A stretch of 64,000 nucleotides of DNA from a virus. The stretch is taken from positions 1 to 64,000 of the IMG/VR virus record IMGVR_UViG_3300027800_000004, one strand, 5' to 3'. The notes under the pieces are model-generated. The model worked only from the letters and a program-made list of their open reading frames with translations. It was not told where the DNA came from and did no database searches. Positions 1 through 64,000 of this stretch are shown piece after piece (position 1 is the first letter of the stretch; every line of letters begins with the position of its first letter). The position numbers were made by a program, and so were the translations under genes.

Positions 1-740
1 CCGGCCTCATCATTATCGGTTGAAAATATCAACTGGTCCACGTTGTCCGGGTGGAAGAAGCTCTGTACATACGGATCCTCCGCATACGCAAACTCTTCTT
101 TGAAGTTCTTGGCCTTTGGGGATGGTGCGCCCTGCGGAACGCTTACGGCATTGTTATATCCACATTGTTTCCATGTGAGCATGTCAATCTCTCCCTCCGT
201 GATAATGACAGTCCTATTCTTCTGTATCTCGTCATCACTCTCAAAACTGATGGATTGCATACCCCAGAATATAGGCTTTGACCCGTATTCTTTCTTCATC
301 TGCCACCACTTCAATCCGGCCTCTTCTGAATTATACCTAACATTGAGGTATTTGACATTCACCAGTGTCATATTAATGAATGAAGGAAATCCAAGAACCG
401 GATTGCCTTTTACAGTATATTCAAATACTTTCTCTCTGATAGCTATCGCGGGATCTATGCCTCGCCTCTTAAAATAATCGCGGACCTCAGTCGTAAATAT
501 GGATGCCGGTTGCTTGGGCATACGACTATGCTCAACAACTTCCTTATACTTATCCTGTATATCAAGGTTTCCGCTAAAATTGCAATGATGGCACTTGTAC
601 CACCGGTTCCCCGGCTCGTCATTGACAGTCAGGCACGGTACATTCTTGTGCTTCTTTCTGCTCTCATTGCATTTCGGACAAATAGTGTAGTATCGGGATG
701 CCCCCGACTTGGTATGGATCCCCAGCTCCTCAAACGTCAT
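1..740 (-). CDS. Primase-helicase (T7 gp4/Twinkle-like), N-terminal Zn-finger + TOPRIM; runs off the window edge
   Basis: Not in the ORF track; translated by hand: MTFEELGIHTKSGASRYYTICPKCNESRKK...WYKCHHCNFSG (Zn ribbon), IITEGEIDML...AVSVPQGA...STDNDEAG (TOPRIM). Start overlaps the upstream stop as ATGA at 737-740. Confidence 0.85.
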   Translation of the reverse strand, partial: MTFEELGIHTKSGASRYYTICPKCNESRKKHKNVPCLTVNDEPGNRWYKCHHCNFSGNLDIQDKYKEVVEHSRMPKQPASIFTTEVRDYFKRRGIDPAIAIREKVFEYTVKGNPVLGFPSFINMTLVNVKYLNVRYNSEEAGLKWWQMKKEYGSKPIFWGMQSISFESDDEIQKNRTVIITEGEIDMLTWKQCGYNNAVSVPQGAPSPKAKNFKEEFAYAEDPYVQSFFHPDNVDQLIFSTDNDEA

Positions 741-1078
741 GCCTTCAAGAATTTCTCGCTCTTCTCGTTTCGTAAGATAAACTTGGGACCTGTACCTTCC
801 GAATCCTGGAATGGATACACGGTATCAAACTCAAAGTAGATCTTACCTTCAAGAATGGAAGGTCTGGTCTTGTTTGTGATAGTAGATACCGGAAGTCCGG
901 ACAGGTTTGCGAACTGATTGACGGTAAAAACATTGTATCTCATCATGCTTTTAACCGCCAGTAATGGGAGGTTTCTCTTTATTGCCAGCTTCTCTACCAG
1001 CGCAGGATCAGTCTTTACGAACTTGCACTCTACGCTCTGGGCAACAATAACATTAACATCGTTTTCTGCTTCTGCCAT
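737..1078 (-). CDS. Small putative HTH DNA-binding protein
   Basis: 113 aa; FTVNQFANLSGLPVSTITNK is HTH-like; has its own upstream promoter element. Confidence 0.5.
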   Translation of the reverse strand: MAEAENDVNVIVAQSVECKFVKTDPALVEKLAIKRNLPLLAVKSMMRYNVFTVNQFANLSGLPVSTITNKTRPSILEGKIYFEFDTVYPFQDSEGTGPKFILRNEKSEKFLKA

Positions 1079-1100
1079 ATTTGCTGAATTAATTTCTCAA

Positions 1101-1131
1101 CAAATATAGCAAACAAATTTAATAAAACAAT
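1101..1131 (-). promoter_or_regulatory. Bacteroidota sigma70-type promoter for the replication genes
   Basis: TATATTTG (-7 consensus TAnnTTTG) at 1108-1101, with TTG 19 nt upstream. Confidence 0.6.
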
Positions 1132-1134
1132 ATT

Positions 1135-1584
1135 TCAATTAAAATTAAACGCCACTCCTGTCAGAAGAAAGAAATTTTTAGTAGAGATGTTGTACCCACC
1201 ACCGAAAGCAATGTATTGCCACAACTGTACGGTGCCGGCCAGAGAGATTTCTGCCGGAGACACCTCGCCTATGTCTGTGCCAAATAACACTATTGCGCTA
1301 AAGGCATAGTCCATATATGGCTCTCCGTTCTGTTCGGTAAAATGGCCTATGGTAAGACCTGTTCCCAAAGAAGATAGGGGGGTAACGAGAACCTGATCTG
1401 AGAAAGTGAACTGCATTGCTGATACCTGTACTACTGGCCGGAACAGCCATTGGACGTTTACCCCCCTATCGTTTGTTGGTATCTTATCCGGAACCCTTCC
1501 GAAGAAGTTGTTCCATTTGTCCTGGGCATTTAAGGATGTTGCAATAACTCCTAATAATGCCATAATTAGTAATGTCTTTTTCAT
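1135..1584 (-). CDS. Exported, probable small outer-membrane beta-barrel-like protein
   Basis: Signal peptide MKKTLLIMALLGVIATSLNA|Q; alternating amphipathic strands; aromatic C-terminus GVAFNFN. Confidence 0.55.
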   Translation of the reverse strand: MKKTLLIMALLGVIATSLNAQDKWNNFFGRVPDKIPTNDRGVNVQWLFRPVVQVSAMQFTFSDQVLVTPLSSLGTGLTIGHFTEQNGEPYMDYAFSAIVLFGTDIGEVSPAEISLAGTVQLWQYIAFGGGYNISTKNFFLLTGVAFNFN

Positions 1585-4500
1585 TTGTTCAGTTTTTTAT
1601 ATTCCTGTGCTTCTTCATACATTTTCACAAAATCAATACCTGGCTGATCCCATATCTCGCGGATCTTCGTGGCAAGATCTCTCACATCCTTTCCAACCTT
1701 GAGCATTAATGTCCTGTCTTTCTGAACATCTTCGCTGTAATAGGTCTTGATAACGCTATTGAGAAGGTCAACGTATGGATGCTGATATAACTTGTACTTC
1801 TTTGCCGTCTGGAGTACCCATTGAACATCTTTTGCTCCATATACAGGAGATGCGCGGAAGATACCCAGGTCAGTGATATCAAACTTCATCTCTCTCTGCG
1901 CTATCTTGCCCGTAAAGGCATCTGCGCCAAGTTCAACTCCCTTCAGCATGTATTCTCCATAGTAAGGGAACTGAGCCATGATGAAATCATCAACCATACG
2001 CGCATCCCACTTAGGCTCTCCACCAAGACCAGAGACTTTCTGTAATGCCTGGCCAATGACTGTTGCTCTTTCGGTATTGCGGAGAGATATTGAGATATCC
2101 ATCTCACTTGGAGGAATAATCCATTTATCCCGGAAGAAGTCTCTCTTGGTTGCTGCATGAAGTATTCCTGCAAAGCCACCGGTAAGTCCGGCAAAGTCAA
2201 ACGGGAAGAATGTCTTATACCCCAAACGATACCAATCCTCTGTAAATGCTTTGTCATCATTTAGTATCAGATTATCAAGGATCCTCTGTACTGATGATGC
2301 CATATAACCAAGTTCAAACGGCTTTGGTATTGATAGCCATCTACCATTGCCCAGGGGAATATTGAAATACATATCTCTCTGGTATGCCGGTAACTGCTTA
2401 TATTCCTCAATGGTGTCATCATCCATCTGTGCGATCAGGATACTGTTGGCCAGGGCCGGAGCCAGTGCTATCATTGCCCACCATGCTAAGAAGTTCCCTG
2501 GATTATCCCTGGCTGACCTCACAACCTTTGCCAGACCCCGTATTGCTGCATTGGAGAACACCACGAACTGATTAAGGCTCTTCATGTAGGTTCCTGCCAC
2601 ATGGAAGTCAAGAAGGTCCCTGGCCTCAAACGCTGCTCTTAAGGTAGCCTCATAAGGACTTAATCCCATCTTGATGCCCTTGTCGTATTCGGCCTTATAC
2701 AGACTTATACGGTTGATCTTCTCTGATTTTGAGAAGAAGTTGTCAATGTTATCCCAATTTGTTTGAACGAATGTCTTGAAATCCATAAAATACTTGTTGG
2801 GATCCTTGGAGTGTTTGAACATCCATTCTCTCTGCAGACGATAATAGTCAATCTGATTCTTGATATAAAATCCGAATTGACCACCACCAGTAAGATCGAG
2901 CATGTGTCCTGGCGTTTCTCCATAGAATAACATCTCTCTCTTGATGTTTGGCAATCCCTTTGCCCCGCCAACGATCAGCCTCGTAAAGAAGTCTCGTATT
3001 GGGTTCCTGATCATAAAAGGAAGTGAATGAGTCACCATTGTCCTTAATAGGCTTGGGAAGTACGTTGCCCATTTCGGGAACATTGGACTATCGTTCAACC
3101 CCTTGAGGCTGGCATAGACATACGGATCCTGTATGGTTATCCATAATGGCTTACCACGAATGAGGAATTTCAATGATGTTCCGGCTTGCCCTGGGATCTT
3201 TGTGATATATCCTATCCCGGCTATCTCAAACTTATCTTTATCGTAAAATTCCCTATCTCCTGTGAACGCCAAGGTCCATTGTCTGAGAACATTGTTCTTG
3301 TCCGTGTTTATAATAATAGAATGTGCGGTTTCAATCTGCACTAAATACGGGTCCACAATGGGATGAACGCTTCCTTTGATCGGATAAATGTGCAACCGGC
3401 CTTCATATCCCCTGCTATCCCTTCCTATGGAGTAGAAATCATTGAACCCTTTTATTTCCCAACTCTCTGTCCCAGGTCCATGTTCTCTGAAGTAACGATG
3501 GAAGGCAATATAATGCAGATCTTCAGTAGAGATAAGTTCATATAACTCATCACTCATTAATCCACCCTCCCAGGCATACCTGTTATAGTTCATCACATTT
3601 AACAGATACCTCCTATTGAACTCTTCAATCTGTTCTGCCTTTCTTGGATCGGAAAGTTTTAATGCCTCCCACTCCTTCTTCGTCTTGTCGGCAACCATCT
3701 TATCTGTTTCACCTTCCTGTGCTATGCCATAGATCGCATCATTATCATGGTTGTATCTGTCTGCCGGAAAGAAAACCTTGTCAGGATCAAGTTCACCTTT
3801 CATTATTTTGTTGACGATCCTGTTGATCTTTGCCGAATATTTATCCGCAATGTGCGGATACTTTCGCAATATATCCAAAGGAGGCAGCATGTCACCTGGT
3901 TGAGCAAGGTCTATCTTAACCTGTTTGCCGCCAAGTTTCCATATAACCTCAAGGATCCTGTCGGCTGCATTAAATCCATAAGCTAATTCCAAGAACTCTC
4001 TCATCTCCGGGAGACTGCTATCCGGTAATGCCTCATATTGCCAGGGGAAGCTGATAGCTTCACCAGTGATGGGATCTATCTGCCGTTCCAACTTATTGTT
4101 AGTAACGCCAAACATCATCATGTCACCAATCTTATCCATGCCACCAAGTAAAAGATGTGACAGAGTTATGAAATTCTCACTTGGAGGAACTTTCTTCGGA
4201 TCTTTAACATCTTTGTCTTTCTTCTTAGACATTGCCCATCTCCATGCCTTCTCTGCTATACGGCCTTCATCAAGCCACTTCAGAGCAAAGAGATCGAACT
4301 TTGTCACTACCCAATCACCCATCTTTGAGGATGGTTTAAACAGGCTTGTCCATCCCCAGGGAACCTTTCCTTCTTTCGGCAGTCCCCATTTGACATGTTT
4401 CCTCATCCGGTCAACACCACTGGCACCAAGATATTCTCTGAAATCGGTGCTGAGAACCTGTATGGCATCCCAGATCTTTGGACTCATGCGCTTAACTCTG

Positions 4501-7310
4501 GCCTCGAACCACCTGGTAAACTCCGGGAATGACCTTGCTGTTTCAGTAGGATTGACAAGATATGCACGGAAGAACTCTGCCACGCCCTCTTTCATCTTGT
4601 ACATCAGAGGATTCTTGTCTCCCTTGGGTGGATTACTCCCGAACTGCCATAGTTTCTTAAGTTCAGGTTGGAATAACCCGTATAATGGTTCTGCCTCCGG
4701 ACCAACCAGGCCGAACATATCATCAAGCCTGTGTCCAAGTTCATGCGTACCAACTTCCAATCTGCCTTTGAACAACTTATCAACAACAAGTTTTCCTATT
4801 GACGGTGTGTAGGATCCGGCCCCTCTTCTGACAGACTTATCCCAGAATATCTTCTGGTCAATAACATCAGCAAAATCCTTAAGTATCTGCCATATCGGTT
4901 TAGGCTCTTTCCCCTCAATAGGCTCCGGCTGTATCCTCTCGCCCATATTGGCTTTGCTCTTTGAGGCTTTTACCTCTGCCTCTGGCCTCTTCTCTCCATG
5001 ACCATTAATATTCTTGGTTGCTCTCTCAAACTCCCGAACCATGTTTATCCCACTTCCCTGGCTTGAGGATCCCTTTACTACATTATCGGCACGGACCTCA
5101 AAGGTTTCTCCGTAATGATCCTGTATGTATTGGAGCAATCCTTCAAGTCTTGGCTCAGACACAATACCGACCATCTTATCACCATGCACATTGAAGATCT
5201 TATCGTAAACAAACTCCTGCAGTCCTTTGTCTCCCCAATATTTCTCACCTCTGGACCTCGATGCCGGCACACGCAACTTATACTGGACCTGACCCTCATA
5301 GTTGGGTCTGTCTTTCATTATCTGGATATTGCCACTTGAACTCTCAACGTAGTCCATCGGTGACAATGCCTTGATGATATTCAATGCCCTTGTTGCAGGA
5401 ACAATAATGCGGTTCTTGTCCTCTTTCACATAGTTCTCCGGAAGCAATAATCCCTTCCGGACCGATCCATCCTGCATGGTATATTCTATGAGCCGGCCCT
5501 TGTATTTGGCCATGCCCTGCAGAATGTTTCCGGTAATAACAAATCTCTTCTCCCTGTTCCTGGCCGGCTTGAGTTTATCCCAATCCCGTCTGGTTTCCTC
5601 CTGCTCCATTCTGCCAATGCTATAAGAGTTGGCAATGATCTGGCTGACATGAGTATCCTTACTGGCCGGGATCCGGAACCTTCTGCGACTATCTGCCGTT
5701 GCAAAATTGAGCATGATATTGCTCGGTGCATAAGGATTAGATTTGGCTTCATTGATATCAAATCCCAGGAATACACCTTTATTCATTCTGATGAGTCCAA
5801 GTTGATCGTTCTCTGTGAATGGTACCTCAACCACCCTGCCAGGATAGAAGAACCTGATTAATTTCTCGGTCTTATCTTTTATGTAGGTTGCGCTATCAAG
5901 ATACATGTTTGTCATGGTCTGATGCTTATCCTCCATTTGCTCAAGCTGTTCTTTCAGCCACCACTCAATATCCTCGGCCCTTCCTTTCTTTCCTTCTGCC
6001 TCTTTGCGCTTGGCTGCTATGTTTGCATCAAAACTCACTTGGAGATCTGCTATCCTTTTCCCATATACAGCATCAACACCGGTCCTCATCTTCTCAATAA
6101 GTGCAACATTGTATTCATCATCAGACTTGCCGTCAAGGACAGCGTTCACAGCCTCGTCAATCTGGACCTTTGTTAAAGGTTTGCGTAAAATATCAACTTC
6201 GATTGTCTCCAGGGTAGTGTCATCTCCAAAGATCGAGATGCCTCCCTTGCCAATGATGACCACTTCTTTCTCAACTGTCACGGCATTTAATGGCTCATTT
6301 TTTACCTCCAGGTCATTCTGCCCACTGGCATTGAGATATTCAATCTCTGCATTATATCTCTGAATGATCTCAGTATAGAACTGTTCCTGTCTGTCAATAG
6401 GAAGAACGGCCAGCTTGCCGGTTATCTTATGAGCCAATCCGCTTGCGTCATCTTTTGTCAGATCAACGGGATCTCCCATGTCGCTATTCAGGTCCGGGTT
6501 CTCCCTCATGTATTCAAGGACAATCTTATCTCCGTACTTATTGAGGAAATCAGTTGTCTCAGTAATGGACTTGCTTGACTGCTGATTGGATGTGGTATTG
6601 GCATAGAGAGACTTCAGCTTCTTGGCATTCATCATCGCTATTCTCTTCTCTGCCGGTAAGACAGAAATGACATGGATATACTCAGGCTTATTCACCTGGT
6701 CTGCCCTGTTTATCCTACCATCCTTCTGAACTACCACGTTGACATCAAGATCCGGCTGAAGGTTTATCCCAACCCTTTGCTTGGTGTCATTGAATTTCGG
6801 TGAACTATGTGCAGACAACCCGGTGGATCCGGACACGTTGGCTATGATTGCCCAACCAGGTTCGTTGTTAAAACTGTTGATCAACTTGTTCTTGTTCGGC
6901 TTACGATTGGGAATATACTTGCCCTTCATGTAATCGTCAGTCAACTCAAACCTTGATTTACGGCCTGTTATCTCTGCAATCTTAAACCCTGCGTCCGTTA
7001 TTCCTTTTATGAGAACATCAATGGGAGATATCGTAATCCCGGTTGATACAGCTTTGATCTTTTCAATCAGTCTCTTATATTCTGCTGCACCCATCTCACT
7101 CAGGTCGGTGACATCCAACTGATGCGGCTCATGTACACCCGATGGAGTTTTTAAGGTATATCTCATCACTCCGTTCAGTCCTCTCTTAAGAACTTCCCGG
7201 AAGTCTGTTTCAATAGTCTCATTATAGTCCAGATTGAGATCGTCAATCATGGCCTCCATCGTGCTGCTTAAGGTAATGAATGGCTTCCTTCCTTTCCTTA
7301 ACTCATCCAC
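1581..7310 (-). CDS. C-terminal part of DarB-like polyvalent protein: Strawberry-notch helicase C domain, zincin metallopeptidase, LPD38-like domain
   Basis: AEITGRK, GSTGLSAH, QKDGRINRADQ (Sno helicase C motifs); HELGH zincin motif; YKQLPAYQRDMYFNIP...IPKPFELG (LPD38-like). Confidence 0.8.
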   Translation of the reverse strand: MDELRKGRKPFITLSSTMEAMIDDLNLDYNETIETDFREVLKRGLNGVMRYTLKTPSGVHEPHQLDVTDLSEMGAAEYKRLIEKIKAVSTGITISPIDVLIKGITDAGFKIAEITGRKSRFELTDDYMKGKYIPNRKPNKNKLINSFNNEPGWAIIANVSGSTGLSAHSSPKFNDTKQRVGINLQPDLDVNVVVQKDGRINRADQVNKPEYIHVISVLPAEKRIAMMNAKKLKSLYANTTSNQQSSKSITETTDFLNKYGDKIVLEYMRENPDLNSDMGDPVDLTKDDASGLAHKITGKLAVLPIDRQEQFYTEIIQRYNAEIEYLNASGQNDLEVKNEPLNAVTVEKEVVIIGKGGISIFGDDTTLETIEVDILRKPLTKVQIDEAVNAVLDGKSDDEYNVALIEKMRTGVDAVYGKRIADLQVSFDANIAAKRKEAEGKKGRAEDIEWWLKEQLEQMEDKHQTMTNMYLDSATYIKDKTEKLIRFFYPGRVVEVPFTENDQLGLIRMNKGVFLGFDINEAKSNPYAPSNIMLNFATADSRRRFRIPASKDTHVSQIIANSYSIGRMEQEETRRDWDKLKPARNREKRFVITGNILQGMAKYKGRLIEYTMQDGSVRKGLLLPENYVKEDKNRIIVPATRALNIIKALSPMDYVESSSGNIQIMKDRPNYEGQVQYKLRVPASRSRGEKYWGDKGLQEFVYDKIFNVHGDKMVGIVSEPRLEGLLQYIQDHYGETFEVRADNVVKGSSSQGSGINMVREFERATKNINGHGEKRPEAEVKASKSKANMGERIQPEPIEGKEPKPIWQILKDFADVIDQKIFWDKSVRRGAGSYTPSIGKLVVDKLFKGRLEVGTHELGHRLDDMFGLVGPEAEPLYGLFQPELKKLWQFGSNPPKGDKNPLMYKMKEGVAEFFRAYLVNPTETARSFPEFTRWFEARVKRMSPKIWDAIQVLSTDFREYLGASGVDRMRKHVKWGLPKEGKVPWGWTSLFKPSSKMGDWVVTKFDLFALKWLDEGRIAEKAWRWAMSKKKDKDVKDPKKVPPSENFITLSHLLLGGMDKIGDMMMFGVTNNKLERQIDPITGEAISFPWQYEALPDSSLPEMREFLELAYGFNAADRILEVIWKLGGKQVKIDLAQPGDMLPPLDILRKYPHIADKYSAKINRIVNKIMKGELDPDKVFFPADRYNHDNDAIYGIAQEGETDKMVADKTKKEWEALKLSDPRKAEQIEEFNRRYLLNVMNYNRYAWEGGLMSDELYELISTEDLHYIAFHRYFREHGPGTESWEIKGFNDFYSIGRDSRGYEGRLHIYPIKGSVHPIVDPYLVQIETAHSIIINTDKNNVLRQWTLAFTGDREFYDKDKFEIAGIGYITKIPGQAGTSLKFLIRGKPLWITIQDPYVYASLKGLNDSPMFPKWATYFPSLLRTMVTHSLPFMIRNPIRDFFTRLIVGGAKGLPNIKREMLFYGETPGHMLDLTGGGQFGFYIKNQIDYYRLQREWMFKHSKDPNKYFMDFKTFVQTNWDNIDNFFSKSEKINRISLYKAEYDKGIKMGLSPYEATLRAAFEARDLLDFHVAGTYMKSLNQFVVFSNAAIRGLAKVVRSARDNPGNFLAWWAMIALAPALANSILIAQMDDDTIEEYKQLPAYQRDMYFNIPLGNGRWLSIPKPFELGYMASSVQRILDNLILNDDKAFTEDWYRLGYKTFFPFDFAGLTGGFAGILHAATKRDFFRDKWIIPPSEMDISISLRNTERATVIGQALQKVSGLGGEPKWDARMVDDFIMAQFPYYGEYMLKGVELGADAFTGKIAQREMKFDITDLGIFRASPVYGAKDVQWVLQTAKKYKLYQHPYVDLLNSVIKTYYSEDVQKDRTLMLKVGKDVRDLATKIREIWDQPGIDFVKMYEEAQEYKKLNK

Positions 7311-7330
7311 TATTAAAGGAATGACATGCT

Positions 7331-10300
7331 TTACTTAATAGCGAGAAGCAACTGATTGACGATATTGAATACCTTGCTGAAATATGGATAGTTATCAACA
7401 CCCATATTAACAGTTCCCTTCTTAATCCCTGCACTTTCTCCCTCTTTCTTTACCTCTTTATCCAGGGCCTCGATAACCGGCTTGATATGCTGTCTCTGGA
7501 AGTCAATTATTTCGTGCATGATCTTGGTGACAGCATCATAGTCCTTGCGTAACTGCTGCCCAAGTTCCGGATTATAGAACATACTACCCTCTTCATCATT
7601 GCCAAGAACGTACCAGTTCCTTTCAATGTTCTCCATGTTGAGTTGTCTCCGGGTGAACTGTATGCTCTCTGCAAGCTGTGAGGATATTATTTCCTGTAAT
7701 GCAGGACCACCATTGACGATGGCGGCTACCAGGTCATCATAGGACATATTTGCCTCTCTCAGCACCGTTTTCATGGCATAGATTGGTAGGTTGTCCGGCC
7801 TTTTAGCGAATGTGGCAGACAAATAGACCCCACCCCTCGTTCTCTGTATAAACTCCTTAAAAAAGTTACCCGTGTTACTGGATCCGGAGGCATCATGGCT
7901 CTCATCCATGATGAAAATTGCGTTTGGAGCAATATTCAAGAAGAAATCCCTTCTTTTTAGGGCATTACCTTTATCAGTATTGAACTGCGAATATGTTGCC
8001 AGGACAAAATTAGTACCCTTCGGAAGCTCTCCTGTCTTTAACATTTGTTCATACTGCTTCTCACTCCAGATAAACATGGCCTCTTCCGTATTAGGCTTGT
8101 AGATCTTAGTCTTTTCTCCCTGATCTTCTTTGTTAAGTATGAATGGTATGTAATTCGGCTTGCCTATGTCGAACAGGTCCCGGTACATATCGGTGAATAG
8201 ATTTGCTGTCTTGGTTATGAACACCGGTATGTATCCATTCTCAATAGCATACGATATCACCCCTGCAGCGATCCTTCCTTTTCCTACACCTGTCTGATCT
8301 CCGATAATCGTAGCATCTCCGTTCTCTATATTGAATACGGACATACCAATACCATCAATCTGTGATCCATAAAGCGCGGCAGACAGGTCATCAAGACTGT
8401 TGTACTTGAGTTTTTCCATGACATACTGATCTATGTCACCGACCTCTGCCCTTAGTTGCATAAGTGCATCCTCAAGTTGTTGCGCCATTGCACCAGGCAC
8501 CATCTCGTTTCCGGAAGGTGTTCTGCTCAGTGGCACATACGGAATGACTGCATCTGTCTCCCGGTCTATCAGACCGAGGGATCTTCCAGTACGCTCAATA
8601 GGTTCTCTAGGCTGCTCTGGTGGTAGATCTCCTGGACTTGCCGGAGGTTGAACTGCTCCACGATCTCCGGTTTTCCGCTTAAACGGGTTCTCAAGGCCCC
8701 GAAGTGGCTTGTCATCTGTGGGCAACGGAGTATCTGGTCCACCTGGGCGGTCAGGCTCGTTTCCGGGACTTGGTTTATGTACATCTCCAGAAGTCGGCTT
8801 CTTTGTTTCTCCGGGACGTTCGCTAGGAGGGCCAGGTACCTCTCCCGGAGGGGGCTGTACAGGTCCGATATCTTCTGTATTCTTTGGGATGGATGAATTT
8901 CTACCACGAATAATCGTACTGTCTCTTCCGATGGCATCCATCTTGGATTGTAAAATAGCTTTTTCATGTGGGTCTGTCGTTATCTTGATTATTCTGTCAT
9001 AGAGTTCTGTCCATCCGGGGACAGGATTATCTCTCTCTGTTCTCTGTGGAGCAATACCTTCAAATGCCGGCTTACGGCCATTGATGAGGATCAGTCTGGT
9101 GGGATAAGAGGTTCCCATCTTTGAATAAAGCTCACCAGGGATCTGTATTACATCCTCTACATAGAAATTTGAATACAGCCAGTTAAAGAATTTGAGATCT
9201 CCCCCGGTCATGTATCCGTCTTTGTCGTATTTCGTATGATCACCTATAATGACTGATGCCTTGCCTTCGTCTGCAAGGTTCTCAAGTGCCATAGCTACCA
9301 TGTAGTGCGTACCTGAGAGTGTATAAGAATATTTCCCTGCTCCCTTGAAATCCCCTGTAACCTGTAATCCAAACGGAGGATTGGTATTGATGGCATAGAA
9401 TAGCGGATGGTCAAACTTATCCTTCAGGCTTTCCCTGGCATCGTAGTTACTCGCGCGATATCCCTGCGATACAAGACTACTGAACCGGTTGGGATCAATC
9501 TCATTGATGCGGACATTCTTCTGGTTAGCAAAAATCACCAATGCTCCGTGACCACCGGTGGGATCCAGTATTGACTGCACTACATCGGAGTTGGTATAAA
9601 CTCCCATCATATACCCAAGGGGTACGGGTGTGCTGTATTGCTGTAATTCCTTGACCTGGCTCGTTGCAAACCTGTCCTGTAATGGAAATGTATCATAGAG
9701 GGCAACAATGCGGTAGAAACGATCTGAGATCGTCAGAGAGGCATTTTGGGCAATACGTTTTGCCAACATCGTCAGAGCCATTTCTGCCTGATCCCTTATC
9801 GTGGTCAGATCCGTGATGCCAAACTCATCTTTGGCCATCCTCTTCAAATCTCCGGCATTGCCAATAGATACCCCATTATTGAGATAATATGCGATCCTGT
9901 TGGTGAAGAGATATTTTTTGAGATCTATCAGTTTCTTTTCTCCCTCTTTGATAGCCTCTTCAAGCTGAGTTATCCTTCTGACAATCTTCTCAGGTTTGGT
10001 CCTTTTGTCTCCTTTGGCTATTCTCCGGGCCTCTTGACCTATAAATAACAGAAGATCTCTTGGTGCTATTCCCCCAAAGTGATGCTGTAAGAAACGATAT
10101 GAGCCAATAGCATCCCAATCCATTCCTATATGAGCCATCCATCTCTCTACCTCATTCTCCAGGCGAAGAACATCGGCAAGTAATTCGGCCGGCACGTTTG
10201 CCATAATGTACGGCTCCAATGAATCACCAGTGCCATCTGCCTTATCCAACGTAGCAAAGATTGATCCTGATGTTATTCTGACCGGATCCCTTGGAACGAA

Positions 10301-13300
10301 CTGAATCTCTCCATACTTAATCTGTAATTCAAGTTTTCGTTCTTTTACGCATTCTTTAAGGTTCTCCAGATCGTTCTCCAGTGTCAGTCCTCTTGATGGT
10401 TTTACCGTTGCCCTGCTCCGGATCCATGTAGCCATATCCGGATCGCCAAGTTTCTCAAACTCCTGGGCAACCTCATCATAAGCCTTTGTTCTCTTCGGAT
10501 CGTTATACGGCGGTTCCGGGATTACTTCCTTAACACGGCCTTCGGCAATTCCCTTGCGTAAAGTATCCAGCTTTGCATAGGTGAGGGGATTTCCCTCAAT
10601 AGCCACCACCTTCATCGGGAAGGTTTGCTCTTCTGCAAACAACCCGTCATGGGCCTTGACTTTCTGAAAATACTCTGTCTCTCCCCACTCTTCAACGTGG
10701 CGTATCTCTATGGTCATGCCATTGGGTACACGAAACTTCTTCCCTACCACATCGGAGAAATCATCCTCTGGTTCTTCCGGTGCGTTCATCTTGGCCATGA
10801 GATTGTCCAGATCTTCTTTTCCAAAACTTCTGACCTTCTGGAATTGTTTGGACATTTTCTCCATAACATCTTCCGGCGCATCCATAGATACTGCACCATA
10901 TCCCTGTTTGAGAAATGGCATGAGTTTATCCAGGACCGGTGCATCTACTTGAGGAATGATCTGTTCAAGCATATCCTCAAAGTCAGTTATCCCGGCATTG
11001 GCAAACTTGCGAACCATGTCCGAAGCGATATTCCGAAGTTGTGTCTTAAGCGCATCGTCCTCACCGCCACTCTCCATGCCAAACCCTGCTGCCGGGGGAC
11101 CTCCCAAAAGATTAAGGAGATCCTTCATGTCCTTGAGATCCTTGGCTACATCTACTTGCTTTTTGACTGGCTTGGTTGGCCCTTTAACTGGTTTACTCGG
11201 GCCTTTAGTCTCAGGAACCGGAGGGCCTCCTGTTGGAGCTTCAGGTTCTTCTCCACCATAGAGTCTGGCTTCTTCTGCTGCCCAGTCTGCTTCAAGTCGT
11301 TTTCTGGCTTCATGTTCTTCTGCTATTGCTTGTTTGTATAACTGAATTTCTTTCTCGTCAATGATACCGGCCTTGGCCGCCTCATTTACTGTCTCCAATG
11401 TCAGACCACCATACCTCTCAACGAATGTAGTGAATTTGGCATCCTTAATAAGATTGGTGTGTTCTTCGATTGAGACAATTATTTTCGTATCACCATCTCC
11501 TTTAAACACCATCTCACCCCTCTGATACATCTGTTTCAGAGCATCCATGAGATACTGGCTGTGCTGTGTGCCTTTTCCGGATAATAAGATCTTTGCCGCT
11601 TTTGCAAGACCTACCTCTCCCATAGAAGGTGCATCAATACCATATAAGAACTCCCATGACTTTGCCATAAATCCGACAAAATCCTTCAGTCCGGGTTCTT
11701 CTATGGATGTCAGGGTGTCGTATTCTGGCTTTACGCTTATTCTCCTGGCCTTTGAGCCACCTTCATTAAAGACAGTGATCTTCCTTCCCTCAACCTTGAA
11801 CGTGTAGCCTATCTCATTTGACAGGCTATTTATGCGCGGTATTAGCTTGGACTTGGCACTCTTGCTATTGGTGGAGTTATATTCCTCCATAAGAGAGACA
11901 AGTTCATTATTGGCATAGATCCTTCTTGCCTCTTTGTTCTTTGCCTTTTCTGCAAGATCTTTCTCGGTTGTTTTCTTCTCCTCTTCTGTCTCCGGTTTAA
12001 TTCCACCGGCTTTTTCCCATAACGCAAATTGGCGATCCCATTCCTGTACTGTAATAGGAAATTCCTCGCCTGTTTCCATGTTTCTTACTATCCAACCCTT
12101 ATCAGTTGTATCTAGTTCAGAGTTCTCAAAATCAATGGTGCGGAATTGCTGTTCTTTCTTTGCTCTGAATAAGATATCTCCATTTGGCTTTTCTTCTAGA
12201 TCAAAGAACTTCTTTAGTTCCTCAAATATTTTTGGTACTTCTACCTGGTTATTCCGTGACTCCTTCTTTGAAATCAATCCGGCAACATCCTTGGGCAGAT
12301 TGCCCATTGCGTATTTAATGATGTTAGTGGCCAACCCCTGCTTTTGCTCGTCTGTAACGGTGCTTAATAATCCCATTGAAAGGAACTTCTCTCCGTCAAT
12401 ATCAATGACCGGCTTCTTTAGTGTCAGTGATGATGCCTCTGTCTCACCATCTGGAGTATATACGATGTACTTATAATCGTTCTTACGATCAAGTATGTTT
12501 GGCTTATACTGGTCCGGGAACTGTGGCTCTGCGGCAGGCGTTACTTTTGGTGCCTCTTTTTCTGGAGTAATTGTAACGGGTTCCTCTCCCTTGCCAATAA
12601 ACTCATCAACACTCTTATCGAAGATCTCACCGATGCTCAGATCCTTTATCTCCTTTGTAGGATTGTTAATCTTTCCCCAAGCAAGTTCAACGATGTCGTT
12701 TATATCTTCTTGACTGAAATCACCCTTGGCCTTAATACGGCTCTCGATCTCCGGCATTGATTCAAGGATATAATCCTGCAGCTCTTTCTCAAACTTTAAA
12801 CCTAACTGCTTTTTGGCATATTCGATCTTAGCAATCTCATCCCGGTATGCAGCTCTCTCTTTTCTGCCCTCTCTTCCCTGGAACTTCTCTGCCTGTTTCT
12901 CTATATCTGCGATCTGCTTATCATAAGCCTCTGTTTGCTTTGTAAGCGTTTCCTGTGCCTTGACAAGATTACCCAGAAAATCCTTTGCCGGTGTCTCCAT
13001 GATCTTGCCCGGCTCTCCGTAAGTATATTCCTTTTTGAGTTTTTCCGGAAGTTCAACCGGCTCCATGCCGGCTTTCTTCATCTCGGCTCCCTCTGCCTCC
13101 AGTTGCTTTAGCCTCTTCTCTATTTTCGTAGGCTCTGGTGTCTTGACATAGAACGCACCTGTTGACTTTCCAAGTCCTTTTGCGGGTGGAGGCCCTGCCG
13201 GTAATGCCTGGAAATCCTTGCCGTAATAACCTTTCTCTGCAAGGACCTCATTGAATACCTGTAATCTCTCGTAATGGTTCTCAAGTCTTAATGCAAGTTC

Positions 13301-16090
13301 AAGTCTGCTGCCAACTTTATAGTAAATGTCAGCCTTGACATCTTCGGCCAGAGCCTTTACACTCTTGCCTGTCTCGATATCTATCAGATCAAATCCAACT
13401 ACTGTGCCTCTCTTGGTCTTTAATACTTCATTCACTTCATAATACACATCATCCATCTGAACAACATCCATCGGTTTAACATCTTTTAACGATGATGTTT
13501 TCAGAGTAACAAATCCGTCAAATGCCGGATCGTTATTCATGTTCTCCAGCACCTTGATGGCATCCCTGTTGGCATCAACGGCCATTCTGAGAACGCTTAC
13601 CGGCATTTTTTTGGCATATTCCTCTGTCTCTGCAATCCTTTGCATCTTCAGATCTTTACCAGTGATAGGTTCCTTGGTCATATCCAGCCACCGGTAGAGT
13701 TCTTTTGCAGTATCAGTATATCCTTTTTCGTCTGCAGTTCTGGCAGCATTGAATACCTTGGCTCTCATTTTAGGATTGAAATATCCTGTCCAAGATGCGC
13801 CTCCGCTTTTACCCCACTTGGCTCCAAGGGGTGCTGTCATGGCTTTTTGGCTCCCGGTAGTCAAGGCTCCCATGCCTCCGAAGAAGATACCATTGACAGT
13901 AAGTTCCATCAGGACCCTTTTCGTTACCTCATCGAGATTAGGATAGAGATTATTCATCTCTTCTTTGATCGTGCTATCAGAGAGTAGCGCATTTGCCATC
14001 GCTGATGTAGCTAATCCGGCCTCCATACCCACCGTTGCACCTACGGCACTCTTATATGCCATATCAATGAACGGTTGCAGGATATTGCCCCATTTGCCCC
14101 TTAATTTGACTTCTGGCAGAAATAGATGTGCGGTATTGATACCGGTCATAAAGCCTGGTGTCATACCCATCATCCCTGTGAAGGCTGCTTCATCTATGGC
14201 AGATGAGATAACTAAACCCTTAAGTTTACTCACACTGGTTGGTTTGACCTCGCTGATCACCTTCCATCCGGTAGGCACCGGGTCTGCAAACCTCAATGTT
14301 CTGGTAAGAGGCTTACCGGCCTCTTTCAATACAGGGTTCTCAATTATCTTCGTGCCATACCTTAATTTACTGATTAATGGTGCAGACTTCAATACGTTTG
14401 TGGCACCACCTATGAGCATAAGCATCGGAAGGTCTGCCATAAGACTTCCGGAAAACGACATGGTTTGCTCAAGGAACCCCGGAGTTATCTGGTCAATCTC
14501 TTCGTCTGTCCAGCCTATACCTTCCCTCATGCCAAGTTCACCCATCTTCTGAAGGATAGTCTGCTCCGTTACCCTGCCTGATATTGGTGTTTCTTGTTTG
14601 GATATCCCCTTAAGGATTGCATCGCCCATGACCTCAAACTGATATTTGGCATCCTTCTTAATGTCCATAGGGCCTTCGTTGGCATAGTACATCCTAGATG
14701 CAGCTTCAAACATAGCTGTCTTTTCGTACTTCATCTTTTGGGCGTTCTCCATTGCCGGAGAGATTGGGGCCGGCCTAAACCCTACTGTCCGGGCAGCCTG
14801 TTGTGGATCAGCATAGGGTGTTGATGCTTCTTTATACTGTTTTTCAAGCCTTGCATATTCCTCATCCCAAAACTTCTTCTCAACAAACGCATCATTGACG
14901 ATCTGGTGCAGCCTTTCCTTATCTGAAGGATTACTCGTTATTGATCCAGTAATGTTTTTATCAGTATCAATACTCTCATTAAAATCATTGATTTCTTTTT
15001 CAAGGTCTTTCTGCACCTTGATAAGATCAATCTGGGCCTTTTTCCACTCATCTACCTCCGGACTGGTGGCGATTAATGCTCCCTTCAAAGAGTCCTGTGC
15101 GGCCTTCCTCAGTTCCTCGACTTCAGCATAAGCCTCCATCAACTGATCCTGTTTGAGATCGAGTTGTTCTTTCTTCTTTGATAATGGATGGTCCGGTGAT
15201 GATGCTATTGCACCATTGCGGAGTTGCTCCATGTACTTATTGATAAGAGCCAACTGATCTGCATCGGCCTCTGTCTCCGGCTGTAATTTCCTCTGGCCGG
15301 TAACGGGGTCAATGAACGTGCCTGGTTTGGCATCTTTGACATAAGGTTGTGCTTCCTGTTGTACTGCCTGTTCGAGTTTTATGGGATCCCATTTCTCCTT
15401 TAACTTATCAACCATGCTTCTGTTGGCAGTATAATGAAGCATGTCCAGTAACCGGTTACGGTCCTCTTTCGGAATACCCTGCTCCTTAAGGTATTTCTCA
15501 ACCTTCTTCTTTTCTCCAAACCCTTCGGTCAGGACATATTGTTCGGGATTGGTCTTGATATAGTTATAGTCCGGATGCTCAAGCAATTTGGGGATTACTC
15601 CGGCTATCTTTTCTTCATTTGCGCGGACTGCCTGAAATGCTTCCGCGGACTTATTGAGATAAGTATCACTGATTACCGGCTTGATTGCGTCTTGCCGGGC
15701 ATAGAATTGATCGTAGATTTGCGATTTGTCCACAAAATCTGGATAATCCAGTTCCGGAACGACTGGCTCTTGTTCTTTTTTTTTTGACAGACTGAGTTTA
15801 GCGATATTACTATCAATGAACTTTTGCCTTAATTCCTTGATGGTGTTTACATCTTTAAGGCCCATCTCATTATAATAGGGTGTTGAGATACTGTCAAAAA
15901 ACTTCCCAAGAGTATTGCGCTGACTTACTGAGTCCTGGCGATATAACCGTTCATCAGCAAAGAACTGGTCCTTATCTCTCTGGTAAAGGTCTTTTTTTAC
16001 CTTAAGAACATCAGGAGTATAATCTTGTGTCGGCTGATCAACCGGAAGCTCCGGTGCCGCCACTTCTTCTTTTTTGCGCTTTTTATCCAT
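7331..16090 (-). CDS. N-terminal part of DarB-like polyvalent protein: long ejected-protein-like region, N6-adenine-type DNA methyltransferase, Strawberry-notch (AAA_34) ATPase
   Basis: QQYSTP, LDPTGGHG, EID, TNPPFG (amino-MTase motifs); GDQTGVGKGR Walker A, FIMDESH Walker B, YLSATFAKRP. Confidence 0.85.
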   Translation of the reverse strand: MDKKRKKEEVAAPELPVDQPTQDYTPDVLKVKKDLYQRDKDQFFADERLYRQDSVSQRNTLGKFFDSISTPYYNEMGLKDVNTIKELRQKFIDSNIAKLSLSKKKEQEPVVPELDYPDFVDKSQIYDQFYARQDAIKPVISDTYLNKSAEAFQAVRANEEKIAGVIPKLLEHPDYNYIKTNPEQYVLTEGFGEKKKVEKYLKEQGIPKEDRNRLLDMLHYTANRSMVDKLKEKWDPIKLEQAVQQEAQPYVKDAKPGTFIDPVTGQRKLQPETEADADQLALINKYMEQLRNGAIASSPDHPLSKKKEQLDLKQDQLMEAYAEVEELRKAAQDSLKGALIATSPEVDEWKKAQIDLIKVQKDLEKEINDFNESIDTDKNITGSITSNPSDKERLHQIVNDAFVEKKFWDEEYARLEKQYKEASTPYADPQQAARTVGFRPAPISPAMENAQKMKYEKTAMFEAASRMYYANEGPMDIKKDAKYQFEVMGDAILKGISKQETPISGRVTEQTILQKMGELGMREGIGWTDEEIDQITPGFLEQTMSFSGSLMADLPMLMLIGGATNVLKSAPLISKLRYGTKIIENPVLKEAGKPLTRTLRFADPVPTGWKVISEVKPTSVSKLKGLVISSAIDEAAFTGMMGMTPGFMTGINTAHLFLPEVKLRGKWGNILQPFIDMAYKSAVGATVGMEAGLATSAMANALLSDSTIKEEMNNLYPNLDEVTKRVLMELTVNGIFFGGMGALTTGSQKAMTAPLGAKWGKSGGASWTGYFNPKMRAKVFNAARTADEKGYTDTAKELYRWLDMTKEPITGKDLKMQRIAETEEYAKKMPVSVLRMAVDANRDAIKVLENMNNDPAFDGFVTLKTSSLKDVKPMDVVQMDDVYYEVNEVLKTKRGTVVGFDLIDIETGKSVKALAEDVKADIYYKVGSRLELALRLENHYERLQVFNEVLAEKGYYGKDFQALPAGPPPAKGLGKSTGAFYVKTPEPTKIEKRLKQLEAEGAEMKKAGMEPVELPEKLKKEYTYGEPGKIMETPAKDFLGNLVKAQETLTKQTEAYDKQIADIEKQAEKFQGREGRKERAAYRDEIAKIEYAKKQLGLKFEKELQDYILESMPEIESRIKAKGDFSQEDINDIVELAWGKINNPTKEIKDLSIGEIFDKSVDEFIGKGEEPVTITPEKEAPKVTPAAEPQFPDQYKPNILDRKNDYKYIVYTPDGETEASSLTLKKPVIDIDGEKFLSMGLLSTVTDEQKQGLATNIIKYAMGNLPKDVAGLISKKESRNNQVEVPKIFEELKKFFDLEEKPNGDILFRAKKEQQFRTIDFENSELDTTDKGWIVRNMETGEEFPITVQEWDRQFALWEKAGGIKPETEEEKKTTEKDLAEKAKNKEARRIYANNELVSLMEEYNSTNSKSAKSKLIPRINSLSNEIGYTFKVEGRKITVFNEGGSKARRISVKPEYDTLTSIEEPGLKDFVGFMAKSWEFLYGIDAPSMGEVGLAKAAKILLSGKGTQHSQYLMDALKQMYQRGEMVFKGDGDTKIIVSIEEHTNLIKDAKFTTFVERYGGLTLETVNEAAKAGIIDEKEIQLYKQAIAEEHEARKRLEADWAAEEARLYGGEEPEAPTGGPPVPETKGPSKPVKGPTKPVKKQVDVAKDLKDMKDLLNLLGGPPAAGFGMESGGEDDALKTQLRNIASDMVRKFANAGITDFEDMLEQIIPQVDAPVLDKLMPFLKQGYGAVSMDAPEDVMEKMSKQFQKVRSFGKEDLDNLMAKMNAPEEPEDDFSDVVGKKFRVPNGMTIEIRHVEEWGETEYFQKVKAHDGLFAEEQTFPMKVVAIEGNPLTYAKLDTLRKGIAEGRVKEVIPEPPYNDPKRTKAYDEVAQEFEKLGDPDMATWIRSRATVKPSRGLTLENDLENLKECVKERKLELQIKYGEIQFVPRDPVRITSGSIFATLDKADGTGDSLEPYIMANVPAELLADVLRLENEVERWMAHIGMDWDAIGSYRFLQHHFGGIAPRDLLLFIGQEARRIAKGDKRTKPEKIVRRITQLEEAIKEGEKKLIDLKKYLFTNRIAYYLNNGVSIGNAGDLKRMAKDEFGITDLTTIRDQAEMALTMLAKRIAQNASLTISDRFYRIVALYDTFPLQDRFATSQVKELQQYSTPVPLGYMMGVYTNSDVVQSILDPTGGHGALVIFANQKNVRINEIDPNRFSSLVSQGYRASNYDARESLKDKFDHPLFYAINTNPPFGLQVTGDFKGAGKYSYTLSGTHYMVAMALENLADEGKASVIIGDHTKYDKDGYMTGGDLKFFNWLYSNFYVEDVIQIPGELYSKMGTSYPTRLILINGRKPAFEGIAPQRTERDNPVPGWTELYDRIIKITTDPHEKAILQSKMDAIGRDSTIIRGRNSSIPKNTEDIGPVQPPPGEVPGPPSERPGETKKPTSGDVHKPSPGNEPDRPGGPDTPLPTDDKPLRGLENPFKRKTGDRGAVQPPASPGDLPPEQPREPIERTGRSLGLIDRETDAVIPYVPLSRTPSGNEMVPGAMAQQLEDALMQLRAEVGDIDQYVMEKLKYNSLDDLSAALYGSQIDGIGMSVFNIENGDATIIGDQTGVGKGRIAAGVISYAIENGYIPVFITKTANLFTDMYRDLFDIGKPNYIPFILNKEDQGEKTKIYKPNTEEAMFIWSEKQYEQMLKTGELPKGTNFVLATYSQFNTDKGNALKRRDFFLNIAPNAIFIMDESHDASGSSNTGNFFKEFIQRTRGGVYLSATFAKRPDNLPIYAMKTVLREANMSYDDLVAAIVNGGPALQEIISSQLAESIQFTRRQLNMENIERNWYVLGNDEEGSMFYNPELGQQLRKDYDAVTKIMHEIIDFQRQHIKPVIEALDKEVKKEGESAGIKKGTVNMGVDNYPYFSKVFNIVNQLLLAIK

Positions 16091-16092
16091 GT

Positions 16093-17733
16093 CTATTGTT
16101 CAAGGGCCTTGAATAGATCCTCGGTGGTTTTCGTTTTATCCTCAAACAAATTATTGATTTTGGACGTACTATTCAACTGTGTCTCCATATCATTGATGTA
16201 CTTGTCATACGGGGTCCAATCTTGCTTATTCTCTTTTGCTGCCGTAAAGAGATCCTGTTTTACCTCATCATAAGGTACAATGGATGTTTCTGTATAAGAC
16301 TGCGTTCTTCCAGAGGAATCTGGCATGTAAATATTGAATTGATCTCCCAACGATGCTGCCTGTCCTTCCTTGACCTGTTTGTACGACAATCCAAAGTGAA
16401 TGTATGGTTTGTACTGTATCTGGTGAGGCGGAGCCATGCCCTGTTCCCTGGCACTGGCGTTCTCAAGTCTTATCTGCTCAAGAACATGCAATGGTATCCT
16501 CTCACCTGGCTTGATTGTCTCGGTAATCATCTCCGTACCCCTGGGATCCTTGACCTTTATTGCCATTGCTTTTGTGGCAACCGGGTACATGTTTGCCTCT
16601 ACCGGAACTGCCGGGATTGCCTTGCCCTTGCCTTCTACCTGGCCGGTGATAGCATTTATGTTATTGGCAGAACCCATGATAGTTATGTTCTTAAACCCAA
16701 AGGTTGCTGCAATAGGTATGCGTCCAACACCCTCATAGGGTACAACTTTGTCACCACTCTTGCTTGATGTGTTGTAGTAGATATCCCTGACCTGCGGTTG
16801 GACAGGGTAATTGCCCGTAGTATCTTTCTCTGGAATACCATAGCCGGCTCCCATACCCCCTGTTCCGGAAATCCCCTGCTCATAACCTTTCTTTACCGGA
16901 TATTCTGGACCGTAATTCTGCATGATCCAATCCTCTTTGTTCATCACTCCCTTTTCCGGATCGGCCTCAAACATCTTATCTACGGCATTCTTTATGTTTG
17001 TAGGTGCGGCCTTATATGCCTTGAGGATACCGGCTTTTGCTCTTGCAGGATCAACACCTTCCCAGGTTGACTTGCCCCATTTACCAGTAGTCTCGTCAAT
17101 AATAAATCTACTGACGGTCTTATCTGTGCCAGGAACAAATTTCGGTATAGCCGCTTGAAAATATTTACCGGCATCCACCGGCCTTGCCTTACCAACAATA
17201 AGTTCTTTTGACAACGGACTTCTTCCAAGAACGCCACCCTCTGCTTTCATCCATTTATCAATCTGTTCCTGTGTTGCATTAATGTCAATGTCTCTCTCTT
17301 CTTCTGGTTTCCCGGCCTGTTGATTTATTATTTTTTCAACATCGCCAATCGTTGCTTTCTCCTGCTGCCAGACATCGTGTTTCTGTTTAATGTCTGCCAA
17401 CTTTGTTCTGAATGCTTTTGCAATCTTCCTCTCTGCTCCGCTGGAAGGATCGTAGATGTTATATCCTTTACTTCCAAGTTCTACATATTGATCTTTAAGA
17501 TTTTCAAGTTCACCACTTATCTCATCATAGCCCTGCTGATCTTCCCATCCCTTGATGTCAAGGTCAATGAGTTTCTTCCCGGCCTCAAAGTCCTTATCTC
17601 TTTTTTCCTTGAGTGCCTGACCATATTGTAGCCTTTCAAGCCGTACTCTTTGTACTGCCTGTACCGGATCGTATGATGATGGCCCGAAAAATGGTGCCGC
17701 TACAAAGCCGGGATCTATTTTACCGTTTGCCAT
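16093..17733 (-). CDS. Putative ejected/cargo virion protein
   Basis: 546 aa with helical N-terminus; lies between the tail stabilization gene and the giant protein, as in podoviruses. Confidence 0.45.
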   Translation of the reverse strand: MANGKIDPGFVAAPFFGPSSYDPVQAVQRVRLERLQYGQALKEKRDKDFEAGKKLIDLDIKGWEDQQGYDEISGELENLKDQYVELGSKGYNIYDPSSGAERKIAKAFRTKLADIKQKHDVWQQEKATIGDVEKIINQQAGKPEEERDIDINATQEQIDKWMKAEGGVLGRSPLSKELIVGKARPVDAGKYFQAAIPKFVPGTDKTVSRFIIDETTGKWGKSTWEGVDPARAKAGILKAYKAAPTNIKNAVDKMFEADPEKGVMNKEDWIMQNYGPEYPVKKGYEQGISGTGGMGAGYGIPEKDTTGNYPVQPQVRDIYYNTSSKSGDKVVPYEGVGRIPIAATFGFKNITIMGSANNINAITGQVEGKGKAIPAVPVEANMYPVATKAMAIKVKDPRGTEMITETIKPGERIPLHVLEQIRLENASAREQGMAPPHQIQYKPYIHFGLSYKQVKEGQAASLGDQFNIYMPDSSGRTQSYTETSIVPYDEVKQDLFTAAKENKQDWTPYDKYINDMETQLNSTSKINNLFEDKTKTTEDLFKALEQ

Positions 17734-17742
17734 TTCTATTAA

Positions 17743-18432
17743 TTATTTAATTCCGAAAGCCGGAACATTAAGTGTTGTATTTTGCTTTTTGGTAATCTGA
17801 GCAATAATATCTGCCAAGTCTTTCTCGGAAACTGCTGATCCTCCTGTCCCTTTTCCTAATAATGAGGAAAGGATGTCCGTATTCTGCGTGGCAGTAGCAA
17901 CGCCCCCGATATTCTTTACTGCCGCCATGACGTTCTGCCCACCGGACTCTCTCAATGCCTGTGCTGCCTGTGCTGCCTGTAAGTATGGCATTTCCTTATT
18001 CCAGTAGTCAACTCGTCTTTCTTCCTGATAAACTGGTCCCTGCAGAACATCCATGTACTGACCCTGTGCCTGGTATCTCTGCTGTGCTGCCTGTGCTGCC
18101 ATCTGAGTATAGTTCTTTTGCTGACCAAGAACAAGTTTATCGAGCAATCCATAAGCCTCTGCACCGGATCCAAGTTGTGATGCTGCCCTCAGTCCTGATG
18201 CGGTTGCTCCGGCAATCTCATTGCGATAGATCTCCCCTCCGGGAATATCCTGGTCAAGTTGACGGGCATAGGCATATCCCTGAAGGTCCTTTATGGACTG
18301 TGAGGTTGTTGCTTTTGGTCGGGGATATTGCTCTTCAAGTTTATCTGCCTTCTTCTCCTGAAACGCACCCCAGATACCTTGTACTGCGGATGTCGCTGCC
18401 CCTATTAATGCTGCTATTGTTACTGGATCCAT
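17743..18432 (-). CDS. Putative ejected (internal virion) protein
   Basis: MDPVTIAALIGAATSAVQG N-terminus, Ala/Gly/Gln-rich helices, typical of podovirus ejection proteins. Confidence 0.55.
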   Translation of the reverse strand: MDPVTIAALIGAATSAVQGIWGAFQEKKADKLEEQYPRPKATTSQSIKDLQGYAYARQLDQDIPGGEIYRNEIAGATASGLRAASQLGSGAEAYGLLDKLVLGQQKNYTQMAAQAAQQRYQAQGQYMDVLQGPVYQEERRVDYWNKEMPYLQAAQAAQALRESGGQNVMAAVKNIGGVATATQNTDILSSLLGKGTGGSAVSEKDLADIIAQITKKQNTTLNVPAFGIK

Positions 18433-18444
18433 GATATTGTCTTT

Positions 18445-21123
18445 TTAGCCACTTCTTTCACTGTCTGTTGATAAAACTATTACTGAGTAAATCCTTACTT
18501 TTTCATCGTGTTCCTCCGTTCTCAATCTTACATAGCAATATCTTCCTCTTATCTCTCTCCCGTTCATCGTCCTGGCGTTCATTGTTGCAAAGTTACCAGG
18601 ACTATTCTCATCCTTGAGTATTCTGCCATAATAAATGCCCTCCGACTTATTCCAAACAGCAACATACGTTTCCATAAGCACATAAGAGGCTTCATAGGGA
18701 ATTAGGATATATCTGCTATTGCAATCAAACTGATGATCGGCATAGACGGCTAGAGAATTGAAAACCTTATTCTTTTCAGGATTGACATTGCTGACAAACT
18801 GAACATCACCTACCGTTGGAACCTTTGCCCATTCAAGCCAACCCTGTCCCTCATCCACATTCATTATGTAAAGTTTCTGACGATACATGTGGGCAAACCA
18901 TATTCCCAGATGAACATAAGATTCTGTCTGTTGATCTATCCTGGTTATCCACCGGCCATGATGTTCGCTGAAGATCGCTCCCCAGACTACTCCGTTCATG
19001 TTCCAGTTAACCCAGATCTCATTATGCTCTACATTGGCACCAGAATTAACCAGTAATAAGCGAGATCCACCTTGAAGCGTTATCCATGCTGAAAGATCCC
19101 GGAACCATCTCTTCATCTTATAGTCAGAGATAGGTAGTTGTCCATTGGGTGCTGAACGTATGTATTTACCTTCGCTATTATCCCAATAATACAAGTTCCT
19201 ATCATTAACCAAAACACTGTCCGGGTGCTGGCAGCCATAATTTGTTGACTCTTCCCTTGATGTGCCAAGAAGATTCTGAACCAAAGTGTAATTGCTTAAT
19301 CCTCCATCGGCACTGAATGTCTGCACCCTGTTGATATAGATGCTTGTTTCTTTGTACATCTGAAGGACCTTGAGAGTAAATCCTATTTCTCTCAATGCAG
19401 TTATGTCTCCATTCTTTCTTGGTAAATCAACAAAGTCATTATACATGAATAGGGCAATATTGTTTACCTGAGTACCCTCAAGCAGTCTGCCTCCGTTTCT
19501 TATTCTCTCATGCAATGCTACCTGTTGCTGACTCACATCCCATAAGAATGGCCAACCCTGAGAGGTTAAGGCTGTCTGAAGATCCCACCAGTCACTCGGA
19601 GCAATGCTTTCTGCATAAAATGGCACTACGTTTACCGTTCCGGATTCATAGTTCAGTCTGAAATACTTCCAGCAATCATTGGCTGTATTAAATATCTGTG
19701 CCTTTGTTGTGGTATTTCCATAAAGATCTATTACTTGGTCTATGTCTCCTTTATGATATTTATTGCCATTTGCGTCAATACCTATCTCAAAGACCATCCC
19801 TGTACCATAGAATATGGTTGTTCCCAGACCTTTTCGTGGCCTATAAACTTCTACGAGAATATCATTTGCACCCTCAACCCATTCCGTAGGGGCATTTACG
19901 GCCTGTACGATAAGCCACTCGCCTCCAACCGCATCACCATACATGGTACTGGTTCTCTCAATCTCATAATCGAAGTTTTCCTCAAATTCCGTAACATCAC
20001 CAGAACCAGTATCTATTGTGCCGATAAGCCTTAATCTATCTCCATGCTCCCATATATAGTCAGGAACTTTCCATCGGAGATTATTAATTCTTGTTTCATC
20101 CAAGGTATCCTGAATCATTACTGCCCATCTGTCATGAGTAAGATCCTTGATGTCATTGATCCTAATCTGAAGGAAATAATCCATAGATATATTTCCGGAA
20201 TAAACAATCTCGTAAGTTGTTGCCCAATCCGGGGGCCGGTGATTTATGTTAAAAGTGAGATAAGCAATAGTTGTTGTAAGAACATCCGGTAATCCATTTG
20301 GATTACCTTTCATATACCAGGGCAAATAAATATCGAAGTCATCTGTCTTAATGACTGAGCATCTTCTTGCTATTTCATCTTTATATACAAGTCCAAAGCC
20401 ATGAACTGCACCATACTTCAATACTGGATACTTTGTGACAGTTCCATAAGAAGTGTAATATGCGCTAACCTCATAGCCATAATCCGGGAAAACATCAGTA
20501 AAGTTTCCTTCGCTTGGTGGTGGAAATGTATGATAAACTCTATCTAATGGCCAGAAATCAAGCCAGAATGGATATACAACCGGATCTGCATCTGAAGTTA
20601 CTCTTGAGGGTCCCCAATTAGGATGAGCCAACATTGCAGCGTTTAGACCTACCGTCACATCATACCAGTTGTCTCCTGCTTGGGCCACATAAGATACAAT
20701 ATATGCGATGTCATTCTTTGTATCATCAACTCTTAGATAATAAACATCACCGGAAGTAACAGGATTTGGTATAAGAACATGGGCGGAGACATAAAATCGA
20801 GTGTTTCTTGTTATTTCTCCTCCTGGCGTTGGATCCCAAGAATATGGAGGTTTTCTTTGTGAAATATAAACATCCAGATTAATCGTGGTAAAATCTACTG
20901 ATATGTCCGAATAATCAACATCAACCGACATATCTGGCTTAATAGTATCATACCCTTCAGTTATCTTTCCAAATACAACCGCATTGCCGGATATCAACTC
21001 CATGTGTCCAGCTTTTATTGGCACATAGGTAAAGGGTATGGCTATCGCTTCGGCAGCGATTTGTTCTTTAATCCTGTCGTTGTAAAACTTTATGTCAATA
21101 TCTTGATTATGTCCGTAAAGCAT
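18445..21123 (-). CDS. Tail stabilization/muzzle protein (P22 gp10-like, crAss-type), C-terminal fragment
   Basis: FYND...VPIKA...ISGNAVVFGKITEGYD; LKYG...GLVYKD...R; PPDWATTYEIV; YGCQHPDSV; PISDYKMKRWFRD; NKVFNSL; EGIYY; NGREIRGRY. Confidence 0.75.
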   Translation of the reverse strand: MLYGHNQDIDIKFYNDRIKEQIAAEAIAIPFTYVPIKAGHMELISGNAVVFGKITEGYDTIKPDMSVDVDYSDISVDFTTINLDVYISQRKPPYSWDPTPGGEITRNTRFYVSAHVLIPNPVTSGDVYYLRVDDTKNDIAYIVSYVAQAGDNWYDVTVGLNAAMLAHPNWGPSRVTSDADPVVYPFWLDFWPLDRVYHTFPPPSEGNFTDVFPDYGYEVSAYYTSYGTVTKYPVLKYGAVHGFGLVYKDEIARRCSVIKTDDFDIYLPWYMKGNPNGLPDVLTTTIAYLTFNINHRPPDWATTYEIVYSGNISMDYFLQIRINDIKDLTHDRWAVMIQDTLDETRINNLRWKVPDYIWEHGDRLRLIGTIDTGSGDVTEFEENFDYEIERTSTMYGDAVGGEWLIVQAVNAPTEWVEGANDILVEVYRPRKGLGTTIFYGTGMVFEIGIDANGNKYHKGDIDQVIDLYGNTTTKAQIFNTANDCWKYFRLNYESGTVNVVPFYAESIAPSDWWDLQTALTSQGWPFLWDVSQQQVALHERIRNGGRLLEGTQVNNIALFMYNDFVDLPRKNGDITALREIGFTLKVLQMYKETSIYINRVQTFSADGGLSNYTLVQNLLGTSREESTNYGCQHPDSVLVNDRNLYYWDNSEGKYIRSAPNGQLPISDYKMKRWFRDLSAWITLQGGSRLLLVNSGANVEHNEIWVNWNMNGVVWGAIFSEHHGRWITRIDQQTESYVHLGIWFAHMYRQKLYIMNVDEGQGWLEWAKVPTVGDVQFVSNVNPEKNKVFNSLAVYADHQFDCNSRYILIPYEASYVLMETYVAVWNKSEGIYYGRILKDENSPGNFATMNARTMNGREIRGRYCYVRLRTEEHDEKVRIYSVIVLSTDSERSG

Positions 21124-21130
21124 CTGACAT

Positions 21131-21556
21131 TTAACTTACATAGATTATCCCAAGTGAGTTCCATTCTATCGTTGAAGTGCCGTTTGTGACAATCTGGTTA
21201 GTGGTAAAATCAATGATACATCTTATTGGAGATGTTGACAAACTTCCTCCTACAAACGCATAGACACATCCATAGCGGTAACTTAGTGTTGCCGAAGGAC
21301 CTATAACAACATTGGCCGCATCGAGGAAAGCATTGTTCCCATCATAGGATTGCACTCTTCCGGTAATAGGCATACCTTCTACTGGATAAGGTCCACTGGC
21401 TGCGATCCTCCTGTCTACAACACCACTCTGTCCTGCGAATTGGTGTTGTGCGGGATCGGGTGTATATTGGTCATTAAGAAGCATAAGTCTTAAATCTTCT
21501 GCTACCCAGGCATCAACTATTGCCTTTTTTACAAATCTTGGTACTACGCTTGCCAT
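21131..21556 (-). CDS. Phage tail-associated structural protein
   Basis: 141 aa; LRLMLLNDQYTPD...H and FLDAANV...IDF...VTNG.STIEWNSLGI resemble a widespread tail-fibre-associated family. Confidence 0.5.
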   Translation of the reverse strand: MASVVPRFVKKAIVDAWVAEDLRLMLLNDQYTPDPAQHQFAGQSGVVDRRIAASGPYPVEGMPITGRVQSYDGNNAFLDAANVVIGPSATLSYRYGCVYAFVGGSLSTSPIRCIIDFTTNQIVTNGTSTIEWNSLGIIYVS

Positions 21557-21572
21557 GATATTTCGTTTTTAA

Positions 21573-24362
21573 TTAATTCAAAGGTTCTGTCCATAAAAGT
21601 ATTGTTAAAGTATCACCTGGAGATGATGCAACTGTCATATTTACTGAGAATGGTCCATTAGATTCCATGTTATTCATCTCAATGTAAGTCGGGGTAACGC
21701 CATAAACATATCCGGAATTATTTCTTCTAATCATTATTCTCAAATTCAATAACGCACCTTCGCCAAATTGTGAGTGCCAGGGAATACAATCAAATACAAC
21801 CAATGTTGATCCTACTGCATTATAAGCATTATACTCATCAATATACATGTGAGTTTCACTTGGATGATTAATAACATTAACAGATATTGGTAGCGGTGCA
21901 GCTCCCTGGGTTACGGTTAATAAGACGTTATTCAAATAAGGAGTATTATCCTCTATCGTAATTACACCGGTCCTCTCTGCTCCGTTGTTCTGAGAATTTG
22001 GGTATAATGCCAGTGTTGTTCCGGAAGCGATCTGGCCTCCTTCCAGTACCTCTACCGCATCATCGTCATTCCAGACAGTCATCCATGCCGGTATATCCCT
22101 GACAAACATCGGTATTGTTGGAACTGAATGGGTAATAGTTGTTTCATACTTGATACCGACTCCGGGTGCGCCAATATATTCAAATGCTCCTATGGACGGT
22201 ATCGCGTTCCAACCATAGCCATCTCCGTCATAACCATTGGCACCGCCCAGGTTAATCCCGGCATTTCTTAGATCTGAACCAGTTTCTAGGTGCAAAAAAT
22301 CTAGCTTCGGCAAACTACCATCACTTTGTCTTACACCATCTAGGACTGAATCTATAAGACTTTTAAAATCCGCATCTGTAACTGTAACTACACCATTCCA
22401 TGAATTATGGTCATTGGTTGCTCCGGCTGCTACTACGGCATTAACATTACTGTTTGAATATGCAATATTGTTTCTTAGGATATTTGCGATACCAAGTGGT
22501 CTGTTAAATTCAAAGCCGTTATAATTTCCAAAGGCCACATTGTTATATAACCACATGATGCAACTGAAATCTGCCGTATTCTGGTCAAATCCATTAACCA
22601 TATTTCTAACAGCCAATGAATTTTTTACGGTTCTCAGATGTTCGGTTGCATGGTCAGTAAAGCAAGGTCCTAGTTTAAATCCATTGCCATCAGCCCCACC
22701 ACCATAAGGAGTTATTCCTTCATCACTATACCCATTCCAAAACGCCCAGCATCTATCTATCTCAATATACCCATCGTGGTCAAAGAAATCCCATCCATCA
22801 TCACAGCAACACCATGCCCTACACCCATAGAAATATAGAAATGTAGAGGTATCTCCACCTGTCGCATTAAATCCGTTTGCATTTTCATAGTTGTGATAAG
22901 GATCTGCAAGGTGATGAGCATCACAGTTTCTCCAAGTAATATGATGTGATTGGTTCACTACAAAACCATATCCACCAAGATGGTCCGCATCGCATAATTC
23001 GATAGTACAATAAGTACATGTTGTATGGAATATTCCCGACACTCCTCCTGTCTGCAATGCTGTCTGTGCTAGTCCTGTTACTCTTAATCCCTTAATATTT
23101 AGATAGTCACAACTATAAACATAGAGTGCAATGATGTATGTATAAGTCGGAACTACATTATCAAGATTTAATACTGGAGATTCGTCAGGATAATTTAAAA
23201 TATTGATTGGATTTAATGCTGTACCATGAAGATGATGCCATCTGCTAAATGCGGATGCTGAATTGGCATAGGTCGTTCTGTAAATACCTCCTCTGATATA
23301 TGCTAGATCTCCGGCAACCATTACGTCATCCAATCTCTCCCATGTTTTAAATGGTGAATTAAATGATCCATCATTAGTATCACTTCCCCAGTTTGCTACA
23401 TAATAATCTGCACCAATATCTGTTGCTGAACCATATATCCTGGCTCCGACCTGCCATGTCCCATCCTGATTTTGATAATCAGTTAGTCTATCAAGATCCC
23501 AAGTAGCACCCAACGCTAAACCAGTAAGATATGTTGTTCCAAGGTTTACTCCATAATTCAATCTTGCGCGTGGAACGAAAGTGATGGTATCAAAGAAATT
23601 TGGATTTATAACAACCGAATGAGTATCATAACCTAATGCCCTCCATTGCGCCCAAGTATATATTGAACCCAGATAATTGAATGATGGAAGATTATCTCCT
23701 TCTTCGCACCAATATATGTTGTAGTCACACTCAAATCCCGTCAGACAGCCGGCATTGCCTACCCAGATACTATTAATCCCTTTATAGACTGTGTAAAAGA
23801 TATTGTTCTTAATTTTTGCACCGGACGCTGAACCAACGGGACTTATATCTGAATTTTCATAAACCTCTACTAGAGATCTGTTACAAACTGCACTGGTAAG
23901 TGAACTGTAAAGGGTGTTGTTATAAATCTTAATCCCATTCATTCCCTTAACAACTATCCCTGGCTTTCCGTTCTTGACGATATTGTACGCAACCATCCCG
24001 GATGTATCCGTCATGCCATTGCTCTTGCGTACAATGCCCATTGGCACTCCGTCAAGATAATTGTATTTTACATGGACATTAATGTTGTATCCGGTAAATA
24101 TTCCGTGCGTAATGATACTTAATGAGGGTGTTCCTCCCCAGACTAACTTGTTTCCGTAAATAAGCGCACCATCGAGATTGTTATTATAAGCATTGACATT
24201 CTCATCTCCAGAGCATAGCATATATCCCTGAGTATTTAAAGAAGAAATGAAGTTTCTCCTATAAATAAGATCAGTATCCGTAAGTCTGGGGATATTAACT
24301 CCTGTCCAGACCGGGGTATCTGTATTAATGGTTGATGTGCCTTCTATGAGTAATTGAGCCAT
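21573..24362 (-). CDS. Double right-handed beta-helix protein with PL9 (pectate lyase L-like) domain and C-terminal BACON-like/Ig domains; putative tailspike depolymerase
   Basis: YYVANWGSDTNDGSFNSPFKT, ENANGF, DDGWDFF, DGNGFKLG (PL9-like, catalytic Lys position); NNGAERTGVITI...LTVTQ (BACON-like). Confidence 0.7.
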   Translation of the reverse strand: MAQLLIEGTSTINTDTPVWTGVNIPRLTDTDLIYRRNFISSLNTQGYMLCSGDENVNAYNNNLDGALIYGNKLVWGGTPSLSIITHGIFTGYNINVHVKYNYLDGVPMGIVRKSNGMTDTSGMVAYNIVKNGKPGIVVKGMNGIKIYNNTLYSSLTSAVCNRSLVEVYENSDISPVGSASGAKIKNNIFYTVYKGINSIWVGNAGCLTGFECDYNIYWCEEGDNLPSFNYLGSIYTWAQWRALGYDTHSVVINPNFFDTITFVPRARLNYGVNLGTTYLTGLALGATWDLDRLTDYQNQDGTWQVGARIYGSATDIGADYYVANWGSDTNDGSFNSPFKTWERLDDVMVAGDLAYIRGGIYRTTYANSASAFSRWHHLHGTALNPINILNYPDESPVLNLDNVVPTYTYIIALYVYSCDYLNIKGLRVTGLAQTALQTGGVSGIFHTTCTYCTIELCDADHLGGYGFVVNQSHHITWRNCDAHHLADPYHNYENANGFNATGGDTSTFLYFYGCRAWCCCDDGWDFFDHDGYIEIDRCWAFWNGYSDEGITPYGGGADGNGFKLGPCFTDHATEHLRTVKNSLAVRNMVNGFDQNTADFSCIMWLYNNVAFGNYNGFEFNRPLGIANILRNNIAYSNSNVNAVVAAGATNDHNSWNGVVTVTDADFKSLIDSVLDGVRQSDGSLPKLDFLHLETGSDLRNAGINLGGANGYDGDGYGWNAIPSIGAFEYIGAPGVGIKYETTITHSVPTIPMFVRDIPAWMTVWNDDDAVEVLEGGQIASGTTLALYPNSQNNGAERTGVITIEDNTPYLNNVLLTVTQGAAPLPISVNVINHPSETHMYIDEYNAYNAVGSTLVVFDCIPWHSQFGEGALLNLRIMIRRNNSGYVYGVTPTYIEMNNMESNGPFSVNMTVASSPGDTLTILLWTEPLN

Positions 24363-24365
24363 TGC

Positions 24366-25550
24366 TTAAGTATCATCAAATTCATCATAATCCCATTCAA
24401 ATTCATCTTCTGTTGCCAGTAGAAACATGTTTATTGGCGTAGATGTCGGTGTGCCTAATGCCAGTCCCAAAAAAGCTGGTAAGGAAATTCCACTACCCGT
24501 TACAATCGGGAGAGGAATTGTAATAACCAGAGTTGTTAATTCTGTCTGTAAAAGCGTATTGGTTTCATAGGCCCTCTCTTCAGCACTAAACTTATCAATT
24601 TCTTCAACCAAAAACCATGTTGACGGATCCTGACTGCTCCTGCCGATGATCTTGATCTTCCTGACCTCCTCTGTCCCGGTGTTTACCCTAATCTTAAGAT
24701 AATTGTTTAGTGAAATAACCTCTGTGGCCAATCCTGTTGCTATCTCTTCCTCTCCGTTGGGCATTGCCACTATACAGGCCGGAGAATAGGTACTCTCTCT
24801 CCAGTCCATGTAAACATAGTTATACGCAAACTGAAAGAGAGTCTGTCTTAAGTTATTAATTTTTCGTGTATCATCAGTCTGATATTCAACTGTAGGAGCA
24901 AGTTTGGGTGGCATTGGGGCAAAGTAAAAATTCTCCACCTTCATGGTGTAATAGCAATCTTCTACCATACAAAGTCTGGTCCAATATGCTGTCCATGCAA
25001 TAGGATTATAACCGATGTTAGATATCACGCATTTGTACATGTATTTGCCTTCCGAAATGATCTGGTTCTCATAGTAATAAATATCATCAGTCCATTCGGT
25101 AATGCTTGTGTTTTGACCATATCCTATGCCGTGATAATATGAGGTCTTTGCTCTCTCAATGTCTATCTGGTAGATCGGGTTCAGGTTATCAGTCCATATT
25201 ATCTTTCCATTGATAATTCTGGCATTATAGATTTTATAATCCTCGTCAAAACCTATTGAATTTGCAGCATCATAATAGACAACATTTTGCGCCCTGGTGT
25301 CTATGTCCACTTCTATTATCCATGCTGCATGATAATAATTATCAATGTAGAAGAGATATAATTTCCTATTCTCCGGATCAACACATTTACCATTTAGCAA
25401 AATGTTTGAGACATACGAATCAACTTCCGGAAACGGACCGGGAGATGACCGTAATAACCTCACAGATAGATAGTGAGATTTTAAAGCAAAAGAATTTATT
25501 GCTTCTCCACTATTATGTGCCAGGTCTATTGTCTGTACAAGTTGTCCCAT
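24366..25550 (-). CDS. Tail stabilization/muzzle protein, middle fragment
   Basis: GKCVDPENRKLYLF; IGF...IINGKIIWTDNLNPIYQIDIERA; FQFAYNYVYMDWRESTYSP; VRKIKIIGR...WFLVEEIDK. Confidence 0.7.
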   Translation of the reverse strand: MGQLVQTIDLAHNSGEAINSFALKSHYLSVRLLRSSPGPFPEVDSYVSNILLNGKCVDPENRKLYLFYIDNYYHAAWIIEVDIDTRAQNVVYYDAANSIGFDEDYKIYNARIINGKIIWTDNLNPIYQIDIERAKTSYYHGIGYGQNTSITEWTDDIYYYENQIISEGKYMYKCVISNIGYNPIAWTAYWTRLCMVEDCYYTMKVENFYFAPMPPKLAPTVEYQTDDTRKINNLRQTLFQFAYNYVYMDWRESTYSPACIVAMPNGEEEIATGLATEVISLNNYLKIRVNTGTEEVRKIKIIGRSSQDPSTWFLVEEIDKFSAEERAYETNTLLQTELTTLVITIPLPIVTGSGISLPAFLGLALGTPTSTPINMFLLATEDEFEWDYDEFDDT

Positions 25551-25552
25551 TT

Positions 25553-27553
25553 TTATGGTGTATCGCCCCAGAATATGTCAAGTAAAAATGCTTCCGCAAG
25601 TAACTCTATCTGAGCATCTGTTAATACAATTCCCGATTTAATTATTCCTATTGCTGTAATTTCATACGGTGGACTATCGGAATATCTGACAACCGTTCTA
25701 TGATAATTAAAGTCAACGAGATCTCCAGTAGTCACTTGTTCCTGTACTCCGGCACCGGTAAACCATAAGTTGTCCTCGTCATCCAATATAAAGTCAGGAG
25801 AACTTTCTAGTACAAATAATGAGCCTGAAGAATATGGAATATAATTGGTTGCAAAATCTCTCACCAGGATTGCTATTCTTCTTCCGTCTGTTGCACTTAT
25901 TAAGTGATCGCTTTCTATTTCTCCAATCCACAGGAAATCTAAGAGATCTATTACGCTTCCCCAGGCCAGAAGATTTATCAGAACGATTGCATCTTGAGTT
26001 ATAAGATGATAGTAAGATGTCATGCCGGATCCATCTGGTGCTGCATTGGTCCCTGACAAGTCTAGCCTATCACCAAGTCTCCATTCCCCTACTCCCGTAA
26101 CCGCATCAAATGTTGTAAGGAATAAACTAACGCTGGTAGATATAAGGTTATTGTTTAAGAAATCATAGTTCCGTTGGCCTGCAACATCTGTACCCCATGT
26201 CGCATAAGGAGTAACCGAGTCCAGAAGATTTTCAGATGCGTTAAGTATCCTAAGTTTTGGTAATGATGCCGGTAATGTGAGGATTAGTAATTCATTATTC
26301 CGCAAATCGAGTATTTCAAGATCTGCAATAGTGAGAGTATTGACAATAAAATTGATTAATGAATTATCATTTGCAATAAAGGACTGCCACAAAACTGTTC
26401 CTGTCGGGAATACGATATTATTAATGTTATTATTGGAAATATCAATCGTTCCAAATCTTGATAGGTAAGTCATACTTATCGCAATCAGATTATTATTGGA
26501 GATATCAAACTTACCTGCGTTGGTTCTCCATGTATATGGAACTGATATTGCCGTTAATAGATTGTCTGATAGATCTATCTCTGCATAATCTGTCAATGAT
26601 CCAAATTTCCATGTTTGTAGTGAAATACTTGTTAATAAATTTGAGGACAGATCAATTTTCTCAAGACTTGTACAAACAGGAGATATTGTGATACTCGTTA
26701 TTTCTACTTCATCTGCGACAATAGATTTAAGATGTGAGCAGTTATAAATATTAATGGTTCCACCACCGGCCAGATAGGTGTGTTTAATTGCTATTGGCAC
26801 ATCATCAAGAAAATACATCTGGCCAACACCATCTCCCCAATCTATATATATAAATCCATCTCCGGTTAATGTCATTTCAAATTCACCGTCAATGGATGTT
26901 ACTATAACTACATGTATCAAAATACTCGGTACAATTTCATCATATAACCAAAATTGAGTTCTGGTCTTTAGTAACTCATAACCAAAATCTCCATATTTCC
27001 CTGCTCCAAGTGCCGAAAAACCGTATGAGTCAACTGCATCTGTGTTTGGAGCCAGCCACCGGACTTCGCCAGGTACTTTTAGTTTGCCTCCGGCTGTTGC
27101 CTGTCCTCCAAGATGATTGAATAAGATAAGCCAGTCTGCCAGTGATGCTATCTTCCATCCATCAGGACAGAATCCCGGTTGGTGGATCATCTGCCAATTA
27201 TAGAGGCCGCCATAAATATCCCTGTTTGCCTCAATATCTCCATAAACCTTTGATCCGAAATAATTCCTGGCATAGTTCTTCTTCATCCAGGTCTGGGTGC
27301 CTATTGTTACACTCTCATATCCTTCATAGACAAACCCTCCTCCAATAGAACCTCCATAATAAGTTGGTAGAATAGCGTCAATAATCAGTTCTACCTCACC
27401 CTGTAATGTCTCCATAATACCAATGCCCTGCTGCTCCTCGCTTGAGGCAACGCGCATGTTTAAGGCATCGGTATATTCGCCTGGCTGAAGATCGGCAGGG
27501 TTATCGTCCTTATTAAGACCTATGTTAAACCTATGGAGGTCCTTGTTCTGCAT
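25553..27553 (-). CDS. Mosaic tail protein: muzzle N-terminal ~58 aa + truncated Fib_succ_major domain + PKD-like segment + leucine-rich repeats
   Basis: FNIGLNKDDNPADLQPGEYTDALNMR (muzzle N-terminus); VTIGTQTWMKKN, YGGLYNW, CPDGWKI, AGGKLK; IDWGDG; repeated IDLSxNxL LRR units. Confidence 0.7.
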   Translation of the reverse strand: MQNKDLHRFNIGLNKDDNPADLQPGEYTDALNMRVASSEEQQGIGIMETLQGEVELIIDAILPTYYGGSIGGGFVYEGYESVTIGTQTWMKKNYARNYFGSKVYGDIEANRDIYGGLYNWQMIHQPGFCPDGWKIASLADWLILFNHLGGQATAGGKLKVPGEVRWLAPNTDAVDSYGFSALGAGKYGDFGYELLKTRTQFWLYDEIVPSILIHVVIVTSIDGEFEMTLTGDGFIYIDWGDGVGQMYFLDDVPIAIKHTYLAGGGTINIYNCSHLKSIVADEVEITSITISPVCTSLEKIDLSSNLLTSISLQTWKFGSLTDYAEIDLSDNLLTAISVPYTWRTNAGKFDISNNNLIAISMTYLSRFGTIDISNNNINNIVFPTGTVLWQSFIANDNSLINFIVNTLTIADLEILDLRNNELLILTLPASLPKLRILNASENLLDSVTPYATWGTDVAGQRNYDFLNNNLISTSVSLFLTTFDAVTGVGEWRLGDRLDLSGTNAAPDGSGMTSYYHLITQDAIVLINLLAWGSVIDLLDFLWIGEIESDHLISATDGRRIAILVRDFATNYIPYSSGSLFVLESSPDFILDDEDNLWFTGAGVQEQVTTGDLVDFNYHRTVVRYSDSPPYEITAIGIIKSGIVLTDAQIELLAEAFLLDIFWGDTP

Positions 27554-28329
27554 TATCTCTTCGGTGTTTGCCTTGAGGTACTGAACAACATCTGCCTGTA
27601 CTCTTCTGCCGTAAAGATATCTTGGAAGTCACGAAGCATCGCTACTGCCTTGTCGTGATTGTCTTCTCTCCTTGCCTTCTCTGCCTGTGATATTCGCGGA
27701 TCATTCTCTACCATCTGCCAGAGAATATACGTCCTCACTGCCGGCTCTGCTTCTCTGGGTATGGTCGTGGATCCGGTCAGGTTCACTCCGGATGAGATAT
27801 ATTCAAGGACGATATAATTGTCCGTGATGGTGCCTGTAAAGGCGAATGTGCGTCTTTCTCTGTCAAACCGGTATGAAGCATCACTGATACCGCCAGACAT
27901 CCCGTAAAGGCCTCCTACGAACTGGCCGCATCGGATATGATCTGAGAAATAGACCAATGATGAAGCATCTGTCGTGTCATTTGCATCTGTGTTGCTGAAA
28001 TTCTCAAGTCCGTCTGTTGATGTCCTGGGGAGAAGGATCTTATCGTGACGATGAATCACCTTCAGTTTCCCATTGGACGGAATACCCACTTTCAGCCAGT
28101 CAACAAAGTCTGCCGGCAGAGATACAACCTTACTCGTTGGATCCACGTTTATATAGACAACCTCAATATTATCAAGATGCCAGAGATTGAGTTCGGTATA
28201 ACCTTCGATAGCCAGTTGCATCAAATGGAAATAATCCCTCATTGTGTAGTCTTTTACCCTGTTCAGGGTTGACATCACAACCTTTCTCAGACTGACTACC
28301 CCTGCTATTTTTGGTGCTGCTATACTCAT
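27553..28329 (-). CDS. Tail tubular/ring protein (crAss-type)
   Basis: 258 aa; VSLPADFVDWLKVG, IVLEYISSG, TIPREAEPAVRTYILW; position directly before the muzzle gene. Confidence 0.7.
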   Translation of the reverse strand: MSIAAPKIAGVVSLRKVVMSTLNRVKDYTMRDYFHLMQLAIEGYTELNLWHLDNIEVVYINVDPTSKVVSLPADFVDWLKVGIPSNGKLKVIHRHDKILLPRTSTDGLENFSNTDANDTTDASSLVYFSDHIRCGQFVGGLYGMSGGISDASYRFDRERRTFAFTGTITDNYIVLEYISSGVNLTGSTTIPREAEPAVRTYILWQMVENDPRISQAEKARREDNHDKAVAMLRDFQDIFTAEEYRQMLFSTSRQTPKR

Positions 28330-28337
28330 CTCTCAAC

Positions 28338-29018
28338 TTATTGATTAGGCCTGTTGGCGTTCATGTCGTTTACCGTATCCTCCGGCAGTTTTGCCCTTAA
28401 CAACTCGATGACCTGTTTTACAAGCAGATCTTCCTGTCCTGATGGCATTGCTACATCATCATAATCATCAATCTGATCCAGAGGAACGATCATCTTTACG
28501 TTAAAATATGTTAAGGTTGGTGGTGCTATGTATAATGATATCGGAATATGATCGCATTTGAGAATATGCGTTTCAATGCCGGCTCCCGTGTCGTTCTGTT
28601 CCAACCGGAAATATGGCGTTGTGTCTGTGGTATAAACTTCCAACTCGCTGAAGATAGGTATTGCGCCACTTTCAAGGTAGGCAAAGGCTATGTTTTCATT
28701 TGTTGCAGATGACACCTGCCGGATCCCCATATTGTTTGGTAATTGTATTGGTGGGTAGGGAAGTCTTAAATTGCCTGTCAAGAAACCTCCGACAACTGCA
28801 TCATTATACAGAGCAAGTGAGTAAGTTCTTGTCCAGGCATCCAGTTGACTATAATCGCTGAACTTTTTACCATTAAGCCATGTCATATAGACGGCCTGAT
28901 TATAGGCTATCTCCAGATGTTTCTTAATGATCTCCGGATGGTATTGTGATAACATATCATCCGGCAGTTCTGATGCCAGGAAGTCAGAAACAAGTTCAAC
29001 GAGATTGATCTTTTTCAT
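28338..29018 (-). CDS. Tail ring/adaptor protein
   Basis: 226 aa; LPYPPIQLPNNMGI and DDVAMPSGQEDLLVKQVIEL; synteny with crAss-like ring genes. Confidence 0.6.
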   Translation of the reverse strand: MKKINLVELVSDFLASELPDDMLSQYHPEIIKKHLEIAYNQAVYMTWLNGKKFSDYSQLDAWTRTYSLALYNDAVVGGFLTGNLRLPYPPIQLPNNMGIRQVSSATNENIAFAYLESGAIPIFSELEVYTTDTTPYFRLEQNDTGAGIETHILKCDHIPISLYIAPPTLTYFNVKMIVPLDQIDDYDDVAMPSGQEDLLVKQVIELLRAKLPEDTVNDMNANRPNQ

Positions 29019-29206
29019 TTCTTCTTAGATTTCTCAATTTTGCGACCACCGATATCAATCATCTTCTTACCGGCACTCGTCATCACATTTGACTTGAAAG
29101 TAGGCTTACCGGCCTTTCTAGCGGTCAGTCTGCCACCCATGTAGGCTTTCATGCCCGTATCAACGAGCCTCTTGCCTCTCTGGTACTGTTTTGTTTTATC
29201 TGGCAT
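29015..29206 (-). CDS. Small basic protein
   Basis: 63 aa, Lys/Arg-rich; ATGA overlap with the downstream gene. Confidence 0.5.
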   Translation of the reverse strand: MPDKTKQYQRGKRLVDTGMKAYMGGRLTARKAGKPTFKSNVMTSAGKKMIDIGGRKIEKSKKK

Positions 29207-29208
29207 GA

Positions 29209-29358
29209 TTACTTCTTTTTTGGTGTTTTACCCTGTGTCCAACCGCCTCCCTTTTTTCTCTTAATTCCCGTGCTTGATGAGCATATTGCATAAGCGGAGG
29301 ATTTGCTTCTGCCCTGTGCCTGTACTTTGCTTACACATCTTTCTAGTTTCTTTGGCAT
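29209..29358 (-). CDS. Small basic phage protein (49 aa)
   Basis: Hand-translated MPKKLERCVSKVQAQGRSKSSAYAICSSSTGIKRKKGGGWTQGKTPKKK; fills the gap between ring genes; below the ORF-track cutoff. Confidence 0.6.
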   Translation of the reverse strand: MPKKLERCVSKVQAQGRSKSSAYAICSSSTGIKRKKGGGWTQGKTPKKK

Positions 29359-29369
29359 CTCTTTTAGTT

Positions 29370-30071
29370 TTAAATACCTTGTTGAATTTTCGTATTAGCG
29401 TACTGGACGATATCTGCCTCACGGAGATTAACGCCCATGTATTCAAGTATCATCCTTACAAGGTCCATGTGTTCGTCCTGGGGCCACTCAAACTCTGTTG
29501 ACGATGCGGCATTATAGGTGATGTAACCCTCAAACTGATTATATTCAAAGATAGGTTCTACCGGCCACCGCCAGTATGCAAAGTCAACGGCTGTAATTGT
29601 TATCGGATAGATCTGTATGCCGGTGCTACGCATGATACCTATCGGATACATTGTGGTAGGTGCTTTTGTATAATTGCCTCTCCGCGCTGTTCCTTCTGTC
29701 TCCCGAAGGATCTCCACCTGTCTAGGTACAGGGATGGACACACCGTCAATGGTAGTGTCCCTATTATACGTTATCTGGTCCCTGTGAGCATAGTCAGACG
29801 GATATGGGAGTAACCCTGCCACGCATGCTGTATTTGACAAGAACATCTTGAATGCCTTCATGTCATCAGCGTTCTTCAGAGTTATTTCTACAAATTCTCT
29901 GGGAATCGGTCTGCCAGGTTGGTATTCTGCCGGAAGTCCAAACTTCTTCTTATACTTGTCAATGTTGACAACCTTTATCAACTGTCTGAACCGATCAGGA
30001 CCCCAGATGTTTCCTGCATAGTCCTTATTCAGAATTAACTCTACCAACTCATACATCTCGAATAAGGTCAT
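29370..30071 (-). CDS. Tail ring/head-tail connector protein
   Basis: 233 aa; ELILNKDYAG, IQIYP...YWRWPVEP...SSTEFEWP...ILEYMGVNLRE; crAss-like ring protein pattern. Confidence 0.65.
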   Translation of the reverse strand: MTLFEMYELVELILNKDYAGNIWGPDRFRQLIKVVNIDKYKKKFGLPAEYQPGRPIPREFVEITLKNADDMKAFKMFLSNTACVAGLLPYPSDYAHRDQITYNRDTTIDGVSIPVPRQVEILRETEGTARRGNYTKAPTTMYPIGIMRSTGIQIYPITITAVDFAYWRWPVEPIFEYNQFEGYITYNAASSTEFEWPQDEHMDLVRMILEYMGVNLREADIVQYANTKIQQGI

Positions 30072-30076
30072 CGTCT

Positions 30077-31201
30077 TTAGTATTGAATGAATATTTCACC
30101 TTCCTTGAAAAACATCTTACCCGTCTTTAGCGGTATGTTTACCGTATCTCCTGAGATAACGTACCCTTTCTCATAAAAGATCGTCATTCCCCCTTCATAC
30201 ACCCTCGCCCCCTGTTGCCAATACATACCATTCTGTCTTACCAAAGGTACATCTTTCCCAACCTCCCAATGAGCATTAGCAGCAATACCCATATTAAACT
30301 CAGTCCAGGTTCCCCATTCCACTCTCCATGATGGTACCAAACTTTCTGTATCAATAAAGTATGGATCTCTTAACTGAGAATGAGTATCATATCCGTGTTC
30401 TCTCCACTGGGTTAATGTATGTCTCACTCCGGCAATAGTAAAGATCGGTTCTCCTGCCTCACACCAATAAACATTATAGTCACATTCAAATCCCTGTAAA
30501 CAATCTTCTTCCATTACGTTGATATTAATAATCTGTCTTTTGGTATAGAAGATATTGTTCTTGATCTTTGTGTTATGTGCCCTGCCGAATGCGTCAGGAT
30601 GACCGGAGGATGTGTCGGTGTTCATGTAAACATCAATCAGACCGCGCCAGGTTCCGATGCCTGGACCAACATATACCGAATCTTCGCTATAAAAGGTATT
30701 ATTATAAATCCTTACTCCGTTCATTCCTTTAACTACAACGCCAACGGCAGGAGGATTACGAATGATATTGTAAGCCACTACCCCGGAAGTATCAGTCAAT
30801 CCATTTGACTTACGAACAATACCCATTGGAACGTAATTGAGATAATTATACATGATCCTTGCGTCCGTATTATATCCTGTAAATATCCCATGAGTAATTG
30901 TATTGGCATTCTGATCTCCGGTCCAGTTGAACTTGTTACCAATTATCTGTTCACCACGAAGATTATTGGTATATCCTGACGGCACTTCATATCCTGCTTC
31001 CAGCATATACCCGTTTTTGTTACAGGTCTGAACATAGTTGTTCTTAAAGGTGAAAGTCGTAGGAACGGTTTTTGGAAAGACTACCCCATATCCTACATCG
31101 CAGTTGATGGTATCAATCTTTGTCTGTCCTTCAATGGTCAAAACAACTTGCGCCGATAAAATCGGCGGCAATAATAACATTATGAATATCAGCCACTTCA
31201 T
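30077..31201 (-). CDS. Secreted right-handed beta-helix protein, paralog of the N-terminal domain of the 929-aa tailspike
   Basis: Signal peptide MKWLIFIMLLLPPILSA|Q; shares ITHGIFTGYN, VPMGIVRKSNGxTDTSG, VVKGMNG, KIKNNIFYT, GFECDYN with 21573..24362. Confidence 0.7.
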   Translation of the reverse strand: MKWLIFIMLLLPPILSAQVVLTIEGQTKIDTINCDVGYGVVFPKTVPTTFTFKNNYVQTCNKNGYMLEAGYEVPSGYTNNLRGEQIIGNKFNWTGDQNANTITHGIFTGYNTDARIMYNYLNYVPMGIVRKSNGLTDTSGVVAYNIIRNPPAVGVVVKGMNGVRIYNNTFYSEDSVYVGPGIGTWRGLIDVYMNTDTSSGHPDAFGRAHNTKIKNNIFYTKRQIININVMEEDCLQGFECDYNVYWCEAGEPIFTIAGVRHTLTQWREHGYDTHSQLRDPYFIDTESLVPSWRVEWGTWTEFNMGIAANAHWEVGKDVPLVRQNGMYWQQGARVYEGGMTIFYEKGYVISGDTVNIPLKTGKMFFKEGEIFIQY

Positions 31202-31770
31202 TTTATTGTGAATGTATCATTATCGCTAACCCATGTAATCACTCTTCCACCATATCCGGTAGTGGCATGTGCAGGAGAGGTCCATGTCAGCATCATCTTT
31301 TCATTATATTGATTATCTGATCTCAGACTGTCCGGTACTGAACTCCAATCATAATTGGCATCAAAAAATGCCTCTTGCTCCGCTACCATTTTGTCTGCCT
31401 GATCGTACATATTATTTATCTTGATCCAATTATCAGCAAGTAAATCTCCGGTAGGAGTAATTACGGGTGGTTGTGAATCTTTTGCTGTTACCGTAAAACT
31501 AACTTCACTAAAATTATTAAATGCGTCCGTCGCTCTAATCACTACCGTAACCACAGGATTTGTAATGCTCAAAATAGTGCCAGGAGCCGGTGTCTGAACC
31601 ACGCTCTTAATGCTACAATTATCGGTCACAATAACCATTGGTACATAGTTAGGTAGTGGAGCTTCACAATTTGCCCCAACCATAACATACTGTGGAGGTA
31701 TCTGCGAAAGCAGACATGTACAACTGCTTGCAAGAAGCATAACCGCAAAAAGAATTGTTAGTTTTTTCAT
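31198..31770 (-). CDS. Exported protein/lipoprotein with HYR-like Ig domain
   Basis: MKKLTILFAVMLLASSC lipobox-like; VTDNCS...QTPAPGT...RATDAFNN.SEVSFTVTAKDSQPP. Confidence 0.6.
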   Translation of the reverse strand: MKKLTILFAVMLLASSCTCLLSQIPPQYVMVGANCEAPLPNYVPMVIVTDNCSIKSVVQTPAPGTILSITNPVVTVVIRATDAFNNFSEVSFTVTAKDSQPPVITPTGDLLADNWIKINNMYDQADKMVAEQEAFFDANYDWSSVPDSLRSDNQYNEKMMLTWTSPAHATTGYGGRVITWVSDNDTFTIK

Positions 31771-31774
31771 TATC

Positions 31775-32221
31775 TTATCGTATTATTAGTTTGAATTTTG
31801 GTGGAAGAATTGTTCTTAATAAATCCATTGCCTTGGTGCTATCCTGTACGTCTATGTTTCCGTCATTGTTTATGTCAAAAAACTTTAATCCTACAAGGAT
31901 ACATCCAAGGGTATCAACTTTTCTCAGGTCTTTCATAATGGCTCTTTCCAGTAGCATTTTTTCAGATGCGTAGTTGCCAATATGAATGATTATATTAGAC
32001 CGGTTTGGTACATCCTTTACAAGAAAACATATTCCAAATTTCTGAGAATGTATGCGTTCGCACTCGTATTCACCTGGGGGGATGCAGGAAATATCTTTGT
32101 GATTTTCAAGGTACGGCAGTTCCAGGCTCTTGACCTGGGCAACTACCGTATCCTCGTCAATCACCAAGAAACAGCCTTGTGTCTGCTTCTCAAGATAAGA
32201 TCTGCCAATTACTGCGAACAT
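31775..32221 (-). CDS. DUF5675-like protein, putative endolysin-type cell-wall enzyme
   Basis: SLELP...SCIPPGEY...KFG...VPNRSNIIIHIGNY...DTLGCILVG; adjacent to a holin candidate. Confidence 0.7.
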   Translation of the reverse strand: MFAVIGRSYLEKQTQGCFLVIDEDTVVAQVKSLELPYLENHKDISCIPPGEYECERIHSQKFGICFLVKDVPNRSNIIIHIGNYASEKMLLERAIMKDLRKVDTLGCILVGLKFFDINNDGNIDVQDSTKAMDLLRTILPPKFKLIIR

Positions 32222-32427
32222 TATACAGGCTCGCTTTGCTTAAAGAATATCCCGATCAATGCAACAACCCCGGCAATTACCGATGAAATAAGGGGTAAGG
32301 CCTGTGAAGATTGTTCGGGTGTAACAATGCCGAAACCTACAAGAACTGCAAACACAAGTGCGATAATTGATAATACTGTCTGCATCCAAGTTGCAGACCA
32401 TTCTCTTTTTGTACTTTTTGCTTTCAT
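32221..32427 (-). CDS. Putative holin
   Basis: 68 aa, basic N-terminus, two hydrophobic helices; next to the DUF5675-like gene. Confidence 0.6.
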   Translation of the reverse strand: MKAKSTKREWSATWMQTVLSIIALVFAVLVGFGIVTPEQSSQALPLISSVIAGVVALIGIFFKQSEPV

Positions 32428-32437
32428 AATTTAACTT

Positions 32438-33193
32438 TTAAGTGAATACTAATCTATTTTGAAGATCAATGTTTCCTTCTATTGTAGGATGTTGATCGAA
32501 GTTTTTATTTGGAAGGTAAAGACACACCTGTTCAAACCATTTGCGATAAGTAAAGTTCCTGTCCAGACAGTTCCAGAAATAGAATGAAAACGCACCGTTA
32601 AAAACTCCGTTAATTTCCGCATCGGCAGAAGTTTCATTCTCTGCACAGGCAGAAAAAATAATAACGTCACCCATAGGATGTATTGCCTTTTTTATCCTGT
32701 TGTATGAAGGCAAACATTTTTTTGGAGGCATAAAACGAGCCTTGCTATTCAATGCTCTTGGCTTATTCCCTGAGAAGCAACTGTCGAGAATTAATACGAA
32801 AGTAACACCTTGGGGAATGTCTTTTAGCAATTCTTCAGTTTCATCGTCAATGAAGTTCCCGTCATAAAGATAAAGTGTTTCGTCCACGCCGTCAGGCTCA
32901 TCCCCGTGAACATCCTTCACATAACTTCCGTGACCGCTGTAAGCGACTATTATTATGTCACCAGAAACAGCGTTTTGTTTTGCATAAAGCACTTGATCTC
33001 TGAGTGTGCGCCTTGTTACATCACTATCCTTAAACGGTCTTATCTGAAAGTCGGGTATTTGACTTGCTGCCAGCAGCATATCATTATTACATCCGTTCAG
33101 ATCGTTTTTTGAGCCTTTGTAGTCGTTAATTGATAGCAATATTGCGACCTTATTTGAGTGTTCCCACGCTATCGGTTTTCTTTTGAAGCACAT
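32438..33193 (-). CDS. Metacaspase (peptidase C14)
   Basis: INDY...LNGCNND, YSGHGS (catalytic His), DEPDGVDETL, LDSCFSG (catalytic Cys), FSACAENETSADA, NGAFS, QHP. Confidence 0.9.
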   Translation of the reverse strand: MCFKRKPIAWEHSNKVAILLSINDYKGSKNDLNGCNNDMLLAASQIPDFQIRPFKDSDVTRRTLRDQVLYAKQNAVSGDIIIVAYSGHGSYVKDVHGDEPDGVDETLYLYDGNFIDDETEELLKDIPQGVTFVLILDSCFSGNKPRALNSKARFMPPKKCLPSYNRIKKAIHPMGDVIIFSACAENETSADAEINGVFNGAFSFYFWNCLDRNFTYRKWFEQVCLYLPNKNFDQHPTIEGNIDLQNRLVFT

Positions 33194-33600
33194 TATTTTA
33201 ACGCATTAACAATATTCCATAACTCGCGCAGTCCAAAATAGTCCAGTAACCCTACGATAATCGCCACCGATCCAATAAATATCAACAATAACGCCCACCA
33301 ATTCTTTTTCATCCATTGGTAAGGTTTGTGGCTTCCGGTTTTAACGTGTTCTTTAAACTCTAGAACAACTTCTGCCCTCTTGTTGCTTTCTCTCTGTAAC
33401 TCCGCGACAGTGCCGTTCAGTTCTTTAAGATGTTCCTTTATGTCTTTAAGATCTTTGTTTGTTATCCATGCAGTTGCCGCAAGATCTTTATGCACACCCT
33501 TTATGCCGTCTGTTATAGCATTACGGATATCATTATGAGCATTTAGATTGTTTAATTGAATGTCCTCTACGGCTTTAAATATAAGAGTTAGATCTGCCAT
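33193..33600 (-). CDS. Coiled-coil protein with C-terminal transmembrane helix (holin/antiholin-like)
   Basis: IKEHLKELNGTVAEL coiled coil followed by WWALLLIFIGSVAIIVGLL. Confidence 0.5.
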   Translation of the reverse strand: MADLTLIFKAVEDIQLNNLNAHNDIRNAITDGIKGVHKDLAATAWITNKDLKDIKEHLKELNGTVAELQRESNKRAEVVLEFKEHVKTGSHKPYQWMKKNWWALLLIFIGSVAIIVGLLDYFGLRELWNIVNALK

Positions 33601-33972
33601 TTATATCGCTTGATTAATTGTGTACCAATATTCAAATCCATCATATAGAAAAACAACAATGTTTACAACGCCGGCTGTCTCTACATAGGCGAATGAACTG
33701 TTAGATTTACGAAATCCATTGAAGACTGGTATGTGTGTTCCATCTCCAATCAGTCTATAAATTGCCCCAAAACCGGGAATAGGTGTTAACACTATGCTTG
33801 GCGCGAGCGTGTCGTTTGTAATTAATGTATGTTCACAAACAGTACATCCTCTATTAAATGGAATAGCTACATTATATGATGCTGTCTGTGCATATAAATC
33901 GCCAAAATTATTTGCCAATTTTGCTGTTAGAGCTACACCATTATCTCCTACTAATACCGTTTGATTTGCCAT
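33601..33972 (-). CDS. Small fibre-associated structural protein
   Basis: 123 aa; KLANNFGDLY N-terminal motif seen in tail-fibre attachment segments. Confidence 0.4.
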   Translation of the reverse strand: MANQTVLVGDNGVALTAKLANNFGDLYAQTASYNVAIPFNRGCTVCEHTLITNDTLAPSIVLTPIPGFGAIYRLIGDGTHIPVFNGFRKSNSSFAYVETAGVVNIVVFLYDGFEYWYTINQAI

Positions 33973-33983
33973 ATTCTATTTGC

Positions 33984-36900
33984 TTATGTTAATAACTCTA
34001 GTGTTGCCGATAATGCGTTTGTGAGTTCATAAGATAATTCATTCTGAGTAATCCATAAAACATCTTTATCCTCATTATAAGATATTAATGTTGTAGTTGA
34101 AGATTCATAAGTTCCTGTTCCACAAACAAATTCGTATGTCAACGTACTTGGATTAATCCTTAAAACTGAAGGCACAACTGTTTCACCCCCTCCGTTAACA
34201 TAAGATATTCTATTTCTAATTCCACTAAATATTATGCCATTGCTTGTTATTGCATGGTTATCTTTCATTTTATAATTTGAATACCAATCACCAAATCCAG
34301 TTTTAGCATCTACCGCATTAGTGGCACATGGAATAAGTAACTTATCAAACTCGGTAAAATCTATAAATCCAAAAGGCATTCGGGCTATAAGTGTTGATTT
34401 GTGAATAATATATATTGGAATACACCAATAACCGCCACTGAGTTCTACCGTTATATCTGAAGAAACTAAGTATTCTTGATAAAACATTATGTAATCTCCG
34501 CATAATACCAGTCTTCCAAAATATTGTCTTCCAAGCCATGCGGCATCTCGTATTTCAATATTAAAATATATTGATTTGTTATTAAGATCACTCGCGCTGA
34601 CAACACTTCTTATATCAACAATCTTTACTATTGGATATTGGTTTATAAGATCTTCGGTTCCTGTGTGTAAAACTCCAAGACTATCAGCAAATGAACAATT
34701 CATCATTGCACGAATCTCTGTTCTAAATAGTCCAATAAATAAATAATCACCATCATTTCCAAGACCAGACTGCATAAATTGGTCACTCGATTTTAATAAT
34801 GTAATCAATCTGTCCCTTGCCTCATTATCGCTTTCACCAGACTCTTTATAGATATTAATCCAACTTAAAACCGCTGTCTCTACGGCTGCATTAGAGTAGT
34901 TAGCACCCGTTAATCCAAGTTGATTATACCTTAGATCATAAGAATAGGCAAAATTTATATCATAGGCACAATCAATTTTTGTATCAACCAAAATCCCTGT
35001 ACCCAGATAATTTAACCAATCAATAACGCCAAATACTATTCCGTCCATATAAGAAAGTTGTCTTCGATGTTGTGCTGTATAGTATAATAATGGACTATTA
35101 AGAGACATAAAAGTCATATCCAATACGGAAATTGTTTGTTTCTTAATATTTGCTCCGGATGTATTAAGGCCATTTATGAAATCTACTATTATTATTGTAC
35201 CTGGATAACCAATCAATATTAAATATCTATCATTTACCAATAAACTTGATTCTATACTAATAGGATTGGGTAGGTATGTTTTTTCCGTAAGATCATTAAG
35301 ATTATAAATAAGTAATGGCTCATATCTGGTTCCGATAACTAAAACAATGTCCTCAACTTCGTAAACATTTTCAGGATATCCATAAATAGCAGTTAAATTA
35401 TTTAATTCAGTTATTCTTACGAAGATGTGATTAATGTCATTAAAACTTTTTATCTCGGCAGTATAAATATTTTGATTTAGTTCTTTAATATCTATAGCTA
35501 AATAAAGAATATCAAAAACATTCAAATATTCAAAATCCTCATAATCATAATAATTGTCTTCATCGGTTAAGTCTAATATTTCTATTGTTCCTCCCTTATC
35601 TGTATCATTTAACTCTCTTATAAGAAATCCTAGCGGGTTAGTGTCTGGATCATAATAAAAAGAAGGATCACTAGTATCTACATAAACAAACTTACTTCCA
35701 TACGGCTGGATTGCATGATCTCCTCTAGGAAAGCATTCATTCCCTTGATAATCCTCTATTATTGCCATCCATGTATCACTATCATCATATCCATATTGAT
35801 TATGGAAATTGCATAGATAATATGATACACTAGCACTATTTTCAAAATAATAATCTTCTCTTGTAATTATTCCTCTTGTAATATGATTAAATCTATGTTT
35901 ATCTAGTAGGTCGGGATGGAGGAAATCACCTGTCTCTCTGTCAATATAGTGAGCATACATAGGTCTGGAAATACCCTCATAAGATGCCATCATCAGATAT
36001 TTATTAACCTGGGCGGCACCAAAACCATAAAATAAACCTACTGCCCACCAATTTTCATCATACGACGCTTCACTAGTAAATACTGTTGTACAATTATGTG
36101 GTACTGCCGACAAGCTAGTAAATGATTCAATATCCGTAATATGTGAACCCATGTCTAAGGCCTCATACGGAGAGTCGGTGTTTGATACAAGTATAAAAGC
36201 ATTAATAATATTATTTAAGTCGGCAAGGCACCATCTATCCTCTCCGGAATAATAACATCTATAAAATACACGAAGATAAATACTTGCTGTTCCTTCATTT
36301 ATTTTACTATCATCTTCATGTACATAAATTCTGTCAAATTTTATAGTAGTACCTGATGTTCCTACAAGTTGAGGCAGTGTGGCATTTGCAATAATAGTAG
36401 CCTTGATATTATCAAACAACATATCATTTGCTCCAGATCCGTGCGTAGAGGCTTTAATGTACTTGCCAGTAAAAATTGACAATGCAAACGTAAATGTAAA
36501 TTTTATTCCAAATTTTCGTACAGCAACTCTTTCAAGTTCCTCGTCCGTATTATCAAAAACATATTTCCATTGGTTTTCAACAACGGAATACTCACCTATG
36601 CTTGGACTATTAGTCCACCCATGCAGAGGAATTATCAAATTCCCATCTTCAGAAATACCCGTTGATTGATATGTGCCGCGACGAGGCTCTATAAAATTAA
36701 ATAAATACGGAGAACCGATGCCCCACCCATACGGCCTATCGTACGTTGAATTTTTAAGTACATCTAAGAGAGTAAGTTCAAATTTCTCGTTTTTAGTAAA
36801 ATCCCAAATGTAAATAGTTGGGTCAAAAGTCCCGTTTTGTGGTGCTATAAAATTTCCTAATAGATTACTATTATGAAGATTATATATTGCCTCATTTTCA

Positions 36901-37061
36901 CTAGATCTAACTGGCACTGTAAAAAGTTTTGGAAAAAGTGAATCTGGAAAAATAGTGAAATATTGACCATTTGAAAGTTGAATAACGCAGACATACCTAC
37001 CATTAAAATCGTATAAATTAACCGCAGAAATTCCAAGTGATAATAATAGTTTATAACTCAT
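33984..37061 (-). CDS. Large AT-rich hypothetical protein, probable receptor-binding/fibre protein
   Basis: 1025 aa, Ile/Tyr/Asn-rich, beta-rich; lies in the fibre cluster; visibly lower GC than the core genes. Confidence 0.4.
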   Translation of the reverse strand: MSYKLLLSLGISAVNLYDFNGRYVCVIQLSNGQYFTIFPDSLFPKLFTVPVRSSENEAIYNLHNSNLLGNFIAPQNGTFDPTIYIWDFTKNEKFELTLLDVLKNSTYDRPYGWGIGSPYLFNFIEPRRGTYQSTGISEDGNLIIPLHGWTNSPSIGEYSVVENQWKYVFDNTDEELERVAVRKFGIKFTFTFALSIFTGKYIKASTHGSGANDMLFDNIKATIIANATLPQLVGTSGTTIKFDRIYVHEDDSKINEGTASIYLRVFYRCYYSGEDRWCLADLNNIINAFILVSNTDSPYEALDMGSHITDIESFTSLSAVPHNCTTVFTSEASYDENWWAVGLFYGFGAAQVNKYLMMASYEGISRPMYAHYIDRETGDFLHPDLLDKHRFNHITRGIITREDYYFENSASVSYYLCNFHNQYGYDDSDTWMAIIEDYQGNECFPRGDHAIQPYGSKFVYVDTSDPSFYYDPDTNPLGFLIRELNDTDKGGTIEILDLTDEDNYYDYEDFEYLNVFDILYLAIDIKELNQNIYTAEIKSFNDINHIFVRITELNNLTAIYGYPENVYEVEDIVLVIGTRYEPLLIYNLNDLTEKTYLPNPISIESSLLVNDRYLILIGYPGTIIIVDFINGLNTSGANIKKQTISVLDMTFMSLNSPLLYYTAQHRRQLSYMDGIVFGVIDWLNYLGTGILVDTKIDCAYDINFAYSYDLRYNQLGLTGANYSNAAVETAVLSWINIYKESGESDNEARDRLITLLKSSDQFMQSGLGNDGDYLFIGLFRTEIRAMMNCSFADSLGVLHTGTEDLINQYPIVKIVDIRSVVSASDLNNKSIYFNIEIRDAAWLGRQYFGRLVLCGDYIMFYQEYLVSSDITVELSGGYWCIPIYIIHKSTLIARMPFGFIDFTEFDKLLIPCATNAVDAKTGFGDWYSNYKMKDNHAITSNGIIFSGIRNRISYVNGGGETVVPSVLRINPSTLTYEFVCGTGTYESSTTTLISYNEDKDVLWITQNELSYELTNALSATLELLT

Positions 37062-37831
37062 ATTATTTGCGTTATATTGATAATTCCTAATTCGTCAAGT
37101 TTTACCACATTAAAAGTAAGAATAGATGCTGTTGTTAGCGTTGTATATCTCTGTGTTAAACCATCAATGTAAGTATTACCATCCTGACAAACTGTTTCTA
37201 TGTTTGTATGGTCATAGTTAATATACCAATAAAATATTATATCAAACAGATTATTAATAGCATAATTAAAATTAGCTTGGAAATGGATTTTTACATTAAA
37301 ATTACATGGAGCAGTAAGGTTAGTAAGTCTAATATTTAAAATCTTATGTCTAAGCGATTGAGCAAAATTAGTTTGGCGATAAATAATATCATAATGTAAT
37401 TTTGATGGATAGTAGTTTGGTATAATTATATTTAGTTCAGTAAGTTCCGGATAAATCATCATATTGCTTCCAAAATAATGACTAATCACCGGGGATATAA
37501 TAAAAGGTTCTAGATCAAAACACAATATCTTTCCGTATGCAAGGTTTCTTTTTATTTCTCCATCAATATAAACAGTATCTCCGGGCATAGTGATTAATAA
37601 CTTATCCTGTGGTGCTGTTATGGTAAAAGTCCTTGGATCTAATACATTGAAGAGAGTTAAGTTTGGCTCAATAGGTAATGAAATTATGTCAACCTGGGCC
37701 TCAATAGAATAGGTTTCAATACTTATCCCATTGAAAAAGGTATAATATACTACATTACCCGCAAGGACCGATTTGCCCGGATAATATTCACGAGTACCGC
37801 TTACTAACCAGTTTTTGAGAAGTATGCTCAT
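37058..37831 (-). CDS. Hypothetical AT-rich protein
   Basis: 257-aa ORF with ATGA overlap to the downstream gene. Confidence 0.4.
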   Translation of the reverse strand: MSILLKNWLVSGTREYYPGKSVLAGNVVYYTFFNGISIETYSIEAQVDIISLPIEPNLTLFNVLDPRTFTITAPQDKLLITMPGDTVYIDGEIKRNLAYGKILCFDLEPFIISPVISHYFGSNMMIYPELTELNIIIPNYYPSKLHYDIIYRQTNFAQSLRHKILNIRLTNLTAPCNFNVKIHFQANFNYAINNLFDIIFYWYINYDHTNIETVCQDGNTYIDGLTQRYTTLTTASILTFNVVKLDELGIINITQII

Positions 37832-39196
37832 TTATAATAATCCCCCATCTACTATGATCCAAAGATCATCCGCTATAAGAGACGCTCTTGCCGCTTGGCC
37901 ACCTCCTGCGACTGAATACTTACTAGCAATTTGAAATGTTAATGAGTTTGCAACATCTCCTGCTGCCCATGCAATAAGTGTTGCGTCATAATTAGTAGAA
38001 GTTCCTGGTAGATTAATATCAGATGTAACGGAAACTATGTTTGAGAGATTTGTTGCAGATGCAAGAGAAAATCCTGCCAATGACTGTTTAAAACTAGTGC
38101 AAAACCTAAGCATAGATGTAAAATCGGTCACTAGAGATGTATTAAAATGCAATACACTACCATTAAATAATGCACAAAACTGGAACATCCTATTCATATC
38201 GGTCACATGGGACGTATTTGGATTATCAATATAATTAGCTGTTAAATTAAGGCAGCCATTAAAAACTGAAACCGTTGTTGACCACTTAATATTCCCCCAT
38301 TGATCAAGACTAGTTGGCTTTGCACGGTCGGTTCCAGTTTCCGCATAAGCAAAACATGAAAGAGAACCCCTTATCTTCACCTGGTAGATTCCTGGTGCAG
38401 CATAAACATGTGTTTTTGTCCCTGTTGTGGTAAATGTTTCTTCACCGCCTCCAGCACCCCAGTCAATATAATAATTTCCTGCGTCTTTAGCGGTAACGGG
38501 TAAAATAAAGGTATTGTTTGCGCTACCAGGCAGAGCAGTGTTAATAGTCATCTTAAAATAGGTGTCAATGATATTGCTCTCAATACTTTCTATCACACCA
38601 TTATATGCTACTACATAGAAATAATATAACTCTCCTGCGGTTAATCCTGTGGCAGTATAAGTATTAACATTTGCGAGCGTAGTTCCTTTCTCAATATAAT
38701 TTAATCCACCATCCGTAGAGATGTAAATACGATAACCTGTTTCGCTTGAAGAAAGGTCTGTCCAAGATAAATCTACCTCCGTATCTCTATAAACTATGGC
38801 ATAAAGATCTATTGGTCCAAAGAAAGCTGTTACTGTAAAATTGACAAAACTAGATGCCTGATCTCCAGAAATATTTTTAATGGGATTTAAAGCCGGCCTA
38901 GTATAACTAACTGAGATAACACCTACATCACTAAATGGAACTGTTGTAGTAAGTGTAACTACTGCACCGAGAATGTTAACACTCCCAATGGTTTTTCCGG
39001 CAATAACAAATGCCGTTGTTGCAGGTATGCTTGTTATATCAAGAATCTGATCAAAAGTTATATTAACTTTATCTAAATCTGTATTGGCTATCTCAGCAGA
39101 TAAAGGATAAGGTCCTGATACAATAGTCCTATTGGCCTTTATGCGGCCACTTGATAGTATTCCCATTTCACTTATTCCTATTTGTTTGAGTCCCAT
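37832..39196 (-). CDS. Fibre/adhesin: SwmB-like repeat + FN3 + BspA/DUF285-type repeats
   Basis: ITFDQILD...VSYTRP...SF.NF.VT; VDLSWTDLSSSETGYRIYISTDGG (FN3); QWGNIKW, NTSHVTDMNRMF, NTSLVTDFTSM. Confidence 0.7.
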   Translation of the reverse strand: MGLKQIGISEMGILSSGRIKANRTIVSGPYPLSAEIANTDLDKVNITFDQILDITSIPATTAFVIAGKTIGSVNILGAVVTLTTTVPFSDVGVISVSYTRPALNPIKNISGDQASSFVNFTVTAFFGPIDLYAIVYRDTEVDLSWTDLSSSETGYRIYISTDGGLNYIEKGTTLANVNTYTATGLTAGELYYFYVVAYNGVIESIESNIIDTYFKMTINTALPGSANNTFILPVTAKDAGNYYIDWGAGGGEETFTTTGTKTHVYAAPGIYQVKIRGSLSCFAYAETGTDRAKPTSLDQWGNIKWSTTVSVFNGCLNLTANYIDNPNTSHVTDMNRMFQFCALFNGSVLHFNTSLVTDFTSMLRFCTSFKQSLAGFSLASATNLSNIVSVTSDINLPGTSTNYDATLIAWAAGDVANSLTFQIASKYSVAGGGQAARASLIADDLWIIVDGGLL

Positions 39197-39202
39197 GACC
39201 GG

Positions 39203-39529
39203 TTATTTTAAGAACCAGACCTTGAAGAGTCCCAATGTAGGGACCAGCTTTGTGTATCTACCTTCAAAGATGCAGTATTGAGGATATGTGTAACCGAGAT
39301 ATTTTGGGTTTACAACCCTAGATACGCCTGGTCTGCCGCCTTTTGCAATGACGTACTCCTCCTCCATCTCGTCCATCGTATCGCCATTCTCATCAAGACA
39401 CATAAATGCCGTGACTATTTTTCCAGTAAAATCGTGTGCTGCCGGGGAGATGATGTCCCATACTTCGGGTGTTCCTGCTCCTCCATTGCCTATTGCAACG
39501 TCATTTTTGTTTGTCTGAAAGCCACTCAT
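39203..39529 (-). CDS. Small virion structural protein (putative)
   Basis: 108 aa; first gene after a TATATTTG element at 39573-39566. Confidence 0.4.
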   Translation of the reverse strand: MSGFQTNKNDVAIGNGGAGTPEVWDIISPAAHDFTGKIVTAFMCLDENGDTMDEMEEEYVIAKGGRPGVSRVVNPKYLGYTYPQYCIFEGRYTKLVPTLGLFKVWFLK

Positions 39530-39635
39530 GGTAGTCTATTTTTTTGTTAAAGTTATAAAAAGCATCAAATATAAAGACAGCGGATGTGCTATTATCCGCT
39601 GCCAACAATTTCTATATGAAAGAACATGGTTGTAT

Positions 39636-40520
39636 TTATACAACCGCTTTCGCTCTCTTCGTTTTTCCAATAAGATCCACTGTCTCCTGAAATTCCTTGT
39701 TTCCCATGTAGTAATCATACATGGCATCGTTGGGATCCGCTGACGGAGGAACCTTTATTATCTTGGTGGCCTTCTTGCCTTCCTCAAGCCAGAGCCATTC
39801 CTTCTTCACCACATCGTATTTAAGGTATCCCTTATCAACGATCTCCTGTATCTTTCCCCTGATGACGATCAGTTCTTCCATATTCGTCATCTCCATGAAC
39901 TTCTGATGACCGTGTTGCGGGTCACGCATGACCTGGTGTTCTATGGCCATCTTTACCTGGGCAAAGGTGAGGTTATCAACATTCTTGATGAAATAGGCTT
40001 TGGCCAGTGCCCTTAATCTCTCTTCTGAAAGTCCAAAGTCTTTGTTCCAGATCATTGTCTTTACACCTGAGATCAGGGATTCTCTTTCTGCCTTTCTCTC
40101 TGCATCCGTGATCAGGTCCTCAAACATGAACTTGATAGTTTTGCCCTGGTTCTCTCCACCCTTGCAATACTGTGACTTGGTGTAAAGGAACCACACCAAC
40201 TCGATATCCGTTTCCTCAAACGGTCTGCGGCCATTAAAACGAAAGTTCTTTGGTGTATATTTTTTCAGTCCGTGTTCTTTGATGATCACGTTCTCTGCAT
40301 ATCTCCACTGATCTGTGCCTAACTTTGTCTTGACTGTTGCTGTCAACGGCCAGGACATTGAGTTTGGTTTATCCGGGAGTTTATTCTGCTTTGATCTGCT
40401 CGGAACAATACGTTCCGGAGGGTAGATAATTGTCAACGGCCACTTTCCATGAAAGCGTTCATTGATTGTTTTCACATCTGTTGGTGCCAACTTGTACGGT
40501 TCTTCATTCTTGTATAACAT
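39636..40520 (-). CDS. Conserved crAss-like protein downstream of MCP (gene 75-like)
   Basis: Synteny; start moved from 40577 to ATG 40520 (MLYKNEEPY) because the longer start runs through the MCP terminator. Confidence 0.6.
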   Translation of the reverse strand: MLYKNEEPYKLAPTDVKTINERFHGKWPLTIIYPPERIVPSRSKQNKLPDKPNSMSWPLTATVKTKLGTDQWRYAENVIIKEHGLKKYTPKNFRFNGRRPFEETDIELVWFLYTKSQYCKGGENQGKTIKFMFEDLITDAERKAERESLISGVKTMIWNKDFGLSEERLRALAKAYFIKNVDNLTFAQVKMAIEHQVMRDPQHGHQKFMEMTNMEELIVIRGKIQEIVDKGYLKYDVVKKEWLWLEEGKKATKIIKVPPSADPNDAMYDYYMGNKEFQETVDLIGKTKRAKAVV

Positions 40521-40547
40521 AGCCTTTAAGTATTGGTTTAAAAAATC

Positions 40548-40582
40548 AAAAAGGAGAGAGGTTTTTAAGCCTCTCACCTTTT
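40548..40582 (-). terminator. Intrinsic terminator after the major capsid gene
   Basis: AAAAGG(A)GAGAGG-loop-CCTCTC(A)CCTTTT inverted repeat with a U-tract on the minus strand. Confidence 0.7.
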
Positions 40583-40591
40583 ATGTTAAAG

Positions 40592-41965
40592 TTAGACTTC
40601 CATCAAAACGAACTGGTTGCCTCCACGGAAATGCGCTCCAATATGCGCACGCATGTAGGTGTACCTGCTGTCAAACTCAGTTACCTTCAGTCCTTCACCG
40701 GCACCGCCAACCTGCCAGACTTCCATCCTGCGGTTGTACTTGCCAAGGCCACGATAGCGGCATCCAATAGATGACACCATGTTGCCAGATACAGGATCCT
40801 TACGTTTGTTGATAGGCATCCAGATACCCATTCTCGGAGCCTCATAACCTGTGGCACCGTAAAGTTTTGGGTTATTGAATACGCCCATCCTCTTCATAAG
40901 GAACGTCCTCTCGGACTTCGTGAGGTAGGTGAAGTTCACTGAAGCACTCAGAGCTTCGTTGTTGTTGAAAAGAACACTGTTGGTGGCCTGTTTCGTATAA
41001 TTGATATTGGTGTTTGCGAAATACGTTACAAGTCCATTCTCAATGTCCTGATGGAGAGATATACCCAAAAGACCAAGGATGTAGTTTCCTGCATGTTCAC
41101 GGTCCAGGGTATTATCCATTTCATCAAATTCGTCAACATCAAATGCTCCTTGAGCATAGGTCTGCTCGTTCCCTACTCGTCTGATGTAAGGAATCATACC
41201 TTCAGTGGTCTTTATTGGCCGGCCCGTGTCCGGGTCTATCAGTCCTGCGTTGGTAGTGATCTTGTTCCACAGCAATGCTCCGTCAATTTTCAGAGCCATG
41301 CGATAGTCAATATCTACCTGTCCAAGAAAATAGTATGCAGGGATAGCCTGTCCACGACTGGTCACGTTGAACCATGTCTGGTTGACCATTTCTGTTCCGG
41401 TGTAACCGATGGTTTCCTTGATGATCTGAGCCACGTTGTCATACCTCCAAACGCCACGAATGGCACCATCTGGCTGACCTGACCCTTCTGACCATGCATC
41501 TGTGAAAATCACAAGTTCTTCACCTGCGGCAAGAGCCGGGAACTGGTCTGATACCTCGTTAGGCTCAACGGTAAGAACCGGTGCGCCAGGAACGGTAGTG
41601 TCAATGTCAATGATCGAACCCGGAACTTCATTTGGGAATAGGATCTGATCCCAAAGTCTTGGATAGAAGTTATTATTCACATCAAGGTCCTGTGCATCCA
41701 GGGTGAAGGAGATAGGATCTCCTACAGCCGGTTGTACAACGGGATCAAGGACATGTATAATCTCATGTATCCTGTTCTCTTCCCAATGTCCGTATTCGTC
41801 AAGTGATACCTGTTCCTCAAATCCCATTGATCTGAGTAACTGGAAATACGATGCTCCCTGATCGCCAAAGCGACTGAAAAGCACGTTCAGATTCTCCGGT
41901 TTATGAATATCAAATCCGGATACAATGTCTGAGGCATATATTTGTGCGATTGCTTCTGGTCCCAT
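40592..41965 (-). CDS. Major capsid protein (crAss-like, HK97 fold)
   Basis: 457 aa; HWEENRIH, WSEGSGQP, NVAQIIKE, TTEGMIPYI, FNNP; follows portal and scaffold; followed by a terminator. Confidence 0.85.
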   Translation of the reverse strand: MGPEAIAQIYASDIVSGFDIHKPENLNVLFSRFGDQGASYFQLLRSMGFEEQVSLDEYGHWEENRIHEIIHVLDPVVQPAVGDPISFTLDAQDLDVNNNFYPRLWDQILFPNEVPGSIIDIDTTVPGAPVLTVEPNEVSDQFPALAAGEELVIFTDAWSEGSGQPDGAIRGVWRYDNVAQIIKETIGYTGTEMVNQTWFNVTSRGQAIPAYYFLGQVDIDYRMALKIDGALLWNKITTNAGLIDPDTGRPIKTTEGMIPYIRRVGNEQTYAQGAFDVDEFDEMDNTLDREHAGNYILGLLGISLHQDIENGLVTYFANTNINYTKQATNSVLFNNNEALSASVNFTYLTKSERTFLMKRMGVFNNPKLYGATGYEAPRMGIWMPINKRKDPVSGNMVSSIGCRYRGLGKYNRRMEVWQVGGAGEGLKVTEFDSRYTYMRAHIGAHFRGGNQFVLMEV

Positions 41966-42015
41966 TTTATAGGATGTTAATTGTTAAACATAAATATTTG
42001 CCTCTCACTCTACTG

Positions 42016-43161
42016 TTATCTCCGGTCCATCTCAGCCTGGAATGCCTTCTTCTTGGCCTCTTCTTCTTCGTTTATGTCTCCACGATCTACGAGAGGCTGA
42101 TCATCACCGCCCAATTTTGATGGGTTGTGATAATACTTTAAACTTTCCTCTTTTGTCAGACTTCTTGCCTTCTCAAAAATAGCATGATTGGCAAGTGCTT
42201 CATTTCTGGCCTTGATTTCAGAATACATAAATCTTGCTATTATGTCAATGTTTTTCTCATTAGCTTCCATCTGGTTGCTGATAGCAAAATCCAATGCGTC
42301 TTTCTGAACGGCCTTTAATGTTTCAGGGGGTACAACAAAGTTTATAATAGGTTCTTTGCTGTTCGGCAGGAAATAGGGTATCGTAGATAACTTCTCTCCC
42401 ATTGCCTTGTTTGCCCTGTCCCAGATAGTGTTTGCCTGGGTAGTCTGTTCTGGAGTCCATTGAATGATCTTTGGCTGCTCTGGTTCCGGTTCGGGGATAG
42501 TCAATTTCCCCTTTAATGCTAGAAGCATTGCTTTAGCCTTGGCTCCCTCTTGGGCAAGGCCAATTTTGTTTACTTCCAGATCTTCTTCGTCCACTTGTGA
42601 AGGATCCACATTATAGGTTTTCTCTATATGCTTGCGAAGTTGTGGCTCCTTTACTATGAGTTCCGGGTTTTCCAACTGTCTTGCCAGGATAATTGCGTTC
42701 ATGTAGTCCATGTTCGCAATGTCAGATCCGTGCAAGCGGTTGAATACATCAAAACTCTTGATGCCTGTCGTTCTTACAAACTCGTTGAACAAAGCCACAT
42801 CATCGTTTGCAAAGTTCGATTTCGGTTTTGTCGCAAGTTTGCCGGAGAGATCGTTCTTCTCTGCGGTAAGTGCGTCAACCTGTTGTCTCAACTGGTCGGC
42901 CTCTTTAAGTCTTTCAGGAATATTGATTTTTTTCAACTCTTCAACTGATGAAAACTGATCACCGAAAATCTCTTTCAGTATGCCAGTCGCATCAGCCGGG
43001 GGTGCTGCTTCGCTCTTGGGTGGTACCGGCGGTTGTGCCGGTGGTTGAGGTGGTGCCGGTTCTCCGGCAATTTGCCGCATGATATCCTCTGGATCCACGC
43101 CCTCAATACCTTTTAACGCATCTAATTCTGCTTCTCTGCCTTGTAATCCTGGTTTTGTCAT
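42016..43161 (-). CDS. Putative scaffolding protein
   Basis: 381 aa, Pro-rich and acidic/helical; between portal and MCP. Confidence 0.6.
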   Translation of the reverse strand: MTKPGLQGREAELDALKGIEGVDPEDIMRQIAGEPAPPQPPAQPPVPPKSEAAPPADATGILKEIFGDQFSSVEELKKINIPERLKEADQLRQQVDALTAEKNDLSGKLATKPKSNFANDDVALFNEFVRTTGIKSFDVFNRLHGSDIANMDYMNAIILARQLENPELIVKEPQLRKHIEKTYNVDPSQVDEEDLEVNKIGLAQEGAKAKAMLLALKGKLTIPEPEPEQPKIIQWTPEQTTQANTIWDRANKAMGEKLSTIPYFLPNSKEPIINFVVPPETLKAVQKDALDFAISNQMEANEKNIDIIARFMYSEIKARNEALANHAIFEKARSLTKEESLKYYHNPSKLGGDDQPLVDRGDINEEEEAKKKAFQAEMDRR

Positions 43162-43178
43162 AGCAATGAGTTTAGTTA

Positions 43179-43186
43179 CAAATATA
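43179..43186 (-). promoter_or_regulatory. TAnnTTTG (-7) promoter element before scaffold/MCP
   Basis: TATATTTG in the intergenic gap. Confidence 0.5.
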
Positions 43187-43191
43187 GTTTA

Positions 43192-45498
43192 TTATGCCGA
43201 TTGTGCTACTGGTGCCTGTGATGCTACTGCAGTCTTTTCGATGGCGTTCATCGTTGACTGAAGAGCAATCTTTTCTTTCTCCCTGGTGTGATTCAGACCT
43301 GCGTATTTCTCTTCCAATTCTTTTAACGCAGTCTCAAACCTAATCTTTTCGTCAGTCTCAAACCTAATCTTTTCAAGTTCACCCTTCTGCTTTGACTGTA
43401 TGCCTTCCAATTCTCTTTGCTTGTCCAGCATCATATTTTCTCGCTGAAGCTGCAACTGCTGTTCTTTATTTTTTGTACTCCGATAGTTGAGAAATGCTTC
43501 TGCATATTTGAGATTTCCGTTCTCAAGTAATCTCTCTATAAGCAAAAAGTCAGGTAACTCGATTCCTTTGTTGCCATCCCTGTCAGTTGCCATAGCCGCT
43601 ATCGCTGCCTGGCGAATGGTTTCTTTTCGTTTCTCGGTAGGTTTGGCCTCGTACTTGATATAGTAATTGGCATCAACGACATCGGCTCCAACACTGATGA
43701 TCTGTACTCCGGCCCTGCCCAGAACCGGTACATAGCCATCGTATGCCTTCTTGTTGTGCTTTATGAGTAACTGCATACGAAGACATACATTCTTTGCCAC
43801 CCTCTCTTTTGTCGTGATATAAGCGTTATAGATAGGCCGTAAGGCATTGTTTGTAGCAGCAATAGCCAGTTCTGATCCGCCAACGGATTGTTCCGGATTC
43901 GGATTAGACGCATCTGCGACTTGGTTGACACCTGTTACCTCCCTGATGAAGTTGATATACAGGTCAAAGATCTTAATAAACTCATCAAGCTGCTGGCCCA
44001 GACCTCCACTGAGTTCCTGAATAGGCCGGTAGCCTCCCGGTATGTTTGGCTGACCCTTGTGGGTCGTGGCTTTGTAGAGTAAGTCTCCACTCTGCTTCCG
44101 GATCTTCAATATTTCCAAAGGCTCCATCTTGTTACCGCCAAGTTTCATATTCTGAAGGGCGGTGTATTCGATAGAGATACCGGGAGGGGCGGCCATCGCC
44201 AGCGCATTTTGCAGCTTAATGTGAGCCAGTGCTATCTGGTGCAAGCACGGCTCGGCAGACATAACGATTGACTTATCTGGTCTTTTATAGAAATGATAGG
44301 ATAATGCTACCTCTTTACCCTCTGGCCTGGGTATGTCGTGTTGTAGGCCGAAATCATACATAACGTCTGTTCCAATAACCCACTTAGCCTTGTAAACGAC
44401 ATGAATATCATAGACATTTGTTTTCTTCTTCTCTGTGTCTCTGACCATTCCCCAATCTTCTTCATAAGTAAGATCTTCGCCATATTGTGTTTTCCTGGTA
44501 GTCCAGTATTCGCTATTGACTGACTTCCATTCAAAATCCAGGACATCAATTTTGAAATTACCCCATTTATAAGTAGCATCCTCGCAAGAAACACCTATGT
44601 CAAGATCGCTGAGAGTAATGTTACCATTAATCCCGTTGTATTGTTTTGCCAGTTTATTAATAACTGTCCGGTCAACACTTGGATCCTGCTTAATGATCGT
44701 TTCTACGGTTTCCTGCACAATCTCCCCGGCATATCTCATGTTCCTGTGATCGTAGGAACTGGAATACTGGCCTACAAACATGGCGGGATCCACGTACCTG
44801 GTCTTTACCTTTCCAACATAGTTGTCCGTATAGTCTTTTACACAAATGGCGTTGAATGTAACCATGTCACGGACCATCTTCATCTTTGTCTGTTTCCAAT
44901 CGGAGATGTAAAAGGTATAATCAAGACCCTCTTCCATCTCTGTCTCCCGGCTCAACTTAAAGCCTCCCATGCTTGTGTAGAGATCCAGTTCCTCAACACT
45001 CTCCGGCATAAACTTCTTTCTTTTTTCCAGGCCCAGGCCGGCTTCGATCTCATTCACCATATCTGCAAACTGCATGTCAAATGCGGTACGCAACTTCTGT
45101 TCTTCTTTTTCCTTGCTGCTTTTTGGGTCAACGGCTGTGGCTACAACCTGATGCTCTGTCTGCTCCATCATGCCCTCGATCACGCGCATGAACTTTGGCA
45201 TTACTGAGAATACGTCAAAGTCCACGTTCATGTATCCTTCCATAGCACCATCTTCCTCACTCTCATCCAGAAGGATCTTTTGATACTTCAAAACATTCTG
45301 GTTGCCGTTGGCTAGGTCACGGAGTTCCTGTATCTCTTTAAGTCTGTTGTAGGGAATACATGTGAGGTTTTTCAACCATTGCGAGACAATGGCCTCGGCC
45401 CATTTTTTTGCCCAACTCTTCCCCTTCTTTTTCGGATTAATATTATCGTCTGGGAACGGATATGAGCCTGTGCTATACTGGTCGTATGGTACTACCAT
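43192..45498 (-). CDS. Portal protein (crAss-like)
   Basis: 768 aa; MPKFMRVIEG, TRYVDPA, YAGEI, QIALAHIKLQN, IREVTGVN; follows TerL. Confidence 0.9.
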   Translation of the reverse strand: MVVPYDQYSTGSYPFPDDNINPKKKGKSWAKKWAEAIVSQWLKNLTCIPYNRLKEIQELRDLANGNQNVLKYQKILLDESEEDGAMEGYMNVDFDVFSVMPKFMRVIEGMMEQTEHQVVATAVDPKSSKEKEEQKLRTAFDMQFADMVNEIEAGLGLEKRKKFMPESVEELDLYTSMGGFKLSRETEMEEGLDYTFYISDWKQTKMKMVRDMVTFNAICVKDYTDNYVGKVKTRYVDPAMFVGQYSSSYDHRNMRYAGEIVQETVETIIKQDPSVDRTVINKLAKQYNGINGNITLSDLDIGVSCEDATYKWGNFKIDVLDFEWKSVNSEYWTTRKTQYGEDLTYEEDWGMVRDTEKKKTNVYDIHVVYKAKWVIGTDVMYDFGLQHDIPRPEGKEVALSYHFYKRPDKSIVMSAEPCLHQIALAHIKLQNALAMAAPPGISIEYTALQNMKLGGNKMEPLEILKIRKQSGDLLYKATTHKGQPNIPGGYRPIQELSGGLGQQLDEFIKIFDLYINFIREVTGVNQVADASNPNPEQSVGGSELAIAATNNALRPIYNAYITTKERVAKNVCLRMQLLIKHNKKAYDGYVPVLGRAGVQIISVGADVVDANYYIKYEAKPTEKRKETIRQAAIAAMATDRDGNKGIELPDFLLIERLLENGNLKYAEAFLNYRSTKNKEQQLQLQRENMMLDKQRELEGIQSKQKGELEKIRFETDEKIRFETALKELEEKYAGLNHTREKEKIALQSTMNAIEKTAVASQAPVAQSA

Positions 45499-45526
45499 TC
45501 TTAAAAATTTTTATAAAGTTAGATTT

Positions 45527-47767
45527 TTATTTCGGCTTGTAATATCTTTTCTTGATGTAAGCGTCTATCTCGTATTCCTGTTCATCCAACTTCGCCATCT
45601 CATCATAGATGCCGTGTGTGCCAAGCAACGCATATCCGCCTGCCGTAAACAGGTCATAGTTAGTCATATCTTCCGGCCCCTCAATGTCTCTACATTCTTC
45701 CAGGACTTCGATATGTTTTTCCGTATCTGCCTCGTTCTCTATCCAGGTCATCCATTCGGTGAAGATATCCTGTTTGATCTTTTCGCTGGTCTGCCCTCCG
45801 GGTGTCTTGCCAAACTCAAAGGTTTTTGGATCCACTTTGTAGAGCAAGTATCCACCATATCCTCTTTCATCAAAATAATCCCAGAGAAACGGTACGTTTA
45901 TTTCCGGAAACATCTGTACTCCGTAATAGACGCACATCTTTATCATGTCCTCGCCATATTCATTCTTGTCAAATGTCCTGTTGGCATAGGTACATGCGAA
46001 GTTGCGCCTCAGACTGAAATCGCCATCCTTAAGTTTTCCTTTCTTAACAACGGCACCGCCACCCTTTGATTTGCGGTTCCCCTCTGTCTTATTGAACTTA
46101 AACGGGTCCCCTCCGGCCACACCCCATTGAGTGTTCCCTGGCATCCATGTCTCTTCGTCCTCGCTCCAATATTTGCGATTTGCCTCTCTCTCTTCAAGTT
46201 GGTGGCTTACAACGAATTTTCCAGTAGGCTTTAGACGAAAAACGACATCCGAATCTCTTTTGTTATCCTTCCACTCAAAATCTCCCCTGGTTGTCATTGC
46301 ACGGCTGAATGACAGGTCATCAATGTATGTCTCCAACTTATTCATATTGAATCCGGATGACTTTGCTGCTGTGCGGAAACACTCTGCAAACCTTATCGGG
46401 TATAGCCGGATCTCTTCCGAAAGACCTTCCTGGTCTCCGGCATCTATATAACCTTTCCTTCGGTTTAGAAGATATTCTCTGGCTCCGATCTTATGTCCGA
46501 TATACTCTGCCTGGCGTTTATTTGGTGTTCCGACAACACTCATCCCATACTCGTCAATGAATCCCTGTAACCCATCGTCCGCAGGAATGAATAAGACTGC
46601 CAGTCCGGATCTCGTTTGCCCGTTTGGAGTCCTGATGTAGTAATCACTCATCATGCACTGATGTTTGAATACACGGCCACCACCACGCTCCATCTCGCCA
46701 ACGGTTGAGGTTTTTATAGTATATCCAATGATCTCAGATCCCATGACCAGACACTCTTTGACAACCGTGTGCCGGTCCCAACACGACAGACCTTTCTTTA
46801 ATTTACCAACCTCGTCATCGTGATGGAAGTACAGTTTATCTCCGTCATAGGCTGACGGATCGGCCATTTCGTAGTTTATGCCAGACTCAAGACCCAGTTC
46901 TGATGTTGACAATGCTCCCCGGCTTGACAATCTCTTTGCCGGTGGAGAGAAGGATAGTTCTGATTTTGGAGAGGTAGATCCTTCATAGTTAGGTTTGAAG
47001 AAGAATGGCAGTTTTTTCCAGGGTCCTACAAGGTGTCTCAGGAAGCATTTGCGGGACTGTTCATCATTCATGGATTGGATGCCTCCCCAGGCTCCCATCG
47101 TGCGACTGATGATCTCGTAGTTGATACACTCGGCCTTATATGTGGCTCCTTCCCTACGGTGTTTGGGATAATTGAACCCGTAAAACAATCTTTTGCCAAA
47201 CTCTATCCACTCATATTCCCCGGCATTGTTCTTTACCGCAAACCCCTTTCCATCGCATCTGGGTGCTTTTGTCTCATTAAAGATCTTTCGTGCAAATAAG
47301 AAGAACCTGCGGTCTCTGTCCCTGTATTTTGGCAGTCCAACGTCAATGTTCCACCACGCGCAATAGAAATAGTGCCATCCATCTATGTATGTCGGCACCC
47401 CGTTGTTAAAGAACCAGTATCCATTGAGCCTGTAATACCAGGATTTTTTCATAAACTCTATCTCATGCTCGTAGATATCCTTGTTATTCTCTATCTCGGC
47501 CCAGATCTCGTCAAGGGTTTCATATTTTATCTGAAGTTCCTTGAGTTTTTTTGACAGTCTTGGCGGTTGCCATTTCTGTTCTGCAGCCGGTAGGCCAAAT
47601 CCGTCTATCAGATGATAGTCCGGTGCTTCAGGAAGATCTATTTTTATCGGGATAAGATCTTTGTCATCCTTATTTACCCATACAAATCTGTCCGCATAGT
47701 CATACTGCGCCAATATTGTTGGATTAACCTCTCTGCCATATCTCTTTAAGAGTTGTAGTGGCCCCAT
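45527..47767 (-). CDS. terL: Terminase large subunit
   Basis: 746 aa; GYWFFNNG.PTYIDGWHYFY, PKHRREGAT (Walker A-like), HDDEVGK, STVGEM, GGDPF nuclease motif. Confidence 0.92.
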   Translation of the reverse strand: MGPLQLLKRYGREVNPTILAQYDYADRFVWVNKDDKDLIPIKIDLPEAPDYHLIDGFGLPAAEQKWQPPRLSKKLKELQIKYETLDEIWAEIENNKDIYEHEIEFMKKSWYYRLNGYWFFNNGVPTYIDGWHYFYCAWWNIDVGLPKYRDRDRRFFLFARKIFNETKAPRCDGKGFAVKNNAGEYEWIEFGKRLFYGFNYPKHRREGATYKAECINYEIISRTMGAWGGIQSMNDEQSRKCFLRHLVGPWKKLPFFFKPNYEGSTSPKSELSFSPPAKRLSSRGALSTSELGLESGINYEMADPSAYDGDKLYFHHDDEVGKLKKGLSCWDRHTVVKECLVMGSEIIGYTIKTSTVGEMERGGGRVFKHQCMMSDYYIRTPNGQTRSGLAVLFIPADDGLQGFIDEYGMSVVGTPNKRQAEYIGHKIGAREYLLNRRKGYIDAGDQEGLSEEIRLYPIRFAECFRTAAKSSGFNMNKLETYIDDLSFSRAMTTRGDFEWKDNKRDSDVVFRLKPTGKFVVSHQLEEREANRKYWSEDEETWMPGNTQWGVAGGDPFKFNKTEGNRKSKGGGAVVKKGKLKDGDFSLRRNFACTYANRTFDKNEYGEDMIKMCVYYGVQMFPEINVPFLWDYFDERGYGGYLLYKVDPKTFEFGKTPGGQTSEKIKQDIFTEWMTWIENEADTEKHIEVLEECRDIEGPEDMTNYDLFTAGGYALLGTHGIYDEMAKLDEQEYEIDAYIKKRYYKPK

Positions 47768-47769
47768 GA

Positions 47770-48363
47770 CTAGTTATGGACAAAAAGTGGTTTCTCTATA
47801 TGGATAATCTTCAATGCCATTTTTCTGCATAATGCACCACATTCTACGGCAAATGTACCATCTGCCGAGTGGTTTGTGTTTTTAAAGCCAATCTTCTTTG
47901 CAATATCCAATCTGGTTATAAAGGATCCCATGTCAATGTAGTCTATTCTTAACTGTGACTGAAGGACTCCGTACTGAAGATATGAATGAAGGGTGTCGCA
48001 AAAGACAAGTCCTACACGGGTAGTACAGAGCCTCAGCATCATCTCTACAAATTTCGGAACATAATAGTTGTCATCATTGGTTATGAGAAGATAGTCTGAG
48101 TGGTTGAATGGCAGTTTTTTTAACTGCAAGTCTCTGTTAGGATGGCCAAAGCTGCCATTTACAGATGGCGTTTCTATAAAAGTTATCCTTTTATCCTGTT
48201 CATATTCGCGCATGTATATTATCATTTCATCCGGTGCCGGTCCGTCATGAACGACATACAATCTCCATCGCGGATCTGTCTGAAGCTGCAAACTGGTTAT
48301 GAGAATACGCAAAGGCAATGTCCTTTGATAAACCGTGCAGATTATATGTAAAATGCCGGTCAT
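47770..48363 (-). CDS. Glycosyltransferase, GT-A/family 2-like
   Basis: IICTVYQR, VVHDGP, GHPNR, ITNDDNYYVP (DxD-like), IDMGSF, ADG.F, FVHN. Confidence 0.8.
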   Translation of the reverse strand: MTGILHIICTVYQRTLPLRILITSLQLQTDPRWRLYVVHDGPAPDEMIIYMREYEQDKRITFIETPSVNGSFGHPNRDLQLKKLPFNHSDYLLITNDDNYYVPKFVEMMLRLCTTRVGLVFCDTLHSYLQYGVLQSQLRIDYIDMGSFITRLDIAKKIGFKNTNHSADGTFAVECGALCRKMALKIIHIEKPLFVHN

Positions 48364-49073
48364 CTTTTTCGGTAGTTATTCTCTGGATAAACGAGGTTAT
48401 AATGCCCTCTTCCGGATATCAACCTCTCTTTGCTGTTGTATCCGGAGTTGTGTATTTCAAAGGCTTTTGCCTCCTTGTTTGAGCCGATCCAGAACTCTCT
48501 TTTAAAACGCCAGGGATCATCGAGATAGGAATGGTCAAGTGTGTTGATATAATCTGTTCTTGCCCACCAAAAGTTTCCGGAGAAATGCGGCCAGTATCCC
48601 AGGGGAGTATCTTTATTCCACATCACTCCGCAGCAATCATATCCTTTCTCAAGAATCTTTATGCTGTCACACCATTTTTCTATGGCAAAATATTCCATAT
48701 ATCTTCTCCATGATTCTGTTGGTGCGGTGAGTTGAGTAATGCCTTTAGTGTGAAAATAGCAAACATAGTCTCCGGGGTTTTTTGCCGAATAGTCTCTTAT
48801 AAACTTTAAAGTATCGGACTCATCTTTGTTATCGTCATAGACCATGATGGTGATCTTAGAACTATCCATCGCGCTATCAATCTTTCCACAGAACCACCTT
48901 AACCACTCCAGATGCTTGGAAGACTTTTCTGTTTTCGGATTAATTACCCCAATATAAAATTTGTCACATGCTTCTAACAGGCCCGAATTGATTACGTTCT
49001 CCATCTGGTCGGTAATCATGTCAACACAATGATCTATCAGATACACATGATAGGCAGCAACGATCTTTTTCAT
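48360..49073 (-). CDS. Putative glycosyltransferase-like protein (YFHTKG / HFSGNFWW viral family)
   Basis: E..TL, VCYFHTKG, WRRYMEYF, YDCCGV, HFSGNFWWA..DYI, RF..EFWIG. Confidence 0.55.
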   Translation of the reverse strand: MKKIVAAYHVYLIDHCVDMITDQMENVINSGLLEACDKFYIGVINPKTEKSSKHLEWLRWFCGKIDSAMDSSKITIMVYDDNKDESDTLKFIRDYSAKNPGDYVCYFHTKGITQLTAPTESWRRYMEYFAIEKWCDSIKILEKGYDCCGVMWNKDTPLGYWPHFSGNFWWARTDYINTLDHSYLDDPWRFKREFWIGSNKEAKAFEIHNSGYNSKERLISGRGHYNLVYPENNYRKR

Positions 49074-50293
49074 AATATCTTGATATCGGGAAACATTACA
49101 ATGAATTTTCCATCATACTGACCTTTTAAAGACTCGATGATGTAATCACGAAAGTTATGAGCCAGGATAAGGATGTAGTCAATATGGTTGTCTTTTAAAA
49201 CATCCCGGCTGACTACCTCTATGCCGGTGCCTGGCACGAACTTATTTTGTTTGAAAGGGGTATCATCAATGATGAACTTCATAATGGAATAGTCAATTCC
49301 GCAAGTGTTTAGAAACACACAACCCTTTGCGGCCGCACCAAACCCTGCGATGACCTTTCCCTGAGAGATCAGGTCCGCAATGAACTTCTGAAACTCCTCA
49401 ATCTTCTGGTGTGTTCGTTTGCCCCATTTTATGCAATACTCTTCCGTAAGTGTCTTTTCAAGATTGAGAAAAGATGCTATGGTGGTATCCGGTGTTCGTG
49501 ATGATGTTTTCTTGGCACTCAAGACCCGGAGGGTGCCGGCGTGCATGTCGTGGTAAGAAACATTGATGACCTTTAACCCTTCCTGGTCAAGCAGATCTAT
49601 GATGTTTTGCAGACAGTAGTAGTACACATGTTCGTGATAGATCTGGTCGTAGTTGTCGTTGGCAAGGGTTGTGAGGATATATGGAAACTCCAAGCACCAT
49701 ATTCCATCGTTTGTGAGTGACTGCCGGATCCCGCGGACGAAAGACCTGATAGGTTCGGTATGCTGAAATACGTTTGTTGAGGTGATAAGTTTTGCCTTAT
49801 ATGGCAATCTGATCTTATCGTCAAAATACTCGCAGATATATTCGATGCTGATCTCCTTATTGATGTCAATGAAGCTGCGGCTGCAATCAATGTTGATGTA
49901 TGTTGGGGACCGGTTCTCTTTCTTAAACTCCAAAAGAAGGCTTCCATCATTGCCGCCAATATCCACAACAATATCATCCTTCTGCAATGTGATAAACCAC
50001 GACAGGTAATCATACATGTTGGCGCAATGGTCCAGGTATGGCTTGTTGACTCCGGAACGGTAAAGATAGTTCAGAAAGATGCCGTCCCGGTCAACACACT
50101 CGGTCAGGCTGGTCAACTTACTTTCCGGGAAGAATTGAATAGCCAGGGGAAATTTTTCGCAGTCAAGAGATTCTTGCATTGTCAGGCAAAGGTTATTTAC
50201 CAATGGCACTTTGCCCAGGTTAAGGTATTCTACGGACTCCTTACTTCCACTAATTGGACATTGGGTTATTTTCATGGTTTTGAGTATATCCAA
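49070..50293 (-). CDS. NDP-hexose C-methyltransferase (TylC3/EryBIII/NovU-like)
   Basis: LNLGKVPLVN, YLYRS, VDIGGNDG, TNVFQH, DQIYHEHVYY, GFGAAAKG, DDTPFKQ...PG, ILAHNF. Confidence 0.88.
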   Translation of the reverse strand: MDILKTMKITQCPISGSKESVEYLNLGKVPLVNNLCLTMQESLDCEKFPLAIQFFPESKLTSLTECVDRDGIFLNYLYRSGVNKPYLDHCANMYDYLSWFITLQKDDIVVDIGGNDGSLLLEFKKENRSPTYINIDCSRSFIDINKEISIEYICEYFDDKIRLPYKAKLITSTNVFQHTEPIRSFVRGIRQSLTNDGIWCLEFPYILTTLANDNYDQIYHEHVYYYCLQNIIDLLDQEGLKVINVSYHDMHAGTLRVLSAKKTSSRTPDTTIASFLNLEKTLTEEYCIKWGKRTHQKIEEFQKFIADLISQGKVIAGFGAAAKGCVFLNTCGIDYSIMKFIIDDTPFKQNKFVPGTGIEVVSRDVLKDNHIDYILILAHNFRDYIIESLKGQYDGKFIVMFPDIKIL

Positions 50294-50826
50294 TATTCTG
50301 CATTAAAGCGATCTGTCTGATCTATTTCGGAAAGTGGTTTTAGCCGTGATAATCTTTTACGATCAAACCAAAAGTAATTTCCGGAAAATCTTTTGGGTAT
50401 AGACAGGTAGTTTACCGAAGAGATATCATATCCTGTTTCAATAAGATCCTTATGATGCTGCCACTGACTGAGCATTATGAAATTAAGAAACATCCTCTCT
50501 TTCGTCTGCATGGTATCTTTTGGCCTGGTTACACCTTTGAGATGAAAATAGAAACCAACATAATTACTGGGGTCCTGCTCTATAAGTTTCAATGTGGCAA
50601 ACTCATATTCAAGAGGATTTGTTGTTTGATAGCATAATGCAAACTTCATTTTTGGATATAATAATTGCATTAATTTATCAATATCTTGTTGTGATCCAAT
50701 ACATCCCATCTTAATCTCGGCACAACTATCGTAGAGATGGGATGCAACCAATATATTCAACTGTTCATTTACGATAGCCTCCCAGTTGTTGATGAGGTAC
50801 AGATGCCAATAGCCTTTTATAATCAT
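50272..50826 (-). CDS. Paralog of the 237-aa glycosyltransferase-like protein
   Basis: EFATL, FYFHLKG, GYD, FSGNYFW, RFNAEYWI. Confidence 0.55.
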   Translation of the reverse strand: MIIKGYWHLYLINNWEAIVNEQLNILVASHLYDSCAEIKMGCIGSQQDIDKLMQLLYPKMKFALCYQTTNPLEYEFATLKLIEQDPSNYVGFYFHLKGVTRPKDTMQTKERMFLNFIMLSQWQHHKDLIETGYDISSVNYLSIPKRFSGNYFWFDRKRLSRLKPLSEIDQTDRFNAEYWIYSKP

Positions 50827-51461
50827 GTGTCCTTGATTGAGATTGGTGATTCTCCGTTCTGTGTTTTTTTCGCAATATCCTCCGGTCTTAACTGCAATCG
50901 CTCATCCTCCATGTAACGTAGGATCTCATCCTTGAGATATGGATTGTTATCCTGGTTGAGTATTTCCATAAGCGTATCTTCCAACTCCGTCTGAATATTT
51001 CGCGCGTCACCGATTTGCTTTGTAGATCCTCCCATGATATCCAGCATGATTGAGTAGTAGGATGTCTCGATGCTAACAAGGAAAGCATATTTAAAATTTC
51101 TGTGGAGTCTGACATATTCTACTATTTTTTGATTTACAATTCTGTTTCTTCCTTTCAGTAGATCTTCTATTGGTGGCGCAAAGATACCTCCTCCGGTGTC
51201 TTCAAATCCTACATCGTGGGCCACCTCAATCTTTCTCTTCAGGACATCGGAGTATTTCTTCCGGTAGGGGGAGTTCTTATCATACATGCAAAGGATATAT
51301 TTCAACAATAGATCGTTGTCGATGCCCTCTCCGGGATCCAGCCGGAACGCGCGGACCTTGGCCAACTCCTTGTAAAACTTCAGCACACCGGATCCCTCCG
51401 GTACCCTGGCCGGATTATACATCATCTGGGAAAACTCTCTCTCGTTGAACTGGCTCTTCAT
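50823..51461 (-). CDS. Conserved helical protein, candidate terminase small subunit
   Basis: 212 aa; KYILCMYDKNSPY motif; upstream of TerL once the glyco genes are removed. Confidence 0.4.
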   Translation of the reverse strand: MKSQFNEREFSQMMYNPARVPEGSGVLKFYKELAKVRAFRLDPGEGIDNDLLLKYILCMYDKNSPYRKKYSDVLKRKIEVAHDVGFEDTGGGIFAPPIEDLLKGRNRIVNQKIVEYVRLHRNFKYAFLVSIETSYYSIMLDIMGGSTKQIGDARNIQTELEDTLMEILNQDNNPYLKDEILRYMEDERLQLRPEDIAKKTQNGESPISIKDT

Positions 51462-52156
51462 AGTTTTGCAAAGATATATCTGCGCTGAACTCTCCAGTAT
51501 TTATTCCCTCCGTCAATGTTTGCATGAAGGTCATACTCCAATGGCAGATCAGTAATCTTCTTCATCACAACCATGTCTCCCGGATTGATAGATACCCCTT
51601 CATCCGTATGCCCGTCCACATAAGCCTCATTTGGCCGGCCTAGGTATTTTACTTTTCCGTAAACAACTCCGGTAAGCGATTTTTTATCAGAACGAAACAT
51701 GGTCAGGCCAACCTTCTCCATCCTCTTATCCTGGGCATTGATCTCCGGACTGTCACATGGCTCGATCAGACAGTAACCATTGATAGGAACTATTATCCCA
51801 TCTCTTACTGCGGCAAAGATATTCTGGTATTGTGTCCAGATGTATTTCTGGCCATCCTCTACAATGGCTCTCATTGTTTCCGGACGCAATGCGTTGACAA
51901 CGGCCAGGTAATAGATCACAACCCTGTCACCTAACCTGAGTTCAAGAGGTGTTTTCCAGGGCATCCCTATGTTTGGGATCCCAGTATAAGAAAGTCTTTT
52001 GGGAAGACCGTAGACAATACCTGTAACCGTTGCATGTTTCTCAACCTCGAAGGTGGTATCAATGTATAGTTCGGTTCCATTCTTAAGTTTAATCAGATCA
52101 TTGTCCTTGTCTAATCTTATCATTACGAAGTTGCCGAATGTTTGCTTGTGCTGCAT
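51458..52156 (-). CDS. Tandem GroES-like co-chaperonin
   Basis: Two GroES-like halves: (LKNGTELYID...GIVYGLP...LRLGDRV) and (PINGYCLIEP...GKVKYLG...INPGDMV...YIFAKL). Confidence 0.7.
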   Translation of the reverse strand: MQHKQTFGNFVMIRLDKDNDLIKLKNGTELYIDTTFEVEKHATVTGIVYGLPKRLSYTGIPNIGMPWKTPLELRLGDRVVIYYLAVVNALRPETMRAIVEDGQKYIWTQYQNIFAAVRDGIIVPINGYCLIEPCDSPEINAQDKRMEKVGLTMFRSDKKSLTGVVYGKVKYLGRPNEAYVDGHTDEGVSINPGDMVVMKKITDLPLEYDLHANIDGGNKYWRVQRRYIFAKL

Positions 52157-52445
52157 AATCCTTGTTCTTAATTGCTATTGTCTGTCCGTTAATTTCCTCA
52201 AACCTTATCTGTCCTTTCTTCTCAAGCGTTTTAAAACGGTTAGCCATCGCCCTTTTATTCTTGCGTGACATGTTTTTAAACATGAGCAGTTCTGTCTTTC
52301 TGAGATTAATGTTCTGGCCGTTGTATTTGATTACCACATAGTCGTTGATAACCTCTGTTGCCTTTGGCGGTTCCGGACGAGATACTGGTTTGGTCCACAA
52401 CCAGTATCTTATCCTTCTCCATAACTTTTTCAGAAAAGTTACCAT
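52098..52445 (-). CDS. Hypothetical basic protein
   Basis: 115-aa ORF in the operon. Confidence 0.45.
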   Translation of the reverse strand: MVTFLKKLWRRIRYWLWTKPVSRPEPPKATEVINDYVVIKYNGQNINLRKTELLMFKNMSRKNKRAMANRFKTLEKKGQIRFEEINGQTIAIKNKDYAAQANIRQLRNDKIRQGQ

Positions 52446-52789
52446 ACCGGAGGTTTTTGAGATTTAAACTTTACGTTCAGATCTGCAATTTCCTTCTCGC
52501 CTTCGGCAACCACCTTGGGATTATCGCTCTGCATCTTCGCGCGCGCAACAGCCATTGTGGTTTTGATGTCATCCATCGTAAGCCGTTTCTCCGGCTCTGG
52601 TGGTACAGGAATAAATTTTGGTTTTTCTTCCACTGCTGGAGCCGGCACCGATAATTCCTTTACGATGTCTTTCTTCACAACGGGTTTTTTTGCCACTGTC
52701 TTTTTCACTACCACCGGAGGCGGTGTTACTTTTTTCTGTGTCAGTTCTTTTTTCTTTGTCATAACTCTTGATTTTAATTGGTCAGTCAA
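52439..52789 (-). CDS. Lys/Pro/Val-rich hypothetical protein
   Basis: 116 aa, low complexity. Confidence 0.45.
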   Translation of the reverse strand: MTDQLKSRVMTKKKELTQKKVTPPPVVVKKTVAKKPVVKKDIVKELSVPAPAVEEKPKFIPVPPEPEKRLTMDDIKTTMAVARAKMQSDNPKVVAEGEKEIADLNVKFKSQKPPVW

Positions 52790-52796
52790 ATTTATG

Positions 52797-52878
52797 AAAA
52801 AACCCCCTCATTGGAAAAACGAGGGGGCCGTTCTTGCTATGAACAAGAAAGCAGAACATACAGTCGGCATCTGTATGG
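52797..52878 (-). ncRNA. Candidate small structured RNA or attenuator (three hairpins, U6 tail)
   Basis: TAACTTTG element at 52889-52882; stems CATACAG/CTGTATG, GTTCTTGCT/AGCAGAAC, CCCCCTC/GAGGGGG followed by T6 on the minus strand. Confidence 0.45.
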
Positions 52879-52934
52879 TGTCAAAGTTATATCTTTTTCC
52901 TTGTTCCATTAAATTTTCAGGTAAGTATGTTTTA

Positions 52935-53441
52935 CTATCGTTCACCGGTTAATAGATCTGCACGAAATTGTTCCAACTCTTTCTCCAATCTTTCATCCTC
53001 AATTTTTTTTCTTTTTTCAAAATCAGCAAAAGATTCTTCTTTCTTATCATTCTTAATCATTCTTGTTTGTTGTTGGTTGTTTGTTGATTGATTGTTAATT
53101 GGTGTGTTAGTTTGTTTGTTGGCATCGCTTTCCTCGATTTGATAAGCATCATAGTTGCAAATAGTTATAATACTATATTTGTTTGTTGATTTGATTGTTA
53201 TTTCGCCTGTTGATTTTAGACGGCCTAAACTCGTTCTAATTGACTGGTAACTGACACCAGTTGCGCGTTTGATGCTATTTAAACTGCTGATTGTTGATGC
53301 TTTGTTGACCATAATGCCTTTCCACTTCTTATCTTTATGATTCACAGTGAGTAATAGGTAGAGAAAAATTCGGAAAGTATTGTCGTCTTGAAACCACTCC
53401 CAATTCAGTATTTTTCTGTGTATTTTAATCCATCCTTCCAT
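52935..53441 (-). CDS. Phage replication-initiator-like wHTH protein with internal iteron-like repeats
   Basis: Likely start MEGWIKIHRKILNWEW; FLYLLL, IRTSLGRLKSTGEI...IITICNYDAYQ; TTGTTTGTTG-like repeats at ~53063-53202. Confidence 0.75.
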   Translation of the reverse strand: MEGWIKIHRKILNWEWFQDDNTFRIFLYLLLTVNHKDKKWKGIMVNKASTISSLNSIKRATGVSYQSIRTSLGRLKSTGEITIKSTNKYSIITICNYDAYQIEESDANKQTNTPINNQSTNNQQQTRMIKNDKKEESFADFEKRKKIEDERLEKELEQFRADLLTGER

Positions 53442-53545
53442 AGTCACACTTTTAAAGGAGAGGCGTTCCCCCCAGGGGTGTGACATCCGCGTTTGGCAAC
53501 AGCAGATCCCTGGGGAGTAGCCTCAGTATTTTATTGATAGTCACA

Positions 53546-54421
53546 CTATTTTTTATCCTGCAGAAGTCCATTCTTCTTGCAAAACCTTGTTACTCGTTTA
53601 TAAAGTTCCGGTTCCTCAAGCTGTAAGCGCATATTCACCCTGCGCATCATCGTGTAATCCCTCTTTGTGGTCCCCCATAGATGAGTATATTTTAACTTAT
53701 CAGGGATCACGGTGACATCTTCTGCAATAACCTTGACCTTCTTGCGGAGATTGTGCATCTTGATAAGGCTGGCAGCGAAATACTGCTCATGGAAGAGGTT
53801 CTGGTGGATCAGTACGCCCTTATGTTTTCGGAAAAAGATATCCTGGTTCTCTTCGGCAAAGATGTATTCCGCGGAACACTCAATCCACTCCTTAAAGAAC
53901 TCCAACTTATTACCCCCACAGATCCCGCAGTTGTAGGCAAAGTCCAAAACTTCGTTATCAACAATTTTCTGAGGCTTTACCGGAGCATCAGCGAAACATG
54001 GCCGCATCATGTCGTAATACTTATAGCCGTCCAATTCCATTGGCTCATGGCTCTGGAAGCAAAGATCAGCCTTGAGGATACGTTTGGGCAGAGGATCCCA
54101 GAGAAACACATCATTGTCAATATGCACGAAAGGTACTTCCTGTTCGTTATAAGCAAGGAGTTTGCCATACGCCCAGAAGAAGGCCGACACTCGGTTCATC
54201 TCCTTCAACTTGTCGTTATAATGGGTTACTGGTAGGCCGATCTGTTTAAACATCTCGATAGCCCAGGGAGTGCTGACCATGTGGACCTCTTTAAAATGTC
54301 TTGAGGCACACCATACAGCCAGTGCGGTAGTGTATAGGAAGTCCGAATACTTTACGAATCCGCACTTGTTTACAAAATCTTCATCAGAATTGAAATAGGA
54401 AAAAACCACTCTGTTTATCAT
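53546..54421 (-). CDS. DUF6734-like nucleotide-sugar transferase (GT-A fold, putative)
   Basis: WAYGKLLAY...PFVHIDNDVFLW (DxD), FQSHE, YNCGICGG, FHEQY, YTHLWG. Confidence 0.7.
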   Translation of the reverse strand: MINRVVFSYFNSDEDFVNKCGFVKYSDFLYTTALAVWCASRHFKEVHMVSTPWAIEMFKQIGLPVTHYNDKLKEMNRVSAFFWAYGKLLAYNEQEVPFVHIDNDVFLWDPLPKRILKADLCFQSHEPMELDGYKYYDMMRPCFADAPVKPQKIVDNEVLDFAYNCGICGGNKLEFFKEWIECSAEYIFAEENQDIFFRKHKGVLIHQNLFHEQYFAASLIKMHNLRKKVKVIAEDVTVIPDKLKYTHLWGTTKRDYTMMRRVNMRLQLEEPELYKRVTRFCKKNGLLQDKK

Positions 54422-54440
54422 AATTGCCGATATTAGGATA

Positions 54441-54482
54441 AAAAAAGGGGGAGGGTTAGAAAGTCAGGTCAGACCCTCCCCG
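54441..54482 (-). terminator. Intrinsic terminator after the tandem small-protein genes
   Basis: GGGGAGGGT...ACCCTCCCC stem with a T-run on the minus strand. Confidence 0.65.
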
Positions 54483-54500
54483 GAAACATGGAAAAAAGTA

Positions 54501-54746
54501 TTAAACAAAAAGACCGCCAATGGCGTCACCCAGGTAATAACCCGTAGTGTTAGCATATCCACCGCAAAGGATGTCAACTGCCGTATCGAAACGCCACCGC
54601 AGTTCATTCTTATCAATGACTTGGGTTACGCATTTGTGGATGTGGTGATACTGATCACCGTCCTTGTATCCCTCCGGCTGGTAGTCCAGCTTCTCGGTTG
54701 CGAGAATTTTGAGGTCTATTTTTCCCTGAACATAATTTATTGCCAT
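54501..54746 (-). CDS. Small protein, paralog A
   Basis: 81 aa; C-terminal 24 aa identical to 54777..55037. Confidence 0.75.
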   Translation of the reverse strand: MAINYVQGKIDLKILATEKLDYQPEGYKDGDQYHHIHKCVTQVIDKNELRWRFDTAVDILCGGYANTTGYYLGDAIGGLFV

Positions 54747-54776
54747 TTCTTTATTTTTTTAAAGAGTTAAACATCA

Positions 54777-55037
54777 TTAAACAAACAAGCCACCGATTGC
54801 ATCTCCAAGATAGTAGCCAGTGGTATTGGCATAACCGCCACAGAGTATATCAATGGCTGTTGCCCACCTCCATCTCCAGTCATTGTAGTCCATGTTGATT
54901 GGACGGCATTTATGATCCTGGTTCCATTGCTGTTCGTGGTGTTCAACACCTTGTCTCGTCTGAGGATTAGACTTGTCCACCTCCAGGCACACCTTGGCAT
55001 GAAGGTCTATATATGATCTCACATAAGTAGTTGCCAT
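54777..55037 (-). CDS. Small protein, paralog B
   Basis: 86 aa; ends DILCGGYANTTGYYLGDAIGGLFV. Confidence 0.75.
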   Translation of the reverse strand: MATTYVRSYIDLHAKVCLEVDKSNPQTRQGVEHHEQQWNQDHKCRPINMDYNDWRWRWATAIDILCGGYANTTGYYLGDAIGGLFV

Positions 55038-55055
55038 TTTCTTAAGTATTAGTTA

Positions 55056-55634
55056 TTAAATTAGTGGAATTTCGATGTGTTTGATGATGCCATAGGCAAT
55101 CTTGTTGCCGTCATTGCCAAAAGGAACAACATACAGATCAAGTCCACCTAACAGGGCCACATCCATATTGGCCGTGATCTTTTCAGTTGTCGTACTGGTA
55201 ACAGGCGTTTCTGCTGCTGCAACAGTTAGTGCAGAGGAGAAGGACGGATCTGTATCTACAAGAAAACCACAGGTAGTTGCAACATTATTGCTCTCTACTT
55301 TTGCGGAAAAATACAGCGTCATTGTATCTGTATCAAGGATGAGATCTCCCATCCATACTTCTACCGGTGGCAACGTAGCCAGTTCCCATCCTCTCGTCAA
55401 AACAAGGTAAGCATCAGCATATCTTCCCTGATACTCATTCAAAAGAAGTTCCATCATCGGAAGATCCTTTACAAACTTCTCCTGTTGACGCTCACGGCCG
55501 GGACGTTTCTGTATTGCCCCCTTGTTTGTGTCCCAGGTGATTCTCTCTTCCAGAAAACTAAACCGGGTCTTTATCCTCACATTTCTCAGATGTGAGGCGG
55601 TACCCTGTCTGGATCCAATCGTAATTCTTGCCAT
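55056..55634 (-). CDS. Distant paralog of A/B with C-terminal Ig/FN3-like domain
   Basis: NEYQGRYADAYLVLTRGW aligns with NDWRWRWATAIDILCGGY; C-terminal beta-sandwich pattern (CGFLVDTDPSF...LYVVPFG...AYG). Confidence 0.5.
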   Translation of the reverse strand: MARITIGSRQGTASHLRNVRIKTRFSFLEERITWDTNKGAIQKRPGRERQQEKFVKDLPMMELLLNEYQGRYADAYLVLTRGWELATLPPVEVWMGDLILDTDTMTLYFSAKVESNNVATTCGFLVDTDPSFSSALTVAAAETPVTSTTTEKITANMDVALLGGLDLYVVPFGNDGNKIAYGIIKHIEIPLI

Positions 55635-55681
55635 TTTTCACTTGGTTTTAAATGGTTACACTCAAAATTATCGTTATAAAG

Positions 55682-56083
55682 TTAAGTCTTTTTCCGTAGT
55701 AGGGCGTAGATGTTCTTATTTTCTTCATCATCTACCGATCTCTCACAGATAATGAATGTGAATCTATCAGGACAGGTTGCCCCTGCCGGTCGTGATGTAA
55801 CAGTCCAGGTCTTATCCATCACCAACGAAGCCAGATCTACCGAATTAAACACCGCGCCACCTCTTCCATTCTTTCTTAATCGGTAGGTACTGCCTACTGA
55901 AATAAAAAACTCACTGGGGACATCTCCCTGAAAGACATCCACCAGTGAGCCGTGACGAACATTTAATCTGACTAACGCCACATTTGACAGTATGACCACC
56001 CCACGCCTGGTAAATGATATCGTGGCTAACTTATTATGGCTCTTGTTGGCCAATCCCTCCCTGGTCAACCGAACAAATTTCAT
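55682..56083 (-). CDS. Hypothetical protein
   Basis: 133-aa ORF with ATGA overlap to the upstream gene. Confidence 0.5.
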   Translation of the reverse strand: MKFVRLTREGLANKSHNKLATISFTRRGVVILSNVALVRLNVRHGSLVDVFQGDVPSEFFISVGSTYRLRKNGRGGAVFNSVDLASLVMDKTWTVTSRPAGATCPDRFTFIICERSVDDEENKNIYALLRKKT

Positions 56084-56289
56084 CTCCCATCAAATATCTT
56101 ACCCCAGATATTCTCGTTGTAGTGCCTCTTTGGATTAAATTGGTTCTTTTTGTGCAGCTTTGGGTAATCTGCCCTCTCTTTGGCAGCCTTTGTGTCATTG
56201 TACGCAGCACACTTGCTCGTAGCAGTACGGTAACTTGAACACGACATCAGTAACAATGTCATCACAATTAATAACGCGATCTTTTTCAT
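56080..56289 (-). CDS. Small lipoprotein
   Basis: MKKIALLIVMTLLLMS|C lipobox. Confidence 0.65.
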   Translation of the reverse strand: MKKIALLIVMTLLLMSCSSYRTATSKCAAYNDTKAAKERADYPKLHKKNQFNPKRHYNENIWGKIFDGR

Positions 56290-56301
56290 AGCAATATGGT
56301 T

Positions 56302-56628
56302 TTAGGTGTTATCTTCATTCTTTACAACAGGTGGCATAACCTTAATCTCCGGTCCCTTCTGTTCGGTCTTATCCACCTGCCCGGATACTAATCGTAGCAA
56401 CTGATCAACCTCCACCCCTTCCCTGGCTACTATCACCAGGTACCAGTACAAGACATTACTCATGCTGATGATCTTGCTCATCCTCTCATACTCCCCTCCA
56501 AACTTATTCCGGGGATCCAGACTTAAATTCATCAGTAACATGGCATCATGCAGCTTGTTTAGGACATCCTTGCCATCTTCTGCCTTTAACTCCTTCATCT
56601 GTGCAACCAACTCTTCTACTGTTCTCAT
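56302..56628 (-). CDS. Hypothetical protein
   Basis: 108-aa ORF. Confidence 0.45.
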   Translation of the reverse strand: MRTVEELVAQMKELKAEDGKDVLNKLHDAMLLMNLSLDPRNKFGGEYERMSKIISMSNVLYWYLVIVAREGVEVDQLLRLVSGQVDKTEQKGPEIKVMPPVVKNEDNT

Positions 56629-56640
56629 ATCTCTTAGTTT

Positions 56641-56922
56641 TTAGTTCCTGTTATATCCACTCATCCTTTCCCTTCCATTTACCCTCTGCTTTCCCTTATA
56701 CAGCGTAAAACTACGAAAGATCATATAATCCCCCTCTACTAATACATCCCTCTTCTTCCTGCTGAATATGTACGTTAACCGGTCCCTCTTTATTCCCGTC
56801 ATCCCTTCCAGTGTTACCAGGTTCGTGCAATTACTCACCATACAGTCTGTCAAATCATCCGTTATCGCCTTTCCCCCCAGGCAAACTACTGTGTAAATCC
56901 TCTGTATCCTCTTCCGGTTCAT
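56641..56922 (-). CDS. Hypothetical protein
   Basis: 93-aa ORF; TAGCTTTG (-7 like) element at 56975-56968 upstream. Confidence 0.45.
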   Translation of the reverse strand: MNRKRIQRIYTVVCLGGKAITDDLTDCMVSNCTNLVTLEGMTGIKRDRLTYIFSRKKRDVLVEGDYMIFRSFTLYKGKQRVNGRERMSGYNRN

Positions 56923-57483
56923 AATCGTGTAAAATCAGCCATTACAACTTAGCGGCCCGTACACTTGCAAAGCTAATTTAATTTACGACATAGGACTACG
57001 CAAAATGGTAAAAAGTTATTAACAAGTAATTAATTTTATACCAAAGTGAGCGTCTGCCTGCGGTCTATGTATATATTTCAGGCTCGGTCGCGCGAACCCA
57101 AATCGGATTTGCGTACCCGCCCCCCCTGCCTGGGCCTCTCCAGGCGTTTTGTGTCCGTGCCTTTAAAGTGGTTCTGCCCTGTCCAACAACAAAATAAAGC
57201 GTTCTGACCTGTTGTTGATAGGGTAGGGGAGAGGATCTATAAACACAATGCCTTCATGTTCTATTTAACATAATGATAATTATGGGCAATGTAGTCAGCC
57301 ATCATGTCATGCCTGTCTGAGTGTGTCATCCCTGCATCCTGTGAGCCTGTAAATGTGGCCTCTTTTGTGCTTGATACAATTCAATGAACGTACATAATGA
57401 ATGGTGTGGATGATGCGTTAAATGGGTTGAAATGCTTAAATTTGCGTGTTAAATGGGTTGTTAACCTCTTGAGAGTTGCATAA

Positions 57484-58035
57484 ATGAATGAGAACCTGTC
57501 CCCTGCGCCATCCTTGCCTCCTTCTCTGGCTTATCTGTATTCAAACCTATCAATGGAAGAACAAAGGGTCTTTCATAAGGTGTTCAATAGTATGTGGGGT
57601 GTTGTTGCTCCCTTGAAGCGGTTCGTTCATCATGGTGGTGTCATGTATGCCTATTGGGTTGCTGATAAACTGCGTGAAGAACATAACCTCACCAATGTGG
57701 AGTTATCCCTGCTCATGTATTTGTATCATGTGTCTGGTGGTGGCAGACAGGTCATTGATGGTGTAGATCTCCTCGCTGCTCCCTCCTTCCCCTGCTCGTA
57801 TAACTATTGGATGGTGTTGTCCGGTCAGTTTAAACAACGTGGTTATATCGTGCGTTCTGTTCGTAACCCTGCTAAACCATATACATCTGGGTATCGTGCA
57901 AAGGGAATGAGATACATAAGACTAACCGACAAAGCAATTAACTTGATACATGATATGGATAGAGAGTTGTACAGGCGGTTGCGGTCTTGTACGTTCAACG
58001 ATGTGGTGTGTGGATATGGAAAAGGGCAGATATAA
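57484..58035 (+). CDS. MarR-like winged-helix protein
   Basis: LTNVELSLLMYLY...FKQRGYIVR...YIRLTDKAINLI. Confidence 0.55.
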   Translation: MNENLSPAPSLPPSLAYLYSNLSMEEQRVFHKVFNSMWGVVAPLKRFVHHGGVMYAYWVADKLREEHNLTNVELSLLMYLYHVSGGGRQVIDGVDLLAAPSFPCSYNYWMVLSGQFKQRGYIVRSVRNPAKPYTSGYRAKGMRYIRLTDKAINLIHDMDRELYRRLRSCTFNDVVCGYGKGQI

Positions 58036-58068
58036 CTCTGCCCTCTGTCCTGTGGTCTTATTTGAGGT

Positions 58069-58434
58069 TTAAATAACTCCCATTGCAATCCCCTGTTTCA
58101 GCATGTACTCTGAACTGCACCAATGTATTTGATTAATGATAACATTGATGTTCGTCTTGTGGTCTGCTTCATTGCCTTCATCATCCATGCCAATAATCAT
58201 TGACTTGCCAAGAATAGCATATACAAAGCCATTGAACATCCATCCGGCCTGTGGTGCATCCTCATTGAACTCAATCCATGCCTCTTCGTTGCAGTATAGC
58301 ACATCTCTGTTAGGATAAGTGATAGGTGCTTCAATCATGTGGCAGTCTAAGAGCCTGTAAATGTCCTTGAGGCTTCCGGTTGTTTCAACCTGTGTTACTT
58401 CCTTTGTGTCTGGGTTAATTAAAATTGCTTTCAT
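58069..58434 (-). CDS. DUF3846-like protein
   Basis: MKAILINP...LKDIYRLLDCHMIE...VLYCNEE...ILGKSMIIGMDDEG. Confidence 0.6.
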   Translation of the reverse strand: MKAILINPDTKEVTQVETTGSLKDIYRLLDCHMIEAPITYPNRDVLYCNEEAWIEFNEDAPQAGWMFNGFVYAILGKSMIIGMDDEGNEADHKTNINVIINQIHWCSSEYMLKQGIAMGVI

Positions 58435-58446
58435 TGTCGTGTGTGT

Positions 58447-58722
58447 TTATAGGTTATTAATCAGTTGCATTAATTCATCCGGTTTGCGGTCATCCTTGAC
58501 GTTGTTACAGGCAAGTGCATAGAATATTGAACTCCCCATAACAAGATTGTCATAGGGGTCAATAATAGGGTCAATGGTCTTAATCTCATTGACATTTAAC
58601 CATGTTGATTTTGGTTCGGTTGTCTTGAAATAGCGTTCTTCTTTTGAGTGCCATATCCATGACCATGTACATTTAAGAATGTGTGTTCTCATCTCCTTAT
58701 TTATTAGTGTGTTTGACTTCAA
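58447..58722 (-). CDS. Hypothetical protein (true start may be ATG 58692)
   Basis: ORF track; AAACACAC motif and AAGGAG precede MRTHILK. Confidence 0.45.
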   Translation of the reverse strand: MKSNTLINKEMRTHILKCTWSWIWHSKEERYFKTTEPKSTWLNVNEIKTIDPIIDPYDNLVMGSSIFYALACNNVKDDRKPDELMQLINNL

Positions 58723-58942
58723 TTATAGCCTTCCAACATGAGTCGCAAACATAGTCAGAAGGGTATGGGTCTATGCAGTTCTGAAATGCCACCCATTGTT
58801 CGGGCGTGTACTCTGGGATTGCCTCCTGTTCTCTCCGGTAGTCACCTACAAATGACATGATTAACAGGGTAATGAATAAGGCCAACGTAACAACGATTAG
58901 GCCGATGTTCATCTGTTCTTCTACGTTCTTGGTTTTCATCAT
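58697..58942 (-). CDS. Small membrane protein with C-terminal CxxC
   Basis: One TM helix; CDSC. Confidence 0.5.
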   Translation of the reverse strand: MMKTKNVEEQMNIGLIVVTLALFITLLIMSFVGDYRREQEAIPEYTPEQWVAFQNCIDPYPSDYVCDSCWKAIIEVKHTNK

Positions 58943-58982
58943 CTTGCGTGTTTTAGTGTGTGTTCTGCGTTGTTTGATACTG

Positions 58983-59083
58983 CAATATTATACTATATAA
59001 TAACACGAACAAATTTATTTTGACGAATAGTTCGTTTTTTTTGACGAACGGATTTGTTGGTTTAATATATTAGTGTATCTTCA
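58983..59083. promoter_or_regulatory. Divergent Bacteroidota-type promoter pair with central operator-like repeats
   Basis: Leftward TTTG(59013-59010)-N19-TAATATTG(58990-58983); rightward TTTG(59053-59056)-N19-TATCTTCA(59076-59083); TTTTGACGAA at 59018 and 59039. Confidence 0.6.
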
Positions 59084-59113
59084 CATCGTATTAATAACAT
59101 AATAACACACACA

Positions 59114-59773
59114 ATGAACACACGACAATTAGAATTGCAAGAACCAGATGCTAAACTGCTCTACATGGGTAAGTCAGCATTGTCAGACAGGGACATTATG
59201 TCTTTAATTCTGGCAGGGAGTGACAACAAGAACAAGGCTGACAAGGTATTGAAAGCCTCAGATTTCAATTTTGATAGTATGTCAAAGTATTGTTACACCG
59301 ATTTGAAAGCGTTCGGATTATCCCATTTACAGGCCGTTCGCTGCATTGCAGTTATTGAGTTCGCCAAGCGGTTGAATATACACAGGGTTGACGAACAGAC
59401 ACAAATTAGGTCAAGTTCAGACATCTTTGCTTACATGTCCCCCATCCTCTCAGACCTTGACCATGAGGAATTTTGGGCAATCCTGTTGAACAGGGCAAAC
59501 CGCATCATTAAGCGTGTCAAAATCTCACAGGGTGGCATAGCGGGAACGGTCACCGACATCCGCATATTGTTCAAACATGCCATTAATGACCTTGCCTGTG
59601 GCCTTGTGGTATGCCATAACCATCCCTCTGGCAATACCTCTCCCTCTGATAGTGACATCCGCATAACTCAGAAGATTAAGGAGACAGGGAACATTATGGA
59701 CATACAGGTATTAGACCATGTAATTATCGCCAAGAGTGAACACTATTCCTTTGCAGATAACGGAACGCTATAA
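59114..59773 (+). CDS. radC: RadC family JAB-domain protein
   Basis: EEFWAILLNRAN, ISQGGIAGTVTD, HNHPSGNTSPSDSD, VLDHVII, YSFADNG. Confidence 0.93.
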   Translation: MNTRQLELQEPDAKLLYMGKSALSDRDIMSLILAGSDNKNKADKVLKASDFNFDSMSKYCYTDLKAFGLSHLQAVRCIAVIEFAKRLNIHRVDEQTQIRSSSDIFAYMSPILSDLDHEEFWAILLNRANRIIKRVKISQGGIAGTVTDIRILFKHAINDLACGLVVCHNHPSGNTSPSDSDIRITQKIKETGNIMDIQVLDHVIIAKSEHYSFADNGTL

Positions 59774-59795
59774 CACTAACTAACACACAAATAAC

Positions 59796-60119
59796 ATGGA
59801 AACAATTTACATTTTCAACTACTCACCGAAGGCCATTGTTGTCGTGGGTGACACCAAGCCAATTCACGGACTACTCAAGAACGCAGGGGGCAAATGGAAC
59901 GCCCGATTAACCGATTTAAGGACAGGGAACAAGTTTGGAGGTTGGGTATATCATCATACTCGTTTGGCTTCCATACAGGCCACATTAACGGCCAATGCAA
60001 TCAAGTTCGCAATGGAGAGGCCGTCAAGCCTCTCCTCCCTCTCATCCACAGGTCGGGATTATATCCAAGACCCTGCTGAAATAGATGCTGACAACTTTTG
60101 CCAACGTAACAATATCTGA
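59796..60119 (+). CDS. Small conserved mobile-element domain protein
   Basis: YSPKAIVVVGDTKP...LKNAGGKWN...GWVY pattern, recalled from polyvalent/leading-region proteins. Confidence 0.5.
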   Translation: METIYIFNYSPKAIVVVGDTKPIHGLLKNAGGKWNARLTDLRTGNKFGGWVYHHTRLASIQATLTANAIKFAMERPSSLSSLSSTGRDYIQDPAEIDADNFCQRNNI

Positions 60120-60121
60120 AC

Positions 60122-60505
60122 ATGGCACAGACAGGACTATTCACAGGCGAAGAGATGCGTGGTACAGGTCAGATGAACATGCTGAACTCCATAGACCACC
60201 AAGAGGACAGGATTAAAAGCCTCCGCAAACAGGTACACCATTACCATTATGATGCAGGGCATGGATGGTTAGAGGTGGAACTTGCTGACCTTTCAAAATT
60301 AGGCATAAGCCATGCTATCTCCGGTTTCTCATTCAGACATGGTGACAAAGCATATTTGGAAGAAGATAGCGATGCGGTTCTCTATATTAACACACTCTTC
60401 CCGAACCGACATGTTGACCCCGAATATCCGATATTTCAAGACCACATGAGGGGTATAAATGATGGTGACAACTCACACATCAGAAGATACGCACACTACA
60501 AATAA
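60122..60505 (+). CDS. Conserved phage early protein (DxGHGWL family)
   Basis: DAGHGWLEV...ISGFSF...AYLEEDSDA. Confidence 0.55.
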   Translation: MAQTGLFTGEEMRGTGQMNMLNSIDHQEDRIKSLRKQVHHYHYDAGHGWLEVELADLSKLGISHAISGFSFRHGDKAYLEEDSDAVLYINTLFPNRHVDPEYPIFQDHMRGINDGDNSHIRRYAHYK

Positions 60506-60515
60506 CATGAACAAC

Positions 60516-60539
60516 GCCTCCCTGCTACGGCAGGGGGGC
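60516..60539 (+). other. GC-rich intergenic hairpin
   Basis: GCCTCCCTGC-TACG-GCAGGGGGGC; no U-tract on the + strand. Confidence 0.45.
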
Positions 60540-60555
60540 ATAAAAACAAAAGACA

Positions 60556-60753
60556 ATGGCAATACTTATTAGAATTGGAGACAGAGTACAACGCAATCAA
60601 GTCGGTGACTATACTCATGGCCGTAGAGGAGATGTTGTTGATATTAATGGTGAAAGACTGAGGGTAAAATGGGATATGTTCCCAAGTGGTGTAATGATGA
60701 AAACCCCTGTTCGTACATGGGTGAATGTAAAGAGACTTGTTAAAATAGGATAA
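60556..60753 (+). CDS. Small SH3/KOW-like protein
   Basis: IRIGDRV...RGDVVDI...LRVKWD. Confidence 0.5.
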   Translation: MAILIRIGDRVQRNQVGDYTHGRRGDVVDINGERLRVKWDMFPSGVMMKTPVRTWVNVKRLVKIG

Positions 60754-60762
60754 CACACAAAC

Positions 60763-61005
60763 ATGAAAAAAACATATCATATATCAACCTACAAAGAGGT
60801 TTTTATTGAAGCAACCACCAAAAAAGAATGTATTGCTATAATGAAGCAATATGAGCAAAAGGGGTGGAAAGCTGATAAGCCTATTAGAAAAGGAGATTGG
60901 GATAGTTCTGGTTTAATTTACTATGTATTTATGAGTAAAGAAACAGGCGGATATATCAATGCTCCTCCTACCGACATAACTGCGAACCCTCATACATTTA
61001 ATTAA
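60763..61005 (+). CDS. Hypothetical protein
   Basis: 80 aa; preceded by TAACACACA. Confidence 0.5.
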   Translation: MKKTYHISTYKEVFIEATTKKECIAIMKQYEQKGWKADKPIRKGDWDSSGLIYYVFMSKETGGYINAPPTDITANPHTFN

Positions 61006-61028
61006 TAAATCTTTAAACACACAAAACA

Positions 61029-62303
61029 ATGACAACTACACAGATTAGTACCAAAGACAACCGCACACCTATCTATTACATAGGTCTTGTGCGTGAAGGC
61101 CGTAAACTCATCATACAGGCCAAAGAAAGCGTTGATGAGTTATCATGTGAGATAACTGACTACTTAGGGCCAAGACAGGTAAGCAAGGCCACGATTGAGG
61201 CAAATAAGACCATCCTTCTGGAAGGCTTTAAGGCCGACCCGAAATACCGCAACTGCGACATGGTTGAGGTACAAGAGCCGGAAGAGGTTTACACAAGGCC
61301 GGAGGTCACAAAGTTCAAACAGATAGCATACCTTGAGCAGATGCAAAAGAAAATGATGGACTTAAACCAAAGTATGCACGACTTAAACATGCTTTGGCAG
61401 AAGGATATGCAGTTTGACTTGGATATGAACGATTATCTTGCCAACCAATACCCTTTTAACTTCTCTTTTGATGACCTTGTTATAGAGGCTGATGTTTGGT
61501 ATCAGAAAGGTTGGGTTGCTTTAAATCAAAAGATAAAGGTATTGCAGGGGTATCCGGCTGATAAGGTGTACGGCACACAGAATAACGAGCAGAAGGTTGA
61601 AGAGCCTTCTGCTCCCTACTACACTCCCGAAGAGGCACAGGGCAAATGGATATGCGCCTACGATACAATGTGCGGTGGATGGGATTGTGTCCGCTATTCC
61701 GGTGGTGACAAAGATGGCTATCCTGTCCTGTATGGCAGTAAGAGAGAGGTTGAGGCTGATGATTTCTTTGATGGTGAGGATGACTTTGCAATATTGGCTA
61801 CTGAGTTCATTGAAGGCCGCAAGGCTTTCTTTGGTGCTAATGGCCTACACATTGAAGGCATACCCATAGTTAAAGGCTACCGGATTAAGGGCAACAAGAC
61901 AACCATGAGGGCAGAAGAACCGGAGGCAAAGTATGAGATTAAGGTTGCAAAGGCATGGCAGAGTTCGGAGTTCTTCCCAAATGGCCTTGACATCATTGCT
62001 CTGGAGTTAGATTACAGGGACAGAATAAAATTACTTGGTGCAATAGAAAAGTGCAAATTGTATGGCTATGACCATATAGCCGTTCATGCAGGGAGAGGAG
62101 CAGAATATCTCACAAATGAGGGAGATGAGGTTGAGTTTTACACCGATGTTGAGTATTTTAAAGTATTCAATGATTGTGTATATTTCTATGCACAGAGCAA
62201 GTATGATAGCGGTTGCCAAGTTGAAAGCGAACGCATTGTAATTACAAACAACTTGGCTATTGAGTTACCCGACCATGTTGAATACGAAGTTGAACAACAA
62301 TAA
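61029..62303 (+). CDS. Multidomain early protein with repeated EPxxxY linkers
   Basis: 424 aa; VQEPEEVY, VEEPSAPY and AEEPEAKY separate four ~80-130-aa blocks. Confidence 0.55.
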   Translation: MTTTQISTKDNRTPIYYIGLVREGRKLIIQAKESVDELSCEITDYLGPRQVSKATIEANKTILLEGFKADPKYRNCDMVEVQEPEEVYTRPEVTKFKQIAYLEQMQKKMMDLNQSMHDLNMLWQKDMQFDLDMNDYLANQYPFNFSFDDLVIEADVWYQKGWVALNQKIKVLQGYPADKVYGTQNNEQKVEEPSAPYYTPEEAQGKWICAYDTMCGGWDCVRYSGGDKDGYPVLYGSKREVEADDFFDGEDDFAILATEFIEGRKAFFGANGLHIEGIPIVKGYRIKGNKTTMRAEEPEAKYEIKVAKAWQSSEFFPNGLDIIALELDYRDRIKLLGAIEKCKLYGYDHIAVHAGRGAEYLTNEGDEVEFYTDVEYFKVFNDCVYFYAQSKYDSGCQVESERIVITNNLAIELPDHVEYEVEQQ

Positions 62304-62314
62304 TAACACACACC

Positions 62315-62788
62315 ATGAAAGCAACAGAGACATTTAAAGGCGTTATCAAGGCTTATTGCGATGAGAGGGCGTTATCAGATTTCCCCTTCTCTGAGGCATT
62401 AAAGAAGGCCGATAGGAACATTGAGGATTGTGTTACATACATTCTCAATGAGGTCAAGAAAAGCGGATGCGAAGGCTTTGCTGACCAAGAGATATTCAAC
62501 ATGGCAGTACACTACTATGAGGCCGAAAAGGTTGAGATAGGGGATAAGTCTATTAGTGCCAACGTGGTGGTGAACCATCATATTGACAAGCCAAAGCCAA
62601 CTGCCATTGCCAAGTCAGACAAGAAGGCTTCCGCACCCAAGACAGAGAAGAAGGCAGATACCAAGCCAACCATTGCTCCGATGAGTGTCATCAAGAATAT
62701 TACAGATAAGTATTTTGATGCCAAGAAGGAGGAAGAACCAAAGAAGGATGGGGATAAGCCTCAGTTCATTCAAACCTCATTATTCTGA
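62315..62788 (+). CDS. PcfK-like protein
   Basis: FKGVIKAYCDERA..D..F...IEDCVTYILNEVKKSGCEGFADQEIFNMAVHYY; ends Q.SLF. Confidence 0.85.
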   Translation: MKATETFKGVIKAYCDERALSDFPFSEALKKADRNIEDCVTYILNEVKKSGCEGFADQEIFNMAVHYYEAEKVEIGDKSISANVVVNHHIDKPKPTAIAKSDKKASAPKTEKKADTKPTIAPMSVIKNITDKYFDAKKEEEPKKDGDKPQFIQTSLF

Positions 62789-62792
62789 TACC

Positions 62793-64000
62793 ATGAGGCC
62801 AAAGACAGAGATACAGAAGGAAGTTGACAGATATAGTCACCACCTTCACAAATTCACGGCAGAACAGAAGAGGTATGCCTACGACAATGTGTTTACTGCC
62901 CATGTCTATAAGACAAAGGACAAGGCCACCTGTCTGACATGCGGTCATACATGGGAGGATGCTACCGATAAGGCAAGTCTTCTCCATTCTATTGGCGGTT
63001 ATACCTGTCCCAAGTGTGCCAGGCACTTGACCGCCCTCCCCACCATGCAACGTACCCTGCATGACAAGGGGTACATTCATCAGTTCATCACATTCAAGAA
63101 CTACCAAGTGGTTCGGACATGCTTTATAAAGCGTTCGTGCAAGGCAGGGCAGAAGGTAGAGTACAATTTCAATGAGATCATTCAGCATTGGATAAGAGAG
63201 GATGGTAAGCACGTTGTCCGTTCTGTCCTGTATCAAGCAATGGGATATAACGCAGACGCATGGTGTCTGGGTACAGACATAGATATAAGAGGTGATGCAG
63301 ATAAGTATTATCAACATGCCAAGAACGTATTCCCCAACAAGAGCATATTGAAGGTCATCCGCAGAAATGGCTACAAAGGTGGTTTCCATGACCTCCACCC
63401 TGCTTATTTCTTCCATGTGATACTGACCTACCCGATGGCTGAAACACTCTTAAAAGCCAAGCAATACACCTTATTGAGTTATTGGAGTGTCAATCGCATT
63501 AAGGAACTTGAGAAGTATTGGCCTCAGATTAAGATTTGCATCCGCAATAACTACATCATTAAGGATGTTGGAACATGGTTTGACCAACTTGAACTGCTTG
63601 AATACTTTGGCAAGGACATCTTCTCCCCTGCGTTTATCTGCTCCCCCACCCTCAAGAACGACCATCAGAGGCTCATTGACAAGAAAGAGAAGATCATGGA
63701 GGGCAAGAGGATTGCCGAACTCAAGGGCATGATAGCGAAGGCCAATATACACTACCGCAAGAGCAAGGAGAAGTATTTCAATCTCCGGTTCTCCAATGGC
63801 AACGTGGATGTTGTTGTTCTCAACAATGTGATGGAGTTCTATTTGGAGGGCAAGGCACACCATCATTGTGTGTTCACCAATGAGTATTACAAGAACGAGG
63901 ATAGCCTTATCCTGTCAGCACAGAGACAGGGCGAGAGGCTTGAGACTATTGAACTCTCCCTGCGTGAGATGAGAATACTCCAAGCAAGAGGTCTTCAGAA
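62793..64000 (+). CDS. PcfJ-like protein, partial (runs off the window edge)
   Basis: Hand-translated MRPKTEIQKEV...CLTCGHTW...CPKC...ETLLKA...EGKAHHHCVFTNEYY...SLILSA...RLETIELSL; follows PcfK. Confidence 0.85.
   Translation, partial: MRPKTEIQKEVDRYSHHLHKFTAEQKRYAYDNVFTAHVYKTKDKATCLTCGHTWEDATDKASLLHSIGGYTCPKCARHLTALPTMQRTLHDKGYIHQFITFKNYQVVRTCFIKRSCKAGQKVEYNFNEIIQHWIREDGKHVVRSVLYQAMGYNADAWCLGTDIDIRGDADKYYQHAKNVFPNKSILKVIRRNGYKGGFHDLHPAYFFHVILTYPMAETLLKAKQYTLLSYWSVNRIKELEKYWPQIKICIRNNYIIKDVGTWFDQLELLEYFGKDIFSPAFICSPTLKNDHQRLIDKKEKIMEGKRIAELKGMIAKANIHYRKSKEKYFNLRFSNGNVDVVVLNNVMEFYLEGKAHHHCVFTNEYYKNEDSLILSAQRQGERLETIELSLREMRILQARGLQ

Follow-up and report, generated by a model that had tools for sequence, protein, structure and literature searches.

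The window analysed here, a 64,000-nucleotide stretch of DNA, derives from an uncultured freshwater phage of ~76 kb, kin to the Cellulophaga phi13:2 group, in which the tail muzzle is spread over three ORFs in two reading frames with a conserved gene, p141, lying between them. We consider it probable (about 0.78) that this is a heritable three-gene crAss-type muzzle (podophage nozzle), the pieces of which co-assemble while their free C-termini carry exchangeable modules. The locus comprises five ORFs of 666, 394, 929, 141 and 892 aa, all on the minus strand (Table 1). The G+C content is 0.39-0.40 across 20-26 kb, lower than in the flanks, and promoter- and terminator-like sites occurred only at shuffle level.

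According to the proposed mechanism, an ancestral single gene would have been cut at two domain boundaries, once after the N-terminal segment of ~60 residues and again after IG1, ahead of blade 3 and IG2. The three products would most likely co-assemble, six copies each, into one muzzle: the N-terminal strands would come from piece 1, blades 1-2 together with IG1 from piece 2, and what remains of the propeller, along with the distal tip and C-terminal domain, from piece 3. Each cut would leave a new free C-terminus, one on piece 1 and one on piece 2, and these ends would serve as mounts for exchangeable carbohydrate-binding or -degrading modules. In this genome the piece 1 modules would be Fib_succ and LRR, and a separate mosaic PL9 protein, presumably retained on the virion despite being detached, would replace the piece-2 extension while keeping the ancestral extension domain at its C-terminus.

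Table 1. Features of the muzzle locus and related genes (window coordinates)
Feature	Coordinates	Strand	Basis or remark
Upstream anchor gene, 258 aa	27553..28329	-	PHROG 13977 virion structural protein, E 1.6e-16
Piece 1 (whole ORF, 666 aa)	25553..27553	-	
Piece 1a, muzzle N-terminal segment, residues 1-62	27368..27553	-	motif GLNKDD..GEYTDALNMR
Piece 1b, truncated Fib_succ_major (FISUMP), residues 82-204	26942..27310	-	Pfam PF09603
Piece 1c, variable C-terminal display part, residues 205-666 + stop codon	25553..26941	-	LRRs + unassigned C-terminal domain
Piece 2 (whole ORF, 394 aa)	24366..25550	-	
Piece 2a, residues 1-48 of the 394-aa ORF, split-clade-specific	25407..25550	-	
Piece 2b, predicted propeller blades 1-2 + IG1 domain, residues 49-325	24576..25406	-	
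Piece 2c, low-confidence C-terminal tail, residues 326-394 + TAA stop	24366..24575	-	
In-frame junction TAA-GCA-ATG, piece 2 / PL9 gene	24360..24368	-	read off the sequence
Mosaic PL9 beta-helix gene, 929 aa	21573..24362	-	Pfam PF22842
p141, 141 aa	21131..21556	-	PHROG 644 'unknown function'
Piece 3, 892 aa: predicted IG2/crass-type distal region, propeller blades 3-7, C-terminal domain	18445..21123	-	
Downstream anchor gene, 229 aa	17743..18432	-	follows the muzzle in all relatives
374-aa paralog of the N-terminal module of the PL9 gene	30077..31201	-	

Tiling and predicted fold of the three pieces

The muzzle motifs quoted in the original prediction are present in the ORFs to which it assigned them, and its proposal that one muzzle fold is divided among the three ORFs was supported by tiling of both sequences and predicted structures. 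Using the 1288-aa single-chain metagenomic relative P0089 as reference, residues 12-58 of piece 1 correspond to residues 12-58 of P0089 (E 9e-9), residues 54-334 of piece 2 to 71-413 (E 9e-39) and residues 3-891 of piece 3 to 407-1287 (E 4e-130), a tiling that, judged from the alignments, is far beyond chance. Pieces 2 and 3 also match the same protein family, PHROG 14478, at positions 164-278 (piece 2 residues 206-320) and 964-1134, respectively. In addition, gp120 of Cellulophaga phage phi13:2 (Pachyviridae, Baltivirus; NC_021803.1), a single virion structural protein of 1613 aa, is homologous to the N-terminal motif, to piece 2 and to piece 3 (hhalign probabilities 96.9% and 99.5%, the latter for piece 3 with E 5e-23). 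The N-terminal motif occupies the extreme N-terminus of split muzzles, of fused ones, of canonical muzzles of 1700-2800 aa and of gp120. Identity to the nearest relative is 86% for the first ~60 residues of piece 1 and 58% for pieces 2 and 3, so that, by this comparison, the muzzle is most conserved in the former.

A tblastn search of 50,697 deposited phages with pieces 2 and 3 gave no match at 1e-5, and IMG/VR searches with single-protein seeds found nothing; the IMG/VR relatives described here were recovered with an alignment seed. The Pfam family crAss_MUZ_C (PF25729) had no match in the window's piece 3 at E <= 0.01; it was detected in the piece-3 relatives P0022 (28.4 bits), P0094 (30.7) and P0097 (40.2), which are 24-50% identical (cut-off 27). 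The muzzle protein gp44 of Bacteroides phage phicrAss001 (PDB 7QOK/7QOL; Bayfield et al., 2023, PMC10172136) was not reached by PDB sequence searches with a piece-3 profile, three full-length relatives or an N-terminal profile, and was recovered by fold comparison only, not by HMM searches of the PDB. Since the profile of the N-terminal segment finds nothing in the PDB, the equivalence between the N-termini of piece 1 and gp44 is drawn solely from homology among full-length muzzles.

The gp44 structure was the best structural match for the models of both pieces 2 and 3. Piece 2b was modelled with a pLDDT of about 90, the piece 2c tail with 33-57, and piece 2a had low pLDDT when folded by itself. 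The piece 2 model matched 7qol_P/7qok_A best in both aligners (Foldseek E 2e-5), and its residues 49-322 superimpose on gp44 68-269 (VIA Z 8.5, rmsd 4.2, 184 aligned), with a modest margin over unrelated propellers. For piece 3 (pLDDT 74) the best matches were the same two chains (Foldseek E 2-3e-17), residues 26-887 superimposing on gp44 286-1371 (VIA Z 15.3, 581 aligned, rmsd 11.3), followed by the nozzle proteins of SU10, Pa223, VP1, P22 gp10 (Z 12.1, rmsd 4.0), GP4 and Sf6. The TM-scores against gp44, 0.23-0.33, are as low as one would expect from multi-domain models of moderate confidence. Based on these models, piece 3 is predicted to have a beta-propeller core with a nozzle-type domain arrangement.

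The split muzzle is predicted to have the same order of parts as gp44 (N-terminal segment, blades 1-2, IG1, IG2 plus distal domain, remaining blades, C-terminal domain), and it occupies the same genomic slot, after a ring/adaptor-like gene. The break between pieces 2 and 3 falls at the end of IG1, which in gp44 spans residues 163-292 (PMC10172136). Both gp44, a single chain of about 1370 residues, and phi13:2 gp120 agree with the earlier statement that characterised relatives make one polypeptide, in contrast to the three genes plus p141 found here. The predicted distal (crass) region is much smaller than in gp44, with about 470 residues ahead of the propeller in piece 3 compared to about 700. 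Furthermore, PMC10172136 attributes the length variation of crAss muzzles solely to sequence inserted into IG2 and the crass domain, whereas in the locus described here adhesin domains are appended at both breaks.

Inheritance of the split and authenticity of the stops

Piece 3 is a separate gene in all 28 distinct close relatives, and the gene order piece 1 - piece 2 - p141 - piece 3 is found in every close relative with recovered upstream sequence except two, L047, which has no p141, and L049, in which pieces 1 and 2 form one ORF. The latter keeps the Fib_succ segment between the two pieces, and its continuous chain shows at the sequence level that the topology of pieces 1 and 2 is compatible. 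In the phylogenetic tree one branch (SH-aLRT 95) has all 28 distinct piece-3 sequences on the same side, and the sister group consists of single-gene forms; the three-gene architecture dates to one old event. The whole clade has both breaks in common, as well as p141 and the truncated Fib_succ domain, at 40-60% protein identity, and these features are therefore old, while the geometry of the junctions differs among relatives (overlaps of 1-36 nt, or gaps). The split architecture recurs across dozens of metagenomes that are independent of one another, and contigs of ~72-78 kb are among those that carry it. The original prediction had counted the routine occurrence of separate genes in close relatives against itself; as found here, this occurrence argues for a functional, inherited multi-chain muzzle and not against it.

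The single-gene muzzles of the sister clade (P0089, L012-L014, L019, L065, L066, L069, L070 and L073; 1190-1290 aa) share 25-37% identity with the three pieces along their entire length and have the same flanking genes. In contrast to the split locus, theirs is a single ORF that lacks both the Fib_succ insertion and the extension after IG1, and p141 is absent. According to the terminase (TerL), the nearest cultured phages are Cellulophaga phi13:2-type Pachyviridae and Maribacter and Flavobacterium phages (27-32% identity); phi13:2, with a terminase 27.5% identical, represents the nearest cultured lineage, and there was no crassvirus among the TerL matches listed. In Bayfield et al. (PMC10172136) phi13:2 serves as the outgroup. 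The term 'crAss-like' is best read here as crAss-related. The phi13:2 genes gp118-gp121 are syntenic with genes of the window, gp119 and gp121 occupying the positions of the upstream and downstream anchor genes, and differ in that the slot contains neither a p141 homolog nor a Fib_succ insertion. The upstream anchor gene, which gives a weak match to SU10_adaptor (E 0.01), immediately precedes the muzzle gene in relatives of the split, the fused and the canonical type. By homology and position it probably encodes the last ring/adaptor protein, the docking site of the muzzle, and the synteny is consistent with a muzzle placed below this protein.

The stops that separate the muzzle pieces are real. 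Contigs from three runs show zero differences over 21000-27700, with the TAA-GCA-ATG junction identical in the three independent assemblies, and an independent fourth run bridges 24949-25585, the junction of pieces 1 and 2. The concern that the stops were assembly errors, raised in the original prediction and addressed with these assemblies, can be dismissed. A second form of this explanation, a broken gene in a defective phage, is at odds with the conservation of the architecture across metagenomes, and as no point in favour of either form was found, artefact or decay is barely credible.

Appended modules, the PL9 gene and p141

The original prediction identified a truncated Fib_succ_major domain and LRRs in the first ORF and a PL9 beta-helix in the 929-aa ORF, all of which were recovered with Pfam. 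The Fib_succ_major match in piece 1 (65.8 bits) covers profile positions 1-153 of 187, i.e., the domain is incomplete, and relatives carry the same truncation at about 50% identity across the clade. An LRR_4 match follows at residues 295-337. Piece 1c is not conserved; relatives have instead a second Fib_succ copy, fn3, Lcl_C or LRR, and residues ~530-603 of piece 1 recur in other ORFs of relatives. Piece 2a is without counterpart in fused muzzles, and residues 10-36 of piece 2 align with the last 27 positions of complete Fib_succ domains (hhalign E 0.042, weak), so that piece 2a may represent the missing last strands of this domain. Relatives align to piece 2 up to residue ~350-394 and then diverge into extensions containing BACON, fn3 or Ig domains (total lengths 554-1230 aa), while piece 2 of the window is bare, with no fused extension. 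Within the genes for pieces 1 and 2 the muzzle-derived parts are the most conserved, and the elements that vary are the C-terminal extensions. The tail tip probably also mounts host-recognition parts. The earlier idea of inserted foreign modules stands for the adhesin-type domains of pieces 1 and 2, which vary among relatives, and not for Fib_succ and p141, which are conserved fixtures.

Of the loci examined, only that of this genome has the PL9 gene, which follows piece 2 in the same frame with only TAA-GCA in between, exactly between the piece-2 core and the domain that relatives fuse to piece 2. Its product is a mosaic. Residues 319-629 correspond to a Pel9A-like right-handed beta-helix (63.5 bits for PF22842, cut-off 25.2), by which it is a predicted lyase of polysaccharide lyase family 9. 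Residues 4-316 are paralogous to the product of ORF 30077..31201 (47% identity over 326 columns, E 7e-82), the likely source of this beta-helix-like module, of which a free-standing homolog exists at the equivalent place in L011/L026. The last ~190 residues (~741-929) are homologous to the extension fused to piece 2 in relatives, residues 741-927 corresponding to 399-581 of the fused piece-2 gene in L011/L026, and similar extensions occur in L029, L030, L038 and L048. A likeness of PL9 residues 620-740 to the piece-2 core proved to be alignment drift, PL9 and piece 2 sharing no similarity, and a BACON identity of the C-terminal domain found no Pfam confirmation. L018 provides a second case of an in-frame TAA junction. 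In L047 the gene after a bare piece 2 is in another frame and encodes 618 aa with no relatives among the loci.

Homologs of p141 are present in 18 relatives at 41-62% identity, directly upstream of piece 3, and absent from the fused-muzzle loci and from L047. The original prediction had labelled it a tail gene, a label unsupported by the only annotation obtained, a PHROG of unknown function. The suggestion of a GP4 gp80-like fibre comes from an Atlas feature score of 0.87 only and is no more than a lead, which profile searches of the PDB and Pfam did not bear out. The actinophage homologs are unannotated, and that of Gordonia phage GMA1, in the one neighbourhood inspected, lies by lysis and integrase genes, not by annotated tail genes.

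Alternative explanations and significance

The original prediction regarded the locus as a landing pad for nested insertions particular to this genome, and a recent 3.4-kb insert bracketed by a direct repeat can be envisaged. The PL9 gene fits such a scenario well: it is found only here, it separates the piece-2 core from the extension domain, its N-terminal module copies ORF 30077..31201, and the G+C content is lowered over this region. However, the breaks, the truncated Fib_succ and p141 are clade-wide, and there is no significant direct repeat bracketing 21102..24557; therefore, the insertion model holds only for the PL9 gene, the single window-specific element, and as an account of the split it is unlikely. 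It is even less probable that piece 3 alone is the muzzle, pieces 1 and 2 having become independent fibre proteins that keep ancestral sequence and do not co-assemble. Pieces 1 and 2 are indeed fibre- or adhesin-like over much of their length, but the start of piece 3 corresponds to gp44 residue 286, so that it is without blades 1-2 and the N-terminal segment and would not be able to form the propeller alone; in addition, the muzzle-derived parts are where the genes for pieces 1 and 2 are most conserved, which is unexpected for vestiges.

Rejoining of the pieces by read-through, frameshifting, an intron or (split) intein trans-splicing would draw on the TAA-GCA spacing of piece 2 and PL9, on the in-frame TAA in L018, and on L049 as evidence that pieces 1 and 2 can exist as one continuous chain. 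Against it, pieces 1 and 2 are in different frames with variable junction geometry in relatives, the gene after the bare piece 2 of L047 is out of frame, pieces 2 and 3 are separated by an entire conserved gene, p141, and the intervening sequences encode conserved folded domains. The stops that end piece 1, piece 2 and p141 are all TAA, which is rarely read through, and the long ORFs in the rest of the window follow the standard code. No Rfam match was obtained in 17500-29500 and no Hint/intein Pfam domain was found. Intein splicing needs C, S or T after HN; close to its start piece 3 does have a conserved HN, but the residue after it varies and is Q in the window. Altogether, rejoining is highly improbable.

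A further hypothesis, which we put forward as tentative and rather doubtful, is that the gene boundaries are deliberately placed inside small adaptor domains. Piece 1 would supply positions 1-153 of the Fib_succ domain and the N-terminal ~40 residues of piece 2 its remainder, a second divided unit would consist of the piece-2 tail and the C-terminal domain of PL9, and the chains would be clipped together by domain complementation. If this were true, the muzzle would be a plug-and-play scaffold in which receptor-binding or depolymerase cassettes are swapped with their stop and start codons by recombination, leaving the essential muzzle core untouched.

The literature searches returned no description of a split crAss-type muzzle. 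A precedent for a three-gene muzzle is the nozzle of the Pseudomonas podophage A1002, solved by cryo-EM and published in 2026, which consists of gp39, called nozzle-rope, and gp42, called nozzle-base; the platform and propeller parts that each contributes, blades included, are partial and complementary, and fibres dock on one of the two (PMC13730344). Judging from the gene numbers, two small fibre genes, gp40 and gp41, separate the halves there, as p141 does here, although no homology was found between p141 and A1002/GP4-type fibre proteins. The two cases differ in that A1002 belongs to an unrelated lineage with two pieces and different break points, whereas the three-piece arrangement described here is predicted from sequence and models.

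The muzzle is a hallmark of crAss-type virions, their gatekeeper, and all descriptions so far are of one giant chain. The three-chain muzzle of a diverse clade from the environment shows where this fold tolerates cuts, and how a core tail-tip protein may be used as a mount for exchangeable host-recognition modules. In practical terms, muzzle fragments in such genomes should not be annotated as pseudogenes, and the three-chain muzzle offers a testable design for host-range engineering in laboratory phage-host pairs. Together with A1002, it suggests that short-tailed phages have repeatedly arrived at a modular host range through nozzle fission coupled to the docking of fibres.

Gene order and domain content of the muzzle region

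The muzzle (tail-tip protein) is encoded in the window by three genes, referred to here as pieces 1, 2 and 3, which lie in a region where all genes are on the minus strand with little space between them. The motifs from which the original prediction had concluded that a single crAss-type protein is spread over three ORFs were found in these ORFs as stated. Pfam searches detected in piece 1 a Fib_succ_major domain that ends at profile position 153 of 187, together with LRRs, and in the 929-aa product of the PL9 gene a Pel9A-like beta-helix; no Pfam domains were detected in piece 2, piece 3 or the 141-aa protein p141. Pieces 2 and 3 matched positions 164-278 and 964-1134, respectively, of PHROG 14478, a virion protein family of 1474 positions. 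In crassviruses the slot after the tail genes holds the genes for cargo proteins and the virion RNA polymerase, to which the two giant ORFs of the window may be compared.

Features of the muzzle region
Feature	Coordinates	Strand	Remarks
374-aa ORF	30077..31201	-	paralog of PL9 residues 4-316
Virion protein	28338..29018	-	directly ahead of 27553..28329 in transcription
Virion protein	27553..28329	-	PHROG 13977; weak SU10-adaptor match
Piece 1, 666 aa	25553..27553	-	ORF
Piece 2, 394 aa	24366..25550	-	ORF
PL9 gene, 929 aa	21573..24362	-	ORF
p141, 141 aa	21131..21556	-	ORF
Piece 3, 892 aa	18445..21123	-	ORF
Two genes after piece 3	17743..18432 and 16093..17733	-	the giant ORFs come next
Two giant ORFs (1909 and 2919 aa)	1581..16090	-	slot after tail genes

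Correspondence of the pieces to single-chain muzzles

PDB sequence searches with a piece 3 profile, an N-terminal profile and three full-length relatives did not reach the solved structure of the phicrAss001 muzzle, the single-chain protein gp44 (7QOK/7QOL), whereas the predicted folds do reach it. This muzzle was the best PDB match of the piece 3 model (pLDDT 74; Foldseek E 2-3e-17), residues 26-887 of which span gp44 286-1371 (VIA-align, Z 15.3), and the next matches by VIA-align were the nozzle proteins of Pa223, SU10, VP1, P22 gp10, GP4 and Sf6. The piece 2 model, with a pLDDT of about 90 across residues 50-325, spans gp44 68-269 with its residues 49-322 (Z 8.5), gp44 being the top match in both aligners. 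The predicted folds of pieces 2 and 3 bear out the expectation that the fragments tile one muzzle fold, which according to these models is of the crAss type. When their coverage of gp44 is set against the published domain description (Bayfield et al., PMC10172136), the break between pieces 2 and 3 is placed at the end of the IG1 domain; that between pieces 1 and 2 lies past the N-terminal ~60 residues, ahead of blade 1.

Database searches with piece 3 retrieved many full-coverage relatives of 870-960 aa (47-62% identity) and more remote ones of 1100-1370 aa. The single-chain relative P0089 (1288 aa) is tiled by the three pieces in strict order, its residues 12-58 corresponding to piece 1 residues 12-58 (E 9e-9), 71-413 to piece 2 residues 54-334 (E 9e-39) and 407-1287 to piece 3 residues 3-891 (E 4e-130). 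The extreme N-terminus with its motif is shared by the first gene of split loci, single-gene forms of 1190-1290 aa and muzzle proteins of canonical size (1700-2800 aa). Judged by the terminase, the closest phages in culture are those of the Pachyviridae around Cellulophaga phage phi13:2, followed by Maribacter and Flavobacterium phages (27-32% identity). Where the window has three genes, phi13:2 encodes in the syntenic slot gp118-gp121 one virion protein of 1613 aa, gp120. By hhalign, gp120 residues 6-309 are homologous to the N-terminal motif together with piece 2 (probability 96.9%, E 2e-10), and gp120 shows homology to piece 3 as well (probability 99.5%, E 5e-23).

Inheritance of the split and reality of the stops

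Loci of relatives, 25 from IMG/VR and 64 from JGI metagenomes, were mapped by blastp. Every close relative with upstream sequence displays the same order, namely two anchor genes, piece 1, piece 2, p141, piece 3 and two further anchors. Identity between the window and the nearest relative is 86% over the N-terminal 60 residues and 58% over pieces 2 and 3. The 28 distinct stand-alone piece 3 sequences fall on one side of one branch (SH-aLRT 95) in a quick maximum-likelihood tree of the piece 3 region, and the single-gene forms on the other (support 100). These include a sister group (L012-L014, L019, L065, L066, L069, L070, L073) with a single gene of 1190-1250 aa and no p141. As the tree is midpoint-rooted, the polarity from a single gene to a split one is based on both the cultured outgroup and the crassviruses having one gene. 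The split is common to the whole clade and old. The original prediction had held that routine separate encoding by close relatives would speak against its reading of the locus; they do encode the pieces separately and in the same order, and this points to an inherited multi-chain design under selection. On one contig of 216,338 bp (C687J13896_1000012; L032, L033, L051) the locus occurs three times, in identical copies spaced about 72 kb apart; this contig almost certainly represents a circularly permuted phage genome of ~72 kb that was assembled as a concatemer.

Departures from this organization were also observed. In L049 (5953-9558), pieces 1 and 2 form one unbroken ORF of 1201 aa (N-terminal segment 8-59, Fib_succ 83-215, piece 2 core 378-761, then an extension), which is probably a secondary re-fusion since it is nested within the split clade. 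L018 (contig shared with L071) nests in the otherwise single-gene clade and has the N-terminal segment as its own ORF (1-705), followed by an in-frame TAA, four codons and the ATG of a 1186-aa ORF (718-4278) covering pieces 2 and 3; this appears to be an independent cut at the same site, or else a recent nonsense mutation. L047 encodes a bare piece 2 of 378 aa followed by an unrelated 618-aa gene, without p141. In L042, a single 6.9-kb contig in which an error is possible, piece 3 is cut again into ORFs of 438 aa (2958-4274) and 484 aa (4326-5780); the cut corresponds to ~residue 404/424 in piece 3 of the window, close to where the distal region gives way to the propeller blades.

That the stops are an assembly artefact, or the locus a decayed gene, is excluded by the agreement of contigs across runs and by the architecture kept in relatives, the comparison of relatives being the stronger case. 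Contigs from three freshwater metagenome runs, one of which is possibly the source sample, showed no differences over 21000-27700, and a contig from a fourth run spans 24949-25585. Rejoining of the pieces by recoding or splicing is unlikely. Piece 2 and the PL9 gene do share one frame, with TAA-GCA between them; this may be a coincidence (1 in 3), and nothing beyond the shared frame supports read-through of this TAA. Against rejoining, reading frames and junction geometries vary, the intervening domains and p141 are conserved, neither Rfam matches (17500-29500) nor intein domains were found, and TAA is the codon at each of the three stops read. Piece 3 has at residues 5-6 (21106..21111) a His-Asn pair with a surface likeness to the intein C-terminal motif; the pair is consensus in the stand-alone forms (alignment A1) and is not present in single-chain P0089. 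An intein reading was rejected, as the residue that follows varies (Q here) and there is no Hint domain. The direct repeat claimed to flank a 3.4-kb insert was not found.

Variable modules and proposed assembly of the chains

Among relatives the variation lies in the C-terminal parts of the first two pieces. Piece 1 (363-1107 aa) consists of the N-terminal 60 residues, a Fib_succ segment about 50% identical and truncated as in the window, and a C-terminus that bears fn3, Lcl_C, LRR or another, complete Fib_succ copy; piece 2 (554-1230 aa) consists of a conserved stretch of ~350-390 aa and an extension with BACON, fn3 or Ig-like domains. The piece 2 of the window is unusual in stopping right at the conserved core. 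Specific to the window is the detached, mosaic PL9 gene behind the in-frame stop. Residues 4-316 of the PL9 protein are 47% identical to the 374-aa ORF of the same genome (E 7e-82), a free-standing equivalent of which is found at 1058-2164 in the nearest relative (L011/L026); residues 319-629 constitute the Pel9A-like helix, and ~741-929 are homologous to the extension fused directly to piece 2 in L011/L026, L029, L030, L038 and L048. In the simplest reading, recombination placed a beta-helix module, bringing its own start, between the piece 2 core and the ancestral extension. With the ancestral extension domain kept at its C-terminus, the detached protein may still bind the same site. At 20001..26000 the G+C content is 0.39-0.40, below the 0.43-0.46 of the neighbouring virion genes, as would fit an exchange of modules in piece 1, piece 2 and the PL9 gene.

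Piece 3 has 988-1049 aa in a subgroup of loci (L008, L009, L010, L015, L017, L020, L054, L057, L058, L085) to which 985-1066-aa proteins such as P0041 also belong. Its C-terminal propeller half is kept (51-57% identity to the window protein), and the IG2/crass-type distal region, which makes up the first ~500 residues, is unalignable to the window protein. Judging from these alignments, the muzzle tip itself seems to be a module that can be swapped or evolves fast.

p141, a member of PHROG 644 (unknown function), is 41-62% identical in 18 relatives, always directly ahead of piece 3; neither the single-gene clade nor L047 has it. Distant homologs (25-31% identical), all unannotated, occur in siphophages of Gordonia and Mycobacterium and in MiniFlayer, a satellite phage of Streptomyces (e.g., KR053195.1 21171-21515 and OQ357865.1 5249-5602); in Gordonia phage GMA1 the homolog lies between lysis genes and integrase, away from the annotated tail genes. 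A language-model lead from p141 to GP4 gp80-type fibre proteins (score 0.87) finds no backing in profile searches.

In the literature searched, no split crAss-type muzzle is described. For the Pseudomonas podophage A1002, cryo-EM has resolved a two-piece nozzle (PMC13730344), in which gp39 and gp42 pack together to complete the nozzle fold, with the fibre genes gp40 and gp41 between them; the place of p141 between the two halves here is analogous. By analogy with gp39 and gp42, the N-terminal segment contributed by piece 1 and the blades 1-2 contributed by piece 2 would pack against piece 3 and complete the fold. Single-gene muzzles have nothing that corresponds to the first ~48 residues of piece 2, which are poorly folded alone in the model; residues 10-36 of piece 2 weakly match (hhalign, E 0.042) the last 27 positions of complete Fib_succ domains, exactly the part that piece 1 is without. 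Should piece 2 indeed complete the domain in this way, pieces 1 and 2 would be clipped together by a split lectin domain.

Follow-up and report, generated by a model that had tools for sequence, protein, structure and literature searches.

Introduction

DNA that is put to use before the host has been disarmed avoids restriction sites, a principle documented earlier in T5, T7-like phages and plasmids. Phage P1 carries the methyltransferase-helicase DarB of its Dar system in the virion; the system acts against Type I restriction and does not depend on a site-free region. In T5 and BF23, restriction occurs only when sites lie within the first-step-transfer DNA (PMC10644984, citing Davison and Brunel 1979), and the sensitivity of the T7-like Murciavirus (Autographiviridae) to Type I restriction-modification is decided by its early injected region (PMC12455610). 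The leading regions of conjugative plasmids, being the first DNA to enter, are rich in anti-defence genes (Samuel et al. 2024, PMC11541004; bioRxiv 10.1101/2025.04.03.647016), and in some plasmid groups they are depleted of short palindromes (Shaw et al., bioRxiv 10.1101/2025.04.03.647016).

The freshwater phage studied here, with a probable host of Bacteroidota type, carries an island that is a further example of this rule. Its genome (G000; the sister lineage is labelled L182) was assembled as a circle of 76,245 bp with a 99-bp overlap; ‘the window’ denotes the whole stretch of DNA analysed, 64,000 nt.

A GATC desert forms the core of a wider island

GATC occurs 333 times in the window and 392 times in the whole 76-kb genome (mean spacing 195 bp). 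None lies between the sites at 57766 and 63176, a gap of 5,410 bp that is 5.4 times larger than the next largest, of 995 bp. The preliminary description had reported this absence, between 57766–57769 and 63176–63179, and had put the expectation at about 20 sites; base composition gives 20.0 for 57770–63175. It had also made the case depend on codon and Markov nulls, and the desert survives each of them: across Markov, density and synonymous-codon-shuffle models, 13.8–29.8 sites were expected and 0 observed. A first-order Markov model expects 19.3 and a maximal-order model, trained on 57770–63175 itself, 13.8, while synonymous-codon shuffles of the island genes (n = 1000) had means of 15.6–18.1 and minima of 6–8, with 0/1000 reaching zero.

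The desert lies at the heart of a restriction-word-poor island of 8–9 kb (~57.2–65.9 kb). The coordinates first given for it hold for the GATC-free core, whereas the depletion is wider, running from ~57.24 to ~65.5–67 kb, past the end of the window. For a set of 12 words, 12 sites were present in 57501–65000 compared with 129 expected (genome mean 17.2 per kb). The left border of this depletion is sharp, at ~57.24 kb, and the right is graded over 63–67 kb; depletion peaks at the promoter hub and in the 4 kb of the operon nearest to the promoter (both described below), weakening towards the operon's distal end. Scarce in the island are GATC, CCWGG, GGWCC, ACNGT, GANTC, TCGA, AGCT, CGCG, GCGC, CTAG and 6-bp palindromes. 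Measured against the codon null, GATC, TCGA, AGCT, GANTC, ACNGT, CCNGG, GGNCC, CGCG, CTAG and GCGC are 4- to 20-fold depleted or absent there, and CCGG, GGCC, CATG, TGCA, GTAC and TTAA are not depleted. Observed/expected ratios of 4-, 5- and 6-bp palindromes all reach their genome minimum in island windows, the 6-mer ratio falling to 0.29–0.37 against a median of 0.64. CCWGG is found at 57140, then only at 63019, then at 65972, and is common elsewhere (182 sites), as had been proposed; GGWCC is missing from 56781 to 68029. TCGA had likewise been described as absent from the stretch and common elsewhere. The absence is real (gap from 55072 to 65641; 1 site in the island against 20–23 expected from codon shuffles), but TCGA is rare throughout, with 59 sites in 76 kb, or 0.29 of the codon-shuffle expectation.

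Avoidance falls into two tiers, one genome-wide (TCGA, AGCT, GANTC, ACGT, CTAG, CGCG) and one limited to the island (GATC, CCWGG, GGWCC, ACNGT). In the rest of the genome, ratios to the codon null were 1.18 for GATC, 1.51 for CCWGG, 1.24 for GGWCC, 1.75 for CCGG, 0.29 for TCGA and 0.30 for AGCT. Enrichment of CCGG, CCWGG and GATC is what one might see if the phage's own methyltransferases or nucleases acted at the avoided words, or if early promoters were regulated through them in a methylation-sensitive way, with these words tolerated or even favoured elsewhere in the genome. The phage does encode sugar-modifying enzymes and an N6-adenine methyltransferase domain, the latter within a giant methyltransferase and helicase protein encoded after the tail genes (7331–16090 and 1581–7310). 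We nevertheless hold such a cause, unconnected with host restriction, to be highly improbable: more than ten unrelated palindromes, and 6-bp palindromes generally, are depleted, a pattern better matched by many restriction specificities than by a single modification system; the genes scanned include no stand-alone Dam- or Dcm-type methyltransferase; and the word set is unlike between sister lineages.

Selection acts on the DNA word

Among island genes overlapping the desert, aspartate preceding a codon that starts with C was encoded as GAT once and as GAC 22 times (4% GAT), whereas its GAT share before other codons in the island was 60%. The corresponding GAT shares in the rest of the genome were 65% and 68%. 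Isoleucine behaved similarly: in the island the ATC share was 9% after a G-ending codon and 29% otherwise, and outside it the two shares were 33% and 29%. Since the choice of both Asp and Ile codons depends on context, selection acts on the DNA word itself. The desert is the result of purifying selection on the sequence of the double-stranded DNA, which, exerted through context-dependent synonymous codon choice, removes words recognised by Type II restriction enzymes from the island.

Organization of the island

The island is the sole opposite-strand block of the genome; in 88% of the genome, transcription runs against that of the island operon. Within the island, a short leftward unit and a rightward operon of 6.5 kb, the latter made up of RadC, orphan genes, PcfK, PcfJ and small genes, lie on either side of a divergent promoter hub (Table 1). 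The desert coincides with a strand switch and with RadC and PcfK genes, as the preliminary description had it. The block of small accessory genes is regulated separately and transcribed divergently, and it looks like an early region. RadC, PcfK, PcfJ and DUF3846 were assigned from Pfam profile scores above the curated cut-off.

Table 1. Features of the island and its left border within the window.
Feature	Position	Strand	Remarks
Left border region, mostly non-coding, with GC-rich stretch	56923..57483	.	Last CCWGG, CGCG, GATC cluster
Restriction-word-poor island, window part	57240..64000	.	Continues to ~65.9 kb of genome
183-aa gene, function unknown	57484..58035	+	Kept at island's left edge in most relatives
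GATC-free island core	57770..63175	.	0 GATC, 0 TCGA, 0 CGCG, 0 CTAG, 0 GGWCC, 1 CCWGG
DUF3846 protein, acidic, pI 4.5	58069..58434	-	PF12957, E = 7e-10, 39.4 bits
Two small leftward genes of divergent unit	58447-58722, 58697-58942 (span 58447..58942)	-	Second: L182 orthologue
Divergent regulatory region	58943..59113	.	Promoter-like site, two TTTTGACGAA repeats
RadC-like JAB-domain protein, first gene of rightward operon	59114..59773	+	PF04002, E = 6e-41, 139.6 bits
Three small genes, function unknown	59796-60119, 60122-60505, 60763-61005 (span 59796..61005)	+	
424-aa acidic orphan protein, pI 4.6, net charge -28	61029..62303	+	
PcfK-like protein	62315..62788	+	PF14058, E = 9e-32, 110.4 bits
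PcfJ-like protein	62793..64000, ends at genome position 64088	+	PF14284, 97.5 bits

The left border region contains a questionable 53-aa ORF as well as two exact 13-nt repeats, GTTAAATGGGTTG, at 57417 and 57448. A sigma-70-like site on the + strand (TTGATA-16-TATAAT, 58974–59001), which precedes the rightward operon, was the best in the 11 kb scanned; the regulatory region around it is ~85–90% identical to that of L182, compared with only 51–64% identity for the adjacent proteins. Most of the three small genes following RadC have a CA-rich leader, AACACACA, ahead of the ATG, a feature almost exclusive to the island that recurs in the syntenic islands of relatives. Only 10 homologues of the 424-aa orphan were found among 5.8 billion proteins, and the PcfJ-like protein combines an N-terminal four-Cys zinc ribbon with a C-terminal domain of weak GNAT-like fold. 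A bidirectional terminator lies at 65667–65694.

In searches of Pfam, PHROGs and NCBIfam, no island protein matched any known anti-restriction family. The acidity of two of them (pI 4.5 and 4.6) gives a faint hint of such a function. That the locus is the leading region of a conjugative element was considered and rejected, given that terminase, portal and capsid genes are present and that relaxase and transfer genes are absent among the genes scanned.

Comparison with related phages

L182 and G000 share 90% identity in TerL and 46–71% in island proteins, their island DNA being collinear at ~72% identity. The L182 island has lost, in an island-limited manner, CCWGG, ACNGT, GANTC, GGNCC, CCNGG, GCNGC, TCGA, CGCG and CTAG, whereas its GATC content is normal (26 against 30 expected). 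Over 5.1 kb of homologous sequence there are 3 GATC sites in G000 and 17 in L182, compared with 18 and 21 in the flanks. The set of words removed thus differs between the two lineages. Synonymous divergence between the two islands is saturated, and the multi-word depletion they nonetheless have in common must therefore be maintained, rather than inherited.

Should the desert fail as a first-entering region, the preliminary description had fallen back on recent import from a GATC-avoiding donor. More broadly, the island, or its 57.8–63.2 kb core, might have been swapped in recently from a word-avoiding mobile element, either the leading region of a conjugative element or another phage, and have inherited its composition. 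In favour of this, the locus is hypervariable among relatives; the RadC, PcfK, PcfJ and DUF3846 families are shared with conjugative elements, as judged by their Pfam names (pCF10 genes); several unrelated PcfJ loci have deserts of 4–6 kb spanning PcfJ, with depletion near PcfJ at P < 1e-3 in 11/572 tests of palindromes against 35/4890 of non-palindromes; and further deserts in relatives fall in the exchanged tail-fibre region. Against import, however, the L182 island at the same locus is orthologous and shares the multi-word depletion, its GATC being normal, which indicates that the GATC purge arose in place. Island GC matches that of the remaining genome (0.426 versus 0.422), and GATC avoidance near the terminase was found in 0/65 relatives (65 terminase loci, minimum 1.6 per kb). 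Long non-phage contigs yielded no close PcfJ homologue, the nearest after L182 being ≤54% identical, and an ordinary prophage-like locus carries PcfK-PcfJ as well, next to an integrase, a beta-clamp and a terminase. We consider a mosaic legacy improbable.

Position alone does not create the depletion, as the syntenic island is not palindrome-poor in six of the eight other complete or near-complete relatives compared (G001, G002, G004, G005, G007, G008 and G009, as against G003), and is richer than the rest in three. Depletion instead tracks RadC-PcfK-PcfJ content, being found in G000, L182 and G003. Much of the contrast in G003 arises because the remainder of its genome is enriched for CCWGG, CCGG and GATC, with clear depletion in the island only for TCGA, AGCT and 6-bp palindromes.

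Discussion

With moderate confidence, we regard the stretch as the central part of an early island of accessory genes that is kept site-free while host restriction is active, polar entry being the likeliest cause. The island DNA would have to stay uncut, and be expressed, while host restriction enzymes are still active; the remaining genome would be protected later, by island products or by the giant methyltransferase-helicase protein that the virion may carry, and such later protection would give rise to the two tiers of word avoidance. RadC, PcfK and PcfJ are candidate anti-restriction proteins, and the giant protein is a candidate for co-injection. Early exposure would most readily follow from slow, polar entry that begins near 57.3 kb and proceeds along the rightward operon in the manner of T7, N4 and T5, which would explain the sharp left and graded right borders and makes the island plausible as the first-entering DNA. 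Counting against entry of this kind, all DNA past the island is transcribed opposite to the proposed direction. Depth is about equal inside and outside the island (10.1 and 9.7 versus 9.1 and 9.3 in run X3, per-contig depth being a weak measure), and so gives no indication of a collapsed long repeat.

Early exposure need not entail staged entry. The genome may enter whole, selection keeping the first-expressed units free of sites, such that an uncut fragment could still make anti-defence or repair proteins and rescue the same, co-infecting or later genomes, a form of cooperative immunosuppression. We give this a minor, though real, chance of being correct. The peak of depletion over the promoter hub and its fading with distance along the operon are consistent with it, as is the association with RadC-PcfK-PcfJ content, rather than syntenic position. 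A cut at any of 391 GATC sites in the other 68 kb would, however, still kill that genome, and the benefit therefore needs co-infection, or expression much faster than cutting. Moreover, the anti-restriction and repair roles of island proteins are putative, and integrity of early units does not alone predict a sharp left border in non-coding DNA.

A more speculative suggestion, which we put forward as rather doubtful, is that the two tiers may reveal the specificity of a trans-acting anti-restriction activity. Candidates for its source would be RadC, the acidic 424-aa orphan, PcfK, PcfJ with its zinc ribbon and GNAT-like domain, or the giant virion protein. Were this so, the island-only words (GATC, CCWGG, GGWCC, ACNGT) would identify the host systems neutralised, and words avoided genome-wide (TCGA, AGCT, GANTC, CTAG, CGCG) those that the activity cannot neutralise; the effect may need only an intact first-expressed unit, irrespective of staged injection, and could then be general among phages. 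The division between island-avoided and genome-wide-avoided words makes testable predictions of the restriction systems that the phage can neutralise, and the lineage-specific GATC purge suggests that the phage has recently adapted to a host possessing a system that cuts GATC. Sub-genomic site avoidance marks, by sequence alone, phage DNA that is exposed before defences are up, and therefore shows where to seek early counter-defence genes. In the present phage it draws attention to an uncharacterised gene set, comprising RadC, PcfK, PcfJ, DUF3846 and the acidic orphan, in a group of uncultured Bacteroidota phages.

Among the systems with which the island can be compared, P1 Dar is matched by the giant methyltransferase-helicase protein, which by analogy could act in cis to protect the genome on entry; unlike DarB, its virion packaging and function are putative, and its gene lies outside the island. 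Plasmid leading regions are adapted for fast translation (PMC11541004; bioRxiv 10.1101/2025.04.03.647016), with which the CA-rich leaders of the island may be compared, and RadC, PcfK and PcfJ either take their names from conjugative elements or are common in them; RadC and PcfK are absent from the main text of Samuel et al. 2024 (PMC11541004). The DNA studied here, in contrast, belongs to a tailed phage, with no relaxase among the genes scanned and neither oriT nor single-stranded entry.

In Murciavirus and other T7-like phages, restriction depends only on motifs in the early region that enters first (PMC12455610); this region is hypervariable, holds anti-defence genes and is transcribed along the direction of entry, as the island operon would be along the entry direction proposed. 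The Murciavirus case differs in resting on a Type I motif and a demonstrated injection polarity, and T7-like genomes are wholly co-directional, unlike the genome described here; no Ocr-like protein was detected in the island with Pfam, PHROG and NCBIfam profiles. In T5, the block lies in a terminal direct repeat of ~10 kb and two-step entry has been demonstrated, whereas the present genome was assembled as a circle; its island genes (RadC, PcfK, PcfJ, DUF3846, orphans) are unrelated to those of T5, and its virion module is of the type found in Bacteroidota podophages. T5, BF23 and other Tequintavirus phages are restricted only through sites in the block, the rest being protected after early expression. 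What they and the present phage have in common is a block of small early genes, ~8–10 kb in length, that lacks restriction sites frequent in the remainder of the genome.

Genome organisation and the setting of the island

The source record is a single sequence of 76,344 bp whose ends overlap by 99 bp, so that the assembly is circular with a length of 76,245 bp; its DNA was present in 14 sequencing runs (freshwater metagenomes). It belongs to a tailed phage, with a terminase, a portal and further virion-protein genes, and its closest cultured phages are podophages of Cellulophaga, Flavobacterium and Maribacter. Past the window lies a replication and recombination module with a DnaB-like helicase, YqaJ exonuclease, RusA and RecT. 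On simple ORF calls, ~88% of the genome forms one long minus-strand array; the sole opposite-strand block, 59114-65660, falls within an accessory-gene island at ~57.2-65.9 kb.

Two further features lie elsewhere in the genome. The giant methyltransferase-helicase polyvalent protein is represented here by two ORFs (2919 and 1909 aa, with 20 bp between), both of which match one ~4430-aa ORF in the related genome G003. Sugar-modifying genes adjoin the terminase (47770-54421, minus strand) and might serve DNA or virion modification.

Principal features of the phage genome (coordinates in nt)
Feature	Position	Strand	Remarks
Two adjoining giant ORFs	7331-16090 and 1581-7310	minus	N6-methyltransferase domain, Strawberry-notch-type helicase, LPD38 domain
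Portal	43192-45498		
Terminase large subunit (TerL)	45527-47767	minus	
Family-2 glycosyltransferase	47770-48363	minus	
Sugar C-methyltransferase	49070-50293	minus	
Two paralogous ORFs	48360-49073 and 50272-50826	minus	Either side of sugar C-methyltransferase
DUF6734	53546-54421	minus	
Conserved rightward gene	57484-58035	plus	
Short leftward unit	58069-58942	minus	Precedes opposite-strand block
Leader-bearing gene starts	58434, 58942	minus	
Leader-bearing gene starts	59114, 59796, 60763, 61029, 62315	plus	
Strongest promoter-like site	58974-59001		Start of rightward operon
PcfJ	62793-64000, ending at genome 64088	plus	Confident AlphaFold model, pLDDT 91

Depletion of palindromes across the island

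GATC was found 392 times genome-wide, at a mean spacing of 195 bp, with zero sites between 57766 and 63176; the second-largest gap in the genome is 995 bp. Expected counts for 57770-63175 were 20.0 from base composition, 19.3 under a first-order Markov model, 13.8 under a maximal-order Markov model drawn from the region itself, and 15.6-18.1 in 1000 synonymous-codon shuffles preserving every protein and codon usage (lowest shuffle 6-8). The GATC depletion claimed in the preliminary description therefore persists under Markov and codon nulls alike (0 sites against 13.8-29.8 expected across the Markov, density and codon-shuffle nulls). The lone CCWGG reported there is indeed present, at 63019, and TCGA is absent from the desert as described, but TCGA is not common elsewhere, its 59 sites genome-wide amounting to 0.29 of the codon null. 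Low GC or composition is ruled out as a cause (GC 0.426 in the island, 0.422 in the rest of the genome).

Depletion was not peculiar to GATC, but characterised a multi-word island. Ten words fell below the codon-aware null across 57484-65660, while CCGG, GGCC, CATG, TGCA, GTAC and TTAA were at or above expectation.

Restriction-type words in 57484-65660, observed and expected under a codon-aware null
Word	Observed	Expected
GATC	6	24-26
TCGA	1	20-23
AGCT	1	22-25
GANTC	2	18
ACNGT	2	14-17
CCNGG	2	13
GGNCC	1	11
CGCG	0	7
CTAG	0	7-8
GCGC	2	8-9

GGWCC had no site from 56781 to 68029, and a 12-word set present at 17.2 per kb genome-wide had just 12 sites in 57501-65000. The genome's lowest observed/expected ratios for 4-, 5- and 6-bp palindromes were all in windows over the island (for 6-mers, 0.29-0.37, against a median of 0.64). 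On the left, the island has a sharp border within non-coding DNA at ~57.24 kb; on the right, depletion fades gradually between 63 and ~67 kb.

Codon choice followed the same words. In those island genes that overlap the desert, Asp before a C-starting codon was encoded by GAT once and by GAC 22 times, as against 60% GAT before any other codon; the corresponding GAT shares elsewhere in the genome were 65% and 68%. Likewise, ATC made up 9% of island Ile codons after a G-ending codon and 29% after others, compared with 33% and 29% in the rest. Base composition, amino-acid content and plain codon bias cannot produce such context-dependent choices: selection acts on the DNA word itself.

Avoidance was in two tiers. 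Outside the island, TCGA (0.29 of the codon null), AGCT (0.30), GANTC (0.46), ACGT (0.49), CTAG (0.49) and CGCG (0.58) were avoided, and the island avoids these genome-wide-avoided words more deeply than the rest does; GATC, CCWGG, GGWCC and ACNGT were avoided in the island and not in the rest. Several words stood at or above expectation outside it (GATC 1.18, CCWGG 1.51, GGWCC 1.24, CCGG 1.75; z = 14 for CCGG). In window positions 1-57000 and genome positions 66000-76245, as also in G003 and in the flanks of the sister lineage L182, CCGG, CCWGG and GATC are enriched, not merely tolerated; one idea is a bias like that of very-short-patch repair.

Relatives at the same locus

Terminase searches recovered 78 related loci, and eight complete or near-complete genomes were compared. 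All eight carry a hypervariable, mostly opposite-strand island at the same place, between homologues of 56641-58035 and 66815-67336. Palindrome poverty is not general among relatives' islands: the present genome and L182 show it, G003 shows it in part, and these three share a RadC-PcfK-PcfJ type of island; six others lack it. Part of the G003 contrast reflects a surplus of CCWGG, CCGG and GATC outside its island. That only some island types are affected points to explanations grounded in the island's function, not in location alone.

Other single-word deserts were seen in relatives (GATC in G001, 35348-39544; CCWGG and GGWCC in G003, 50429-56744), within the non-homologous tail-fibre and variable region, whose counterpart here, at ~30000-39500, is low in GC (0.32-0.39). 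Unlike the island, these deserts seem to reflect composition or mosaicism.

L182 (same contig as loci L101 and L043; TerL 90% identical) is collinear over the island, with proteins 46-71% and DNA ~72% identical. Its island, likewise sharp at the left border and graded at the right, is depleted under the codon null in CCWGG, ACNGT, GANTC, GGNCC, CCNGG, GCNGC, TCGA, AGCT, CGCG and CTAG, all much less depleted in its flanks, and has normal GATC (26 against 30 expected). Over a homologous 5.1 kb there are 3 GATC sites in the present genome and 17 in L182, compared with 18 and 21, respectively, in the left flank. The common depletion has thus been maintained through saturating synonymous divergence, and the GATC purge arose in the present line, at this locus. 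Recent import from a GATC-avoiding donor, put forward earlier as the fallback, is unlikely given this collinear sister with normal GATC and the fact that 0/65 relatives avoid GATC near the terminase (minimum 1.6 per kb). A mosaic legacy is considered improbable.

Island genes and their regulation

The island encodes RadC (PF04002), PcfK (PF14058), PcfJ (PF14284), DUF3846 (PF12957), an acidic 424-aa orphan with only 10 homologues, and ~10 further small ORFs without matches. The 424-aa protein had no usable Atlas match, and single-protein scans of viral contigs with it and with PcfJ yielded no close relatives. PcfJ has its nearest homologues, at 94% and 84% identity, on short contigs; a metagenome scan found nothing nearer than L182, at 67%, and an Rfam search of 54-64 kb gave no match.

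In the PcfJ model, a four-Cys zinc ribbon occupies the N-terminus and a further domain the C-terminus; a beta-sheet domain and a long helix are also present. Foldseek against the PDB found no match; VIA-align matches to residues 327-428 were all to GNAT acetyltransferase folds, although at Z 5.5-7.8 they are weak and fall short of being convincing. No known anti-restriction family was detected among the island proteins, and the anti-restriction role suggested for the island comes from its DNA signature, not from homology.

A PcfK-PcfJ pair also occurs in L219 (7059-12203), a common prophage-like element (cluster of 20 near-identical loci), with an integrase and a DNA polymerase III beta-clamp on one side, a DnaD-like gene on the other and a terminase downstream. 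The pair is thus not specific to conjugative elements, and may serve replication or establishment rather than conjugation as such. The proposition that all PcfJ neighbourhoods are deserts found weak support (depletion in 11/572 palindrome and 35/4890 non-palindrome tests), and L102 and L104, the nearest PcfJ phage loci outside the clade, showed no local depletion.

Seven island genes have a CA-rich leader, AACACACA[A/C], directly before the ATG. Nearly missing from the other 68 kb, it clusters in the syntenic islands of this genome, L182 and 5/8 genomes (G001, G002, G004, G005 and G009), and is rare or absent in G003, G007 and G008. Where present, it is read as marking a common expression class, of which it may be a translation signal. 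The divergent intergenic region 58943-59113, where two TTTTGACGAA repeats flank an inverted repeat, is ~85-90% identical to L182, against 51-64% for the adjacent proteins, and probably serves as operator and promoter hub.

Proposed staged entry and its alternatives

A separately regulated accessory island is under selection that strips it of restriction-type palindromes, and the set of words affected differs between lineages. The favoured explanation, with somewhat better than even confidence, is that restriction drives site avoidance in DNA exposed early, most probably through staged entry, as in the earlier reading of the desert as a first-injected leading region. While restriction operates, the island would have to stay uncut and be expressed, the remaining genome presumably being protected later. 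Slow polar entry from near 57.3 kb, proceeding the way the rightward operon runs, would fit a left border that is sharp and a right border that is graded. The same gradient would also fit a model lacking staged entry, in which selection acts solely to keep the first transcription units intact, an alternative judged rather unlikely; a cause other than restriction is improbable.

As to physical ends, the contig ends of the linear G002 and G003 lie in hypervariable regions and so are not evidence for them. With TerL only ~27% identical, Maribacter phage Panino and the podophages of Cellulophaga and Flavobacterium are too remote to serve as a guide. Depth per contig, the argument used against a long terminal repeat, is a weak indicator.

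Comparison with known systems

The island most closely parallels the first-step-transfer DNA of T5 and BF23 (PMC10644984), the early injected region of the T7-like Murciavirus (PMC12455610) and plasmid leading regions (PMC11541004; bioRxiv 10.1101/2025.04.03.647016). Unlike plasmid leading regions, this phage has no oriT or relaxase. Because of this, and because its location at a genome end and its first entry are putative, the island cannot be claimed as a member of any of these groups, although its behaviour is of the same kind. It represents a further case of a known behaviour rather than a new principle.
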